A stretch of DNA of 58,233 nucleotides, counting the filler, from Dugesia japonica (lineage: Eukaryota), in the NCBI GenBank assembly GCA_001938525.1. It is 4 parts of 4 records of this genome, joined end to end, with 100 filler letters (N's around TTAATTAATTAA, not from the genome) between each part and the next. Parts side by side here need not be neighbours in the genome. Positions count along the whole stretch, not along the records: positions 9,663 to 37,029 come from MQRL01630142.1; 3 more parts are not named here. One strand, written 5' to 3'. Made by a program: the position numbers and the translations under genes. Below the pieces are notes generated by a model. That model had not been told where the DNA came from. It saw only the letters and a program-made list of their open reading frames with translations, and ran no database searches. Below are positions 1 to 58,233 of this stretch, one piece after another. How positions within the stretch are numbered: the stretch's first letter is position 1; each line of letters starts with the position of its first letter.

Positions 1-1232
1 ATTTTTTTTCGTCGGCTATATATATTTGAAATTAATAAAATTAATTAAAAATTAAATTCATTCTTAAATAATTAAAATCCTTTTTTATTAATATTTTAGA
101 TTTAATTACTGTTCTCGGAAATTTTTATATTTTAATTGTAACTTTTCTTTTTCATTTTTTTTAAAAATAATAAAATTTTCAAATTTATTTATTTCGATTA
201 TTTTACTTTATTTTAAAAAAAATGACTAAAAATAAATAATAATTTTCAATTGTTTTTAATTTTTAATTAAAAAATAGTTCTGATTAATATTTAATTATAA
301 TGTTCCAGTATTCAAAGAAAGTATTTTGTAGAAGATTTATTACTTTTTTTATTATATTTCTTTAGGACACTTTTATGGTTTATAAATTTTTCGTTTTGTG
401 TTTTGAATAAAATCTTGTTTGTTTCACGGATCTATTGTTCTGAAAATTCCTCATCTATTGTTTTCTAAAATAATCATTCGATTCATATTCATTTTTGGTG
501 GAAGTTTTGAAAATAATCGATAAAATTTTATTATTTTGGTCTATTTTATCATAGCTCTATCCTGTAAGATTTTTTATAAATTATAAAATTATTATAAAAA
601 TGTTCTCTTAGTGAATTTCTTAAACAAAATTTATATGTAAAGTTTCTTTAAATAAAAAAAGTATTTTCATGGACTTCCTGAAAAAAAGTTTCATCGAGAA
701 TTTCAATTTTTTACTAGAAATTAAATGAAAATCTTTTGGATCTACGCTTTATTATTTAATTTATTGAAAATTAAAATAAATTAAGTAGAAAAATTATTTT
801 AGAAATAATTCTAATTGTAAAATTTATTTCTAATTTTTTTTATTTTATTCAGACTACATTGGTGAGTTTATTTGAGAAGCGCAATAACCAATATTTGTCT
901 ATTGTTTTGCATCCTAAAGATTTTCTAAACCATAACTTCGTACTTAGATTTCAATAAATTTTCTATATTTTATACAATTTTTCTAACAAAATCACATCAT
1001 TAAATGTTTTCATTATTTCATTCAGATAATTGTCAAGATTTCCACTTTATTTTTATAAATTACATGTTCGTTTGTAAAAAATAAATTATTCAGACAATAA
1101 TTTATCAACAATATTTTAACAAGAACGTTATTTCATGTGATATCTTACAAATGTTCTAAAGTTTATTTGTTTTTATTTTTTCATTGATTATTGCCATTTA
1201 TTTATCGATTATTGTTATTATTATTATTATTA

Positions 1233-1790
1233 AGTAGGTAAATAGTAGCTCATTAGAACACCCTCTACCCCCAACAAAGTGTTCTGAAAATTTGATGTTT
1301 GGAAAATTACTGCTATTTGATTTGTTAATACATTTTAGTAGATAAAAATTTTGGAATTTTATTGATCAAAAATCGGCCTGGGAAGTTACAAATATCGAAT
1401 TTTTGATTTAAAATTTTCACTGCCAAAAATAGTCGTATGATTTCAATTTTGGTATCATTTGACTCGGAATAAAAAGTTGTCTATACATTGTCTATACATT
1501 GAACAATGATTTGTTCTCATTCAAGGAGTGTAGAACATTGGAACACTTATAATGATAATAGTTATAGTGATAGTTAAATAATAATATTTCTTAAGAAATT
1601 TTGATACTATTCGACTCAGAATAAAAAACTGACTAAACATTACCTAAGGATTATAATCGAAAAATATTTGGTTCTGGCTGGAAGAGGTGTAGCCCATCTG
1701 GAACACTTATAATGATAATATAATTGGAATTAGTCAATAGTATAATTGATAGCATAAAATTCACTTTATAAAAATCAATTGACTTTTAGA
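1233..1790. mobile_element. Possible Polinton-type terminal region with an imperfect ~150-bp-period duplication
   Basis: Starts AGTAGGTAAATAGTAGC, nearly identical to AGTAGGTAGATAGTGGC at 5210. Segments ~1448-1560 and ~1599-1720 are imperfect copies (GACTC.GAATAAAAA ... GGAACACTTATAATGATAATA). Confidence 0.3.
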
Positions 1791-1794
1791 TTCC

Positions 1795-2010
1795 TTTTTG
1801 GATACCTTAATCCAAAAGAAACCTGGTGAATTATTAACTATCCAATTATATATGAACTCGTTTCACAGTGGTTATATATTAACTTGGAGTAGTAATACTA
1901 TCATCAGACAAAAAATTGGAATAATCAAGAGTGAAAGAATAAGATCAGAAAGACTATCTTCTAACTTCCCTCAGACTGATATAAACTAAATTCCTAAATA
2001 ATGGTTTTTC
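1795..2010 (+). mobile_element. Penelope-like retroelement fragment (RT C-terminal part)
   Basis: Reverse complement aligns by eye with 52915-53100. Peptide FHSGYILTWSS...IIKSERIRSERLSS. Confidence 0.7.
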
Positions 2011-2029
2011 AGTCTTCAACAAATTGGAT

Positions 2030-2978
2030 TAAATAACCGTTATCCTCGCGTATATTGATTTCTATATTGTTTATACATGAAGTGGCAACTGGTAGATACA
2101 TTAGATTTTTGACTATTATCTGAGCTACATGATCATCTTCATAAGTCTCCAACCATATTGATTTCAACAAAGGAACACTAACATCGCCAACAATAACAGG
2201 TTCAACAATATTACTATATATGAATATTTAATGATGATAGTTCAACAATTTCGGTTTTTAAGGTGCAATGAATTCAATAGTTTCTAGAGTAGTAGTTATT
2301 TTGGTCTGTAACTACTTTTGTTTCACTAATCCAAGTGGTTTTGTTAGGATTCTATCAAATTTTGCCCTTTTAACAATATCCAACAGCGACAATCAAAATG
2401 GTTCATCGGTTTTTGGATAAAGCGTTTTAAATATATTATAACAATTTTCCATAAAATANNNNNNNNNNNNNNNNNNNNNNNNNNNNNNNNNNNNNNNNNN
2501 NNNNNNNNNNNNNNNNNNNNNNNNNNNNNNNNNNNNNNNNNNNNNNNNNNNNNNNNNNNNNNNNNNNNNNNNNNNNNNNNNTTGAAATGTTATAATTGAA
2601 TCTGTATCTATATCATTCCTTAAAGCAGTGAATCAAAATCGTTTTGCATCTTCAAGATTCTCAAATTTTAATTCATTATCATTATGTATCAATATAATAT
2701 GCATGTATTCTTTTTCATATATTTGAATAAAATTGTGATCACTAGTACTCAATCTTTTTCTTTATTTTCAATTGCAACAACTACTTACTGCCATGAATCG
2801 TTTCCTGTGACGTATTCAGATATATAAAGGTGAGATCCATCAAAGCTCCTTCCCAACTTCCAACTAAATGCATATGAATTTGAAGCTTTACAATGAAACT
2901 ACTAGCTTTATTATCTGGATGAATAAGTGGACAACCATTACTCGGTAAAAGTGTATGTAAACTATTCGTTGTATTCAT
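2030..2978 (-). pseudogene. Polinton/Maverick minor capsid (penton) remnant
   Basis: N-terminus LPSNGCPLIHPDNKASSFIVKL...GSWEGAL (ORF 2781-2978). C-terminus IYSNIVEPVIVGDVSVPLLK...YLPVATSCINNIEINIREDNG (~2035-2220). Both match the Polinton penton pattern; broken by frameshifts and an N gap. Confidence 0.8.
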
Positions 2979-2989
2979 TTAACTAATTG

Positions 2990-3075
2990 AGGTGCCACTT
3001 TACATAGTATTGTTTATATTTCCCAGTTCCTTTTGATCTGATAGTTCTTTCTATTCTACATACTTTTTGTGGTGA
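2990..3075 (-). pseudogene. Chromodomain-like remnant, possibly Polinton integrase C-terminus
   Basis: KVCRIERTIRSKGTGKYKQYYV resembles the chromodomain start (IEKILxxxGxGxxxxYxVKW) and lies just upstream of the penton. Confidence 0.4.
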
Positions 3076-3454
3076 AATCACTTGAGTAGGTGGATTGACA
3101 CACACTGGGCCACCTGTGAATGAAATGTATTCTATTATATAATCCTTGCAGACAGAAGAAATATGGCAATTAACCTATTACATAATCCCATTCATTGTAG
3201 TTGATATAAAATCAAACAACACATATCTGCTACATTTCATATTACTGTTATTATTAGTATTATTATTATTGTGAATAAATTTAATGAGTCATTTAACTTT
3301 TATAAAAACAAAAATTAATATTTCTTTACTTGTTATAAACATATTCATAATCAATAAATAAAACAATAAAAAATATGTAACATTTATTTCAGCATATAAA
3401 GACAAAATCACAATACATTGAAAAATAATAATAGTTTCTTCTTTTTCTTCTTCT

Positions 3455-4085
3455 TTTACTCAAATCTAGAACCACCTGACCAATATATTTTGGTATCTTT
3501 TCTAGCAATACAGCCTTGAGTCCTTCTGTGATATCCGATGTTTTCTTAAATGTAACTTTCCTTTTGTAAGTTACAAATTTTTTTTCATTGTTACATAGCC
3601 AAAAATCTATGCAACTCTTTAAATTCTCTACTGTTTTAACATATAACGCATTGTTTAATAGTTTGTAAAAGTCTTTTTCAAATTTAGACTTTGATTCTGC
3701 CCTTCTCGCTGAATTTGCATTAATGTAATTTGCAAATATTTTAGTTTGTTTGAACTAGATTATTCTATGTACTGCAGTCACATAAGTTCCGAGCATTATA
3801 TAATTCTAATAATCTCCAATATATGATATAATTTTGTTTTCGTTCATGTTTCATCAACAGCTCTTAACCTTTGATCCAGGAGGACATTTATGTTCTTGCA
3901 CCAAAAGTAATTGATCTAATCTATCATGATGTTTGATAGGTATTTCAAGATATATTTCAAGCAGGTACCCAATCTCACTAATGTTATTGGCGAACATCTT
4001 CTGGTATGTTTCTTCTATCTGATCTTCTGACATAAATTCAAAATCTTTATATGGTAAAAACTGTGTTAAGGCCCAATCATATAGA
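3455..4085 (-). pseudogene. Polinton protein-primed family B DNA polymerase fragment
   Basis: YDWALTQFLPYKDF...GYLLEIYLEIP..HHD; FEKDFYKLLNNALYVKTVEN (KLxxNxxYGK motif); PKYIGQVVLDLSK. Contains stops and frameshifts. Confidence 0.85.
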
Positions 4086-4086
4086 T

Positions 4087-5209
4087 CAGGGATGCAAAAC
4101 TTTTTATGATCGAGAACCTAATTTTTGCTTTAAATTTTTATGAGGGCTAAGATTTATATATTATGCACTTCATAAATATAAACGTGTTTTATTGAAGAAT
4201 AAAACAAACATATAATTGATCCTTCATATAGAAATTTAATTTAACGGATAAAATTTTTTAATTATTATTTTTTACGGCCAAGAACGCCACAATATCTAAA
4301 TATTTTGGTTTTAATAAGATTGCTGTGATCGAATTTTTTTAACTATTTTTATCAATATCTGGTTCTAATTCGGTAGTAGCGATCATCAAAATATTCATGA
4401 GATTGTTATCACGGAGATTTGATCTCAGACCATTCTTATTTAAGTTCATTATTGAAAACGTTTGCTTACATAAGTATGTACTTCGAAACGTTGAAAATAG
4501 CTGTAGTGCCAAATCTTTAATTTTAAAAGATTTTTTTGACAAAGATTTTGGAAGAATGCTTAAATGTCGTTTTTTTGAAATGCTACTTTCACTTCAGATG
4601 AACACTGAAGATCAATGACTTTTAATTGATATTCGTTAGGAATGTTTTTACGGTGGAATGAAAGGGGTTAAACATGAAATTAAAAAACTTTTTCTTTTCT
4701 TCAAAGTCTTGAAATCGATTCTTAAATTCAATGGTTAATGCTTTAAAAGTCTCTTGATATTTGGAAAACTCACATTGGTATTCTTGTTGAAAGAGTATGG
4801 ATGTTTGGAAAGGAACAAAAATATCAGATTTTAAATGTGATTGAAAAAGTTTAAGTTTTAATTGAAAAGCTGTCAACTCTTGAGACATATAAAAAACAAA
4901 ATGATCTTTACCTTGGAGTCGCTTATTAAACGTATTTAAGTGTCCCATAATGTCTGTAAGAAAAGCCAAATCAGACAACCAGGTTTTATCATCAAACAAT
5001 GTTGTTTCTCTACCTATTTTCATTTAATAAAATCGCGAATTTCAGAACGTAATGCAACAAATCCTTTCAAAACCTTATCTCGGCTCAAGTACCTAACATC
5101 TGTGTGATAGAGAGTATTATAATAATCAGCAATGTTTTCTTCAAGAAACGATAACTGTAGGTGGTTGAGGACCTTAAAACGAATAAAATTTACTGTGTTA
5201 AAAACATAT
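4087..5209 (-). mobile_element. hAT (Buster/Charlie, GTF2IRD2-like) transposon 3' part, degenerate
   Basis: TIR-like CAGGGATGCAAAACTTTTT at 4087. ORF pieces YHTDVRYLSRDKVL, WLSDLAFLTDIMGHLNTFNKRLQG, FRSTYLCKQTFSIMN. Confidence 0.85.
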
Positions 5210-6540
5210 AGTAGGTAGATAGTGGCGCCACGGCACAATTTTTTTAGCGCAATTTGATATCCCCCTTCCCCCATCTCCCCCAGGTGTGGGGGGCTCGGAA
5301 ACTGCTTGCGATTGTGCTATGATTTTTGTGGGATGATTTTTTGTGTAGTTTTTTTTTCTAAGATTTTGGGAATCAAAAAATTTTTGATCGGATCATGTTT
5401 TGTATCCTGAGTGTGTGTATTTTTAATTTTTAAAATTAATGTGTTTGGGTTGTTAAGGGGGTTTATTTAAAGTAGGTCAAGTTGACTTTGGGTGTGTGTG
5501 AAAGAAGGAAATTGGACTCGATGGAGAGCTGGAGATCTTGGAAATAATCTTTGAAAAGAAGATTTGGTTTTGAAGATTTGGTGATAATTCGACAAAAATA
5601 TTGTCTATTTATTGTTTAAAGGACTTATGGTGTGTGGTGGATCGTTTTTCCTAGAAGGGGAATGGCGCCAAGGCACTGTCGTATGAGTTATCGTATGATG
5701 ATTTTTGGGAGGGTGTATGTTTGTAGGAGGTTGTTAGATTTTGTTAGTTGATAGGTTGATGGAAAGTTAATGTGATTGGGAAGATGGTGACTGTCAAATG
5801 TGCTATTATTTTTGATTTTAAGTGCTTGAATTTGATTGGTTGGTTTTTGTATGTAGTATAAGTGCGTTTAAAATTTTTTCGGGAAGTGGAAAATGTTATG
5901 GATAGAAAGAGAATTAATTATCGGATTTAATAAGATTTATTTGAAATTTTTCTGTTGGGAGTGTATAAAGTAATAATTTTTTGAAATCTTTATTTTGTGT
6001 AAAAATGCTGTATTTTGCTCAAAATGATGAATTAGTTGAAAATAATGGTATTTTTGTAAAAAAAATGATGTATTTTTGAGTATTTTTTAGTATTTTTTGT
6101 ATTTTCTTTGAGGAGTGTTTTTGCTATTTGTTTTGAGGAAGAGGGTAGTTTTGATATTTTTGGAGGGAAATTTTTTTGGCGGGAAATTTAAAAATTTATT
6201 TTTAAATAGGGGTAAATTTATTTTGAGAAGACTTTATATTTTTGTATGAGATAGGGCAGTTTTGATATTTAGCATTGGGATTCTATATTTTACATGTTAT
6301 TGATAGTCTCTATATTTTACATGGTATGGACAGTCTCTATATATTAAATGGTATGGGCAGCTTCTATATTTTTCATGGTATGGGTTGCCTCTTTAATTTG
6401 AATGGCATGAAGAGTTTATATATTTTGCATGGTATGAGGGAGTCTCTAGGATATGGGAGACTCTAAGATGGGGCAGTCTCTATTTTTTGCATGGTATGGG
6501 GGAATTTGTAGGATGGTGGAGACTTCAAAGAAGGAGTCTT
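5210..6540. mobile_element. Probable Polinton terminal/subterminal region truncating the hAT
   Basis: Transposase homology stops abruptly at AGTAGGTAGATAGTGGCGCCACGGCAC. Internal repeat TGGCGCCAAGGCAC (~5663), TTTTGGCGGGAAA (~6174), a tandem array, then Polinton genes. Confidence 0.5.
6236..6500. repeat. 27-bp tandem repeat (TATATTTTACATGGTATGGACAGTCTC), about 8 degenerate copies
   Basis: Seen directly; explains the 9-aa periodicity of ORF 6275-6466. Confidence 0.85.
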
Positions 6541-6879
6541 TGTGATATTTACATTATAAATATTCAAATTAAAACTTTTCTTACACAATGATAAAAACAT
6601 ATTGGTAATGCAATTTTCTTATAAAAAACATATTGATGATACAATTTTCCAAAATAAAATATGGTCTTGTTGCAACTCCTTTCAGTATTAGTTTGTTCAG
6701 ACGGTTTCGCTTTTTGAGTTTTTTGTTGTTTTCCTTAGTTTTCTAATCATTAGAATCCTTTTGGAATTTTTGGGTCTGTCCATATGGTTTCCACAACAAC
6801 AGGTTGAGATGGATTTAAGGTAAATATGTTACAAAGATTCTAAATTATCCATTTTTTAGATTAACTTTGTTAATCTTAA

Positions 6880-7170
6880 TGATGCAAATGTTATTAGTAG
6901 TAATGCTGCAAGAAATTCACCTGTTTTTTACATTATTTTTTATCCTTAATTTATTTCTTAGTATTAACAAGTGAAACCAACGATCTTTTATGACATTGAA
7001 TTGCCAACCTTTTCTCTTTGCTTAAAATTACATTACCCCGAAAAATATTTACAACAACTTATAATAAATCATCAATAACAAACTTTGGAAATACCTGTAA
7101 CATTTTCATTGTCGACTCTTGTGGAGCTTTTAACAATAATTTTAAAAAATGGAAGACTTTTTGAAATGAC
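6880..7170 (-). pseudogene. Conserved small Polinton protein remnant (N.hxGNV ... GxFL type)
   Basis: LKLLLKAP...VIDDLL*VVVNIFRGNVILSKEKRLAIQCHKRSL...TGEFLAALL; lies downstream of the ATPase. Confidence 0.55.
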
Positions 7171-7599
7171 AAAATTTATTAATTAACACACTTATAGATT
7201 GTTTATAGCTTTATCCATTTCTCAGTTGATTGAATCTTTATCTTTTCATTCTTTTTTGCAATCTTTNNNNNNNNNNNNNNNNNNNNNNNNNNNNNNNNNN
7301 NNNNNNNNNNNNNNNNNNNNNNNNNNNNNNNNNTTTTTAGCAATCTTTGATAATTTCTTTGATTTTTTTCTTGATTGAATCTTTATAGACTTTTTATTGC
7401 TTTCTTAATGGACTTTTTTATTGCATTCTTTATTGAATTAATATCATTTAGAATACTTACATCATTGTTGATTTGATTGTTGATTTCTTCAACCTTCTTT
7501 CTTAGATAAATCCTTTTTGGATCAACTAAAACTTTAGTAAATTTAGACATTTGAAAATATTTCAACTTACCTTTATTGATTATATACTGCAAAACCTTT

Positions 7600-8183
7600 T
7601 GAATTGAAAATAGCAGTTTGAACTCTTAAATAATCTGGACATTGAATCAAGGAAAATAAATCCATGTGGTTTTGCTGTTGTATCTTTAAATGAATCTAAC
7701 AGAAATTGTCTATTATTTGAATACGTTTGTTTCGCTAGAGAATCAACAACCGTTTTATNTCTTAGAGTTTTGAATATAAGTAAGTATTGTATATTTAAAC
7801 CACGAGGTCTATGATCACCACCTCGACAAAATAGATTTTATGTAATAAATATCACAGTAACACAACAAAATCTCGATATCTTTGTGAATAAATTATAAAT
7901 CTTTTTCCTTGTTTGCTAACTGATACAGATCATTAACAACAAAAACATCATCTTTAGTTGATCTCTTGCTCTAATTTTCATTGAATCCATTTATAATTGT
8001 CACTTTTATACCACTGAATTCAGATTAAGTCAATCCATGCTCCTTAGCTGCTCTTCTATGCCAATATTTTTTCTTGAATTTTGACTTGAATAAATTTGAT
8101 TACAACAATTCGCATACAAACATAATTTTTTCACTGCCACTAGGAACAACAATTCGATAGACCACATCATTTCTGAATTCCAT
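7600..8183 (-). pseudogene. Polinton A32/FtsK-like packaging ATPase remnant
   Basis: Decayed Walker A VPSGSEK and Walker B VFVVNDL; NLFTKISR..VTVIFIT*NLF; LNIQYLLIFK; LAKQTY; FKDTTAKPHGFIFLD. Confidence 0.85.
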
Positions 8184-8512
8184 TATAACTCATGTTTGTT
8201 TTTATAACTCACTTTAATTATTATTGCTTATACATGTATAAATATCCTTTTTAATAGTTTTAGTAATTTTGTTTGTTTCGTGGATATATTTTAATTTTAG
8301 TTGGCAAATGTCATACAAATCAATCGCGGGAACATCATGTACACTAGGATTGAATCTTTTATAAATAAAAGTTTGATAAATTGACTTTGTTTTATTTTGT
8401 ATTTGTTTTTAAACATTTTTTATAAAACGTCATAACTAAATAAAAGTAATAAAAACAAAAGTTATATAAATAATACTATAACAAATGAGATATGTCAGAT
8501 AATAAAATTTAT

Positions 8513-8920
8513 TCAAGAAATCAATTTTTTGATTGATTTTATTTTCCAAATAGGTTTGAAATGCTTTTCTATTTTCACGTATACAGATATCTCCACAGAG
8601 ATGTTGCATTTGCCAGCATAGGCATCACCATCGTCTTCCGTCGAACTGATAAAGCAGACATCTTCTATTTTCATTAAGCCATTGATTTTAGCAAATAGAT
8701 TATTTAACATTTGTTGATCATTCGTTCTTATTTCAGAAACGAGCATCCCAAAAATGCATCTCTTTAGCTTGACTGGATCCTGAATCAAAACATCAATAGT
8801 AGTTGATGATGAATAAAATTGTACTTGAAATGTATATATTAATAATTTTCTATAGAAAATTATATCATATTTTTTTATGTTTTTGTGTTTTTCCGCATTT
8901 GATTTCAATAGTTGAAGCAT
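8513..8920 (-). CDS. Hypothetical protein, possible Polinton accessory ORF
   Basis: 135-codon open frame in very AT-rich DNA, co-oriented upstream of the ATPase; no recognised motif. Confidence 0.3.
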   Translation of the reverse strand: MLQLLKSNAEKHKNIKKYDIIFYRKLLIYTFQVQFYSSSTTIDVLIQDPVKLKRCIFGMLVSEIRTNDQQMLNNLFAKINGLMKIEDVCFISSTEDDGDAYAGKCNISVEISVYVKIEKHFKPIWKIKSIKKLIS

Positions 8921-9562
8921 TTTCTTTTATAACTTACATTTTTTTAAAAATGAATAAAAGTGACGATTTGTATAAACGTTTGGAAGAAATCTATGCAATT
9001 ATAATTATATTACAGAAAAACAAATGATTCTAGAACATTCTAATAAATATTTAAATTAATCTATTTAAAATGAAATATTTCTTGAAGGATAGTGGTTTGT
9101 TTATTACGGGATCATTGCGGAAATATTTGAAAGATCATGATCGGAATTTTTTTGGTAAAGAATTTTTAATTAATAATCTTATTAATAATGATATTTTTAG
9201 GTATTTTAAAAGAAGTACTAGAAGATGAAATTCTAGATTTAAAGGAAAAATCAAAATGTTATGTACAAAAAGAATATTGAGAGAATGTGAGCAAACACAC
9301 GAACTTAGATATGGACAAAATACTGTTANAGTTTTATGACGTGATTGATAATAGACGTGAATGTAGCTATTTCTGCTATGATGTATTCAAAACTATAATT
9401 GGAAAGGAAATGTCATATACAGAATCTGAAAAAGAAAAAATAAATTTTAGTTTGAAATTAGTTGCGTTTTTATTTGTTGTATATTAATTTAATTTTGTTA
9501 TTTATTTATTCTAATGTTTATATCGCGTAGATATGTTGATAAGTAAATTATTTGTTTCTCTT

Positions 9563-9662
9563 NNNNNNNNNNNNNNNNNNNNNNNNNNNNNNNNNNNNNN
9601 NNNNNNTTAATTAATTAANNNNNNNNNNNNNNNNNNNNNNNNNNNNNNNNNNNNNNNNNNNN
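9563..9662. other. Artificial contig linker
   Basis: N44-TTAATTAATTAA-N44, 100 nt, stops in all six frames. Confidence 0.95.
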
Positions 9663-10495
9663 TGAGGTATTGAAATCCCAAAAAAATTATTAATTTTATT
9701 ATTTAATGAATTTTTGTTTTTTAGCTTTTTGTTTCATATATTTTGTAAAAATAATTTTATTATATTAATAAGCAAATTATTCAAATAAAGCTACAAAAAT
9801 TTAGATGTACATAAATATTTTAATCAATTCAATTTCATCTCAAATATATTGAGACTTTTTAAATTTTTTGGTTTAAATATTTAAAAATAATTTCTCTTCA
9901 TTTTCAAACGGTTGTCGACCCTGTTTTGGAATAACATTCTTATATGAGAATTTTTCCATAAATTTGAAAAATTTCCATTGAAATATCAAATATTAACAAT
10001 GATAGAACGATATTACTATTAAATTCCGAATTTTAAAAAAACTAAAGATTTTAAAATAATCTGCCAAAAAATAACCTAAAAAAATTACGACTCGCTTATT
10101 TGGCAAATTAAAAACAAAACTTATTAAATTTAACAATAAATGTAGAGATAATAATTTCAGTGAATAATTGTTGGCATTAATAACATCAATGAGAAATTTT
10201 AGCCCGAGAAATAATTATATTGATCAATACATTAATAATACAAAAACAAATCATTAATCATAAATAAAATTTAAATTAGCACTTCTAAAATATTTTTTTA
10301 CAGTTGCTTATATGAAAATTGTAATGTTTGGTTAATATACCAAATATACGATTTCCAAAAAATAAACGTCCTTGAATAATTAATGATTGTGTTTCAAATA
10401 TTGAATTATGTATGAGTTTCTTATGAAAAACAATAAAAACCTATCAATCAAAATCTTAGCGAAAATAAATTCCTGAATTCATTTGTGTTATCACA

Positions 10496-10889
10496 ATATC
10501 CTTCTCAAAAAGATTAATATTTTCTAACAATTCATGAATTTCGTAAATACGATATTAAGTAACGAAAAAATTATTGGATAGAATTACAAAATTTAAAGCC
10601 TTGATATACAAACTATGACCCGCCTGCTTTAATTTTTGGCCCTTGAAACGTCTAATAAAATACCCAANNNNNNNNNNNNNNNNNNNNNNNNNNNNNNNNN
10701 NNNNNNNNNNNNNNNNNATATCCTTCTCAAAAAGATTAATGTTTTCTAACAATTCATGAATTTCGTAAATACGATATTAAGTAACGAAAAAATTATTGGA
10801 TAGAATTACAAAATGTAAAGCCTTGATATACAAACTATGACCCGCCTGCTTTAATTTTTGGCCCTTGAAACGTCTAATAAAATACCCAA
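10496..10889. repeat. 172-bp direct duplication flanking an N gap, likely an assembly artefact
   Basis: 10496-10667 and 10718-10889 are identical apart from two substitutions I could see. Confidence 0.75.
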
Positions 10890-11290
10890 TTTTTCACAAA
10901 ATTACTGAATCAACGAAAAAAAATTATTTTACATAGTTTTCTTTTAACATGCGCTGTAAAAATCCGATTTTTTGTATTGTTCAACCATTTTATTCCATAT
11001 ATTCATATAAAGTTAGAAGAAAATTTTCAAACGTTTCTCTGGAAACTTATCCAATAAAAGTGTTTTAATAATTCGTGTAATCATGATTTCGGTTCTTAAT
11101 AATATTACTGTCTGGAGTCTTTAGAATTCGTAATCAATATTTAAAAAATCAAAATATTAATTNNNNNNNNNNNNNNNNNNNNNNNNNNNNNNATTTCTAT
11201 CATCATTATATACTTGAGGGGATTAGGATGCCAGATTTTACCCGTATAATTATTTAATAAGTATAATTATTTAAATAGTCGTTTTTTTCT

Positions 11291-11565
11291 CTTGTCGGTT
11301 ATTGAAAAATCCCAATAAAGTGACTTAACAATATACACGACGGAGAAGGAAATCTCATAATCAGTCATAAACTTCATATAAAATCATTTCCTCAATTTCA
11401 ACTACGAGCTTTTTAACTGCAACANNNNNNNNNNNNNNNNNNNNNNNNNNNNNNNNNNNNNNNNNNNNNNNNNGACTTGCCCTCCAATTGATACTTGATA
11501 AAGTATTTAAAATATTCTCATTGCAATTATGAAACCACTAGGGCCCGTATTGTTATTTATTGTCA
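11291..11565 (-). pseudogene. 18S rRNA fragment (V3-V4 region)
   Basis: Minus strand reads TGACAATAAATAACAATACGGGCCC...CAATTGGAGGGCAAGTC-[49 N]-TGTTGCAGTTAAAAAGCTCGTAGTTG. Confidence 0.9.
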
Positions 11566-11959
11566 ATAAATTAAGATTTAGTGTTTATTTCTAGAAACGT
11601 GATAAAACAAGCACCTACATATTTTTTCTCACTATAAACTTTAAACCAAGTAAAAACAGAGTCCAATATTTTTTTTGGAATGGCGTAAAAACATAATTAG
11701 GTATGCATAATATGGTACATTTTAAATTATCAAAATTACCCACAATTTACTTGATTTAGTGATTAAAATGAATCATAAATTAATTAATTGTCGGCAATTA
11801 ATTGTACAGTAAAAANAAACTAGAAATTAAAACCAATCAAAAGTAGAATTACTCACACTTTTTTGTGCCTTGTCCACTAAATATGTCAACAAAATCGGAA
11901 CAGGCAAGATGTTTGAAGTTTAACAATTTTTGACAAGCGGGTGGAGAATATCCAAGATA

Positions 11960-12560
11960 AACTACATTTATCACCTTTAATAATATTTCTTATTGTGAAG
12001 TGTGGAAATGTAGCTCGTTCCTAATGTTTTCCATGTTATATGTCGTTCTGATGAAATTTTATGTTGGTGTTAAAGCATTTGAAGATTTCACTTTCATTTT
12101 GTTTCAGATGTTCCTTATTTTTTGTTCGGATGGTTCTGCATGTTTCACTTATAAATGTTTCTTGGCAAATGGTGCATGTTATTTTATAAGTGACATTTTT
12201 CTTATTGCATATTGAATTTCTACCATCACAAAGGTTTCTGTAATTGGATGCACAAAGGTGATTGAGTTCTGAATATAACTCTTGGATTGTGTTTGAGTTT
12301 CGATTTTTTAATTATATTTTGCATAATTGAACTACATTTCTCATTGATAAAACGTAATTTAATTATTGTGTTTGTTTTTTGTTTGATTTTATTAAATTTT
12401 GTATTCGAGGATAAATTATAATTAGATATAATTTTATTTGAGTAGCTTTAATTTAGGAATTAATTATTTATCAACTTGAGGGAAATCAATTTCATTTCTT
12501 CATTTGAAGATAGTCTTTAAGCTCGAATTCGTCCACTCTTGGTTATATTGTTAAATTCTG
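11960..12560 (-). mobile_element. Penelope-like fragment (GIY-YIG endonuclease end)
   Basis: ITCTICQETFISETCRTIRTKNKEHLKQ; similar to the copies at 34650 and 52525. Confidence 0.8.
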
Positions 12561-13620
12561 GGGAGAGATAAACATTTGTTGACATAATATTATAATACGA
12601 CTAGTGTTACAAAAACTTGAGCAGCCGGCCAATTTGACTGTACGCTGTTCGAGTTACAGCATCGATACGAATTTTTTACTGAAATCGAATGGTTGATAAA
12701 ATATTGAAGAAATTTAGATATTTTAATAGTAGTTTTTTGAGTTTATTTTGATAGCAAAGATCTAATCCCAAGATATAATACCGAAAATCCCGATATTGGA
12801 TGTTCAAATCAAGAGGTAAAATAAAAATTTTGTTTGAGAAAATGAATTAAATTCTCAGTAACATGATTTTTGAGATTTAAATTAATTTTGTCATAAAAAA
12901 TCGAGAACCGGAGAAGTTTTGAAGAAGTTTGGCATTTTTTGACAAGTGGGAGAAGGATTGTGTCGAAGATAAATTGGCATCAACAATTTTTTTTAACGAT
13001 TAATGTAATGAATTAGTTAAAATATTGATAATTTATGGGGGAGGGGCTACCGTTGGTTGACAAGCGGGAAGTTAAAAGTGTCTGAAAATTGTTGACATAT
13101 TAAACGGACATCTCATAATAACTATTGAAAATAATTCGGTAAAGTAATGAAAAAATATTTCCTAAAAAATACAAAATTCTAATTAATAATCAAATTAAAA
13201 TATACAAAAAAATTAATTTTTTAATTAAAAGTTTTCAAATTTAAATCAGTGCTTAAAAGATTTGTTCTCTCCGAAAAATTAATTTAGTCGCATTTGGAAG
13301 AATCAAAAAAACTATTCATGTTTCCAAACTTTCCACAAATTAAACTTAATTAAATTAATTAATTAATTAATTAAGCTTAAATTTATGCATTTTATCTTTA
13401 GACAATTTTGAAATTCTTTTTTCAAAACTAAGCAATTTTATCCAAAATTTTAATTCGTATAGACAGGGATTTAATTTAATTTACTTTAAATTTGATGCAA
13501 AACGTCAGATAATAAGTGCAAGAGAAAAATTCTAACCAATTTGTTCATTAGAATTATATTATTTATTCTAGTTATTAATAATTTTTATCATAAAATAAAC
13601 ATTTCAAATAATGGTGGCAC

Positions 13621-14294
13621 CTGTAAATGAGGCCAAGCAGCTTCTAAAGTTGGTTCATCTTCTTCTGGGTCATACTCCGCTCCCATTGGATTACTTGCTG
13701 GTGGTAGAGTGCGAAATAGATTTGCTGCTAACATTTTCACAATTTCTGGGTAAAGAGGTTCTGTTAGAACTCCTTGATTACTATTTATATACTCGATCAA
13801 TTCGTTAAGAGTTGATCGCTTAATTTCTTTATCTTTGAGATCACTGAGAGGATCAATGGCAAAATCAAAAACAACTGAACATTGTTCAATTTTCTTCATA
13901 AATAATTCTTCTTTTTCCGATGGTGAAGTATCTTTTAATAATGGAAGCTTTTTCAATTCCCGTTTCTGAGATATATTGAACACTGAAGATGCTCTTCTTT
14001 CACGTTTAACAGCTCCACTGCCAGCAATTGTTCCTTCTGCTTGACGAGTTTTGATTAATTGGGTTTGTGGTGGATAAGTAGCTTTAAGAAATTTATGATA
14101 ATTAACAAAATAATTTAAATTACTTTCAACAGGTGCTACAACTTTCTTTTCCGCCTCTTCTTTACGCGGTGATGATTTAGAATTATTCTAACATAACAGT
14201 CAAAAACTTTTAAAACAACAGAAAAATTTTTACATTCATATTAAAAGCAAAAATAAATGAAATTTACTTTTTCTTTTTTGGATTTAAGTGGCAT
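13621..14294 (-). CDS. PPP2R5D: PP2A B56 regulatory subunit (gamma/delta type), 5' part; exons 14268-14294, 14124-14187, 13621-14081
   Basis: MPLKSKKEK...PPQTQLIK...[23 protein letters not shown]...[19 protein letters not shown], with GT-AG introns of 80 and 42 nt in frame. Later exons not found before the contig end. PPP2R5C versus PPP2R5D is not resolvable. Confidence 0.92.
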
Positions 14295-14639
14295 TTCAAA
14301 ATAAATTCATAAATAATCAGAATAACAATTTTTTATATTTAAACAAACTACATTAGACGATAAATGTTACTTCATTTAAAATGTTTTAAATTATTAAGTT
14401 ATACTATTAGAATGTATTCTCCATCATTTTCAATTTTTTGTAATAATTTTTACAGGTCCAGATTTTTATAATTGTGTATCAAATATAATTTAAACCACTT
14501 TTTCGCTTAATACTGTCGAAATTACATGAATTTTCAAATTCATTTAATTATTTAACACAATACTAAAATAATATATTAGTAATTTTATTCAAAATTACAA
14601 ATTTGATGTAATCTAAATAAATATGATTCTTTATTTGAT

Positions 14640-14730
14640 TCTAAATGTTAAAACTCCATATTTTTTTAATGAAAGGATTTACAAGTTGGTGGAACGCTGG
14701 CTGCATATTGTTATAAATAATGATATACAC
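14640..14730 (+). mobile_element. Mariner 3' remnant, continuing at 18912-19020 after the hAT insertion
   Basis: FFNERIYKLVERWLHIVINN matches the mariner C-terminus. TIR-like TTTTGTCAACTAATA near 19005-19019. Confidence 0.5.
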
Positions 14731-17700
14731 CAGGGTTCGCCAACACGTCGACCCAGGGTGACTGGTCGCCCGCGAAGGGTTTGAAAATACCCCGTCACTT
14801 AAAAGTTTCACAATTTAATTTTCCTTATATTAATGTTTAAAATCTTAATTTAACATTTTATTTTTACAATAATAGGGTATTTGTGCAACAATCCATAATG
14901 TATGCATTTATCACGATAAATAGTAAAAATTAATGGTATCGTGTAAACTGATTATAGTAGCTATGCATTGGCATATAAAATGACAATTGCAAAAAATGCG
15001 CAAAATAATTTATCAGNTAGTAGAATTGATGAAATAGAATAAGATATTAAATTTGAAAACAAGCTTGCTATTTACAAGACCGTTGTTAAAACATACCTTT
15101 TTATTTTTATTATTGATTTAGAAATAATTTACGTATGCTTTATTATTAGAATTATATTATTGTTNNNNNNNNNNNNNNNNNNNNNNNNNNNNNNNNNNNN
15201 NNNNNNNNNNNNNNAATTAAGCTGTTAAAATAAAATTTATTTTTTTAGATTTCAATTAAGGTGATAGTTTCAAACTTCAAACACTTGCTACCACGTTTTA
15301 ATACACTCGTGTTTATTTACAATAATACGTTTTTTATAATTTCTACAACGAAACATAGCTGGTATGCTATTGTTAAATTTTTTTTGAAATATAATGAATA
15401 TTTATGTTGGGGTTTTATCTAGGGCGTCGATTTTTTATAATTAAGTCTAGGGTGATTGGCCTAGTAAAACCCCGAAAAGAATTTAATCTGGTGTCTTCAA
15501 AAATCCAGATCTTCGAAATGGAGCCGTTGACTCGGAATTCGAGTATAGACTCGCACTCCTTTAGTTCGGGTTCGTCTTCCGTGACACTTGCTCGACTTAC
15601 GAGACCTACTTATTATTATTTTATAAATTTCCAGTTTATGGAGCGTTTTTGATCTTAATTAATTATGGTATTAATAGTTATGAGATTAATTATCATAAAA
15701 ATAAAAGAATTTATAAGCGAATAACATATTAGGGTTATTAAACTTAACTTTTTACAAATTAATATACAATAATCAATAGAACTAACATAGTCTGAATCCC
15801 GATACGGAGAAAGCATAACACATAGATTGTCTCTTCTTCGGTAGCCATTAACGACTCGAGGGGTCCTTCATAATTTTCCATCTTCAAGTCAGAAATCGTT
15901 GCACCACAAATTTAAATAGAACAATAATTACCGTAATAATTTAGATTTTCTGGTTGACTTCAGTAATTTCAATTGGCGAAGATTGACAATTCTGGTTGAT
16001 TTCACTAATTTTTACTAGTGAAGATTGATTTTTGATGAAAATACATCAGTATTTTGCCGGTTTTCTTCTACACCTTCGTTCATTTCATTGGGTAATATAC
16101 ATTCTTGGTGTTTTTATTGGTCGGTTTATTTTAATTCTGTCACATGATTCTTCTTATTAGTTGGAATTTTGGAATTCTAAAATTTCTGGAGTTTCATTGG
16201 TTAACCTTCAGATCCTTGTATCTTTTTTCGGAGTCTTGGTACGATTTTTTAACTCAAAATTTTGAACTCCCCGATATTTTCTTGTCTATAATTCTTTTAA
16301 CTGCTAATTTTAATTTGACAGAAAACCTTTATTTTTCTCACTTTGTCAAAGATTTAATTTTCTTCTTTAAAATAAATCATTTTAAATCATATGATTTATT
16401 TTATTTAATTAAATAAATTATTTATTTTATTTCTTTTAAAATATTAATTAGATGTTCGTTTTTTTCTGGTCTAAAATTGATTTAATTTCGAAGTATTCTT
16501 CCACTTATTAATTCATTTAATTTATTTTCTCTTTCTTCGATTAATATGCTTTCTTTAATTTTGCCTAATGAATTAGATTCTTGGCTGTTATTTATTATTT
16601 TCTTTCTTTTCATAGCTGCTTTTTTTACTACTTTTTTTCTTTGATCTTCTTATTTCTACGTTGTTTCGTGCTGTAATGCTAGACTCTTCTTATTATCTTA
16701 AAGATTTTAACTATCTAATCTGGTTTTCTCATCCATTATTTCTGTTTTCAACTGAATTATGTTTTTCTTGGGTCTGAATTCTTTGTTTTCTTTTCTTATG
16801 TCAATCTTTAGAATTTCAAGTCCACTTAACACCATTTTTATTTTCTGTACCATGTGTTTCACTCCAACATTTATACCCTTTATTTTAAAATGAGTAAACC
16901 AACTATCAACCACAAAAACGTAAAAACTTATAATTATCATAGTGAATAGGAAGAAAATTATTTTTTATCATGTTAAAAAATAAATGTTCCTGTTTTATTT
17001 GCAATACTGTAGTAGCTTTGACAAAGAAAGCAAACGTTGAAAGGCATTATCTTGCAGTTTATAAAAATTATGAACAAGATTATTCACGTGGTACGGCGTT
17101 AAGAAAGGCCAAAGTTCAACAACTGGAGGGAGAGTTAACTGCGCAGCAAGATAGTCTCTTAAAGAACAACACCAACTCAAAGAGTGCTACAACTGCATCA
17201 TTCAAAGTTACTGATACTTTTATCAAACATAATAAACCGTTTCAAGATAGAGAAATATGGTAAGAGGCTTTTATTTAAGCCGAGAAGTGTTGTTTCAAAA
17301 TTTTAAAAAATAAATCGGAAATAATGACATTCAATAAAAATTTGTCGTTATCGAGAAATACAGTTATGCGTAGAACAGAGGGAATCAGCCAAAACTTTGA
17401 AGATGTTTCATATAAAAACATTAATAAATGCGTGGTATTATCACTACAATTTGATGAATTATCAGACTTTATTGGCACTGCACAATTATGTGTTTTATTC
17501 GAATGGTATTGGAGTATATGTCGGATACAGAAGAACTATTAACTATTATTCCAATGCATGAACGCACACGAAGTCAGGATAACTTTGATTTATTTAAAAA
17601 TTATATTGCTCGCACAAATTTTCTAATCTACAAATTAGTATTAATAACCACGGAATGATCGTGGTTAATAACTCCTGCAATGATCGGTAATAAAAGTGGC

Positions 17701-18911
17701 TTTATTGATCTTTGTAAATGTGATGATAACATTCCAGATTTTATAGATTTTCATTGTATTATACATACTCAAGTCTTATGCTAAAAAGTATTGAAATTTG
17801 AACATGTTATGGATGTTGCATTTAAGATATTAAATTCAATAAGATCTAAAAGTTTGTCACCTTGTCAGTTTCGCGCCTTGTTGAGAAAATGTATTGACGA
17901 GAACAGTGAACTGTTATTACATACAAAAATAAGGTTGTTAAGCCGTGCTATATTCTTAACTAGATCTAGAGATCTTCTGCAACAAATATGCTTATATTTA
18001 GAATCTAAAATTGATTCAGTTTCTCATTTTAAAAAAATCAAAAATGGCTTCTTGATCTTGATTTTTCTGCGATGTTACTGTAAAATTACAACAATTGAAA
18101 TTGAAACTGCAAGGTAAAGGTAAAACAATAATAGATATGGTAAACATATTGAAGTCATTTAAACAAAAAATCGAATATTCTTGTAATGCAATTAAAACGT
18201 GTTGATTTAAAGCATTATAAAAATTTAGTTGATGAGTCTAAAAATAAAATGAATCTTACTTACAATTAATATGCTGATATCATTGCATTGCTTCTAAAAG
18301 AATTTGACAAAATATTTTTAACACTGAGTAAACTTGAAGATATTGCAAGTTTCTTGTCTTACCTATTTAATGGTGACGTCGATGTTGAAAACATAGCTCA
18401 GAAACTAAACACCTTTCTCAANTCTACAAATATAGCAGACTTGGGAGAAGAAATAATACATATAAAATATGACATAAATCTTAAGTCAATGGTTTTTAAT
18501 TCTTATTTTTGAAAACTGATGAATAAAGATAAATATCCAAATATTTGGATAGTTGTCTCACGTTTCAATGCTTTCTTTGGATCAAAATATTTATGTGAAT
18601 CTGCATTTTTATTTATAAATGCGATCAAAACAAAAGATAGATCGCAATTAACAGATAAACATTTGGAAGCGTGTCTGAGAATTGTGTTAAGTTTGTATGA
18701 TCCAAACTTTGAAAACAACTGCAGCATTTATTCAATGTCAAATGTCGTTTAATTAAATATACTTATTTTCAAAGTTTTGTAATTTATTTGTCAAAATATC
18801 TTTAAAAAATATCAGAAATCCTAAATTTTTCCCTTTATATTCTTGTTCATATTGCAGATCATATTTTACAGAAAAAGAAGCCCATATGAGATAAAAGTTT
18901 GGACACATCTG
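14731..18911 (+). mobile_element. Near full-length degenerate hAT (Buster/Charlie) transposon; transposase pseudogene ~16890-18752
   Basis: Ends CAGGGTTCGCCAAC ... GTTTGGACACATCTG; flanks ATATACAC/ATATAATA. Motifs: BED finger CFIC...ERHY, SLQFDE, FHCIIH, LLHTKIRLLSR, FGSKYLCESAF. Confidence 0.85.
15405..16869. mobile_element. 1465-bp TGTTGGGG...CTCCAACA insertion, solo-LTR-like
   Basis: Perfect 4-bp TSD TTTA. Left end similar to 42138 onward. Right end (reverse complement TGTTGGAGTGAAAC) similar to the starts at 48404 and 23931. Confidence 0.85.
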
Positions 18912-19201
18912 ATATAATACACATTGAAATAACTATTGTTTCTTTTAAGAAAGATAATAATAACCCTGGATTTTAGCTTTGTATTATTCTTTTCCGTGAA
19001 AATTTTTTGTCAACTAATATTTAAAAGCAACCAATTTTTTNNNNNNNNNNNNNNNNNNNNNNNNNNNNNNNNNNNNNNNNNNNNNNNNNNNNNNNNNNNN
19101 NNNNNNNNNNNNNNNNNNNNNNNNNNNNNNNNNNNNNNNNNNNNNNNNNNNNNNNNNNNNNNNNNNNNNNNNNNNNNNNNNNNNNNNNNNNNNNNNNNNN
19201 N

Positions 19202-20411
19202 TTATAGATGTAATTCTTATTTGTAATAGTTGCTACATATTTGTTTTACTACATCACCAAATTTCAGCTGAACAGATCGTAATTTAAAAAAGTTACAGTA
19301 ATTTATTTAATCTTCTTCTATGTGTAAGATGTATTAAATTCTGCGTCAAAAACGAAATTTAACGTCCCGATACCTTGAAAATGCTACAGAAGTGATATGG
19401 CAATAATGCTTTATCAAAATCAACAACTGATGAATGGTATACGCGGTTTTTAGATGATCGTAAGATTGTTACAGATGATTCTAGATCTGGAAGATCATTA
19501 ACCTCGAAGAACGACGAAAATATCAAAGAATTAAAGTCATTGTTAATGGAAAATAGGAAATTGACTATTAGAGAGATTATTGAAGATACAGGAATATCAT
19601 TTGGAACAGTTCAAACCATTTTGCATTAGGATTTGGGATTGAAACGTGTTGCTGCAAGACTTGTTCCATGTGAATTGAACATTTTTCAAAATTTAGTCGT
19701 GTTGAAATTTTAAGGGCCTTACTCTCTAACGTTGATTCTGATGAAACATTTATAAAACGTATAATTTCTGGTGATAAAACGTGGGTGTGTGAGTATGAAA
19801 CTCAAACAAAACATAAATAAAGTCAATGGCAGTCTCTGAAAGAGCCAAAACCGAAAAAACCATGTCGTTTTCTGTCAAAAAAAGAAGGTCATGCTGACCG
19901 TTTTCATCGATTCCGATGGAGTTGTACACCATAAATTTATTCGGGAAGATCAAACAGTCAGCAAGGAGTATTATCTAGTTGTTATGAGACGATCGCGTGA
20001 AGCTGTTTGTGTGAAAAGAAAAGATTTGTGGAGAAACATTGCCCGGATTTTACACCATGACGATGCACTAGCTCACAATGCAATATTTATTTGAGATTTT
20101 TTGCAAACACTCAATACAAATACTATTTAAGAAGCTTCGAATTCATCAGGTAAGGGTGTTTGTAACTTCTTTCTATTTAATAGACTGAAAAAACCACTTC
20201 GAGAAAAACGTTTTGATACCACTGAAGCGATGTATTGTTGGTATACCAAAGAAGGAGTTCCAGAAGGCATTTGAAAATTGGATTACACGCTGCCATAAGT
20301 GCATTGAAGTTAATAGAGACTACTTCGAAGGTGACAATTAAAATTGTGTTGAATAAATAGTTTGTTTTATTTTAAATTGAGTTTGCCAGGTATATTTTGA
20401 TCATAGTAGTA
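19202..20411 (+). mobile_element. Mariner element, degenerate transposase ~19330-20340
   Basis: DDSRSGRS, ARLVPCEL (WVPHEL-like), ISGDKTW, LHHDDALAH, FFLFNRLKKPLR; terminus TTTTGATCATAGTAGTA. Confidence 0.9.
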
Positions 20412-20860
20412 GAGTAGTATATTTCTATGGTTTTAAAGTATTTTATTTGGTTTTCTCAGACTTTAATGGGATGCTATAAGATTTTATAGGATTTCATTGA
20501 ATTTTTATATTGTTGATATAGAGCTGTATAGGATCTTATTAAGTCTAATTGAATCTTGTTGGGTCTAATTTCGTTTTATCGGGTATCTGTTTTTATAAGA
20601 ATTATTTAGGGTATTTATAGAGTTTCATTGAGTCTTATTAGATTTGTATAAGTTTTTTTAAGAGTTTATTAGGTTTTTTATTCAATTAAACTTAATAAAC
20701 CTATTACACTCAACACATACAATAAATCGATGTATACACACAATAAACCATATACATATAATAAACCAAACACAAACACACACACTAAACATAATAAACC
20801 AATACATTTAATGAAACATATACAAATTTTAAACTCAATACAATCAGTTCATTAAGATAC
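20412..20860. repeat. Degenerate low-complexity repeat, T-rich half then A-rich half
   Basis: Recurrent GGTTT(T)ATT / AATAAACC motifs; resembles 48019-48403. Confidence 0.45.
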
Positions 20861-20915
20861 AAGTTTTATTTAATTATATATTAAATTCATTTAACACTTT
20901 TATTACTTTTATTAT

Positions 20916-21660
20916 TGTCAATAAATATTTATTAATTACAAAGAAATAAAGAATTTTAACCAATAGAAATTGATTAAAATTATTTTAGTTAATTATTTGG
21001 TTCTATTGGACAAATGTTATATTAAATATTTATAGTTGTTAATTGTGAATAAAAATATGTCTCAAATGAATAGTTGTGATTTTGAAAATAAATATTCTTT
21101 ATAAGATTTATTTAACATGGTGGCAGCGGTATATATCGATTCAATCACAGATATATTTTTACCAATTGCGTTCTTTAGAAGAGATGAAATTTAAAAATTC
21201 ATAAAGCGTTGTGAATTGGAGACTAAAAGTATTAACTAGATGAAACAACAGTAAAGATTACTTTCTTGTTTGTAAATTGAAACTTTACTGCGAAAATATG
21301 CAAAAACGTTGAAAAAGGTTTTAAGGGTGTCAGGCGCGTTTTATTTTAACATGTGACAAAGACAAAGAAGTTATCAAAGATCTTTAGAATTTGATTAGCT
21401 ACTGATGTGGAAATAAAGAGATTCAATTTTACTTTAAACATGTAAAGGGTTTGGAGAAAACGAATATTTACTAATAAAGATTTTACAGAGGAAAAATGGT
21501 TGATCAGATAACAAAAGAATTGAAAAAAGGTGACTTTGCAGAAACGATAGAGTATAGAAAAAATTGAAGAAACAATGACGTTGGCTGATCGAATAAATAA
21601 AGAAAGAGATCAAGTTGATGCAATTATAAGTAATCGAAAGTTACAAGTCAAAATTTATTT
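20916..21660 (+). mobile_element. Ty3/Gypsy 5' end: short LTR, tRNA-Leu-type primer-binding site (21118-21130), gag remnant
   Basis: ...TTTAACA followed directly by TGGTGGCAGCGGT. The LTR start at 20916 is tentative. Confidence 0.6.
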
Positions 21661-21855
21661 ACTGGACCATCTTCTTTCGTCATAGAAAAAGCTCCAACCT
21701 TTCTCTAAATGGAATTGATTGAACTTCAGAATGATTTCATTAAATAAGAAAAATATAAAGAAATTGGCGTGCCAGCTATTTATAGTTACTTAAACGAGAG
21801 CAAATATCCAGAACTAAAAAATTGCGGAAGAACCGCTGTGTTACTTCGGTTCAAA
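21660..21855 (+). mobile_element. hAT transposase C-terminal fragment
   Basis: MELIELQND...KYPELK...CYFGS. Confidence 0.65.
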
Positions 21856-21859
21856 CTCT

Positions 21860-23660
21860 TATGGTCTGTGCGAATAATAAATTTCTTTCCCAATAAATAA
21901 TGCTTTTATTTCTTCACAAAGTAATAAACCGTCATGATTTCTTTCCTGATGATACAATACATTTTTTGTGCCTTTGAAAATTTCTTAGATTTATAGAATA
22001 TTAATTTATCTTTGTTATTTTGAATTTGACTTAAAACTGCTCCCATTCCAAAAGTAGTGTTGCTAAAGATCATGTTTCAGACTTTCAAAAGATTCTTTAT
22101 GAAATTTTTCCCATGTTAAATCTACCTTTTTTCCGTTTTTCGTGATGTTCACATTTCTTAAAATATCTTCTAGAGGTATAAGAATTTTTTTATATCTCCA
22201 AATAAATCTTCTGTAATAATTGCAAAACCCTAGAAAGCTTGATAATTCTTCATTTTTAATAGGAATACTCCAATTTTTTACTGCATTAATTTTTTCTGGA
22301 TCAGTCGTCACTCCTTTGTTTGATATTATGTGACCAAAATATTTTACTGAAGCTTTAAAAAAAACATTTCATAGGACATAACTTAGCTCTCGACTGCCTT
22401 ATCTTCATTGTGTTCCTCTATGCTTTTCCTGAAAATCAAAATATCATCGAGATATATTAAGCATTTATCTCTGAGAACTAAATTCATTAATCTTTGAAAA
22501 GTTGCTGGTGCTCAACAAAGTCCAAAAAACTATGCGATTAAATCAATAGAGAAATTTACTTGTAGCAAAAGCTGTTTTTCTTCTGTCTTTGTCTACATTG
22601 TAATGACCACTAGATTAATCAAGTGCACTAGAAAATCTTGATCCCGCAAATAAATCGAATAACTGTTGATTATCTGGAATATGATGTATAGGTCTGTTAG
22701 TAACTGAGTTTAATTTTCTATAATCTATACATAGCCTTATGTCTTCAGATTTCTTTTAAACAAACACAATAGGCGAAGACCACGGACTTGAACTCTAACG
22801 CATGATTCCGTTTTTTTTAAAGCTCTTTGATCATCTCATCGATTTCACTCTCTAGATGAAGAAGAGCTCTTTTTAATGGCTTAGCAATAGTTTAAAATCA
22901 ATAACATCTATTACGTGATACATTATTCACAGCTACAACCCATATATTTGCTATCTTATCTTTATAAGGACTAAATACAACTTCCTTCGAACAAATATCT
23001 GCACTATCTGCAGTGAGTAGAATCTGCACTCACTAAAAGAGTTACTTCTTCTTTTTTCTCAAAATTGTAACTTTATTGTCTAATGTAATTCTTATTGTAC
23101 AAATTTGAGCCTTCTTCACACTTCTTTCACCATTATTTGGACGCTCGGATACAGTGCTCTTTAGTTTTCAGTTAACTCTCTTATTTTGGATATGAAAGGT
23201 ACTTTTGTTTCACTTACAGCTACACAGTCTAGTTTTGGTAAAATTGAAATGTTCATCTTTTTCAAATCTCGTATTCATATTATGACTTTTTGGGAATAAT
23301 TTATTTACAATAGTCATCCTAATTCTACTAGTTTTATTTCCTTTTATTTTATTTATTTAATTTTATTTCTTGTTTGATCTTTTGAACTGGATACTTTAAA
23401 AAATCTGTTTCATGGTTTCTTTCTAAATACTTTTTACGATTTTCTAGCTCAATTATTCATCGTTTAAAGATTTCCATTTCTTGCAATTTTAACGTCATTG
23501 CTAATAATTCGCAATTTATCATTATACCGAGTTTTATCTTCTTTTTAAAATGAATTTAAAAGCTTTTTCCCGAGTTTAAAATCAATAATATCTATTACGT
23601 GATACATTATTCACAGCTACAATCCATGTGCTTGGTTTCATAATTTCCGTAACCCTGGCT
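21860..23660 (-). mobile_element. Ty3/Gypsy pol remnant (RT-RNase H)
   Basis: [56 protein letters not shown]; many frameshifts. Confidence 0.9.
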
Positions 23661-23930
23661 GCCAAACGATTATAAACCCCTTTCGAAAATATTGATAAGA
23701 GAGTTTTNTCTCTATCAAATTTATGATAAATGGCATTTCCCGAATTACATCAACTCTGATGGCATTTAGATACACTAATTAGTTAATATTATTAAAACAC
23801 ATATCACACATTATTTACGTGACATAGGAATTCGGGAAATATTATGAATTGTGAAAGATAAAACTTATGTTTAAAGTTATACAATGTGATAATAATTTCT
23901 TGTAATTTATTATTTAAAAAATAATAAATT

Positions 23931-26900
23931 TGTTGGGCTGAAATAGTCTATTTAATGATATAAACCATTTGGAGTAAAACCGAGAAAAGAATTGAGAATT
24001 GGAAATGTTCGAGAAATGATATTTAAGTCAGAACGAAAAACGAATGAAATAGAATAACAATGAACATCATCAAATCATCAATGAATTACTTGGTAAATAA
24101 TAAAAAGAAATATTATTAAACGAACTTACAAATTGAAACCGAAATTAGAAAACGAGCAGTGATATAAGAATTCCGAATAAAACAGATGCTCATACAAAGA
24201 ATAAAGTTGTAATTAGAACATCGATGCTCTAAGAAATATTTATTAAAACCAATAAATAATTAATTAAAATGATTGTAAGAAAATGGTAATTCGGTAATAA
24301 TAAGAATAAATGCCACCAGACAAATCGACACTTAAAGATAAAAAAGTGAACATGCAGAAATGATTAATGTTAGTGGAATCAAATAAATTAAAGACGAACA
24401 AATTGTTAAAATAAAATGATAAAAGAAGAATTAAATAAAAGACGAATAAATACTAAAATAAAATGTCGAAGAAAAGTGAATAAATAATAATGCTCAAAAA
24501 AATAATATCAATTGAGTTAAAGCTCAGAAATCACACCGATAGTGGTCAGATATAAAAGAGTTTAAATTAAATAATGATTGATCGAAATGAAGGATTGAAA
24601 GAAATGTTAAATGGAAAAGAACATATATTATTATTTACAATTTATTTAATTGTTATACAAGTAGAAATATAAAGAAATAGTTATTATAATATTATAAAGT
24701 AATTAAGTTAAGAAAGTAGAATTAAAACTAAAGTATTATACTAAAAGATTTTAATAAAATTGAAACGAACAGTTAGAAAAGAGTATGAAATAAATTGCTA
24801 TCATTATTATAATGTCAAAATATTAATATTATTAAAATAATGTAGTTAGGAAAAATCAGATTATTATAATAACGTATTTAAATAATTTAAATGAAATATT
24901 ATTATCTTGTAATTATTAATTTCATTATTATTAATTAAATATTATTATTTGTAAAGAAGGAACCAGAATTTTGAGAAGAAAGTTATATGTAATGAAAAGT
25001 GATAAAAGTTAAACGAGAATTAAATATTCGTAGTAAATTATGTAAATTTATTATGGAAATATCGGTAATTATATCTGAAATACAGAGTTTCCAAAATTAT
25101 TATTTTAAGCGATAAATATTATTAAAAATATTATTATTTGATAAATATATTTAAATTTGATGAAAGAAATAGAGATTGTAATAAAAATTATATGAGAAGA
25201 AAGAGGAGTTAATTTTATGTAAAAATTAATTAAGAGTATTTGATAATTTATATTTATCCATGTAGTTATTTGTATTTATAAATCGTTGACAAGTTTCAAA
25301 AATTATTATTTTTAACCAAAAATATTATTTTTTGGTTCGTGCAGGTTTATTGCTGGTAAATTTAATGATGCCGTGCAGGTATAAACAAGTGTTTATCGTT
25401 GCAATTTTTTGTAGAAATTGCTTTTCTTTAAGTCAGGTGAGCACAGNNNNNNNNNNNNNNNNNAGCATTAACTACACAAATTATAGAATTCTTTATGTGT
25501 AGGGTGAGCACCGCAAATGTGAACAAATCTACAAAAATCTATGATGCCGAGTGAGCACCAGTAATCATATGGAATCACTAACAAAGCATGAACACCGATA
25601 TGAAAAAATAAGTATGACTAAATATAGTCATCTATATAGAATCTGCGAGTAAGCACCGCGCGATTCTGTAAATATTGAAGCCGACACCCACCCACCTTGT
25701 CAATATATGGTGACAGAAAATGAGTATAAAAGAAATAACAAATTTCACAAAAAACTTACTAATTTCTCTCTTAAAAATTATTATTGATACGCTTATTAAC
25801 TTATCGTTAAAAGTTATAAGTCGTTATATTATTTCAATTTTTCGAAAAGAAATTGTGACAAAGTAATTTTATTAAATTGTTATTATTTATAAAAATATAT
25901 AAACGTAACACTGAGATGGTGGTCCTCATTGACTAGCAACGCTGGCAATGATGATCATCAGGAGTCAGAGATCCGGTGTCGCGAGATCATCCACCAACGA
26001 GAGATTTATAAATATGATGATTATGAGAGATATATGGATATGATAGATGTTAGCAACCGTGAGAGATATGTGATTATGAGAATGGTTAATGATTTAATGA
26101 TTATGAAATATGTTAATGATTCTGAGAGGTAAATGATTACGAAATATGTTAACGACTATGAGCACTAAATGATTATGAGAGATTCTTTGATTATGATACA
26201 GAGATGTTGATGTTGAAAGAGATATATGTTCATGAGTAGAGGCTAATAAATAAGATAACTAAAAGAAATATTAAACGATAGAATGATCATGGTAATGAAG
26301 CTTGGGTTAACATTGTTATATCATTGATGTGTGGTGGTTGAACGTTGTCTAAGCACTAATATAGTTGTGACTACAATGATTGAATCCTCATACCTATTAC
26401 CAATGTATTTATTTATGAAAAATATGAATTTAGTTTTCTGATATCGTTGAGACTTATTATTTCCTTTGTCAAATTATTTTGATGTTGATATCGTTATGTA
26501 ATTATATTAATAATTTTTCATAAATTATTATTACCCTTAGATAATTGATATTTTGTTGCAGTCGACATCAGGAGGGAGATGAGTTTTCCAGCGAAAAAGT
26601 AGTTATGAATTTATGTAGGAAGATTCCAGAAGAAATCGATTGATTATAATATATGATTGAAGTATGACCTATTTAATTCATGAAGGTCCAACTTCTTCTA
26701 CCATGAAGAGTGGTCGATAGTCTTTTGAGGCAGGGTCGATTTGTATTATGAAACTTCAAATTAGAATCTAATTAGGTATTATGTTAATGTTACTTTGGAT
26801 AAATATTTGTTTTATAAATCTATATATAATTTAAACATGGGAATATGTTTCTTTATTTAGATGACTCAGATTATAACAGTGGCAGGAGCAGAAATATCAT

Positions 26901-27668
26901 TATCTGTTACAGAGTAGAGTTTTAATATCACGAGATGCAATGATACACCTGGCGATCTAGATCCATGGTGGGTCACCCAGGACCAGTTATGCGCTAAAAA
27001 TAAAGAAATCAGTTCATTGCGTGCGCCTTTAACACGACAAAAGGAGCGATTTACTCCTGTATGGCAGATATAAAAGACAAATGGTGTTCAATACAAAAGA
27101 AATTAAAGAGCGAAATCATGGAACTACAGCATAAAAACGCACAGCTCCGAGACAAAGTAATTAAACTGAAAGTACGCGATCTCGCTTTGTCACAAACTTG
27201 CCGCACCATGGCGGATATCATTAAGGCGTATGCGGACAGAGAAAGTGTATTGATAGCGACTGTTCGAACATTAACGCAGGCATTGAAACCAGTGTCAGAA
27301 GTAGCCAAAGAAAGTCATCGAATCGGATGAGTTACAAACATTGATTAGAATAAAAGTATGTACAGAATGTATTTTGAATTTTGACTATAACCATAAGTTA
27401 ATAATGATTGATATTGATTTATTTTAAAACAAGAACCGGATAAAATAGAATTAGAAAACACAAGACGGGATACAGCATAGTCTCACTGATTCCGGGAATG
27501 GGGGATCATGTTGCTAGAGAAAGCAATGCAAAATTATGTGGTTACTAAGTATCGTCCCCCAGACAAAAATTATATTTAAGAGAAGAAACAATTAAGACCG
27601 AGAGATTAATAATAAAAATCAAGAAAAAACAAAACTAAAACAACATCAAAAAGCCTAGTAACCCAACA
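23931..27668. mobile_element. 3738-bp TGTTGGGCTGAAA...ACCCAACA insertion, giant solo-LTR-like
   Basis: Perfect 4-bp TSD AATT (23927-23930 and 27669-27672); 7-bp terminal inverted repeat; no transposase or RT motif seen. Confidence 0.8.
27061..27330 (+). CDS. Orphan coiled-coil protein carried by the 3.7-kb element
   Basis: 89-aa ORF followed by AATAAA at 27349; appears homologous to 51121-51354. Confidence 0.55.
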   Translation: MADIKDKWCSIQKKLKSEIMELQHKNAQLRDKVIKLKVRDLALSQTCRTMADIIKAYADRESVLIATVRTLTQALKPVSEVAKESHRIG

Positions 27669-28152
27669 AATTGATAAGATTACATGTTGAATTTGTGACA
27701 GAAATAAGATGTATATCGGGTTTTTAGATTATTTAGAGTATGAAATCCTGTACTAAGTAGAATGTAGTAGGCAGAGAAAAACAAATAAGAAACCAATTTT
27801 TCAAACGAGCATAAATATTCTAGTAAACAAAATTGTGAGGCATACATACCTCAGGATTTCCTAAATTTGGATCTAACATAATAAATAAAATTATTTATCA
27901 AAGATTTATTAACTTCTATTAAATGTACAAGCTTTCTAAAAAATGTTACCAAATAAAATTTACAATTTAATAAAATTTAATACAATTACAAAAATTAAAA
28001 AATTCTAAGAATTTCTTACTATTGTTCTTCAACTCTTAATTACCCTAAAAATTACTATTTAAAATTAACACTGTTTTTATATCTTTTTTGGAATATTCAA
28101 ACAACAAAAATTTTCACTTTCATATATTCCTTACAAAAATAGTTGATTGGTA

Positions 28153-28478
28153 CAGTGCAGTCTCGTTAACCCGTTGTCACTGAAGCGCGAGTTATATTTG
28201 TCATTTAACAAATAAGAAGGAAAATGTGCAAAACAATTCAAATACCAATATAACAAAACAATCACTTTTTAATCAATTAGTCTGTAATATTAAATGGTTT
28301 TCTAGAACGGTTTTGAAATTTTTAGCATTCCTGGAACATAGTTCTTGCTTGCAGGACTCGTGTCTGAATGTTCTTTTGTTCATAATAGTCCATGTATGTG
28401 TAAATTCGGGAGCAAGGCAGATCCACGGGTTAAGTAGAACCGTGGATTAACAAGGCACGGGTTAACGGGACTGCACTG
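28153..28478. mobile_element. Tc1/mariner (pogo/Tigger-like) MITE
   Basis: 22-bp TIRs CAGTGCAGTC(T/C)CGTTAACCCGT with TA on both sides. Confidence 0.9.
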
Positions 28479-28826
28479 TATTATTAATTTGGCAACCACA
28501 ACAGTGAAATCACGATTTTCAATAATTATCAATGTAATTATTCTAGTAATTAAAGCTGCTGTTACATTACGGATTTTGTCTAGATATTGCTGTAATAAAT
28601 CCAACAATTTACCATAAGTAAAAATTGTTTTATGATTGATTTGATTCAAAATCTCTAAAATATGAGCATATGAAACCACAAATCCTAATCGAGTTCGAAT
28701 TAAATTTTTAATTTAGACCAACATTTGTAATCTTCAGATATTTGTTTTAATTCATTACAATTAAAATTTATTTTCAAAAGTTTAGAAATTTAATATTTTT
28801 TTGAAAAGTTTTTATTTTAATATAAA

Positions 28827-29181
28827 ATGAAAACCTTGGCTTCTAACACACCGCGTGTAGTATATAGATATATATTACGACAATTGAAAAATCTTCCTGT
28901 AAACAAATATGAATATTATAAGCATTTTGTTAGACAAGTAATAATTTAAGGTATATTGAATATTTGATACTTGAAATATGATATTTATTTTAGCAGTTTA
29001 ATAGCCATTCTGATGAAACTGATACCGAAAGAATAAACGAAATTATATCGAAAGCAATCCAAGATACGGAATGGATTATCCAAAATGTTGAGTTTCTTTA
29101 AATTCATTATTTTGAAAATATTGTTTTCAGCATTCTAAGAGCAGTAAGAGTTCAGAAAATCAGCCAGAATCTTTTAAATAA
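28827..29181 (+). CDS. LYRM9: LYR-motif protein 9-like, 84 aa; exons 28827-28937, 28994-29086, 29131-29181
   Basis: MKTLASNTPRVVYRYILRQLKNLP...YKHFVRQ/QFNSHSDETDTERINEIISKAIQDTEWII matches LYRM9 (LYRYLLR...YKHAVRQ.F..HSDE...ERI..II..AI.D..WI). GT-AG introns of 56 and 44 nt. Confidence 0.88.
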
Positions 29182-29625
29182 AATTTAGGTTACTTAGAAT
29201 TTATAGAAAATGAAAAGTTTAAATAATAGTATTGAAAAAATAGTTTTTATTCTAGAAATTTTTAACTAAATAAATTGTACTTGCGAAGCTTAATGTTTTA
29301 ATTTATAATTGTGTAAAAGATGTGGATTTGGTTAATAACCAATGACATAAAGCTATTGTTTTGAAGAGATTAATGAATGTCAATCTTTATCTTTAATGAT
29401 TTCAGTTTAGATTGAATAATATAATTGTGTAGAAAATTTATACCGGTAAATTAAAATGAGTGTCTGCTCATTGTTCATGTCAACAATTCTCAAGTAATTT
29501 ATAACTCTCCCCTTGTCAACAACTGTTCAATTTTCGGTGACTCATTAGCAATATTTTGTCAAATGTTTACCCTTCTCCCTCCCACAAATTATCTATATTT
29601 TAGCTATTCCCTTTTGTTAATGGGG

Positions 29626-29990
29626 CGTAGCGACGGGCGGGCAGGAACGTAATCATCACAAGCTAGTGACTTGCGTTTACTAGGAATTCCTTGCTCGTGT
29701 GAAATAATTACAATTCACAAACCATGTTACGACAGTTTCACAAGATTGCCCAACTATTTCTACATTGGAACTGCCATTGTAGCGCGCGTGCGGCCCCGGG
29801 CATCACAGACCTGTTATTATTGATTTTTTCATTTAGCTAGACGCTATTTATTCTTAGAAGTTATTCTTTACAAATTAGAATAAATACACTATTTAGCAAG
29901 TTAGATGCTCGTTCGTTATTGGAATTAACCTGACAAATCTCCACCAACTAAGAGCGGTCATGCGTTACCACCCGCCGAATCAAGATAGAG
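29626..29990 (-). pseudogene. Degenerate 18S rRNA 3' fragment
   Basis: The plus strand carries 18S reverse-complement landmarks GTAGCGACGGGCGG, ATTGTAGCGCGCGTGCGGCCC, GGGCATCACAGACCTGTTATT, CTCGTTCGTTATTGGAATTAACC and CCACCAACTAAGA. Confidence 0.9.
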
Positions 29991-30029
29991 TTGTTAAACT
30001 TCCCATTTTGTTGGTATAACTCATCTTGA

Positions 30030-30430
30030 AAATGAATGGCGCTGTATTGTATCGATATCTTGAGTTTACAAACAGTATCGTATAGGAGGGTGCCGTGTAT
30101 GGTAAGAGGCTACTGGAACATGCCCAAGTGTAGAGTTCACAAGTACAGTAGTAGCAATTATTCAAGTGAGATCCTTTAAGACTGAAGTGGAAAAGGGTTC
30201 CATCTTAGCAGTATTGGAACATGGGTTAGTCGGACCTAAGCGATTTGGTAATTCAGTTATCAGAAAGAGGTGATAGACATTAGCAATGGTGTTTATAATT
30301 GACTTTAGTCTTTCGAAGCTGAAGAAAATCAGTTTAATATTTCCGAACTTGAATATGGAAAATTTTGTTGTTTTAGCAACACATGCAATCTCAGAGACGN
30401 NNNNNNNNGTTTTGGGAAGAGTTTTCTTTG
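30030..30430 (+). pseudogene. Degenerate 28S rRNA fragment (around D7)
   Basis: TGAAAATGAATGGCGCT, GTAGTAGCAATTATTCAA, AAGACTGAAGTGGAAAAGGGTTCCAT, CATGGGTTAGTCGGACCTAAG, GGGAAGAGTTTTCTTT. Confidence 0.85.
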
Positions 30431-32159
30431 TATACATAAACAAATCCCTTTCTTGTATTTTATTGATTATTAATTGGTTGTTGGGTAACGCCAACATTGG
30501 ATTTATTTACCAGTTATTTGTGCGTTAAACAATTTGGAATATAAACAGAAAATCTAGATATTCTAAGTTTTTGGCAAATTCTGACGAAAACAATTCACGC
30601 ACTTATTAGTTTCTGATTCTGGAATCCGTCTATTTTAAACCTTTTCCAAATCAAGTAATTTATAAATCGAAGTTATTAATTTAGTACATCTGGGTCTCCG
30701 CAAAGAAATACACATTTAAGAAAATTGCAAAATAATAAACTCAATTTATCCTAGAAAATTTGTGATACTTTCCGTGATACAAAGCTATAAAGTAGAAATG
30801 CGAATTGCAATAAAAACATCCACATTAAGAGATACAGGTGTATACAGAGATGATAATAACATTGGTTATATCAGTGAGTCATATTCAAAATTTACGGCAC
30901 TTCTGTTCAATTCAAACAATTTTACTGGCAACCATTCGATTTTAACTTTAATCTTATATCCAATTAGAGGAATTTTAGTTTATTTATCCGAGAAAGATTT
31001 TTATATATAATGCAGTAGAAGAATAAGAAAGTTCTGTTAATTTATTCAAAAATAGTTTTTTATATTGAATGGAATTAATTTTATTTGTTAAATGATATTA
31101 TATATTCTTACAGTACAAATAACAGAATATATTAACTTGTATTAGTTTTTATATCTTAGATTAACACTAAAATATTTATGCAACTTGCTTATTTATAGTA
31201 ACTTTAAAATCAATTAACAGTCGACTTCGTTTACAACGGATTACTTGGTACCAAAGAAAGATTTAATTAAAAGCGATATCCAGTAAGAGTTAATGACACT
31301 TGAGTTTACAACCAGTTCAATATAAACGATGAAGTTATATCTTTTTACTGTAACAATTGCGTTACTGTACATTAGTGAAAGTTAACATTGACGTTCCCAT
31401 GGATTTTGGATATTATTTTTTCTCAGTCATTGTTCTCACTTTCTTCACTAGGAATAGATACTGTTGGAATTTCAAATAATAATAATAATTGTCCCATATT
31501 CAGTCGTTCTAGTGACTTCCATCCGTACCGAAGTGCACGATCATCGTCTCTATTTCAAGTCCAGCAGTCTGACGTATGACTGTCTTATATTAGATGTTCA
31601 TGATACTGCTCTTTTTACATTAAAATTAGCTAAGACTAAATTCACCAATATAGAAATTTTTAGAAATTTTTTCAAATTCTCCTTTCGTTTTCTGATCATG
31701 ATATTAAAATTCTCATATTTTCATGTTTCTTTTTTCTCCCGCAATATTAATGTTCTCATTTCATTCAGGCACCTTTGTTAGGTTACGTATTTAAGGTCAG
31801 TCAATACATAAATCTTTTCATTCTATAATTTTTGTTTGGCACTTTTATTTTTTCAAAATATTTTGATTTATTTTAATTACGTAAAGAATTAATTACGTTA
31901 GAATTCTTTTTCATTGTTGAATTTTTTATTTCAATTCTTTGCTTTTCTTCTCAATAGGCTGTTTTTTTTACTTGTTTTTATTTATATGCTTCTTATTCTT
32001 CTTTTATATAATGTTCAATATTGGGCTTACTACCTTGACTCATGTCTATTTACTATTTCCAAACAAACTTTGGTTTAAGTTTTTTCTGTTTCTCTGTTTG
32101 ATATTCTCTTTATGGGATCTATAGTTCCTGTGCTACACTAAACTAGGTTTTCATAAATG

Positions 32160-32332
32160 TACGTAAGTAGTTCGATAGGTGCACAACAGCCCAGTTGAGA
32201 AATTTTTTTTAATGACTTCTTTGAAATTTCATTAAATGCGTAGCGACTTCTATGAAACTTCACAAACCTTTCTTGAAATATGTAAAAAAATTCTCAATTG
32301 GCTTAGGGTGCACCTATCCATTTACTTATGTA
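32160..32332. mobile_element. Small palindromic MITE
   Basis: About 50-bp imperfect inverted repeats (TAC.TAAGTA...GATAGGTGCAC...TTGAGAA) with TA ends. Confidence 0.65.
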
Positions 32333-32624
32333 TAATTTTAATATATTTAAATTATTAAACACTTTTTATATAGTAACACATTTGTTTAAAATAACTTTTA
32401 CTAAACGAACTTATGACAAACAGAATTGAAATAGTCGATTTTTAATTAAGATTTTTAATTAAATATTTAAAATTAATTTATTTAAATAATAAGATTTTTT
32501 TTAATAAATTATAAAAATTCAGCAAATTTCTAAAAATAATTAATGGAAAAAATTAAAATATTTAGTAAAACATTTAACTTTTTGTAAATAATAAAAATTT
32601 TTCAGAATTTTGATTAAATTTTCT

Positions 32625-33050
32625 TATTTCTCATTATAACCCCCGTTTACATTGACACACTTTTTCCAGCTATCAACCATTCCATCGATGCCCCTTTCAA
32701 AGAAATTTCGTTTCTTCTGCATAAGGAATTTTGTCACGTTGCCCTTTATATCATTCTTTGAAACAAGCTTATGTCCTTCATATATATTTCTTCAGATGAT
32801 TGAACAACCAGAATTCGCTTCGTGCAAGATCTGGACTGTATGGAGGATGATACAGCAGCAAAAATACAGTCTTTGTTAATGTTTCTTGTTTTCTTGTATG
32901 TGTTAATAGGAGCGTTATCATGGAGCAAATAAAGATTTTAGACAAAAAACTTGGTCCAACTGCATCCAGAAGACGAAGATACCTTTCACAGGTCATATTT
33001 TGTCTAGCCATAATCTCAGCTGTTAAAAATCTCGACATGGATCTGCTACA
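32625..33050 (-). mobile_element. Mariner transposase C-terminal remnant
   Basis: LHDNAP, HPPYSPDLARSEFWLFNHLK, FFERGIDGMVDSWKKCVNVNG. Confidence 0.85.
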
Positions 33051-34649
33051 CACGTATACATAACTTCTAATAATCTCTCATCGGGGATTATTTCTTTTAA
33101 TAATTTAGAATCCGTGGGAGATTATTAGAAGGTATTTTAAAAATATATTAAGTAAATAAATTGACTTATTTAAACTTAAAAAAGGAAAATATACTAATAT
33201 TTTTAATAATTTTATACAATATTTTAGAATTTAACCATTTTAGTTTAGAATTTTGATATAATTAAAAAAAANTTTTTATTTAAATAAATATTTTAAGAGT
33301 AAGAATTATTTGTTTGGTTTCTAAAATTTTTTATTAAAAATGTAGGCGTGGGGGATTTTTAGAAGATTTAGAGTATATATTTTATTTCAAAATTTGCTTT
33401 AGTTGTTCCTACTAAAGTCAATCAACCAACATAATATTAAATTTAATTTTAACTTGTTATTTAATATAAATGTCATTTTCTGTTGGGTATTTTGAGTAAT
33501 GTTTTTTCAGAGTTTGCACGGTGCTTACATATTCACTGATTCCTTTGATCAATTATCAAGTGGGAGAATATTTAGAACTATGTTTTCTATATTTTTAGAA
33601 AGTTTATTGGTAAAAATTATGAAGGAATTCTGACGAATAAACGAAACTACGAGATCATTATTCCTAATTTATACCAAAATATTATTTAGTAGAGTTGCTT
33701 TTTATGTAATAAGACAACAGGTGACCTAGAAATCTTTTTGTTACCTTATAGAAGCCTCAATTGGTGCAAATTTGTAAACAAAAGTTTATGGCGGTGTAAT
33801 GAGGGGATTGAATGCGGAAAAATTCACAGTATTACAGCGAAGCCTCCCTATTCCGCCAAACTTCGGGAATTGCTTAAAATAAATATTTTTGGCGGTATAG
33901 AAGAGTACCGATATGGAGGGGGGCGGTATATAGGGGTAGTGGTATAGAGAGGGTTGACTGTATAATTAATTTAAGTTTAACATTTCACAGATTTTATATT
34001 TGTAAAATTTCATTAGTAAAATTGAATAAAACTATAAAATTGAGAAATAATTTATTATCCATAAAACATTACGAAGCTGTCAATATTGATGATCATTAAT
34101 TAAAATTTGTAACTTCATTAATTTCTGTCTACCTCGCCGTTAAAAATGTTTCATTAAACACTGGCAACTGAATTTATAATATCATTAATAATTATTATTT
34201 CATAAAAACTACAAACACGGTTTTTCAGTTTGTATTTATTTAATTTTTTTTTGAAATTTTATTTCATGAAGAATTTTTAATTATCTCGATAAAATATTAT
34301 CTTTTAATAACATGAATGAAACTTTTNNNNNNNNNNNNNNNNNNNNNNNNNNNNNNNNNNNNNNNNNNNNNNNNNNNNNNNNNNNNNNNNNNNNNNNNNA
34401 TCTTTTATTAATTTCACTACATAATAGTTTTTTCTTTATCAAACCAATTAAAAATATTTTGTATTTTAATTTCTTAATTACTATTTAAAAAATTCCATTT
34501 AATTGTGTAATTAAAATCGGTAAGATTATTAAAAAAATATCATTTTATTTAAAATTTTTTCAAAAAATAGACAATGTATAATTTTTAGAACAGATAATAT
34601 ATTCTTTGCTAAATGTGGAGTTGTTAAATATGAAGGAGAATACTTAATA

Positions 34650-35150
34650 TATTTCTTCAAATAAAAAATATAATAAAATCAAACCAAAAACAAATACAGT
34701 TATAAAATAACTTTTATTAACAACAAATGTAGCCAATCATGCAAAATATAATAAAATAATCCAAACTCAAGCATAATACAAGAATTACATTCAAAACGCA
34801 AGTACCTTTGGGCATNNNNNNNNNNNNNNNNNNNNNNNNNNNNNNNGGTCCCAAATGTATTTGTGATGGTAGAAATTTATACAATAAGAAAAACGTTACT
34901 TTTAAAATATCATTCACCATTTGTAAGGAGACATATATAGGAGAAACATGCAGAACTATTCGAACAAGAATCAAAGAACATCTCAAACAGAAAGAAAGTG
35001 AAGTTTTCAAACACAACACATACATAAAATTTCACCAGAATATCACATAACATGGAAAACACTGAGAACAGGCTACATTTCCGCACTTCACATGAAAATA
35101 CCCGAAGAATTATTAATTAAAGAAGATAATCCTAAAATGAATATAACTTA
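34650..35150 (+). mobile_element. Penelope-like fragment (GIY-YIG)
   Basis: CKETYIGETCRTIRTRIKEHLKQ. Confidence 0.85.
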
Positions 35151-37029
35151 TAATAATTAAAATTAAAAAAATTAATTAAAATGAACTAATTAATATTCAA
35201 TAAAATAAAATAATTCCAAATAATATTTCTATTGTAAAAATAATTATTGAATAAATCAAAAAGTCAATTCTTGACGAAGACAATTTTGAAAATTCGAAAT
35301 ACTATCAAAAACAAAAAAATTTGATCGAAGCTTCTAAGTAGTATCATTGTGATATTGAACGATTGGCTCGGAAATGGTTCTAAGCGCTTAACAATGATGA
35401 ATTGTACTTTGAAGAATGATTATTATATTGTTTTTTTGGATTCTTTGCTACTGAAATTATTGAAAACTCAATCCAGTATTTTTACTATTAGACATTATAA
35501 TATAACAATTCACTACATTTTTTATTTTATTATTAATTCTTTTGTTTTATTATTAATAAACATTTGAATTTTTTAGGAGATTTTTCACAAATAATTTGTT
35601 TAAGACTTAAACTTGAAAATTTTTAAAAATGATTTTCACAACGTATTAAATTATTTTGAAATTGTTTTGACTGGTTTCATCAAATATTATTTTCGATAAA
35701 ATTTTTATTTGATCTAAACTTTTATGAGTAAATAATTTTAGAAAGTCTTTGTTTTGTATTTAGTTATAAGCATGAATATATTTTAGAAAATTAATTGTAC
35801 TCCAATATCATTAAAATGAAAACATCTTGATAACTGATATTTTAATAACAAACTTTGAAAACGTTTTATTCATTTTTCAACTATAATTTTCACAGTAATT
35901 ACTTTTTTTGTTTATTTAATTTAAATTGTAATTATTTCTGTAATTAATATCAAAATATTTAGGTTAATTTTCTAAATAAATTTCAATATTTTAATAATTG
36001 TTATTTTATATTGATAAGGCTATTTGATAGTATTTAAAATAGTTAATAACATTAGATAAAATATGTAAAACTGTAATCTTGATAAAAGAGGTATTTAAAT
36101 CATTCAATTAATTAATTTCAATAGCAAATCCAAAGGACGAATAAAAATCGATTGACAATCTGCCGTTACACCAAACTATAAACGATATAATGTTTGAGTA
36201 ATTTAGCAGTAATAACACAATATAATTAACTTATAAGTTAAAAACTTACATAATAATAGATCAATATTTTGATTTACTAGACCCTAGTAGGCACCGCGAA
36301 ACCAAAAACATATGGAACCACAGGTAAAAACTAACAAATTCAAATAAATACAATAAAGTAATGTAAATATAAAAAAGGCAAACCTTCAAGATGTTTTCGT
36401 GCGTTCTTTATGTGAAAATAATAACGTCATCCACACGATATTAAAATAAAAGTCTCTTAACTATACAAAGAAAGCGATTGGTTTTGACTGCATATGAGGA
36501 AAACCTCTGCATGTTTGCTAAAATAGTCTATGTAAGAATTAGTCTGTGCCTTGTGAAATTTTTAAATTTTAAAGTGTATTAAAATTATACTTAAAATTCT
36601 CAGCATGCTTCAATGTAAAAATTAAATCAAATGTAGCAAGATCTAAATTTTAAATTTAGAAGAAAAATTCAGTAAAATTATTTTAAATTCTAAAAATTTG
36701 TGAACAGAAAATTTATGTAAGACTATATATTAAAATNNNNNNNNNNNNNNNNNNNNNATTTTTTATTTAGAATTAACTTATAAATATTTTCAGTTTCACG
36801 GGCATAAGTTATTTTAATGGAAGTTAATTTGTTTGAATATATTCATCTTTTTAAACTTTCGCCAAAAAAACCAAAATAATTTATGATTAAATATATATTT
36901 ATGAAAACGCGTGATATTCTTAACCAAACTAATAGCCTAAATAGTAATTGACTCAAATCAATGCATACTTTACTATACACACAATGTAAATAGGCTCATA
37001 CGTGACGTTTGTAACTAAACTGAATCACA

Positions 37030-37129
37030 NNNNNNNNNNNNNNNNNNNNNNNNNNNNNNNNNNNNNNNNNNNNTTAATTAATTAANNNNNNNNNNNNNNN
37101 NNNNNNNNNNNNNNNNNNNNNNNNNNNNN
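37030..37129. other. Artificial contig linker
   Basis: N44-TTAATTAATTAA-N44. Confidence 0.95.
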
Positions 37130-38067
37130 AGGTGCATCAATTGAAAAATTACACAATCTTGAGGTATTGTATTATTGTTTATTCTTTCATATTACACTTA
37201 AAAAGCAATATTGCTAATCGGGGAAACTTTAAACTTTTGGTTAATTTAAACGAATTTTGCACTTTAAAATTTTGATTTAAATAAATTAACTCAATCCCAA
37301 CTTTAGCCCCTGCAACACCTTAGGTCAAAATGTTTTCAGTATAATTGATATAAGCAATTCGTCGTTGAATTTTATGAATAAGTGCGGTATTATTTCTAAG
37401 GAAAGAGCGCGCTTATTCTTAAAATATTTCCTGATAATCTCTATAAAAAGTTTAAACCAAAGTTATTTTTATATTTAAAAGCTAAATAAGGAAAGGCGAT
37501 TCACCACCGGTATTAAATGAACTGACAAAAAGGATTTACCTACATGCAAAGTCTAAATCGAATAAAGATATCTTGTTAACTCCTACAATTAACAAAATTG
37601 GTGTTCAGTTTGTGTAATTAATCGCTATTGATTAATGATGTTATTCGTTCTGAAGATCAACGATTCTATAGGAGCAATTTGAATCAGAATTATCCCAAAA
37701 AGACGCTTCAAAATAAAGAAAAATTGAATGACTGCTTTGTTTGGTACGTAAAACGATTACTCTACATGAAAATTCTGTGGAAAAGATAAAAGAAATCTAA
37801 AAAGCGAGTGAAACTACAAACTAACCCTCTGAATGATTGAAACTGAAGAAGATCAAATTGTAACCGAACTAACTAACCAATCAACATGCAAAACAAAACA
37901 TACAAAATAATATTAATAACAATATTAATACTGATGATATCGATTATTCATAAATAATGAAGACCGGATCGGCGCAACAAAGAAATCATCGAAAAATGTA
38001 CAAGAATATAAATGATAATAATAATAATAATTAATAATAATAATATATTATCAGTTTATTTATTAAT

Positions 38068-41591
<3,524 letters not shown>

Positions 41592-42137
41592 TAATTATAA
41601 TTTAAATATTTCAAAGAAACTATAACGATTAAATACAGTAAAACAAACTTTACACTTTAAATTTCATTATTTATTAAATTGAAATTAAAAAACATTATTC
41701 TTCCAGAAAAGTTATCGAAAATTAAAAGTCATTAAGATTTATTAAAATAAAAAATCACAAAGATTTTTAATAATTATATTTTATAAGTCAAAACAATATT
41801 AATAAAACAACGACAGTCTTACTGTTGTGAATAATTTATCAAATTTCGTGCGTTGGATAATAAAAGGAAGCTTTCGTTACATTTACAAAATTTATTAATT
41901 ATGTTTTTTTCAAAATCTTAGTTTGGGAAACGTTGTGACGTTAATTTAGTCAAAAATTAAAATCATTTTGATGAATGCCTCCGTCGGTGGTGGCCAACTG
42001 TTCGTAAATTTATGGGAAATACTTAAAACTATGAACTGATATAACTTGTTCTGAAGTTTCCATAAAAACATAAATATCTTCAAAACAAAAAGTTAAATTT
42101 TAAAAGAAATTATTAAAACATAACTATATTTTAGTAA

Positions 42138-42300
42138 TGTTGGGATTTTATATAGGTTGGTTGGTTTTTTAATNAAGTCAACTGTGGTCGGCTTAGTAAA
42201 ACCCTGCTAAAAATTTAATCTGGTGTCCCCAAAAATCCAGATCTTCAGAATGAAGCGGATGACTCGTAGCCCGTTTTTGAGTACATACTCAGTTAAGACT
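42138..42300. mobile_element. End of the TGTTGGG element family
   Basis: Similar to 15405-15560 (TGTTGGG.TTTTAT.TAGG...TAGTAAAACCC...AATTTAATCTGGTGTC..CAAAAATCCAGATCTTC). Other end not found. Confidence 0.75.
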
Positions 42301-42639
42301 GCGCTCTACTCGTCTAGAGCAAGGTATATGTACACCAGGAATGGAGGATATACTGAACCGAGATATAATAGGTTACCAGAGCACCTACGGTCAAGGAGTG
42401 CTGGGCACGTTTCAAAAGCCCCGATCGGTATGATCCACTCTTATGCATGTCATGTAGCAGGTGCAACTGGGTGTCTTGACTATCCCTTCACCAGAAACGG
42501 TTTTTACTTGATTGTAATTTCCGAAAGCGCCTCGTCACGCAAAAGCAATTCGCTTTGGTAAACTGTGAGAAGCACCTAGCCTGGTCTCATGACAAATTTT
42601 TTTGCTGGTTTGTCCTAACATACTTGCGCATAATATGAT

Positions 42640-43360
42640 TCAGATATTGAAGTGTTTTTAAGATAATTCAAACGTGCAAAATAATAGATTCAAATGATAA
42701 AAGGATTTCACAGTGTTAAAATTTGGATAGCGCAGTATGATTTTCAGATATGAAAAATGATTTCGAGTTTAATTGTTATAGTTAGGTGTTCAGATATGAA
42801 AAAAGATTTTGAGTTTACTTGTTATAGTTAATTGTTCAGATATGAAAAAAAGAGTTCAAGTTTAATTGCTATAGTTGATTGTTCAGATTTGAAAAAAGAT
42901 TTCGAGTTTAATTGTCATAGTTAATGATGCAGATACGAAAAAGGATATCATGATTAGTTGCCATAGTTAAAGTCATGCATAATTGTTCAGAGATAGAAGA
43001 GAATTGAAGTTTAATTGTTTAAAAAAAAGGATTTTTAGTAGTTAAATTCAGAAATAAGTACTCAGATATAAAAAGGATTTAGGTTCAATTGTTTTAATAA
43101 AAAAGGATTTTTCATGGTTAATTTCACGCATAATTGTTCAGATATAGAAAAGGATTTAAGTTTAATGGTTCTTACGAAAAGTATTGTCTCATAGTTAATT
43201 TTACGCATAATGGTTACAAAATAAAAAGGATTCCACGCTTAAAAGCTTTTATAAGAAAGGGATTTTCACGTTTAATTATTCAAAAATTAAAAGCTTAAAT
43301 TCTTTTCATAAGAAGTGAATTTCATAGTTGATTCCGCACATAGCTGTTCAAAGATAAAAT
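42640..43360. repeat. Tandem arrays (~46-bp then ~70-bp units) sharing CAGATAT(G/A)AAAA...GTTTAATTG...ATAGTT
   Basis: Seen directly. Confidence 0.8.
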
Positions 43361-43619
43361 GTGATTAATAAGATTCAAAGGCTTCGACGAGGACGTCGAA
43401 TTTGAACAAACCCGGATGGGGAAGTAACGATAAAATTATCTCCAGGGTATGGCTAAAATAAAATACTTACTGAAACCAAAATAAGGGGATACAAAGATAA
43501 ATAATGAGGTAAAAGCGTATGGTTGGGGATGGAAAAAAATATTGTTACAGGTACAAAGCATTCATTGTAGCAAGCACATTCAAGTCGGAAATCGTTGCAA
43601 CAAATAAGCACTATCCAGG

Positions 43620-46600
43620 TATAAAATTTCTATGATTATAGTGAAAAAGATAAAATCAACTTGGTAGCATTATACCTAAAAGAAAATGCTTTAAAGGTTT
43701 ACCGACAACATAGACAAGAAACTTATGAACCATTCAAGTCAAGGAAGGAAGTCAAAATTGCTGGAAAACTCATCATTATACTAATCAATGTACAATCAAA
43801 TATACTTATTGTAGCATTTGCGGTCGGAAAAACCATCCTATGGATAATTGTTGGCATAGATATTGTAACAAATTCGGTAAGAAAGGTCATCCTGAAAAGA
43901 GATGTCTACTCAGAAGAATCAGAACAGAAGCGGACCAAAATTCAAGAGACAATAACAAAAGTAGCGAAACTCATAGCCAACAAAGTATGAACCAAAGTAA
44001 AGAATCAACAAAATTGTACATGCTAAAAACCAAAGAACCCGAGAGCCTAGGAATTTATGAAGAATTACCAAGGACTCAGTGAGTACAAAAATGTTACAAT
44101 TGCAACAGACAAGGGCACCAAGCTAAGGAATGCCTAACAATAAATATGATATGTTATGTCTGCGGAAAACAGGGGCATATTGCAAGATTATGTCGACACA
44201 GAATAGACATCGCGAGATCAAGGAATGTAACTGAAGTCGGAAGAAGTCGTAATTACGAAGAAAACCATTTTCCAATTAAATATGAACAATGTTACCGAAT
44301 TTGATAAGATAAAGATGATGAAAATAAAAGGAACAAAGAAGTAACATGAATCCTGTCCAAAGAAAACTGCCGGTTACGGAAACAAATGAAATGTAATCAT
44401 CAAAGAATCACTCGACTAAGAGAAGCCCTAGCCGAATTAAAGCTCAATGGAGGAGAAAAGTCACCAGAGGAAATCATGTAAAATGACAATAAAGTAGCCC
44501 CAGAAGATAAAGCAAACACGGAACCTAACGAAGAGGAACAAAATGAGCAAATAGCCGTAATAGAAAGTCAAGATGGTGGATTTAGCCTATCATTAATTGT
44601 ACGAATCAACAACCAACCACTGAAAACACTTTTAGATACTGGAGCATCTCGATCAGTATTGAATATAAAAAATGTATCCTGAAACAAAAGAATAAAAATA
44701 AAACCCTTTACAACCAGAGCAACAGGGATTAACGGGGAAACCGTGCAGATCATTGGAACATTAGAGTGCAATGCACAACTTCAAGAAAAAACCATAAAGC
44801 ACCAATTCCTTGTAACGAAAACCAATGTAGATGCAGTATTGGGAACAGATTTAATGCCGAAATTGTTAATTGGGACAAAATTGGATTTTACTACATTCTA
44901 AATCGAATTGGAAAAACCAAAATCAGAAATGATAAGCATGTTGCAAGTAAGTCCAGAAATCCCTAATTTAAGAAAAGACCACAACCTTTGGGAAGACCAA
45001 TATCAAAATTTTCTAACTAAAAAAACTATGAAAATAAAAACCAGAGATATCAATAACGAATTAGAAACAGAAATAGATTGGGTAAATAAAATCCAGGAGG
45101 TCATCAAAATAATAAGTAAAAATAAACAACTGATTTCAGCCAGAACAACGGAACTAATCGGAGCTCTACATAATTTTAAACCAATGGTTAGTTAAGAACA
45201 CTAAGTGTTATTAGAGGAGTTAGTATATAAACAAGGTCAAATGTTATTAGGTTTAAAACCAGAATCATTTAAAATAAAATTTTTATGGCTTTGCAATAAG
45301 AAAAAACTGATCATATCAGGAGATTATCGCTGGTCTGATATAGCGGAATTGATTAAAAATAACAACCAAGAACCAAGCGAACCGACAGACGAAAAAACGG
45401 AAGAATTATATTTCGGTTCTAGACTTATTGACAGCGAGTCCATGGACCCAATACAATTAGGGGGACTCTAGAAAAATGCTGGAATCAATATATTCGTCCA
45501 AAATAAAGAGCATGGACGAAATAACCGACGTCTAAATCGATTAAAGATAAGCTTGAGGAAGAAAGGTATCCGAGCATTAACATTATTTAACGAACATATA
45601 GTATCAAAGTGGCAAGAACCAAAATTGGCAATGATTAAGAAAACAAAGTATGTAAAGAACAATGAAGTAGAAAAAATACTGAACACATATAAAGACTTAC
45701 TACGAACGATAACTACGCTGATACAAGAATTAAACAAAATCACTCATTAGGTAAGTCTAATACCTGAAGAAACAGAAGAAAAAACCGTGTTAGTAACAAG
45801 GATACTAAAACTCGGAGAACAAGAACGGCGGATCGTTATCAGTATGCAAAAGTGCAAAATAAGTAAAAAGAAGAGACATATAGAAGAAAGTTGTTGGGCA
45901 AATAAAATATGCCACTGCTGTGGAGAAAAGGGGCACATATGGCAAAATTGAAGCAATAACCGGAAAAAGTCTCGCCACAGTAAGGAAGCAGAACAAGAAA
46001 ATATAGTGACCGACTCAATTAAACCATGCATGCTACAGGTGGAAACTGTACAAATAATAGAACCAGATGACTTCACAGAAGTAGTGTCAAAAATGAAAAA
46101 GGCAAGAAAAAAAATTAGAAAAATGAAAAGCAGAAGCCAGCTATCAGAAGTAGACACTCTAAATATACAGTTAGCCGAAATAGACCAAACATATAGCCAA
46201 GAACAAGTAAACTATATAACAAGGTTGAACTCAAATCATGAGTCGAAATTATCGTCAAACAACGTTCTTACCGATCAGATGGACGAACTGTTATGGATAT
46301 TAACGTTACAACTAAAGGAGTTGGAAGAGGTAACCAATGCAGTACAGAAAATATCGGTAGAAACAATAGTAGAAAATTTTCTAAAGTCAAGGCTATCGAA
46401 ATTCAGAGAACAAGAAAAAAGGACGAAATTCGCAATGAAATTGTTGTTAAAAACCTGGAATGAAACGGAAGAACTAATAATGAAACCCACGATACCTAAA
46501 CAAAAAGAAAACTATAAGTATAGTGAATGTGATAAACTTGGTCATCTGGCAACCTGATGTTGGAAAAATAGACTATGCGAATTTTGTGGGGAATCAGATC

Positions 46601-47500
46601 ACCCAAAGAAACTATGTTGGAAAATACCATGCAAATTATGCTGTAAATTAGAACATACAGAGAAACAATGTAAAAAAAGAATCGGATATCGAACCTATCT
46701 TTAGACGGGAGGGTTGGACGAGATAGCTTCATGTGGGTTAAAATGAAAAAATGTGGCCACAAAGGACATACTGAAATAGTATGCCAATCGGACAAACAAT
46801 GTACTAAGTGTAGATGAAGAAGACATCTGGCATAACAATGTGGTATTCCTAGAGGTTTCAACTGTGGTAGAGCCGGACACACCATGAGAAGGTGCCGATT
46901 TAAAGCAAGGAGAGAAGACTTAGCTATAATAATAGATAGATCAAACAAGTTATGTATGTTACAAGTAACCAAGGAAGAGGAAACAGTGCAAATGCCTGAT
47001 ATTTTGAATGAAAACCAATTAATGACACAGGTAGATCAGGATAATCACCGGACAGTACCAGAAGCCTGGCAGAAAATGCTTAATACATACGATGACCGGA
47101 TACCCAGCTTAGAGGAAGCTTTACGGCGGAGTCTAGTGCAATGCCAAAATCTCAAATTTTTAGCAGATAAAGCAATGGGAGAAAAAAGAGATGCAATAAC
47201 ATCGAGGGATACAGAGATGGCCCACCTACAAAGAAGAATATCATTCAGCCAAAACCAAATATCGCGATTAGAAGAGTCATAACATTCAAGCCAAATACAA
47301 TGTCAAAACTTTAAACTATTATTTGAAAAAACCATGGAAGAACAGAGAGCAACTAGTGGAAAATTGTTAGAAATAATTGAGGAAAGAAAAACATTCTACA
47401 AACAGTTAACGGATCAACAACAGAATGGGAAAACCAGAGCAGACGGAAATTTAAATATGAGCAAAATCTATTAGCTTCAAGCTCCAAAACCAAATGATAA
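43620..47500 (+). pseudogene. Degenerate LTR-retroelement gag/protease-like region with about 13 CCHC knuckles and a coiled-coil tail
   Basis: CSICGRKNHPMDNC, CYNCNRQGHQAKEC, CYVCGKQGHIARLC; protease LLDTGAS...VLGTD (~44630-44850); then CHCCGEKGHI, CEFCGESDHPKKLC, FNCGRAGHTMRRC and others. Confidence 0.8.
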
Positions 47501-47800
47501 CGAAATCTGGAACAAAGCGGGACCAACAAAGCCCATTGCAATAATAAGCCCCATCTGGCAGAACCAATCATTCAATGAACAATCAGAAAGCTTGCAATTT
47601 AAAAGATTCTGGTCAAGAAAAAATCAGAGATCCTGAAAATTTAAGTTGAAAAATCTTTATGAGACTCAGGAAAAAGATACAAGGGCTTGAAGGTTGATCA
47701 ATAGGTTTGGAATCNAAAAATATCAACCAATAAAAAGAACTCACATGACGTTCAAGCCAATGGAAACGTCAGAAAAGTCGTACGATTCCAAATAACCAAT

Positions 47801-47918
47801 GAAAGAAATGGGGGAGTGAAGAAAAACCGGTATAAATACCGGCTTAATTTTCACAAAATATATACACTTTTTATCAAGGAAATACGGAAATTAAAACGAA
47901 ATTAACACAAAAGGTGAT
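47801..47918 (+). mobile_element. Possible polypurine tract and start of a 3' LTR
   Basis: GAAAGAAATGGGGGAG followed by TG at 47817 and a TATAAATA; cut by the contig end. Confidence 0.45.
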
Positions 47919-48018
47919 NNNNNNNNNNNNNNNNNNNNNNNNNNNNNNNNNNNNNNNNNNNNTTAATTAATTAANNNNNNNNNNNNNNNNNNNNNNNNNN
48001 NNNNNNNNNNNNNNNNNN
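47919..48018. other. Artificial contig linker
   Basis: N44-TTAATTAATTAA-N44. Confidence 0.95.
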
Positions 48019-48403
48019 ATGGCTTTATAGGGTTTAATTGTGTGTATTTAATAACTTTATTGGGTTTATTGTGTTTATTTAACTATATGTTGAGATTATT
48101 ATATGTATTTAATAAATGTATAGGGTTTATTGTGTGTATTATATGAATATCTTAAATTCTTTGTGTATATTATGTAAATATAGTAAGTTAATTAAGTATA
48201 ATATGAATATATTTGGTTAATTGTATGTGTATTTATTGACTTTATAGGGATTATTATATGTATTAGATGGTTTTTGGGTTTATAGTATGTATTATATGAC
48301 AATATTGAGTTTATAGTGTGTATTATATTACCTTATTAGGTTTATTTGGCGTATTATATAACTCTATAGGGTTTAATGTGTGTTTCTTTAGTGGTTTTAT
48401 ATG
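48019..48403. repeat. Degenerate ~30-bp minisatellite (GGGTTTATTGTGTGTATTATATGA), resuming at 52127
   Basis: The same repeat is present on both sides of the 48404-52126 insertion. Confidence 0.75.
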
Positions 48404-48981
48404 TGTTGGGGTGAAACAACCGGTTATTTAAAAGGAAAAAGAAGACGAAGGATTGGAATTACATAATAACACTGAAAAGGCTGGGGGGGAAAACGAATTA
48501 ACCAAAATATAGAACAAAATCGATAAGCTACTATAATACCTAGGGTAAAGGAAAAAAGCAAGAAAAATGCAGTGATATAATCATTAATTAATATCCGGTA
48601 AATTAACTTTCAAACTTTTAGTCACCTAGTTGGTATTTATTCGATCAACAGAAGAACATTACATACAAACTCAGTTAATATTCATTCCCGTTGCAGCGAA
48701 GAGAAATTTAATAATAAGTAAGCATGCGTGAATCATATTTGTAATTTATTTAATGTATTATGGTTGTTAAATTATTTCTCAATAAAATTAATAATAAAAT
48801 TAATAATAAAATCATTTTTGTTTATTAACTAATTTTTGATATTATTTAGAGAATTATGCCAATCCGATTGACAGCAATTGGGTTGATGATTACTTAGTGT
48901 TTCAATAACACTCTAGGTAGTTGTGAATTTTTAAGTGTCCGCATTTTTGGCTATTGCATTACACTAGTTTGTAACTAATAA

Positions 48982-49599
48982 TCAATTAGCGTTGAACATG
49001 TGAAACCGATCACAATAATCTCCAATCGATGAGACCTGTAAAGTCGTTCCTTGACTAATTGCTATTGCTAATTTTGTTCTCACCTATTTTGTGTTAATGT
49101 CCAGGAACTCAAATAGAGTCATTAAAATTCATACCACCAACCACACCACATCATGGATAATTCACACACGATCTGAATAGCAATCACCGAATGCAGAATA
49201 TAATGTTGTCGCTCTATCCTGGTTGTACAAGACACAGCAACGCAAAGCATACACCACAGCCTTCACTAAAACTGCTATAAGGCATGCAAACCCCATTGCT
49301 GACACAGACACGCTTAATTTGAATGCCGCCGTAATTATTAACGATATAGCACCTATCAGTAGTGTAGTAGTATATTTCGGCATAAGTAACAATGAAATAT
49401 TTTGGGAATATGTTTAACATGAAATAATTTTTATTGTCGGCTTGATCACTTACCAGATTCAGGATGCGTGCTCTATAAGTTTTAATGACGTTGTTGTTAG
49501 GATTGCACTTATGAGTAATATCGTTAAAATCACCATGGCTAACATTACTATTGTGTTATAATTGCATACAGTTTCATGACTAATGCCATCAGTATTCAT
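48982..49599 (-). pseudogene. Putative four-transmembrane protein, decayed
   Basis: One frame from the ATG at 49599 with six internal stops and four hydrophobic segments. Confidence 0.45.
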
Positions 49600-49763
49600 T
49601 ACTGTTGATTTAAAAACCACATTATATTTATATTAATTAATATATATTGATTATTGTTAATGATATAATTTTATCACTATAGAGATATTCCGAAACCCAC
49701 CGTATTATCTAACACTCTCAGTAATACCACAGTGGTTATTTCATTAGACGGAAAATAAGTATA

Positions 49764-50248
49764 ATGGATATCGTTAAGTATGTCGTAATTATTACGATCA
49801 TCATCACGCCTATCATGGTTATTACGTTTCTTATCAGTGTCACCGATGAACAGTTTTTTCTTTTCTTTTATGCTACAGTCATCTATCAATACCAAATTAC
49901 CTGTATTAATACGGATTTATGGGATATCGTTAACGGCAGAGTCACGGCTTATATGATGGCGTTTATTAAATTTTGGGATTGTGCAGGAGGCATAATGAGT
50001 TCCTTTTTGAGTATATAAATTCAGGCAATGCCCGGTGAATTAAGGAAGTCTCTGAAGGTGATATTGAAGCAACGTTAGGCCTCTCGATTAAGGCAATTGT
50101 TGGCCCACTTTCTGACCCGAGGTAAGGGAGAACACCACGACAAAACCGATTAAGCTGGTTTCTTCGAAATGTTCCCACTAAAATTTCAGTTGGACATTGA
50201 CGAAGCGTGACCACATTCCTGCGAAATATAATAACTGACATGCTTTGA
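49764..50248 (+). pseudogene. Putative membrane or secreted orphan protein, frameshifted after 50018
   Basis: Hydrophobic N-terminus VVIITIIITPIMVITFLISV; AATAAA at 50253. Confidence 0.35.
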
Positions 50249-50402
50249 TTTAAATAAAGACGAATAAATAGTTAAATCATCATTCTGGATTTATTTTATA
50301 GTAACTGGCTTATTCTTTTGTTATTTTATTAAAAATTATTTCATTATTTAATTCAGTGTATTTAAATATTGATCATAACTGTCGAAAAATAATTATAGTA
50401 GG

Positions 50403-50810
50403 ATGGAGTACAAATGGGGGGGTACTATTCGACGCACGGGGCGTACGGTGTTTAAAAAATACACCAACCCCCATGACCGTAATGCGGGCATCCTTGTTGA
50501 CTATTCAAATCTGTCTAGTGAAGATGCGGATAATGATAGAGAATGGGCTGCGGCTGAGCGCCAGGACTTTTATCAATGGAGCGGCCCCGATTGCACCCGA
50601 GAGGTGCTTCACCGTGTCACCATCATAGATCCGGTAACTAACCAGGTTACTAGTACTTGGCGGGACGGTTCTGCCTTGGTGCCCGTGCCGGTCGCTCACC
50701 TACCACGGACTACTAGATTCACCACAGATATAGGTAACACTTTATGGGACCTAAGGAATATCTCTAGCGGAGATGAATCGGAAAATAACCCGCCAAACAA
50801 TGATGCTTAA
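50403..50810 (+). CDS. Orphan 135-aa protein
   Basis: Intact ATG-TAA ORF, much more GC-rich than its flanks; acceptor-like TTTAATTCAG at 50356; AATAAA at 50855. Confidence 0.6.
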   Translation: MEYKWGGTIRRTGRTVFKKYTNPHDRNAGILVDYSNLSSEDADNDREWAAAERQDFYQWSGPDCTREVLHRVTIIDPVTNQVTSTWRDGSALVPVPVAHLPRTTRFTTDIGNTLWDLRNISSGDESENNPPNNDA

Positions 50811-51120
50811 AGTCAATGAATGATTTTTTTTACTTGTTGGTTGTTGAAAAAAATAATAAATGTATTAAGAAATTTTATCTTCCCGTTCTTTTAACTGATA
50901 AAGTCCACTTAATTGATTGCGTAATTCTGTTAGTTGATCTTTTTATATTAATTGTTTCAAATTAGTTGAAGTTTTGCTTGTTAGTTAACCACAAATTTCT
51001 ACAATGTATATTTTGCAATGCATTCATCACTGAACAGAACCACGGCTTCGACCAAAAAGATGAGGGATACCAGCGAGGACCAGGAAATGACTTGGGACCT
51101 CTATCGCCTCGCGAAGCGTC

Positions 51121-51354
51121 GCCAATAGTAAGGTACTTTGGTATAAGTAAAAATGCATTGCCTTCAAAAAGAAAGCCGAAGCCTCACACACCCAAGAGAG
51201 AGTGTGGAAAGGGCAAGTTGAGTTCTTCGCTGAAATTATCCGGTTCCACCCTGACCGAGAGAATAAATTGGTCAGCGACATTTTGCATCTCAAGGAGAAA
51301 ATGTCTCTCAAACCTATGATGATAGCTAAAAGCACTCAAACTCCACGGCCGTAG
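51121..51354 (+). pseudogene. Coiled-coil ORF homologous to 27061-27330 (one in-frame stop, probable 5' frameshift)
   Basis: FAEIIRFHPDRENKLVSDILHLKEKMSLKPMMIAK versus MADIIKAYADRESVLIATVRTLTQALKPVSEVAK; AATAAA at 51380. Confidence 0.55.
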
Positions 51355-51561
51355 ATACCCAGTATTATATGACTCTGTGAATAAACATTTCTTTATGTTA
51401 TTGTGACTTCGTTTTCATTCGTCTATTCCTTTTTAGTTAAAATAAAATTGCTGTTATCAAATATTTGGACTAATATAGTTCATTGATGTTTTATCATTAA
51501 TATTTCACTCGTTTCAGTGCCACGTATCCAGTTGCCCCATAGTCTAAAACGATGCCATTGA

Positions 51562-51879
51562 CTAATTCAGAAACTGCTACTTGAGAGACACCTTAAACGC
51601 CAATCTGAACGTGCTTTGCTCCATCATTTAACGCGACGAAATAGACTGATAAAGCGGTTAGACGTGATTGTAAAGAAACAGAATGACTTAGCTGAACACA
51701 CAAAACAGCTCTTGCAGCACAAGGTCGAATTTTTGAAGCGTTACATTACCAACCAGTCGCGCCAACTGGGTAATGCTTCATATCTCAACTGGGATGATAA
51801 CGATGACTTAGTGTTGTTCGACTTTATACCAGAAGACCCGACCCAGTGGTTAGACCCGGGTGCTCTCAATGATTTTTGA
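51562..51879 (+). CDS. Orphan basic/coiled-coil protein with acidic-aromatic tail; start probably frameshifted from the ATG at 51552
   Basis: Frame is open from 51562; acceptor-like CTCGTTTCAG at 51517. Confidence 0.45.
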   Translation, partial: LIQKLLLERHLKRQSERALLHHLTRRNRLIKRLDVIVKKQNDLAEHTKQLLQHKVEFLKRYITNQSRQLGNASYLNWDDNDDLVLFDFIPEDPTQWLDPGALNDF

Positions 51880-52524
51880 ATTATAAAATAATATACAGTA
51901 GTATTAGTAGTTCTTGTTCATTTTATATATATTTTCTTTTGGGAAAATAAGGAACCCGAATTAAAGGTGTACGAGTGAGTACCTCTCCTAAAGGCCAAAG
52001 GTCAACCACTCTGCGCTGAATATCTAATCTAGGGCGCTGGATTTTATTCTTGAAAGGGTACCCCTGAGGGCCGTTTTTCCCCGGCCAGCATCGTTTTTCA
52101 CCATCAATTCAGATGGGACTCCAACATTTGTATTATATGATTTTATTTGGTGTATTGTTTGAATTATAAGAAGCTATATTGTTAATTGTGTACATTTTTA
52201 CTCTATACGGTTTCATGTGTGTAATACCCATAATCAAATAATTATTTCTAATGGTAATAAATTTCAGATTAATCAAATTAATGTGACTACATCTAAGAAA
52301 AAATGAATAAACCTATCATAAACGGTTAAGGGATTTTATATTAATGAATAAAAATTGAGTAATTAAGTAATCTTAAAATATTTATTTCATAAACGTTTTT
52401 CTATAAATCTTGCATTTATATTTAATTATTTAACCTATTCTATATTTTACTGATAATTTTAAAATTAAATTAGATTTCATGCGTATTTTAATTCATGTTA
52501 TATTAATAAAGAAAAAGTTTCGAT

Positions 52525-54100
52525 TAAAATTCTTTAATTCTTGTGCGGATGGTTCTGTATGCTTCTCCTATATATGTATCCTTACAAAAAGTACATGTTA
52601 TTTTGTAAGTGATATTTTTCTTATTGGATATATTTCTACCATCACAAATACATTTGAGATCACAAAATTTCTGTCTTGGTTTCTGTAATTGGATACCCAT
52701 AGATGCTTGCGTTTTAAAAATAATTCATGGATTGTGTTTGAGTTTTTATTTTTTTATTATATTTGGGATGACTTGGCTACATTTCTCATTAATAAAAGGT
52801 AATTTAGTTACTGTGTTTGTCTTTTGTTTGTTTTTATTAAATTTTGTATTCGAGGATAAATATTTAGATACAATTTTATTTGGATAAACATTATTTATAA
52901 ATTTATTTTTTATCAACCTGAGGGAAGTCAATCTCATTTCTTCATTTGAAGATAGTCTTTCAGCTCTTATTCTTTCACCCTTGATTATTCTAATTTTCTA
53001 TCTGATGGTATTATTACTACTCCAGGGTAATATGTGTTCACTGTGAAATGGTTTCATTTGTAACTAGATAGTTAATAATTAATCAGGTTTCTTTTGAATT
53101 GAAGTGTCCAGAAAAGAAAGTCAATTGACTCCTCTATAGTAAATTTTTTATTAGTATTAATACTATTGGCTAATGTGCTGAAATAAAATTTAATAATGAT
53201 CTCAAATAATTTGCCAAAAGTTTGCATAATGAAGTAGATGGAGTATCAGAAGCATTGATAATAGGTCTTCATTTCATTGTTGTTTTATGATCTTTAGGAA
53301 CACAGTGCAAATATGATGGAACTGGTTCATGACATTTAACTGCTAAAAATAAAGATTTTATTAGGTCTTCATATTTCTCTGCAATTTTAATCAATTCTTT
53401 ATTAAATTTATTCTCTTCAGTAATTGGTAGTCTTTTATGAGTGATAGTCTCATAATTATTCAGATGTCCAGAAAAGAAATCCTTGTATATCGGTTTAGGC
53501 AAAGCTAACAATTAATTTTTTTTGTCCGTTGGAGTGATGACAATTGATTTTAAATTCTTCATTTCTTTGATAATTTTGTTCTCATTACTTTTAGATTTGA
53601 TATTCTTGTTATATTTGTAAGTTTCTAAAAGTTTATTTTTGATTTTTTCTATATTGTTATCAATTTCTGTAATTGTACGTTTTTATTTCCCGACTGAATG
53701 ATTGTTTATACTTCTACTTTGATGAAAAAAATTGAGGAATTATCAAATATTTCATATGTTGTGTTTTCTAGTCTGTGCAATTGGCATTTGAGACTGTAAA
53801 TGGAAGCTTCAATCATTGCAATATTGAATAAGTCAGAGGCTCCTAAATTTGTAGGAATATAACTTGATCCTTTTATTTTATAATTCTATTTGTCTGTTAG
53901 TAAATGTATATTCCGTTAAATTTTGGAAAGGAAGAACAGTTGTATTGCTTATAACATCTTAGTGTAAATTTATTTTCATTTTGATTTTTTCTTCTGTTTT
54001 AGTTTTCTCGGAAAGTAGAGTTCTCAATTTCTTTTGTTTGCTGAGATCATTGATGTTTTTAAATTTTCTATATATTTCAAATAAGCATATTAAATGATTG
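52525..54100 (-). mobile_element. Penelope-like element, internally deleted (RT N-terminus plus endonuclease)
   Basis: TPTDK, PSYLHCVPKDHK...RPIINASDTP, and the GIY-YIG motif YIGEAYRT near 52540-52580. Confidence 0.85.
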
Positions 54101-54868
54101 TGTGTATAGAATAAATGTAGTATAATTAGTGAACAGATTTAAGTATTTTCAATAATCTAACCTATAATTCCAGTGGTAAAACTCATATTTTCGATGATAA
54201 GTGTATTATTTTCCAAAAGGTTCGAGCTCAAACCCAGTGATATTTTTTGGACTTTCCGGTTTGATAAAAAAAATTGAAAAAAACTAATATCGAAAATTTA
54301 TATAAACATTTTTTAAAAAAAATAATATTTCAAAAATACAAAGTGAGAAGACGATTGTCTTCACCAAATCTATATTCTGATCATTTAAAGGATTTAAAAA
54401 TTTCTTCATAGGTTTCATAACTTTTACATTAGACTCTGACTCATCTTTGTCTATTTCAAATGTGATAAATACTAATTAAATGTCTACGAAATGTTGTTGT
54501 ATTTCATTGTATTAATGTAAAATGTCAAGAGTATGTATTGCAGAATTTCTTTTGTCGTCTTTTGGAAAATAATTCAAAACTAGTGATCTCTTATTACTCA
54601 ACATGGTTTCTGTTTAAGAGTAAATTACAATTATAAATATTATAATATCATAAAGATAATCGTAAACATCTACTTACAACTTTATCAAAATGAGTTGCAG
54701 AAAATTGTAAAACTTTAAATCAAAAAAACAATATTTAATTGATAAAATTAAGGATAATGTAGCTTTTTGTTTTAAAAATCTGATAATAAATTTAATCATC
54801 AATTTACATAAAAACGTCGCACTAGATTTTATTTATTTATTTATAAAAAATGAAAATATTTTAAATGT

Positions 54869-55009
54869 TAGGATTTGATAAATTGGACGCAAAAATCTCT
54901 AAATTTAAGCCCAAAGCCCAAAAAAGCTTTGATCTCTGGTATTGGGTACTCTAAAAACCTAAAAATTCCTCGGGCTTCGGGCTCGGGCTCAAGCTTGTTC
55001 CAAATCCTA
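54869..55009. mobile_element. Possible hAT-type MITE
   Basis: Ends TAGGATTTG...CAAATCCTA with AGCCC/GGGCT subterminal repeats; no TSD seen. Confidence 0.4.
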
Positions 55010-55499
55010 AATATAATAATGTATAAGCTTTAGTCAAAAGATTAATTTTACGAACAATGTAACTGATAATTAGGTATCTTACAATCTAAAGAAAAAAAGA
55101 ACTCAAGGAAACCAAGGTAGGGAAACATAAGAGCAAGCAAAGATGAAGGCAATAGTGAAGAATTTTATGGAAAAGAATACATTTATTTCACAAGATAAAA
55201 CTATTATTTTCACGTTAATTAATTGGGAAGTGTAGAACTGACCGTAAAATGGAAAAATAAATAGAGAGTTATTAAAATTAAAATAAATAAAAACATACGA
55301 ACACAATTTATTGGTGAGATAGATGCAATGAAAAGTTTCGAAATAAAATTGACAGAAGTTAATAACATTAAAACTGAAAGTTTGGGAAGAAACCACTCAA
55401 AGGATGATAGAAAAAATTATACATTGTAAGACTTCAAAGAAAAAAATAATACAGATCTAAATTATTTAATATTGAAGTTTTCTGAAGTATTCATGGCGT

Positions 55500-57770
55500 C
55501 TTAGTCGGATATAAGACATATAAAACAAGTAGTACACGAAATAAAAGTATTTGGAAATCAAATTGTTCAACATCCCCCGAGGCAACCGATGCACTTGAAA
55601 AGGAAGATCAACGAAATGATACAGAATTTAATAAGTATTCGGGTAACTAGCAAATGTATAACCCCGTGGAATTAATCTTAAATAATTGTTTAAAAAAATG
55701 GTTCGATAAGAATGTGTGTCGATTATCGACAACTGTATTTGATCACGGAGAAAGTTTCACTTACAATGCCAGACATCCAGTTTTTATTGGATTGCTTAAC
55801 AGTTGTGAAATTAATTTCTTCAATTGATCTAGAAAAATTTCACTACCATGTAGAATTATCACANAGCTCGAGAGATGTTAAAGCGTTTAGTACAAAAGAG
55901 GGTCAATTTAAGTTCAATCGGATCCCATTTGTGTTAACAACGGCACCGGCTAAATTTCAAAAGTTGATGAATGATATGTTGGCGTGGGTATATTTTAAAG
56001 GTGTTGTCGTATATCTAGATGATATATTAGTGTATGAAAGGACGGTTAAAGATCATACTGAAATTTTAAAAGAAGTTTTTAACAGAATCAGAGAATCAGA
56101 ATTGAGGATAAATCCAGAAAAATGTAAATTTCATCAAAAACAACTAGTCTTTTGAGGACACACAATTAGTGCAGAACGAATAAAATCAAATGAAACTAAA
56201 ATTCAGGAAATAAAAAATGCCGAAGAACCAAAATGTTCATCTAAACTCAGGTCTTTNNNNNNNNNNNNNNNNNNNNNNNNNNNNNNNNNNNNNNNNNNNN
56301 NNNNNNNNNNNNNNNNNNNNNNNNNNNNNNNNNNNNNNNNNNNNNNNNNNNNNNNNNNNNNNNNNNNNNNNNNNNNNNNNNNNNNNNNNNNNNNNNNNNN
56401 NNNNNNNNNNNNNNNNNNNNNNNNNNNNNNNNNNNNNNNNNNNNNNNNNNNNNNNNNNNNNNNNNNNCTATTGGTGCAGTGTTGAGCCAAATAACTGAAG
56501 ATAATGAAGAGGTAGTAATAGCATATGGATCGAAGTACTTCATTGTTCTTGAAAAAGGCTACTGTATTACAAGAAACGAATTTCTGGCGTTACATGATTA
56601 TGTGATATATTTCAAATAATATCTATATTGAAAGAAATTCTTAGCAAGAACAGATTACAAAGCACTGATATTTATAAATAACACAAAANNNNNNNNNNNN
56701 NNNNNNNNNNNNNNNNNNNNNNNNNNCTGGAAGAATATGATTTTGAGTTAAAATATCAAAAATGGGAGAACACAATAATGCTGATGGATTATTGCGGATA
56801 AAAGAGAGTTTATGCTCACCATGCCAAACAGTACATCTGGATGCCAAGAAAGAAAAATCAACAGTAAAATATATTAACATCATACAACAGAATGAAAACA
56901 TCATAGAAAAAATCAGAATGCACAGAAAGATGATCCTATAAATCAAAGAAGAATTGAAATAATGCAAAACGAAATACGACTAGTATTTCAGGTCATCCAG
57001 GGAAATTTTTTGGATAAACTTGGTCGTGAATTGAAACTTTATGATGGATTATTAGTCATAGAAATAGAAAATAAAAATTTATTAATAGTATCAACGAGTA
57101 TAACCAACAAAATGATCAGACATATTCATGAAGAATTATGTCATTTAAGAATAAAGAAAACCTTTTCATATTTAGAGAATAATTATTACCGGCCCTCAAT
57201 GATGGAGACTATTAAATTATTTGAATAAATGTGTGATTTGTGCAAAAAGGAAAATTGATCAAAGAAGAACAAAAGAAGTGATTTTATCTAGAAAGTGTCA
57301 AGGTATTTTTGAAAAAATTTGTGATAAAAACAGTGGCATCAGAAAAAAATATATGGTGGTATAATCGATCGGATTAGCAAACTAGTTAGTATATCAGCAG
57401 TATCAAAGATAGATGAAGAAACCATTTGCGGAATAACTTTGAAAAATTAGATATATCGTTTCGGAGAGCATATTAACCAACAGAGGAAGAGCGTTTGAGA
57501 GTAAATACATGTCAGAAAAGTTAGCAATGTTTAGTATTAAACAAGAGTCCAGCTCTTAGTACCAATGCTAATCATATGAACTGGTAGAAAGAATGATCGT
57601 ACGATAAGAGATATTATTACAACTTCACTTTAAGGAAATTGTAATGAGAAAAACTGGGATGCATTACTTCCAAGAATTTAGTTCAGTATAAACGCTACCG
57701 TTCAGGAATCGACGAAATTGTCACCATTTGAGATTATTTTTTGAAGGCAGATAAATTTGCATGAAAAGAC
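55500..57770 (+). mobile_element. Ty3/Gypsy pol remnant (RT, RNase H, integrase)
   Basis: MCVDYRQL, VVVYLDDILVY, IGAVLSQ...IAYGSK, TDYKAL, HNNADGL, HIHEELCHL, IDRISK, GRAFES, SPFEIIF. Confidence 0.92.
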
Positions 57771-58233
57771 GGAAACTATTTGTTTTGGTGTAATTTTGAT
57801 ATTTATAAATATTGTTATATTTAAATGTAGTCTGATTTTTAAAGTAACTTAACTTTCTATAATAGTTATAAAATTATAATTGATTACATAAAATTTTCCG
57901 ATTTATTATTATATATCTATTAAATTTATATAAATCTTTTAATTTATTTCTACAATATTACATTAAATTTGATTTGTATATAGGATNTGTNTATATTTAC
58001 AATTTCCGTGAAATTTTTATTATTTCATAAACTAAAAATAAAATTAAATTAAATATACAGACTATCATAAAACCAATTTAAAAATAATCAAGATAAAAAA
58101 TGTCTGAAAGATCAAATCAACTGTTCAGGATATCATAAAATAGTTTTAATAAAACTGTCTGAATGGATATCAAGTCTTTAATCAATTAAATGTTTATCCA
58201 CAGGATATTTGTAGCTCTTGGATGTTGATTTGG

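Follow-up and report, generated by a model that had tools for sequence, protein, structure and literature searches.

What kind of mobile DNA leaves insertions of about 3.7 kb that start with TGTTGGG, end with CCAACA, and are flanked by 4-nt repeats? An initial annotation described two of them, e1 and e2, in a 58,233-nt stretch of Dugesia japonica DNA (the window), which consists of four contigs (1–9562, 9663–37029, 37130–47918, and 48019–58233) joined by N44-TTAATTAATTAA-N44 linkers and has a GC content of 28%. The linker positions bear out that e1 and e2 lie on separate contigs. These insertions and a third one found here, e3 (Table 1), are genuine insertions of mobile DNA into an animal genome and most likely represent long end-repeats left by large Gypsy-type retrotransposons. 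Their classification as solo LTRs of large Gypsy elements is ordinary, and they are unusual chiefly in that they seem to have small protein-coding genes of their own.

Table 1. Features of the three insertions and of related loci, in window coordinates.
Feature	Position	Strand	Description
Element e1	23931..27668	+	Probable solo LTR; ends and exact AATT duplication, GC profile
e1 left target-site copy AATT	23927..23930	+	Right copy 27669–27672
Splice-donor-like 8-mer GTGAGCAC/GTAAGCAC	25437..25656	+	Four copies in e1; putative role
e1 coding island	26861..27330	+	Acceptor-like site 26860, broken upstream part, 108-codon frame 27004–27330
Element e2	48404..52126	+	Probable solo LTR, inserted in 31-bp minisatellite
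Host 31-bp minisatellite	48020..48403	.	Left of e2; picks up again from 52127 to about 52270
e2 coding-like islands	49055..50018	.	Strand uncertain; ORFs, codon-position bias
e2 ORF1	50403..50810	+	135 aa from Met, intact; family-less
e2 ORF2 remnant	51151..51354	+	67 codons; weakly similar to end of e1 ORF
e2 ORF3	51518..51879	+	Acceptor-like site 51517; 105-codon frame 51562–51879; broken near start
Two motifs common to e2 and e3	51881..51976	+	246 and 175 nt from e2 3' end
Element e3	15405..16869	-	Third member, found here; 1,465 bp, TTTA duplicated exactly; lacks a long ORF
Copy of e3 3' terminal segment	42138..42290	-	79% over 131 nt, E 9e-27
Decayed Gypsy-type polyprotein	43350..47570	+	About 1,300–1,400 codons; many stops and frame changes
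Non-coding block	47587..47895	+	Colinear with e3 bases 558–874; gag sense; reaches contig end

The ends and the 4-bp flanking repeats attributed to e1 and e2 are present in both: e1 reads AATT, then TGTTGGGCTGAAA...AACCCAACA, then AATT, and e2 reads TATG, then TGTTGGGGTGAAA...CTCCAACA, then TTTG. The 3,738 bp of e1 include a 17-N gap at 25447–25463, and hence the 15-bp difference in size from e2 is only approximate. In line with the initial statement that no internal DNA identity is seen, a comparison of e1 with e2 yields four blastn matches of 19–32 nt, all AT-rich, and nothing below E 0.3 with tblastx. The 5' end motif is common to e1, e2, and e3, and in each of them the first 9 nt match the end, inverted, at eight of nine positions. 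The targets vary among the insertions (AATT, TATG, and TTTA, respectively), and so does the size, as the much shorter e3 deprives the 3.7-kb length of its family-defining role.

To estimate random expectation, the four contigs were simulated as 200 order-3 Markov copies. Pairs TGTTGG..CCAACA, 0.5–6 kb apart and with an exact 4-bp duplication, occur three times, against a mean of 0.145, and 2% of the copies reach two such pairs; two of the three observed pairs use the same right end, 16869 (the pair 12062–16869 was rejected, since 12062 falls within a dispersed repeat). With one mismatch allowed in the duplication, six pairs are observed against a mean of 1.1; such pairs being common by chance, the imperfect duplication of e2 is weak taken alone. 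The 13-nt start motif, widened by one position once the third element was known, is found three times in the window, compared to a mean of 0.005 and a maximum of one in the 200 copies. An unbiased matrix, built from e1 and e2 only, scores the e3 end (16869, minus strand) at 19.7, with the next site in the window at 11.9. The other TGTTGGG sites (5953, 20557, 30479, 33481, and 45892) were rejected as having no end motif.

For e2, the host sequence provides an additional control, as the element splits a 31-bp minisatellite precisely at its two ends. Outside e2, the minisatellite scores 144 on the left and 88 on the right, against shuffle maxima of 76 and 62; immediately within the element, the scores are 14 and 20 (shuffle maximum 24). 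The left target copy together with the sequence past the right copy corresponds to the array's own repeat at 48286, which indicates that the target was TATG and that the right copy has one change. The window offers no such empty-site control for e1 and e3. It is highly improbable that the pairs are chance combinations of motifs in AT-rich, repeat-rich DNA, and for e2 and e3 this is already largely refuted: in favor of chance are the mismatch in the e2 duplication, given that a simulated window contains on average about one pair with no more than one mismatch, and e1 standing without an independent empty-site check, but the end matrix of e1 and e2 finds a third element with an exact duplication, the minisatellite continues beyond e2, and the homology at 42138, described below, begins at the terminal TG. 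The proposed integrase footprint, TG..CA ends with 4-bp duplications, is well above chance.

We regard all three insertions as probable solo LTRs, each from a different, diverged family of large Ty3/Gypsy retroelements, with accessory ORFs housed in a long U3. A complete retroelement would be inserted by the Gypsy integrase, with TG..CA ends and a 4-bp staggered cut, and LTR–LTR recombination would then remove gag-pol, so that a single LTR stays flanked by the two initial target copies. That solo LTRs form and that Gypsy elements duplicate 4 bp of target is established. Read from the TGTTGG-TGAAA end, the LTR would comprise a variable U3 of 1.2–3.5 kb and an R-U5 of about 200 nt with conserved signals, and the small ORFs in the U3 of e1 and e2 would probably be expressed via splicing or local promoters, much as sag of MMTV is expressed from U3.

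Beyond the terminal eight of nine nucleotides the two ends of each element are unlike, and neither a terminal direct repeat nor a long inverted one is present, which fits one LTR. The inverted alignment of the first and last 700 bp is no better than that of shuffled sequences; direct-repeat scores are 30, 30, and 25 against shuffle maxima of 38, 29, and 37, the e2 value coming from a 27-nt non-terminal match. A solo LTR is also favored by the target copies abutting both ends, with no PBS or PPT adjoining, and by the empty-site continuity of e2 in the minisatellite; against it, no paired LTR, PBS, or PPT is seen for any member in the window. In e1, a 12-mer at 25708 resembles a PBS but was discounted, as a scan with 12 motifs gave 13 matches in the window at the same stringency; e1 was also rejected as the 5' LTR of a small Gypsy pol at 21790–22755, since it is flanked by target copies at either end and has no PBS.

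The tails of e2 and e3 have in common a TATA-like 13-mer and a 25-mer containing an ATTAAA-type hexamer, each found in the window solely in these two elements; both are candidate U3/R/U5 landmarks. The e2–e3 tail alignment scores 47 against a maximum of 40 in 100 shuffles, and with stricter scoring only equals an AT-rich tile. In e1, only a loose version of one of the motifs is seen, and the last 100 nt are A-rich. Conservation is concentrated in the last 130–250 nt.

A connection with retroelements comes from the third contig, where a decayed gag-protease element (42138–47918) has in common with e3 a 131-nt end and an internal block of about 315 nt. The end copy begins exactly at the terminal TG; it lies upstream of gag and in the opposite sense, the wrong orientation for the 5' LTR of the gag element. 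In the polyprotein, CCHC knuckles are followed by an aspartic protease, coiled-coil-like stretches, and further knuckles (six matches to the knuckle pattern; E 1e-8 for zf-CCHC and, slightly above the cut-off, E 4e-4 for RVP), and neither RT nor integrase was found in this contig. The non-coding block follows just past this frame in the sense orientation, at the position expected for a 3' LTR. It is identical to e3 (numbered from 16869 downward) at 213 of 289 aligned bases, with a score of 168 against a shuffle maximum of 83 and with stops common to both in all three frames; no counterpart of the first 560 nt of e3 is seen before 47587 (score 65, shuffle maximum 94). Compared to the contig-3 element, e3 is a mosaic: one block runs in sense, its end and a 29-nt piece antisense. 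The segment 45952–46554 has no database relative (none of 719 in a comparison with longer proteins). The orientation of the end copy, the missing counterpart of the first part of e3, and the contig-3 element having neither RT, integrase, nor a database relative all speak against the solo-LTR reading. The homology of e3 to the gag-protease element links the family, indirectly, to Ty3/Gypsy retroelements; for e1 the link is transitive and thin, via an end motif of 13 nt that it shares with e3 and a weakly matching ORF in e2, which also counts against that reading.

The claim that e1 and e2 encode no recognizable transposition enzymes agrees with the Pfam scan, in which none of the 57 ORFs of 40 or more codons is above the cut-off. 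Their description as gene-carrying is supported, at least one small ORF having a homologue. In e1, an A-rich head of about 1.4 kb is followed by GC-richer islands, and four of the six matches to the splice-donor-like 8-mer in the window fall within 25437–25656. The 108-codon ORF has L or M at six successive heptad positions, like a leucine zipper, with AATAAA 19 nt past the stop. Its similarity to bZIP_2 is below the cut-off (E 0.006), the protein search gave no homologue (none of one candidate), the best PDB sequence match has E 0.26, and the ESM Atlas matches (0.87–0.89) are leads only.

The e2 islands comprise ORFs at 49214–49555 on the minus strand and 49181–49417 and 49725–50018 on the plus strand, the last one hydrophobic, and no Pfam or PHROGs family passes in this region. 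Judging by one homologue with the same start Met (P0001, E 3e-11, 44% over residues 1–74), ORF1 is a real gene; AATAAA is located 45 nt past its stop. Another protein search confirmed none of five candidates, ESM Atlas gave nothing for ORF1, and a second match, P0002, was dropped, as it covers 31 residues of a cockroach protein that is repetitive and rich in cysteine. With the two-sequence alignment of ORF1, AlphaFold2 yields a mean pLDDT of 40.7, and a GTDB scan confirmed none of 32 pattern matches. The ORF2 remnant, with AATAAA 26 nt past the stop, matches the e1 ORF with a score of 48, reached by 0.3% of 2,000 shuffles; this is the best non-self match among 2,580 tiles (runner-up 46). ORF3 has a basic, then helical, then acidic-aromatic layout and no Pfam or PDB match. 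The best E-value for nine proteins in PHROGs is 0.01, and no match was found for e2 in plasmids or for e1 in phages. Acceptor-like sites are not enriched (three plus and nine minus in e1, ten plus and 11 minus in e2), and AATAAA occurs within 45 nt past only three of the seven stops examined, at a background of 3.3 per kb; both observations count against the preferred reading.

Of the two possibilities offered initially, a solo LTR or an integrase-mobilized cassette, the former is favored. It is doubtful that e1–e3 are either self-contained integrase-mobilized cassettes or modules of an inverted-repeat gag-protease retroelement, a living intermediate of Gypsy and Ginger. Cassettes by themselves, that is, complete non-autonomous units of 1.5–3.7 kb that were never LTRs, have two different short att-like ends, and are moved in trans by an integrase of the Gypsy or Ginger type, with small genes as cargo, seem unlikely. 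Three members of two sizes with common end motifs and dissimilar interiors would suit them, as would the resemblance of e2 to a row of separate small genes with AT-rich spacers, and Ginger elements are described with TGTNR ends, 4-bp duplications, lengths of 2.6–7 kb, and non-autonomous copies (PMC2836005). However, Ginger TIRs are 40–270 bp long, compared to just eight of nine matching nucleotides here, the window ties these ends to a gag-protease element and no transposase, and signals conserved near a single end suit an LTR better.

Less likely still, e1–e3 may derive from large Gypsy elements by internal deletion or rearrangement, having kept the outer ends around a mosaic 3' accessory region, in which case the ORFs would be internal genes and not LTR genes. 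The mosaic structure of e3 is consistent with that, and Burro-like elements bear accessory ORFs outside the polyprotein (PMC6431247), but neither e1 nor e2 contains any remnant of a second LTR, of a PBS or PPT, or of gag or pol, and two independent deletions both ending at about 3.7 kb would be a coincidence. Another, improbable reading makes e1–e3 modules of the contig-3 gag-protease element, the latter having inverted repeats of about 150 bp and being a Gypsy-to-Ginger intermediate: if the colinearity with e3 goes on past 47918, the end predicted there would be the 42138 copy in reverse complement, the homology of that copy extends over about 130–150 nt, the size of a Ginger TIR, and Ginger1 TIRs have been proposed to originate from LTRs in opposite orientation (PMC2836005). 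On the other hand, this is a single truncated locus in a fragmented assembly with its right end outside the window, a nested insertion or misassembly would look alike, and e1–e3 themselves have unlike ends. If either the cassettes or the inverted-repeat modules were real, small family-less regulators, such as a leucine zipper without a basic region and a basic-helical-acidic protein, would be delivered across an animal genome.

The preferred solo-LTR assignment agrees with Ty3/Gypsy solo LTRs in the TGTNR-type ends, the short terminal inverted match, the 4-bp duplication on both sides, and no enzymes or adjoining PBS/PPT. Typical animal Gypsy LTRs are a few hundred bp long, and e1 and e2 differ in being far longer, 3.7 kb, with several small ORFs inside. 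Among planarian elements, Burro is described with internal regions up to 25 kb, more than 30 kb with LTRs, and accessory ORFs; for Burro/GYPSM1 of dugesiid planarians multi-kb LTRs are implied by the sizes, Gag has several CCHC knuckles, and decayed fragments are present in some species (PMC6431247). The likeness, by description only, is in the multi-kb LTRs, CCHC-knuckle Gag, accessory ORFs, and decay. Unlike the contig-3 element, where the protease comes immediately after the first knuckles and the frame closes near 47570 with no pol, Burro has a long extra-domain stretch between Gag and PR and a polyprotein of about 5,000 aa with RT-RH-IN; MATH, BIR, BCL2, ankyrin, and env gave no match in the segments scanned. 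The planarian repeats GLT/GLT2, compared by eye on the opposite strand from probe sequences (PMC8532177, Table S1), have an AT-rich spacer beside a GC-richer short frame, as do e1 and e2. In GLT2, this frame resembles a coiled coil, and over one stretch of heptads it agrees with the e1 ORF, by eye, at eight of 15 residues; a designed coiled-coil peptide matches the same stretch about as well, so this likeness is only a lead.

Ginger1 and Ginger2 resemble e1–e3 in TGTNR ends, 4-bp duplication, and length range, and Ginger2 favors AT-rich targets (PMC2836005). TGTNR ends and a 4-bp AT-rich target, seen here as in Ginger2/Tdd, are also Gypsy traits and hence not diagnostic; unlike Ginger1, e1–e3 have no 40–270-bp TIRs and targets AATT, TATG, and TTTA instead of CCGG/CCGT, and unlike Ginger2/Tdd, no TIRs of about 50–180 bp and no DDE transposase. 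LARDs and TRIMs are defined by two direct LTRs with PBS and PPT inside, whereas the direct-repeat scores given above reveal no such LTRs in e1–e3. Polintons/Mavericks are defined by long TIRs, a 6-bp duplication, and polB with integrase, none of which is seen in e1–e3. A precedent for ORFs entirely within U3 is MMTV sag (PMC3621094), similar in its long LTR; the analogy is functional only, MMTV being a vertebrate betaretrovirus with a single ORF, and no sequence kinship is claimed.

Solo LTRs are commonly regarded as non-coding promoter relics. If multi-kb LTRs carry several small genes, every recombination event would leave a gene cassette, and LTR-borne ORFs would be missed or misannotated as orphan genes of the host. 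Planarian stem cells are reported, second-hand, to be supported by an anti-apoptotic region that Burro1 encodes (PMC13465017); with a planarian host, LTR-borne accessory genes would be candidates for further host–transposon effects. No description of ORF-bearing LTRs was found in the literature searched, with the primary Burro papers and Repbase outside its scope, and novelty is not claimed. As for other genes, no tRNA genes were found in the window, the sole Rfam match is a decayed 18S piece outside the elements, and a PSMC5/Rpt6 exon scores 577 bits against the entries of one 26S group, the next groups scoring 524 and 508.

The initial annotation proposed a family of ~3.7-kb insertions flanked by 4-bp target duplications, and on re-reading the sequence we find its coordinates, ends and flanking 4-mers for two elements, e1 and e2, to be correct, the size of e1 being approximate because of an internal 17-N gap. 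The reported absence of internal identity between them also stands, as they share only four AT-rich matches of 19–32 nt. Across 200 Markov-simulated versions of the contigs, end pairs with exact duplications average 0.145 and those with one mismatch, 1.1; therefore e2 required separate support. It is provided by a 31-bp minisatellite that e2 splits, ending at 48403 and starting again at 52127, with array scores of 144 and 88 beside the element (shuffle maxima 76 and 62), 14 and 20 inside it, and a junction sequence identical to the array's own repeat at 48286. The e1 duplication is exact, with no empty-site control comparable to this minisatellite.

Insertion elements, their frames and other features of the window
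Feature	Position	Strand	Remarks
e1	23931–27668		AATT duplication
e1 ORF	27004–27330
e2	48404–52126		TATG/TTTG
e2 ORF1	50403–50810		135 aa
e2 frame similar to e1 ORF	51151–51354
e2 ORF3	51562–51879		105 codons
e3	15405–16869	–	exact TTTA duplication
gag-protease element (contig 3)	42138–47918		decayed
copy of e3 end	42138–42266
46- and 76-bp tandem arrays	42743–43232		ahead of gag
block shared with e3	47587–47895
PSMC5/Rpt6 exons	38068–41268
PSMC5/Rpt6 exon	38068–38937	–	~280 codons
PP2A B56 exon	13588–14187
172-nt near-exact duplication	10496–10889		both sides of a 50-N gap
Gypsy pol region	21790–22755	–	RT, RNase H; small, decayed
Gypsy pol region	55694–57500	+	RT, RNase H, integrase zinc finger; small, decayed
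AACA and PBS-like 12-mer	21111–21130	+	LTR-end-like
rDNA pieces	29560–30400; about 11390–11425		decayed
18S match	29799–30016
dispersed repeat	1729–2006; 11994–12546; 34641–35092; 52530–53174		74–78% identical
mariner-like transposase	19300–20400	+	decayed, recognised by eye
hAT/SPIN-like remnant	4342–5205	–
hAT/SPIN-like remnant	16946–18750	+
DNA polymerase B2 match	3389–3754	–	E 5e-4, below cut-off

A scan of all end pairs picked up a third member, e3, so that ~3.7 kb is not borne out as the family size. Read on the minus strand, its start coincides with that of e2 at 14 of 15 nt, and a matrix derived solely from the e1 and e2 ends gives it 19.7, the next-best site in the window scoring 11.9. 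Two motifs are common to e2 and e3 in the same order, 246 and 175 nt from the 3' end in e2, 222 and 169 nt in e3; in the window each is present in these two elements only, one having a loose version in e1. The e2–e3 tail alignment scores 47 compared to a maximum of 40 in 100 shuffles, and under stricter scoring merely equals an AT-rich tile. What delimits the family is thus the ends rather than the length.

Two main regions of e3 match contig 3, which carries a decayed frame of roughly 1,300–1,400 codons between them. This frame encodes CCHC knuckles (E 1e-8) followed by an aspartic protease of the retroviral type (E 4e-4); a second zinc knuckle cluster comes after the protease. The 3' terminal 131 nt of e3 are 79% identical to the upstream copy, the homology beginning exactly at the terminal TG. 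The downstream block is colinear with e3 bases 558–874 (213 identities among 289 aligned bases; a score of 168, compared to at most 83 in shuffles) and was non-coding, since the two copies share stops in all three frames. It has the orientation of the gag-protease frame and lies just 3' of it, a position expected of a 3' UTR or 3' LTR; no counterpart of the first 560 nt of e3 was found before it. A search of contig 3, which contains no pol, yielded neither RT nor integrase, and one contig-3 segment had no relative in a database search. The upstream copy is a misfit, being located ahead of gag in the opposite sense and lacking a PBS, which could be explained by nested insertion, misassembly, or inverted ends of the gag-protease element.

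In agreement with the initial annotation, no transposition enzyme is recognised in e1 and e2: none of 57 stop-to-stop frames of at least 40 codons (24 and 33, respectively) passes the Pfam cut-off (the E limit was 1 for 19 of them and 0.01 for the other 38, one of which is truncated by the N gap), and neither element is matched by the RT and RNase H frames present in the window. In both, GC-richer islands alternate with AT-rich spacers. ORF1 of e2 has two matches among 1.84 billion representatives, one discarded as a repeat artefact. The other, P0001 (94 aa, an ENA entry with no name), shares 44% identity with residues 1–74 (E 3e-11) as well as the start Met; this homology identifies ORF1 as a real gene, belonging to an undescribed family. 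Structure prediction gave no predictable fold for it. In the e1 ORF six heptad positions in a row are occupied by L or M, and inspection shows no basic region; its weak similarity to an e2 frame, a score reached by 0.3% of 2,000 shuffles, ranks 2 points ahead of any other non-self tile among 2,580. The order of basic, helical and acidic-aromatic segments in ORF3 of e2 hints at a putative small regulator. On the plus strand of e1, all three acceptor-like sites are at AT-to-GC steps. Splicing and expression of these ORFs are only suggested, as acceptor-like sites are not enriched overall and AATAAA follows within 45 nt of just three of seven stops.

The insertion family is real, and probably represents solo LTRs of large Gypsy elements, a known kind in an unusual gene-bearing form. 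On balance we favor an origin in which a Gypsy integrase would have inserted full elements, creating the 4-bp duplications, and LTR–LTR recombination would have left single LTRs, each combining a short conserved R-U5 with a long, fast-evolving U3 in which the accessory ORFs lie. This layout fits, since the ends of e1–e3 are unlike apart from eight of nine inverted nucleotides, internal terminal repeats are absent, no PBS or PPT was found adjoining the elements, and the conserved signals are confined to the last 250 nt. Non-autonomous cassettes mobilised by an integrase, also envisaged initially, seem unlikely beside these LTR-like features, and internally deleted mosaics less likely still. That the three are modules of an inverted-repeat gag-protease element, as the upstream copy in contig 3 might indicate, is improbable; chance, set beside the split minisatellite and the e3 ends, is barely credible. 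Overall, there is a small but appreciable probability that the elements are not LTRs or that an inverted-end gag-protease element is real.

Among known systems, e1–e3 work like a Ty3/Gypsy solo LTR in three defining tests, but differ from Ginger1 and Ginger2 in TIR length and transposase, and from LARD/TRIM and Polinton as usually defined. The Burro domain order, as described in PMC6431247, is absent from the linked contig-3 element. By eye, e1 and e2 resemble the GLT/GLT2 probes of PMC8532177 in spacer-and-ORF layout, a lead only; MMTV sag (PMC3621094) is a precedent for an ORF within U3.

The window, made up of four contigs with linkers between them, has ~28% GC, and many decayed transposons surround its eukaryotic host exons. 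Its composition would be in keeping with the planarian host supposed in the initial annotation. GC3 is 0.44 in the ~280-codon PSMC5/Rpt6 exon vs 0.18 in the B56 exon, and observed/expected CpG is 1.21 in e1, 1.14 in e3 and 0.99 in e2 vs 0.70–0.81 in three other stretches measured. The 172-nt duplication is probably an assembly artefact. The two Gypsy pol regions are ordinary, and e1 is located ~1.2 kb upstream of the minus-strand one. The PBS-like 12-mer directly follows the AACA, precedes a decayed gag-like frame, and is of the tRNA-Leu type. The two hAT/SPIN-like transposase remnants, of which the plus-strand one comes just after e3, are related (zf-C2H2_12, E 0.001; tblastn matches each way). 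The weak DNA polymerase B2 match is possibly a Polinton fragment. The stretches adjoining the 18S match, one kind 28S-like and the other a second 18S-like one, were identified solely by visual inspection. The four-copy dispersed repeat contains a frame resembling a Penelope GIY-YIG endonuclease.

What the first reader, a model, noticed from the sequence alone, without database searches (positions are those of the whole stretch)
27061..27330. Orphan coiled-coil protein apparently conserved between the two divergent 3.7-kb elements
Seen: ORF 27061-27330 (LKSEIMELQHKNAQLRDK...MADIIKAYADRESVLIATVRTLTQALKPVSEVAK) aligns almost without gaps to a frame absent from the ORF track at 51121-51354 (ANSKVLWYK*KCIAFKKK...FAEIIRFHPDRENKLVSDILHLKEKMSLKPMMIAK). 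The shared pattern is A[DE]II[KR]xxxDRExxL...LKP..[VI]AK. Both lie near the CCAACA end in the same orientation and are followed by AATAAA. Inference: protein conservation without visible DNA identity implies past selection on an element-encoded accessory gene of unknown family.
Basis: partly seen in the sequence, partly recalled or inferred. Interest (0 to 1): 0.75.

Follow-up and report, generated by a model that had tools for sequence, protein, structure and literature searches.

The report
Unnamed helical protein in conserved two-gene cassette
The 89-codon reading frame is a real gene: it belongs to an unnamed family of small helical proteins that elsewhere always follows a second small gene and precedes a strongly conserved RNA-type hairpin, but nothing shows that the cassette is a mobile element.

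Summary
ORF 27061-27330 (+, 89 aa) exists, is followed by AATAAA (27349) and lies 330 nt before a CCAACA-containing end (27662-27672).

Independent relatives confirm the conservation. There are 18 unnamed proteins of 63-115 aa in six public samples. The window ORF scores 77 bits against their profile; the best of 10,000 shuffles, half of them heptad-preserving, scores 30. Synonymous sites are saturated while amino-acid change is low, so the family is under purifying selection. AlphaFold predicts one 74-residue helix. Pfam, PDB, Foldseek and viral collections give no match.

In all seven relatives with enough upstream DNA, the gene ("B") follows a second conserved helical ORF ("A", 148-171 aa). 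AATAAA and then a conserved hairpin with compensatory changes follow it. Noncoding parts are C-poor on the sense strand.

The window copy is reduced. A is probably a short N-terminal remnant with one in-frame stop, B has lost the family's acidic tail, and the hairpin has one mispair.

Best reading: a diverged, partly decayed copy of an old, low-copy, co-transcribed two-gene cassette. Membership of a transposon is unproven.

The parts
23927..27672 (+). The '3.7-kb unit'. Its bounds are tentative: a compositional domain (G>C and A>T on the + strand) delimited by an 11-nt inverted pair.
   Evidence: The GC skew turns positive near 23.85 kb and negative near 27.75 kb. The inverted 11-mers were located. 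No LTR or longer terminal repeat was found.
23927..23937 (.). Left 11-mer AATTTGTTGGG, the reverse complement of the right end.
   Evidence: It occurs once in the piece. A match this short could be chance.
23938..26860 (+). C-poor, AT-rich upstream region without long ORFs. It holds tandem and ATGA-rich repeats (26014-26225), four GTGAGCAC-type motifs (25436-25660) and an N gap (25447-25463, left as it is).
   Evidence: C is 9% and G 16%. The same C-poverty is seen upstream of ORF-A and between A and B in every related locus. Repeats.
26861..27070 (+). Probable remnant of the partner gene ORF-A: the N-terminal ~70 codons only, with one in-frame stop. The ~100 codons of A's coiled coil and the A-B spacer seen in relatives are absent.
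   Evidence: The tblastn hits of L009_A (residues 9-79, 28.1 bits, 0 of 300 shuffles as good), L007_A (26.9 bits, 2 of 300) and L001_A (weak) are colinear here. The T-rich tract plus AG directly before the ATG matches that in relatives. Against: a family-wide A profile finds nothing on the stop-free pieces.
27061..27330 (+). The finding: ORF-B, 89 aa, a single long helix and a member of the unnamed family.
27349..27354 (+). AATAAA, a likely polyadenylation signal.
   Evidence: AATAAA lies 5-57 nt after the stop in 10 of 10 related loci and 19 nt after it here. The background rate is 3.6 per kb.
27462..27500 (+). Conserved hairpin motif (AAGA, a 6-bp stem, an 8-nt loop, the stem's return strand, CTGA, then about 10 more conserved bases). 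The window copy has one mispair and one extra wobble pair.
   Evidence: The pattern is found once in the window and in 0 of 100 shuffles. It occurs at the equivalent place in L001, L005, L006, L007, L008 and L009 and in L023. On the seven sequences aligned (the window and six of these loci; L023 not included), 97.6% of cells pair, against 33-52% when the partner is slid, and two pairs show compensatory changes.
27662..27672 (.). An A-rich stretch (27600-27655) precedes it.

Best explanation
The ORF is a diverged and probably decaying paralogue of the downstream gene (B) of an old, low-copy, co-transcribed two-gene cassette.

Shown: B is a small protein consisting of one long helix. Its C-terminal half carries an invariant polar and aromatic face (R..AD..K.YADRE...RT). 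In relatives it ends in a hydrophobic-acidic tail ([VI]-D-L-D or I-x-L-D). In every relative with enough upstream DNA, a second helical ORF (A) lies 160-351 nt upstream on the same strand. AATAAA follows B, and a strongly conserved hairpin lies 106-167 nt after the stop.

Inferred: A and B are made from one C-poor primary transcript. That transcript is processed at the AG acceptor-like sites that sit 0-7 nt before each start, in the operon style of animals with spliced-leader trans-splicing. B oligomerises as a coiled coil, possibly with A. The invariant face is its specific binding surface and the acidic tail is a short docking motif of the SUMO-interaction or clathrin-box type. The hairpin is a cis-acting RNA signal for 3' processing, localisation or stability.

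In the window the cassette is reduced. A is a short remnant with one stop, B has lost the tail and one near-invariant Asn, and the hairpin is weakened.
For: Family and significance. Helix.

Purifying selection.

A-B synteny in L001, L002, L005, L006, L007, L009 and L023. The A proteins are homologous to each other (7e-17; alignment).

AATAAA in 11 of 11 loci. Hairpin conservation and covariation.

Acceptor-like T-rich tract plus AG before the ATG of A in 7 of 7 loci and before most B starts.

C-poor noncoding sense strand in all loci and in the window.

The spacers (160-351 nt) are close to the range used to call flatworm operons: a 300-bp cut-off in PMC12582326, and 200-1000 bp in the earlier studies it cites.

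Low copy number (one member and one contig per cluster).

A remnant in the window.
Against: No transcript evidence was available, so co-transcription, splicing and trans-splicing are inferred from sequence alone.

The source organisms of the related contigs are unknown, and all those contigs are 2.2 kb or shorter.

The A remnant is not recovered by a family-wide profile.

The hairpin lies downstream of the first AATAAA, so it may not be part of the mature B mRNA.

The window unit does have short inverted ends and an A-rich right end.

The function of the proteins is entirely inferred.
Confidence: 0.5

Rival explanations
1. The cassette is the coding core of a non-autonomous mobile or selfish element of about 3.7 kb. 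The two coiled-coil proteins would be element proteins comparable in role to the coiled-coil ORF1 proteins of non-LTR retrotransposons. The conserved 3' hairpin would be the recognition signal used by an enzyme supplied in trans. The window copy would be an old, decayed insertion.
For: The compositional domain has sharp edges that coincide with an 11-nt inverted pair. The right end is A-rich. The sense strand is purine-rich and C-poor. The 3' hairpin is the best-conserved piece of the unit. Several divergent copies occur per sample: L001, L006 and L023 in one run, and L005 and L009 in another. Five contigs stop exactly at the hairpin, as expected if its k-mers are shared by several copies. The unit sits among transposon debris.
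Against: There is no polymerase, integrase or transposase, no LTRs and no long terminal inverted repeats, and I recognised no target-site duplication. Clusters have one member on one contig. Paralogues are saturated at synonymous sites yet conserved in protein, which is the pattern of old genes and not of recent insertions. Flanks other than the hairpin share no DNA similarity. No match was found in IMG/VR.
Confidence: 0.25
2. B alone is a functional single-copy host gene in this lineage. The upstream 'A remnant', the weakened hairpin and the inverted ends are coincidences or lineage-specific remodelling, not decay.
For: The B frame is intact and keeps all eight invariant residues. AATAAA is in place. 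The A profile does not detect the remnant.
Against: Three A proteins hit the same 200 nt directly upstream of B, colinearly and on the right strand. The start context is identical to that of relatives. B lacks the otherwise universal acidic tail and the near-invariant Asn.
Confidence: 0.15
3. The ORF is a remnant of a virus integrated in the genome, carrying a structural or scaffold-like coiled-coil gene.
For: The only support is weak sub-threshold Pfam hits to phage scaffold and other coiled-coil families in a few members.
Against: There were no relatives in 2.9 million viral contigs by nucleotide or protein pattern. There was no Foldseek match in BFVD. No viral hallmark gene lies nearby.
Confidence: 0.03
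4. The ORF is a chance open frame in locally GC-richer DNA.
For: An ORF of this length arises in 10-18% of random sequences of this composition. The antisense frame is also open for 85 codons.
Against: It scores 77 bits against a profile of 18 independent relatives, against at most 30 bits for 10,000 shuffles. The conserved neighbours (AATAAA and the hairpin) are in the expected places.
Confidence: 0.01

Closest known systems
Operon-like gene pairs resolved by spliced-leader trans-splicing in flatworms and other trans-splicing animals
   Same: Two short genes lie on one strand 160-351 nt apart. An AG acceptor-like site sits directly before each start, and a polyadenylation signal follows the downstream gene. 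The spacing is close to that used to call flatworm operons (PMC12582326).
   Different: No spliced-leader reads or transcripts were available. The organisms of the related contigs are unknown. The conserved downstream hairpin is not a described operon feature.
Coiled-coil ORF1 proteins of non-LTR retrotransposons, and ORF1-only derivatives
   Same: These are small proteins dominated by a long coiled coil, encoded on a purine-rich sense strand upstream of a conserved 3' stem-loop.
   Different: No RRM, C-terminal domain, zinc knuckle or esterase domain was detected. No Pfam hit to any ORF1 family was found. No reverse transcriptase is linked. Copy number is low and the paralogues are ancient.
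Small stand-alone coiled-coil proteins (best sub-threshold hits: SKA2 PF16740, short coiled-coil protein 4bwd, BAP31 coiled coil 4jzl)
   Same: The length is about 90 aa and the protein is predicted as a single long helix.
   Different: All hits are below the curated cut-offs and differ from member to member. None shares the YADRE core. They reflect composition, not homology.
Conserved 3' stem-loops that act as cis signals (3' tails of stringent LINE/SINE pairs; histone mRNA 3' stem-loop), cited from general knowledge
   Same: A short hairpin with compensatory changes sits at a fixed distance after the stop and is far better conserved than its surroundings.
   Different: No Rfam family matches. 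The loop is 8 nt. The hairpin lies after an AATAAA. No partner enzyme or binding protein is known.

Membership tests
The unnamed 'B' family defined here (alignment A3) | Length about 63-115 aa, one long helix, and the invariant L, R, Y-A-D-R-E and T columns. | tested here: met
   All eight invariant columns are present in the window ORF. It scores 77 bits against a profile built without it. Helix 2-75.
The unnamed 'B' family defined here (alignment A3) | C-terminal hydrophobic-acidic tail ([VI]DLD or IxLD), and the near-invariant Asn before the invariant Arg. | tested here: not met
   The window ORF ends in a different, basic and polar tail and has Cys at the Asn column.
A-B cassette | ORF-A of 148-171 aa lies upstream on the same strand, with a spacer of 160-351 nt. 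| tested here: inconclusive
   The window has only a probable ~70-codon N-terminal remnant, directly abutting B, with one in-frame stop. It is not detected by the A profile.
A-B cassette | AATAAA lies shortly after the B stop, and the conserved hairpin lies about 105-170 nt after the stop. | tested here: met
   AATAAA lies 19 nt after the stop and the hairpin 132 nt after it. The hairpin stem has one mispair.
Spliced-leader trans-spliced operon | Same-strand genes with a short intergenic distance, and 3' splice acceptors upstream of each cistron. | tested here: met
   Spacers of 160-351 nt in relatives. A T-rich tract plus AG lies 0-7 nt before the starts. This is judged from sequence only.
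Spliced-leader trans-spliced operon | Spliced-leader sequence joined to the mRNAs, and a polycistronic precursor. | not testable with these tools
   No read-level RNA data were available for the source species.
Non-LTR retrotransposon ORF1 / ORF1-only element | A recognisable ORF1 domain (RRM plus C-terminal domain, zinc knuckle or esterase), and a linked or partner reverse transcriptase. | tested here: not met
   No Pfam hit for any of the 19 B or 7 A proteins. No RT ORF lies in 23927-27672.
Terminal-inverted-repeat DNA transposon | Terminal inverted repeats, a target-site duplication and a transposase (or clear derivation from an autonomous copy). | tested here: not met
   Only an 11-nt inverted pair was found. 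I saw no flanking direct duplication. There is no transposase. The mariner fragments at 19.4-20.3 kb are outside the unit.
LTR retrotransposon / solo LTR | Long terminal direct repeats, and gag/pol remnants. | tested here: not met
   No direct terminal repeats were found. The RT-RNase H fragment at 21909-22368 is on the other strand and outside the unit.
Helitron | A 3' hairpin a few bases before a terminal CTRR, at the true end of the element. | tested here: not met
   The hairpin is followed by CTGA. However, 8 of the next 10 bases are still shared in fixed register between the window and L007, and L001 continues in the same way. No Rep or helicase is present.
Known structured RNA families (Rfam 15, including self-cleaving ribozymes, snRNAs and SL RNAs) | A covariance-model match. 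| tested here: not met
   No match at E<=1 in six related loci, and none at E<=5 in window 23500-28200 apart from a chance snoRNA-like hit.
SKA2 (PF16740) / bZIP_2 (PF07716) | A score at or above Pfam's gathering cut-off, shared by family members. | tested here: not met
   17.4 bits against a cut-off of 30.1, and 17.7 against 22.3. Only 1 of 19 members matches each.
Endogenous viral element | Relatives in viral genomes, or linked viral hallmark genes. | tested here: not met
   Searches gave no viral match.

The most novel reading that the evidence does not exclude
The A-B-hairpin cassette marks a previously undescribed, ancient, low-copy selfish or mobile unit of invertebrate genomes. It would be about 3.7 kb long, have short inverted ends and encode no enzyme of its own. 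Its two coiled-coil proteins and ultra-conserved 3' hairpin would form a ribonucleoprotein that depends on host or partner-element machinery.
Probability: 0.15. Interest if true: 0.7.

Novelty: new variant of a known kind. Interest (0 to 1): 0.45.

Why it matters
Two protein families and a conserved hairpin carry no name, Pfam model, solved structure or Rfam model. Even so, they have stayed together under purifying selection long enough to saturate synonymous sites. If the cassette is an operon-like gene pair, it is a compact test case for polycistronic processing and for an unknown cis-acting RNA signal in trans-splicing animals. If it proves to be a mobile unit, it would be one without any recognisable enzyme. 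Either way, the family can now be annotated in place of being discarded as an orphan ORF.

Tried and rejected
- **Word-index protein search with the single ORF:** nothing found. The exhaustive phmmer run was needed.
- **Exact look-up of the ORF in public assemblies:** not on record.
- **Second copy inside the piece:** none found.
- **Pfam, PDB sequence profile and Foldseek against PDB and BFVD:** only sub-threshold coiled-coil noise or nothing.
- **A and B as paralogues of each other:** rejected (hhalign probability 4.6%).
- **Hairpin pattern in JGI metagenome contigs:** 13 hits, all on contigs of 61-71% GC that encode neither A nor B, so they are chance matches. In viral contigs: none.
- **Known ribozyme or snRNA for the hairpin:** no Rfam match.
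- **Helitron end:** rejected because conservation runs on past CTGA.
- **Longer conserved RNA domain after the hairpin:** the window against L007 is not significant by shuffled local alignment (344 of 2000 shuffles as good). Consensus folding of three sequences was uninformative.
- **Terminal motif CCCAACAA in relatives:** seen only in L007 and L008, so it is not a family feature.
- **GTGAGCAC repeat:** specific to the window.
- **Sample accessions in the literature:** no hits, so the organisms remain unknown.
- **Structure prediction of ORF-A from locus-derived sequences:** I did not send them elsewhere and used only P0006 and P0007. This gave a low-confidence model with one long helix.
- **Family-wide A profile on the window's stop-free pieces:** no hit.

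Full report
**Setting.** The usable piece (9663-37029) is AT-rich eukaryotic DNA, with GC of 0.21-0.36.
- It holds a host exon of the PP2A B56 subunit at 13588-13983 on the minus strand (Pfam 4e-38).
- It also holds much transposon debris: a mariner-type transposase fragment at 19396-20338, an RT-RNase H fragment at 21909-22368 on the minus strand and a GIY-YIG fragment at 34847-35047.
- An isolated 18S rRNA fragment lies at 29799-30016.
- I could not establish the organism.

**The observation.**
- ORF 27061-27330 (+) exists and reads as quoted.
- AATAAA follows at 27349.
- CCAACA lies in CCCAACAAATT at 27662-27672. The exact reverse complement lies at 23927-23937. These two 11-mers bracket a 3.74-kb domain in which the + strand has G>C and A>T. 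A '3.7-kb unit' is therefore visible in composition.
- I found no LTRs, no longer inverted repeats and no flanking duplication.
There is no second copy inside the piece.
- ORF length alone is not significant: 10-18% of random sequences of this composition have an ORF at least as long. An antisense frame of 85 codons is also open.

**The ORF is a member of a real family.**
- The word-index search found nothing, and Pfam gave only sub-threshold coiled-coil hits. I therefore used the exhaustive search.
- phmmer against 1.84 billion representatives returned four proteins of 83-112 aa at E 1.6e-8 to 4e-6.
- A profile search raised the family to 18 proteins of 63-115 aa. None carries a name or a Pfam domain, and almost all are one-member, one-contig clusters (alignment A3).
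- Against a profile built without it, the window ORF scores 77.0 bits. The maxima are 14.2 for 5000 plain shuffles and 30.2 for 5000 shuffles that keep the heptad register.
- AlphaFold2 on A3 gives one helix over residues 2-75 with mean pLDDT 91.9.
- A PDB sequence profile, Foldseek against PDB and BFVD, and per-member Pfam scans give nothing consistent.

**Selection.** Nei-Gojobori counts on the B genes show synonymous differences of 0.70-1.0 per site (saturated), against 0.16-0.50 for nonsynonymous differences. The closest pair (L007 and L008) has 6 coding differences and no amino-acid change. Copies from one sample are as saturated as copies from different samples, so they are old paralogues and not recent insertions. 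I cannot exclude that a sample holds several species.

**Context in relatives.** Ten loci were fetched. All are contigs of 2.2 kb or less, from three Logan runs, two ENA assemblies and one JGI data set.
- Each of the seven loci with enough upstream DNA has a second ORF, 'A' (148-171 aa), on the same strand 160-351 nt upstream of B.
- The A proteins are homologous to each other (7e-17 between L001 and L002; alignment A4).
- They have no Pfam match and are unrelated to B by profile comparison.
- A shallow AlphaFold model of A shows a low-confidence N-terminus and a helix over residues 62-127.
- The starts of A (7 of 7, counting the window) and of most B genes sit 0-7 nt after a T-rich tract ending in AG. 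In four related loci the B homology begins directly at such an AG without an ATG.
- AATAAA follows the B stop within 5-57 nt in all ten loci.
- The noncoding parts of every locus are C-poor on the sense strand (C 8-12%, GC skew up to +0.56). The same holds for window 23938-26860.

**The hairpin.**
- A roughly 30-40-nt motif lies 106-167 nt after the stop in seven related loci, and at 27462-27500 in the window.
- It is 94-100% identical between paralogues that share no other noncoding similarity.
- It folds as a 6-bp stem, extendable by two pairs across a bulged A, with an 8-nt loop.
- Over the seven aligned sequences (the window and six related loci), 97.6% of cells pair, against 33-52% for slid controls. 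Two pairs change on both sides. These two changes separate one clade from the rest, so they may represent few events.
- Five contigs end at the motif. I read this as assembly breaks at k-mers shared among copies.
- No Rfam family matches.
- Beyond about 10 nt after CTGA, the similarity between the window and L007 is not significant.

**State of the window copy.**
- B is intact and keeps all invariant residues. It lacks the acidic [VI]DLD or IxLD tail of all full-length relatives, and it has Cys at a near-invariant Asn.
- Directly upstream, in another frame, 26861-27070 matches the N-terminal 70-80 residues of three A proteins colinearly. L009_A scores 28.1 bits (0 of 300 shuffles as good) and L007_A scores 26.9 bits (2 of 300). 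The start context is the same as in relatives.
- This stretch carries one in-frame stop. Compared with relatives, the rest of A and the spacer are absent, which I count as one inferred deletion.
- A family-wide A profile does not detect the stretch, so I call the remnant probable and not proven.
- The hairpin has one mispair and one extra wobble pair.

**Interpretation.** The data fit best an old, low-copy cassette (A, B, AATAAA, hairpin) transcribed as one unit and processed at acceptor sites, as in operons of trans-splicing animals. The spacing used to call flatworm operons is a 300-bp cut-off in PMC12582326 and 200-1000 bp in the earlier studies it cites. The window would hold a reduced paralogue.
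- The proteins' function is inferred only. I propose coiled-coil oligomers with a conserved binding face and a docking tail.
- The mobile-element reading is not excluded. In its favour are the compositional edges, the short inverted ends, the A-rich right end, the conserved 3' signal and several copies per sample.
- Against it, there is no enzyme, no repeat structure and no evidence of recent copies.
- Viral origin and a chance ORF are effectively excluded.

- The N runs (for example 25447-25463) were left as they are.

- While brainstorming, I recalled from memory short stretches of a few ordinary cellular proteins, a ribozyme core consensus and a histone stem-loop. This was in my reasoning only, not in any call, note or this report.
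- Before I recognised 26861-27070 as a broken gene, translation outputs displayed its stop, and I reasoned about where it lies. I give only the count here.

Noticed in passing
window 29799-30016 (-): An isolated 218-nt fragment of eukaryotic small-subunit rRNA (Rfam RF01960, 100 bits, model positions 1229-1473) lies in AT-rich non-rDNA surroundings.
   Followed up: no
window 11994-12424 and 34641-35092: Four colinear blocks form an inverted repeat, 79-83% complementary and 22 kb apart. The right arm overlaps a GIY-YIG domain fragment at 34847-35047 (Pfam 1.2e-4). These are probably two old copies of one repeat family in opposite orientation.
   Followed up: partly
window 19396-20338 (+) and 21909-22368 (-): A mariner-type transposase fragment (Transposase_1, 2e-10) and an RT-RNase H fragment of an LTR-type retroelement (RT_RNaseH_2, 1.6e-10) lie just left of the unit. 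Both are in pieces.
   Followed up: partly
window 13588-13983 (-): An exon-like ORF matches the N-terminal 112 positions of the PP2A B56 regulatory subunit (Pfam 4e-38). It is the only clear host gene seen in the piece.
   Followed up: partly
window 25436-25660 (+): There are four copies of a GTGAGCAC / GTAAGCAC motif, spaced 47-98 nt apart, each resembling a 5' splice donor. They lie in the C-poor region upstream of the cassette, next to an N gap (25447-25463). The motif is absent from the related loci.
   Followed up: partly
window 26014-26225; L007 1-400; L009 430-600: ATGA/TGAT-rich, nearly C-free tandem repeats lie upstream of ORF-A in the window (36-nt period). Repeats of similar appearance lie upstream of ORF-A in two related loci. 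Whether they are homologous is not established.
   Followed up: no
L001 1396, L006 1637, L023 1116, L005 about 1747: In four related loci the B homology starts at G|TG directly after an AG, with no ATG at the position where other members have ATG. This suggests a non-AUG start or a start supplied by splicing.
   Followed up: no
C-termini of ORF-A in L001, L006 and L023, and of most B proteins: Both partners of the cassette end with a similar hydrophobic-acidic motif (VIDVDLD or IIDVDE in A, [VI]DLD or IxLD in B), although their profiles are otherwise unrelated.
   Followed up: no
window 10496-10667 and 10718-10889: A 172-nt direct repeat, 99% identical, is separated by a 50-N gap. It looks like an assembly duplication around a gap.
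   Followed up: no
window 28383-28712 (-): A 110-codon open stretch just right of the unit has a weak, sub-threshold hit to the phage-integrase SAM-like domain (E 0.044). This is probably chance.
   Followed up: no
window 16970-18117 (+) and 32778-33053 (-): By eye these ORFs resemble hAT-type and Tc1/mariner-type transposase pieces. Pfam gave only a weak zinc-finger hit for the first and nothing for the others, so this is unconfirmed.
   Followed up: partly

Follow-up and report, generated by a model that had tools for sequence, protein, structure and literature searches.

Analysis of the window, the whole stretch of 58,233 nucleotides of Dugesia japonica DNA (filler included), showed a unit, designated U3, that carried six mini-genes distributed over both strands. 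The unit, its ends and its mini-genes were located as follows.

48404..52126, plus strand: unit U3, 3,723 bp, TGTTGG...CCAACA ends, likely a solo LTR
48400..48403, plus strand: left 4-bp target-duplication candidate of U3, with a 3/4 match to 52127-52130
48023..48403, plus strand: 31-bp minisatellite split by U3, continuing at 52127-52220
48982..49599, minus strand: mini-gene A, 205 codons, four hydrophobic segments, six in-frame stops
49764..50018, plus strand: mini-gene B1, 84 aa, open, one hydrophobic N-terminal segment
50028..50210, plus strand: mini-gene B2, 60 codons, two in-frame stops
50403..50810, plus strand: mini-gene C, 135 aa, intact
51060..51354, plus strand: mini-gene D, broken by a frame change and a stop
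51562..51879, plus strand: mini-gene E, 105 codons open, no in-frame ATG
51941..52126, plus strand: GC-richer 3' terminal region of U3, carrying a 36-nt motif (52046-52082)

Only C and B1 were unbroken from ATG to stop in the U3 copy (four of the six frames were broken), and the frame of B1 was uncertain, other copies having single-base gaps inside it. The GC content of the blocks was 0.36-0.50 (0.58 in the 22-codon start of D) versus 0.15-0.30 in the spacers. Fewer in-frame stops were found than in base-shuffled DNA for A (6 versus 14.8), C (0 versus 6.6), the second part of D (1 versus 4.6) and E (0 versus 6.1), with P values that are optimistic because each frame was the best of six. The GC contrast and the stop depletion agree with an earlier sequence-only reading of this DNA, which had described GC-richer, coding-like blocks alternating with AT-rich spacers.

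Ends of U3 and the sister units

Two further units with related terminal motifs were found in the window.

23931..27668, plus strand: sister unit U2, 3,738 bp, same end motifs, perfect AATT/AATT duplication, decayed ORFs
~26861-27330, plus strand: last ORF of U2, with an AG before it and AATAAA after it
15405..16869, minus strand: third unit, U1, 1,465 bp, same 5' motif, perfect TTTA/TTTA duplication

All three units had TG...CA ends with a short inverted repeat (TGTTGG/CCAACA). A 15-16-nt 5' motif occurred three times in the window (U1, U2 and U3), each time paired with a CCAACA end, and was absent from 20 shuffles. The 4-bp duplication of U3 matched at 3/4 positions only and is weak alone, since among 64 TGTTGG/CCAACA pairs 3 reached 4/4 and 8 reached 3/4. 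At the right end of U3, the summed contig depth in the DNA-like run X1 fell from 15,764 in the last bin to 68 beyond, and one X1 contig joined both U3 flanks without the unit, as an empty site. The 3' region of U3 (51941..52126) was weakly similar to the U1 3' end (a score equalled by 0 of 200 shuffles); alignment of the 3' ends of U2 and U3 was not above chance (62 of 200 shuffles as good). The 5' part of U1 resembled the tail of a polyprotein frame. A repetitive, decayed coding-like block was also seen within U2 at 25900-26400.

U3 contained no gag, RT or integrase, and a scan for RT, protease and knuckle motifs found none. There was no primer site or internal region after U1, U2 or U3, no gag-pol attached to U3, and neither a primer site nor a purine tract at the U3 ends. 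TG...CA ends, 4-bp duplications and the lack of an internal region together give the appearance of a solo LTR, and 4-bp duplications around solo LTRs are described for a tapeworm (PMC4558846, in part). U3 is therefore read as probably the solo LTR of a large Gypsy-type retrotransposon, with a modular cassette of small accessory genes in the U3 region of that LTR and with this copy in decay. A full element would have inserted, and later recombination between its two LTRs would have left one. The label "LTR" was given from the ends and the duplications, because the data examined held no full-length element with two such LTRs. The sequence-only reading had placed the cassette inside one LTR-like element, which holds for U3 as a TG...CA unit of its own, with its ends and target duplications, and fails for the neighbouring gag/protease element at 42138-47920, within which the cassette does not lie.

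Alternatively, U3 could be complete in itself: a non-autonomous element, bounded by 6-bp inverted ends and mobilised by a Gypsy-type integrase, in which each gene has a small promoter and a poly(A) site of its own, in the manner of a compact DNA-virus genome. Such an arrangement would suit intronless genes on both strands with AT-rich spacers and ends without a primer site or purine tract, and also the gag element at 42138, whose beginning is a related end in reverse orientation and pieces of which occur in U1. It is nevertheless unlikely, as the inverted match is 6 bp only and the two ends, like those of an LTR, belong to different motif families; the 3' motif is crossed by RNA reads of relatives, and the likeness of the U1 5' part to a polyprotein-frame tail is what is seen when an ORF runs into the U3 region. 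Polinton/Maverick and Ginger-type DNA transposons have long terminal inverted repeats and polymerase, capsid or integrase genes; no inverted pair of at least 40 nt linked the ends of U3, and no such Pfam family was found.

Relatives, copies and transcripts of the mini-genes

When the frame running through B1, B2, C and the beginning of D was compared with 1.84 billion proteins by HMMER, two of them matched, P0003 and P0004, each a single sequence on a short contig. P0003 (94 aa) matched C (E 2.6e-10) with 35 of 86 residues identical (41%) from the same start Met. P0004 (60 aa) matched B2 (50028-50201; E 1.4e-5) with 26 of 58 residues identical (45%), from the same start Met to nearly the last residue. 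This match shows that the block at 49764-50248 is two genes, B1 and B2, and the five mini-genes counted by the sequence-only reading become six. As one frame, block B held 6 stops versus 10.6 in shuffled DNA (P=0.086). The C-terminal part of D resembled the final ORF of U2; this likeness, equalled by 1 of 2000 shuffles, was the sole standout among the 7 pairs tested. The two outside relatives that begin at the same Met, together with the likeness of D to the last ORF of U2, indicate that the mini-genes were once real genes.

No Pfam match was obtained for any mini-gene, and the PDB held no sequence match for A or B. Word-index homologue searches returned none for C or E, and for B2 the query alone; P0003 gave no usable hit in the Atlas, and E gave only unnamed clusters with low recognition. 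No match emerged when viral and metagenome contigs were scanned at the motif and protein level. The structure model of C had a pLDDT of 41.

Several candidate identities were rejected. A small-GTPase reading of block B, from a motif likeness, had no Pfam or PDB hit and concerned a block that comprises two genes, and a WW-like start of C had no Pfam support. A tetraspan family for A found no Pfam or PDB hit, and Foldseek, at E<=0.001, matched no structure to the model of A, which had a pLDDT of 52. A paralogous relation between B2 and D was not supported (1502 and 1685 of 2000 shuffles as good), nor was the likeness of P0004 to the PP2A-B56 exon of the window (E 0.13, no Pfam support).

A total of 3,449 contigs of X1 matched the stretch examined, and the run was classed as DNA-like from contigs that covered spacers as well as genes. 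The summed contig depth, which is not copy number, was lowest in U3 over A, a rare module, at 19-28 for most of its length. It reached 66-245 in B, 200-680 in C and 730-2,970 in E, and among the mini-genes was highest in D, the most abundant module, at 4,100-5,400. The contrast between modules was more than 100-fold and was repeated in X11 and X14, where spacers were covered as in DNA and coverage was not counted as expression; X9 covered AT-rich bits only. A second copy, a 918-nt X14 contig over 49571-50418, carried the start of A, B1, B2 and the start of C in the same order with 92 differences. Two weak joints skipped A-B2, with sides that were short and AT-rich. The content of the unit is modular, and it has many related copies with very uneven module abundance.

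Differences between copies inside the ORFs fell 15/16/20 at codon positions 1/2/3 (p=0.23; 51 sites in the best 40 rows of each table). The listed differences, mostly private to the U3 copy, gave no sign of selection. This spread fits neutral decay in this copy and says little about active copies.

The mini-genes might also be unrelated captured or decayed fragments, with acceptor and poly(A) motifs that arose by chance in AT-rich DNA. Four of six broken frames, the presence of AATAAA in 16-22% of comparable 60-mers and the lack of a Pfam, PDB or fold match are in keeping with this, but it is highly unlikely in view of homologues that share the start Met (and, for one of them, the end point as well), the depletion of stops, an order conserved in another copy and the relation of D to the last ORF of U2. 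The pattern is a real feature of this DNA and is read as a decayed cassette of accessory genes that probably lies in an LTR. The claim of accessory mini-genes in an LTR-like element is supported by the unit ends, the target duplications, the outside relatives of two genes and the second copy in the same order.

Expression was examined in four raw RNA runs of the same species label (X2, X3, X6 and X7), of which 6-25% each was read, at 80% likeness. Depth was zero over A, B1, B2, C and E in the four runs, in which no host gene served as positive control, and for D the reads were few, partial and confined to two of the four. Most matching RNA reads touched only one of two places, the 36-nt motif or an AT-rich repeat (48781-48814), and then continued into unlike sequence. 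No splice joints, leader, start or end pile-ups or poly(A) pile-ups were seen in these runs, in which five genes had no reads. The U3 copy and its close relatives were not detectably expressed in these four samples; with no host-gene control, and with planarian LTR elements repressed by piRNA and freed from that repression by piwi knockdown (PMC8532177, in part), the absence of RNA is limited to these samples.

The 36-nt motif at 52046-52082 was the main part of U3 present in RNA reads. It was common to very many genomic copies with unlike flanks and occurred in RNA reads of related elements. An Rfam scan of 41500-53000, which includes the motif, gave no match, and folding of the U3 3' region was no better than that of shuffles (z -0.92).

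Splice-acceptor and poly(A) signals

The pyrimidine-AG sites named by the sequence-only reading were all present, with acceptor-like AG ends at 50356 and 51517 in U3 and at 26561 and 26860 in U2. In U3 they correspond to TTCAG at 50352-50356 upstream of C and TTTCAG at 51512-51517 upstream of E; a further TTCAG, absent from that reading, ended 3 nt before the ATG of B2. TTCAG was found within 60 nt upstream of 3 of the 6 starts (B2, C and E) versus a background of 6-7% (p ~0.006), and the looser TTYAG likewise before 3 of 6 versus 17-18% (p ~0.09), both being post hoc values for motifs picked after looking at the sequence. The same reading had three plus-strand blocks ending at AATAAA. The sites were there, at 50253, at 50855 downstream of C and at 51380 after D, but their frequency (3 of 6 stops had one in the following 60 nt, versus a background of 16-22%, p ~0.15) was not clearly above chance. 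The same-strand gaps between plus-strand genes were 9, 192, 249 and 197 nt, and the AATAAA-to-AG spacings were 103 and 137 nt.

These distances bear on the proposal of the sequence-only reading that a polycistronic cassette is cut by spliced-leader trans-splicing, with a poly(A) site after each gene. All four gaps are below the 300-nt operon threshold of parasitic flatworms (PMC12582326, in part), the AATAAA-to-AG spacings are near the 100-nt peak in Macrostomum (PMC8629364, in part), TTCAG precedes 3 of the 6 starts, and a leader on some retrotransposon transcripts has been proposed (PMC12582326, in part). The proposal is distinctly unlikely all the same: the four RNA runs had zero reads on five genes, no leader and no poly(A) pile-up, AATAAA was not clearly enriched, B1, D and A were without TTYAG, and B1 and E were without AATAAA. 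Trans- and cis-splicing share acceptors (PMC12582326, in part), so the acceptors cannot tell one from the other and the sequence is unable to separate them. A wider form of the proposal, also distinctly improbable, would be a lineage of giant LTR retroelements with a swappable accessory operon in its LTRs, which the host spliced-leader machinery would resolve into single mRNAs, each solo LTR being a portable multi-gene expression cassette.

For the preferred reading of U3 as a solo LTR, expression of the plus-strand genes in active relatives would depend on splicing to the acceptor that precedes each gene. Complex retroviruses reach their accessory genes by cis-splicing from an upstream viral donor, and this would be the simplest route here. 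The genomic RNA of a retroelement must read through the U3 region to the terminal repeat, and cis-splicing is preferred because strong internal poly(A) sites would cut that RNA short of the repeat; the internal AATAAA sites may be leaky or unused. By analogy with the accessory domains of Burro elements, the proteins are predicted to be host-modulating or regulatory accessories.

Known elements and neighbouring features

In MMTV and HIV, an accessory ORF (sag and nef, respectively) lies in or overlaps the LTR and is reached by splicing. Each has a single gene there, in contrast to the array of modules in U3, in which several genes are followed by a possible poly(A) signal.

Burro-type elements carry accessory ORFs (PMC6431247). 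Burro/GYPSM1 of dugesiid planarians is alike in being a very large Gypsy-type element with tandem repeats and accessory ORFs, present in thousands of copies in an AT-rich genome, but its extras are domains (MATH, BIR, BCL2, ankyrin and env) in or just before a polyprotein of 4,900-5,100 aa (PMC6431247). U3, compared here with published descriptions, differs from Burro in having its mini-genes inside the terminal unit. None of the MATH, BIR, BCL2, ankyrin, env and RT-RH-IN domains was found in U3, as expected of a solo LTR. The plant Tat elements Ogre and Retand share LTRs of several kb (1.9-6.5 kb in Ogre), tandem repeats and additional ORFs of unknown function, antisense in some cases (PMC6431247; PMC11963269; both in part); as far as these excerpts describe, the additional ORFs number one or two and lie in the internal region, whereas U3 has six inside the terminal unit. 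Spliced-leader-resolved operons of flatworms likewise have short same-strand gaps and an AG acceptor before downstream genes (PMC12582326, PMC8629364; both in part). Those operons hold conserved host genes with read support in the parts of these sources used, in contrast to the U3 genes, which are mobile and for the most part broken and which, apart from the few partial reads on D, had no reads.

The accessory genes that giant retrotransposons of planarians carry can have effects on the host, the Burro1 IAP region being reported to protect stem cells in a 2026 paper (PMC13465017, in part). A multi-gene cassette inside an LTR, if true, would come in two copies per insertion and survive as solo LTRs, and the solo LTRs would form an extensive reservoir of small orphan genes that lack annotation. 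Were trans-splicing to resolve the cassette, a mobile element would be using the operon machinery of its host. In the literature covered, which did not extend to the original Burro paper or Repbase, no multi-gene cassette within such an LTR was described; the repeat libraries of the cited papers may already hold U3.

The neighbouring element at 42138-47920 was a decayed gag/protease-like element with six full CCHC matches and one looser, an aspartyl protease (Pfam E 4e-7), and 46- and 76-bp tandem repeats upstream. The frames scanned contained only the knuckles and the protease, and on the coding strand no RT motif was convincing. The left end of the element was ~80% identical to the U1 3' end, yet antisense to the gag frame, and U1 shared 15883-15911 (same strand) and 16196-16311 (inverted) with it. 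The geometry of the end at 42138, homologous to the U1 3' end and antisense to the gag frame, is unaccounted for by a plain LTR model and counts against the solo-LTR reading, as do the failure of the U2 and U3 3' ends to align above chance and the lack of a paired copy in the data examined. At the other end of the element, a purine-rich run followed by sequence like the 5' motif of the units was seen at 47801-47830 and may be the element's own 3' boundary.

Elsewhere in the window, all on the minus strand, were a eukaryotic 18S rRNA fragment (29799-30016, 100 bits) and host-gene exons for a proteasome-type AAA ATPase (38068-38900) and a PP2A B56 subunit (13591-14187). The window was AT-rich, which is compatible with planarian A/T content, over 70% A/T being given for a planarian genome (PMC11410931, in part).
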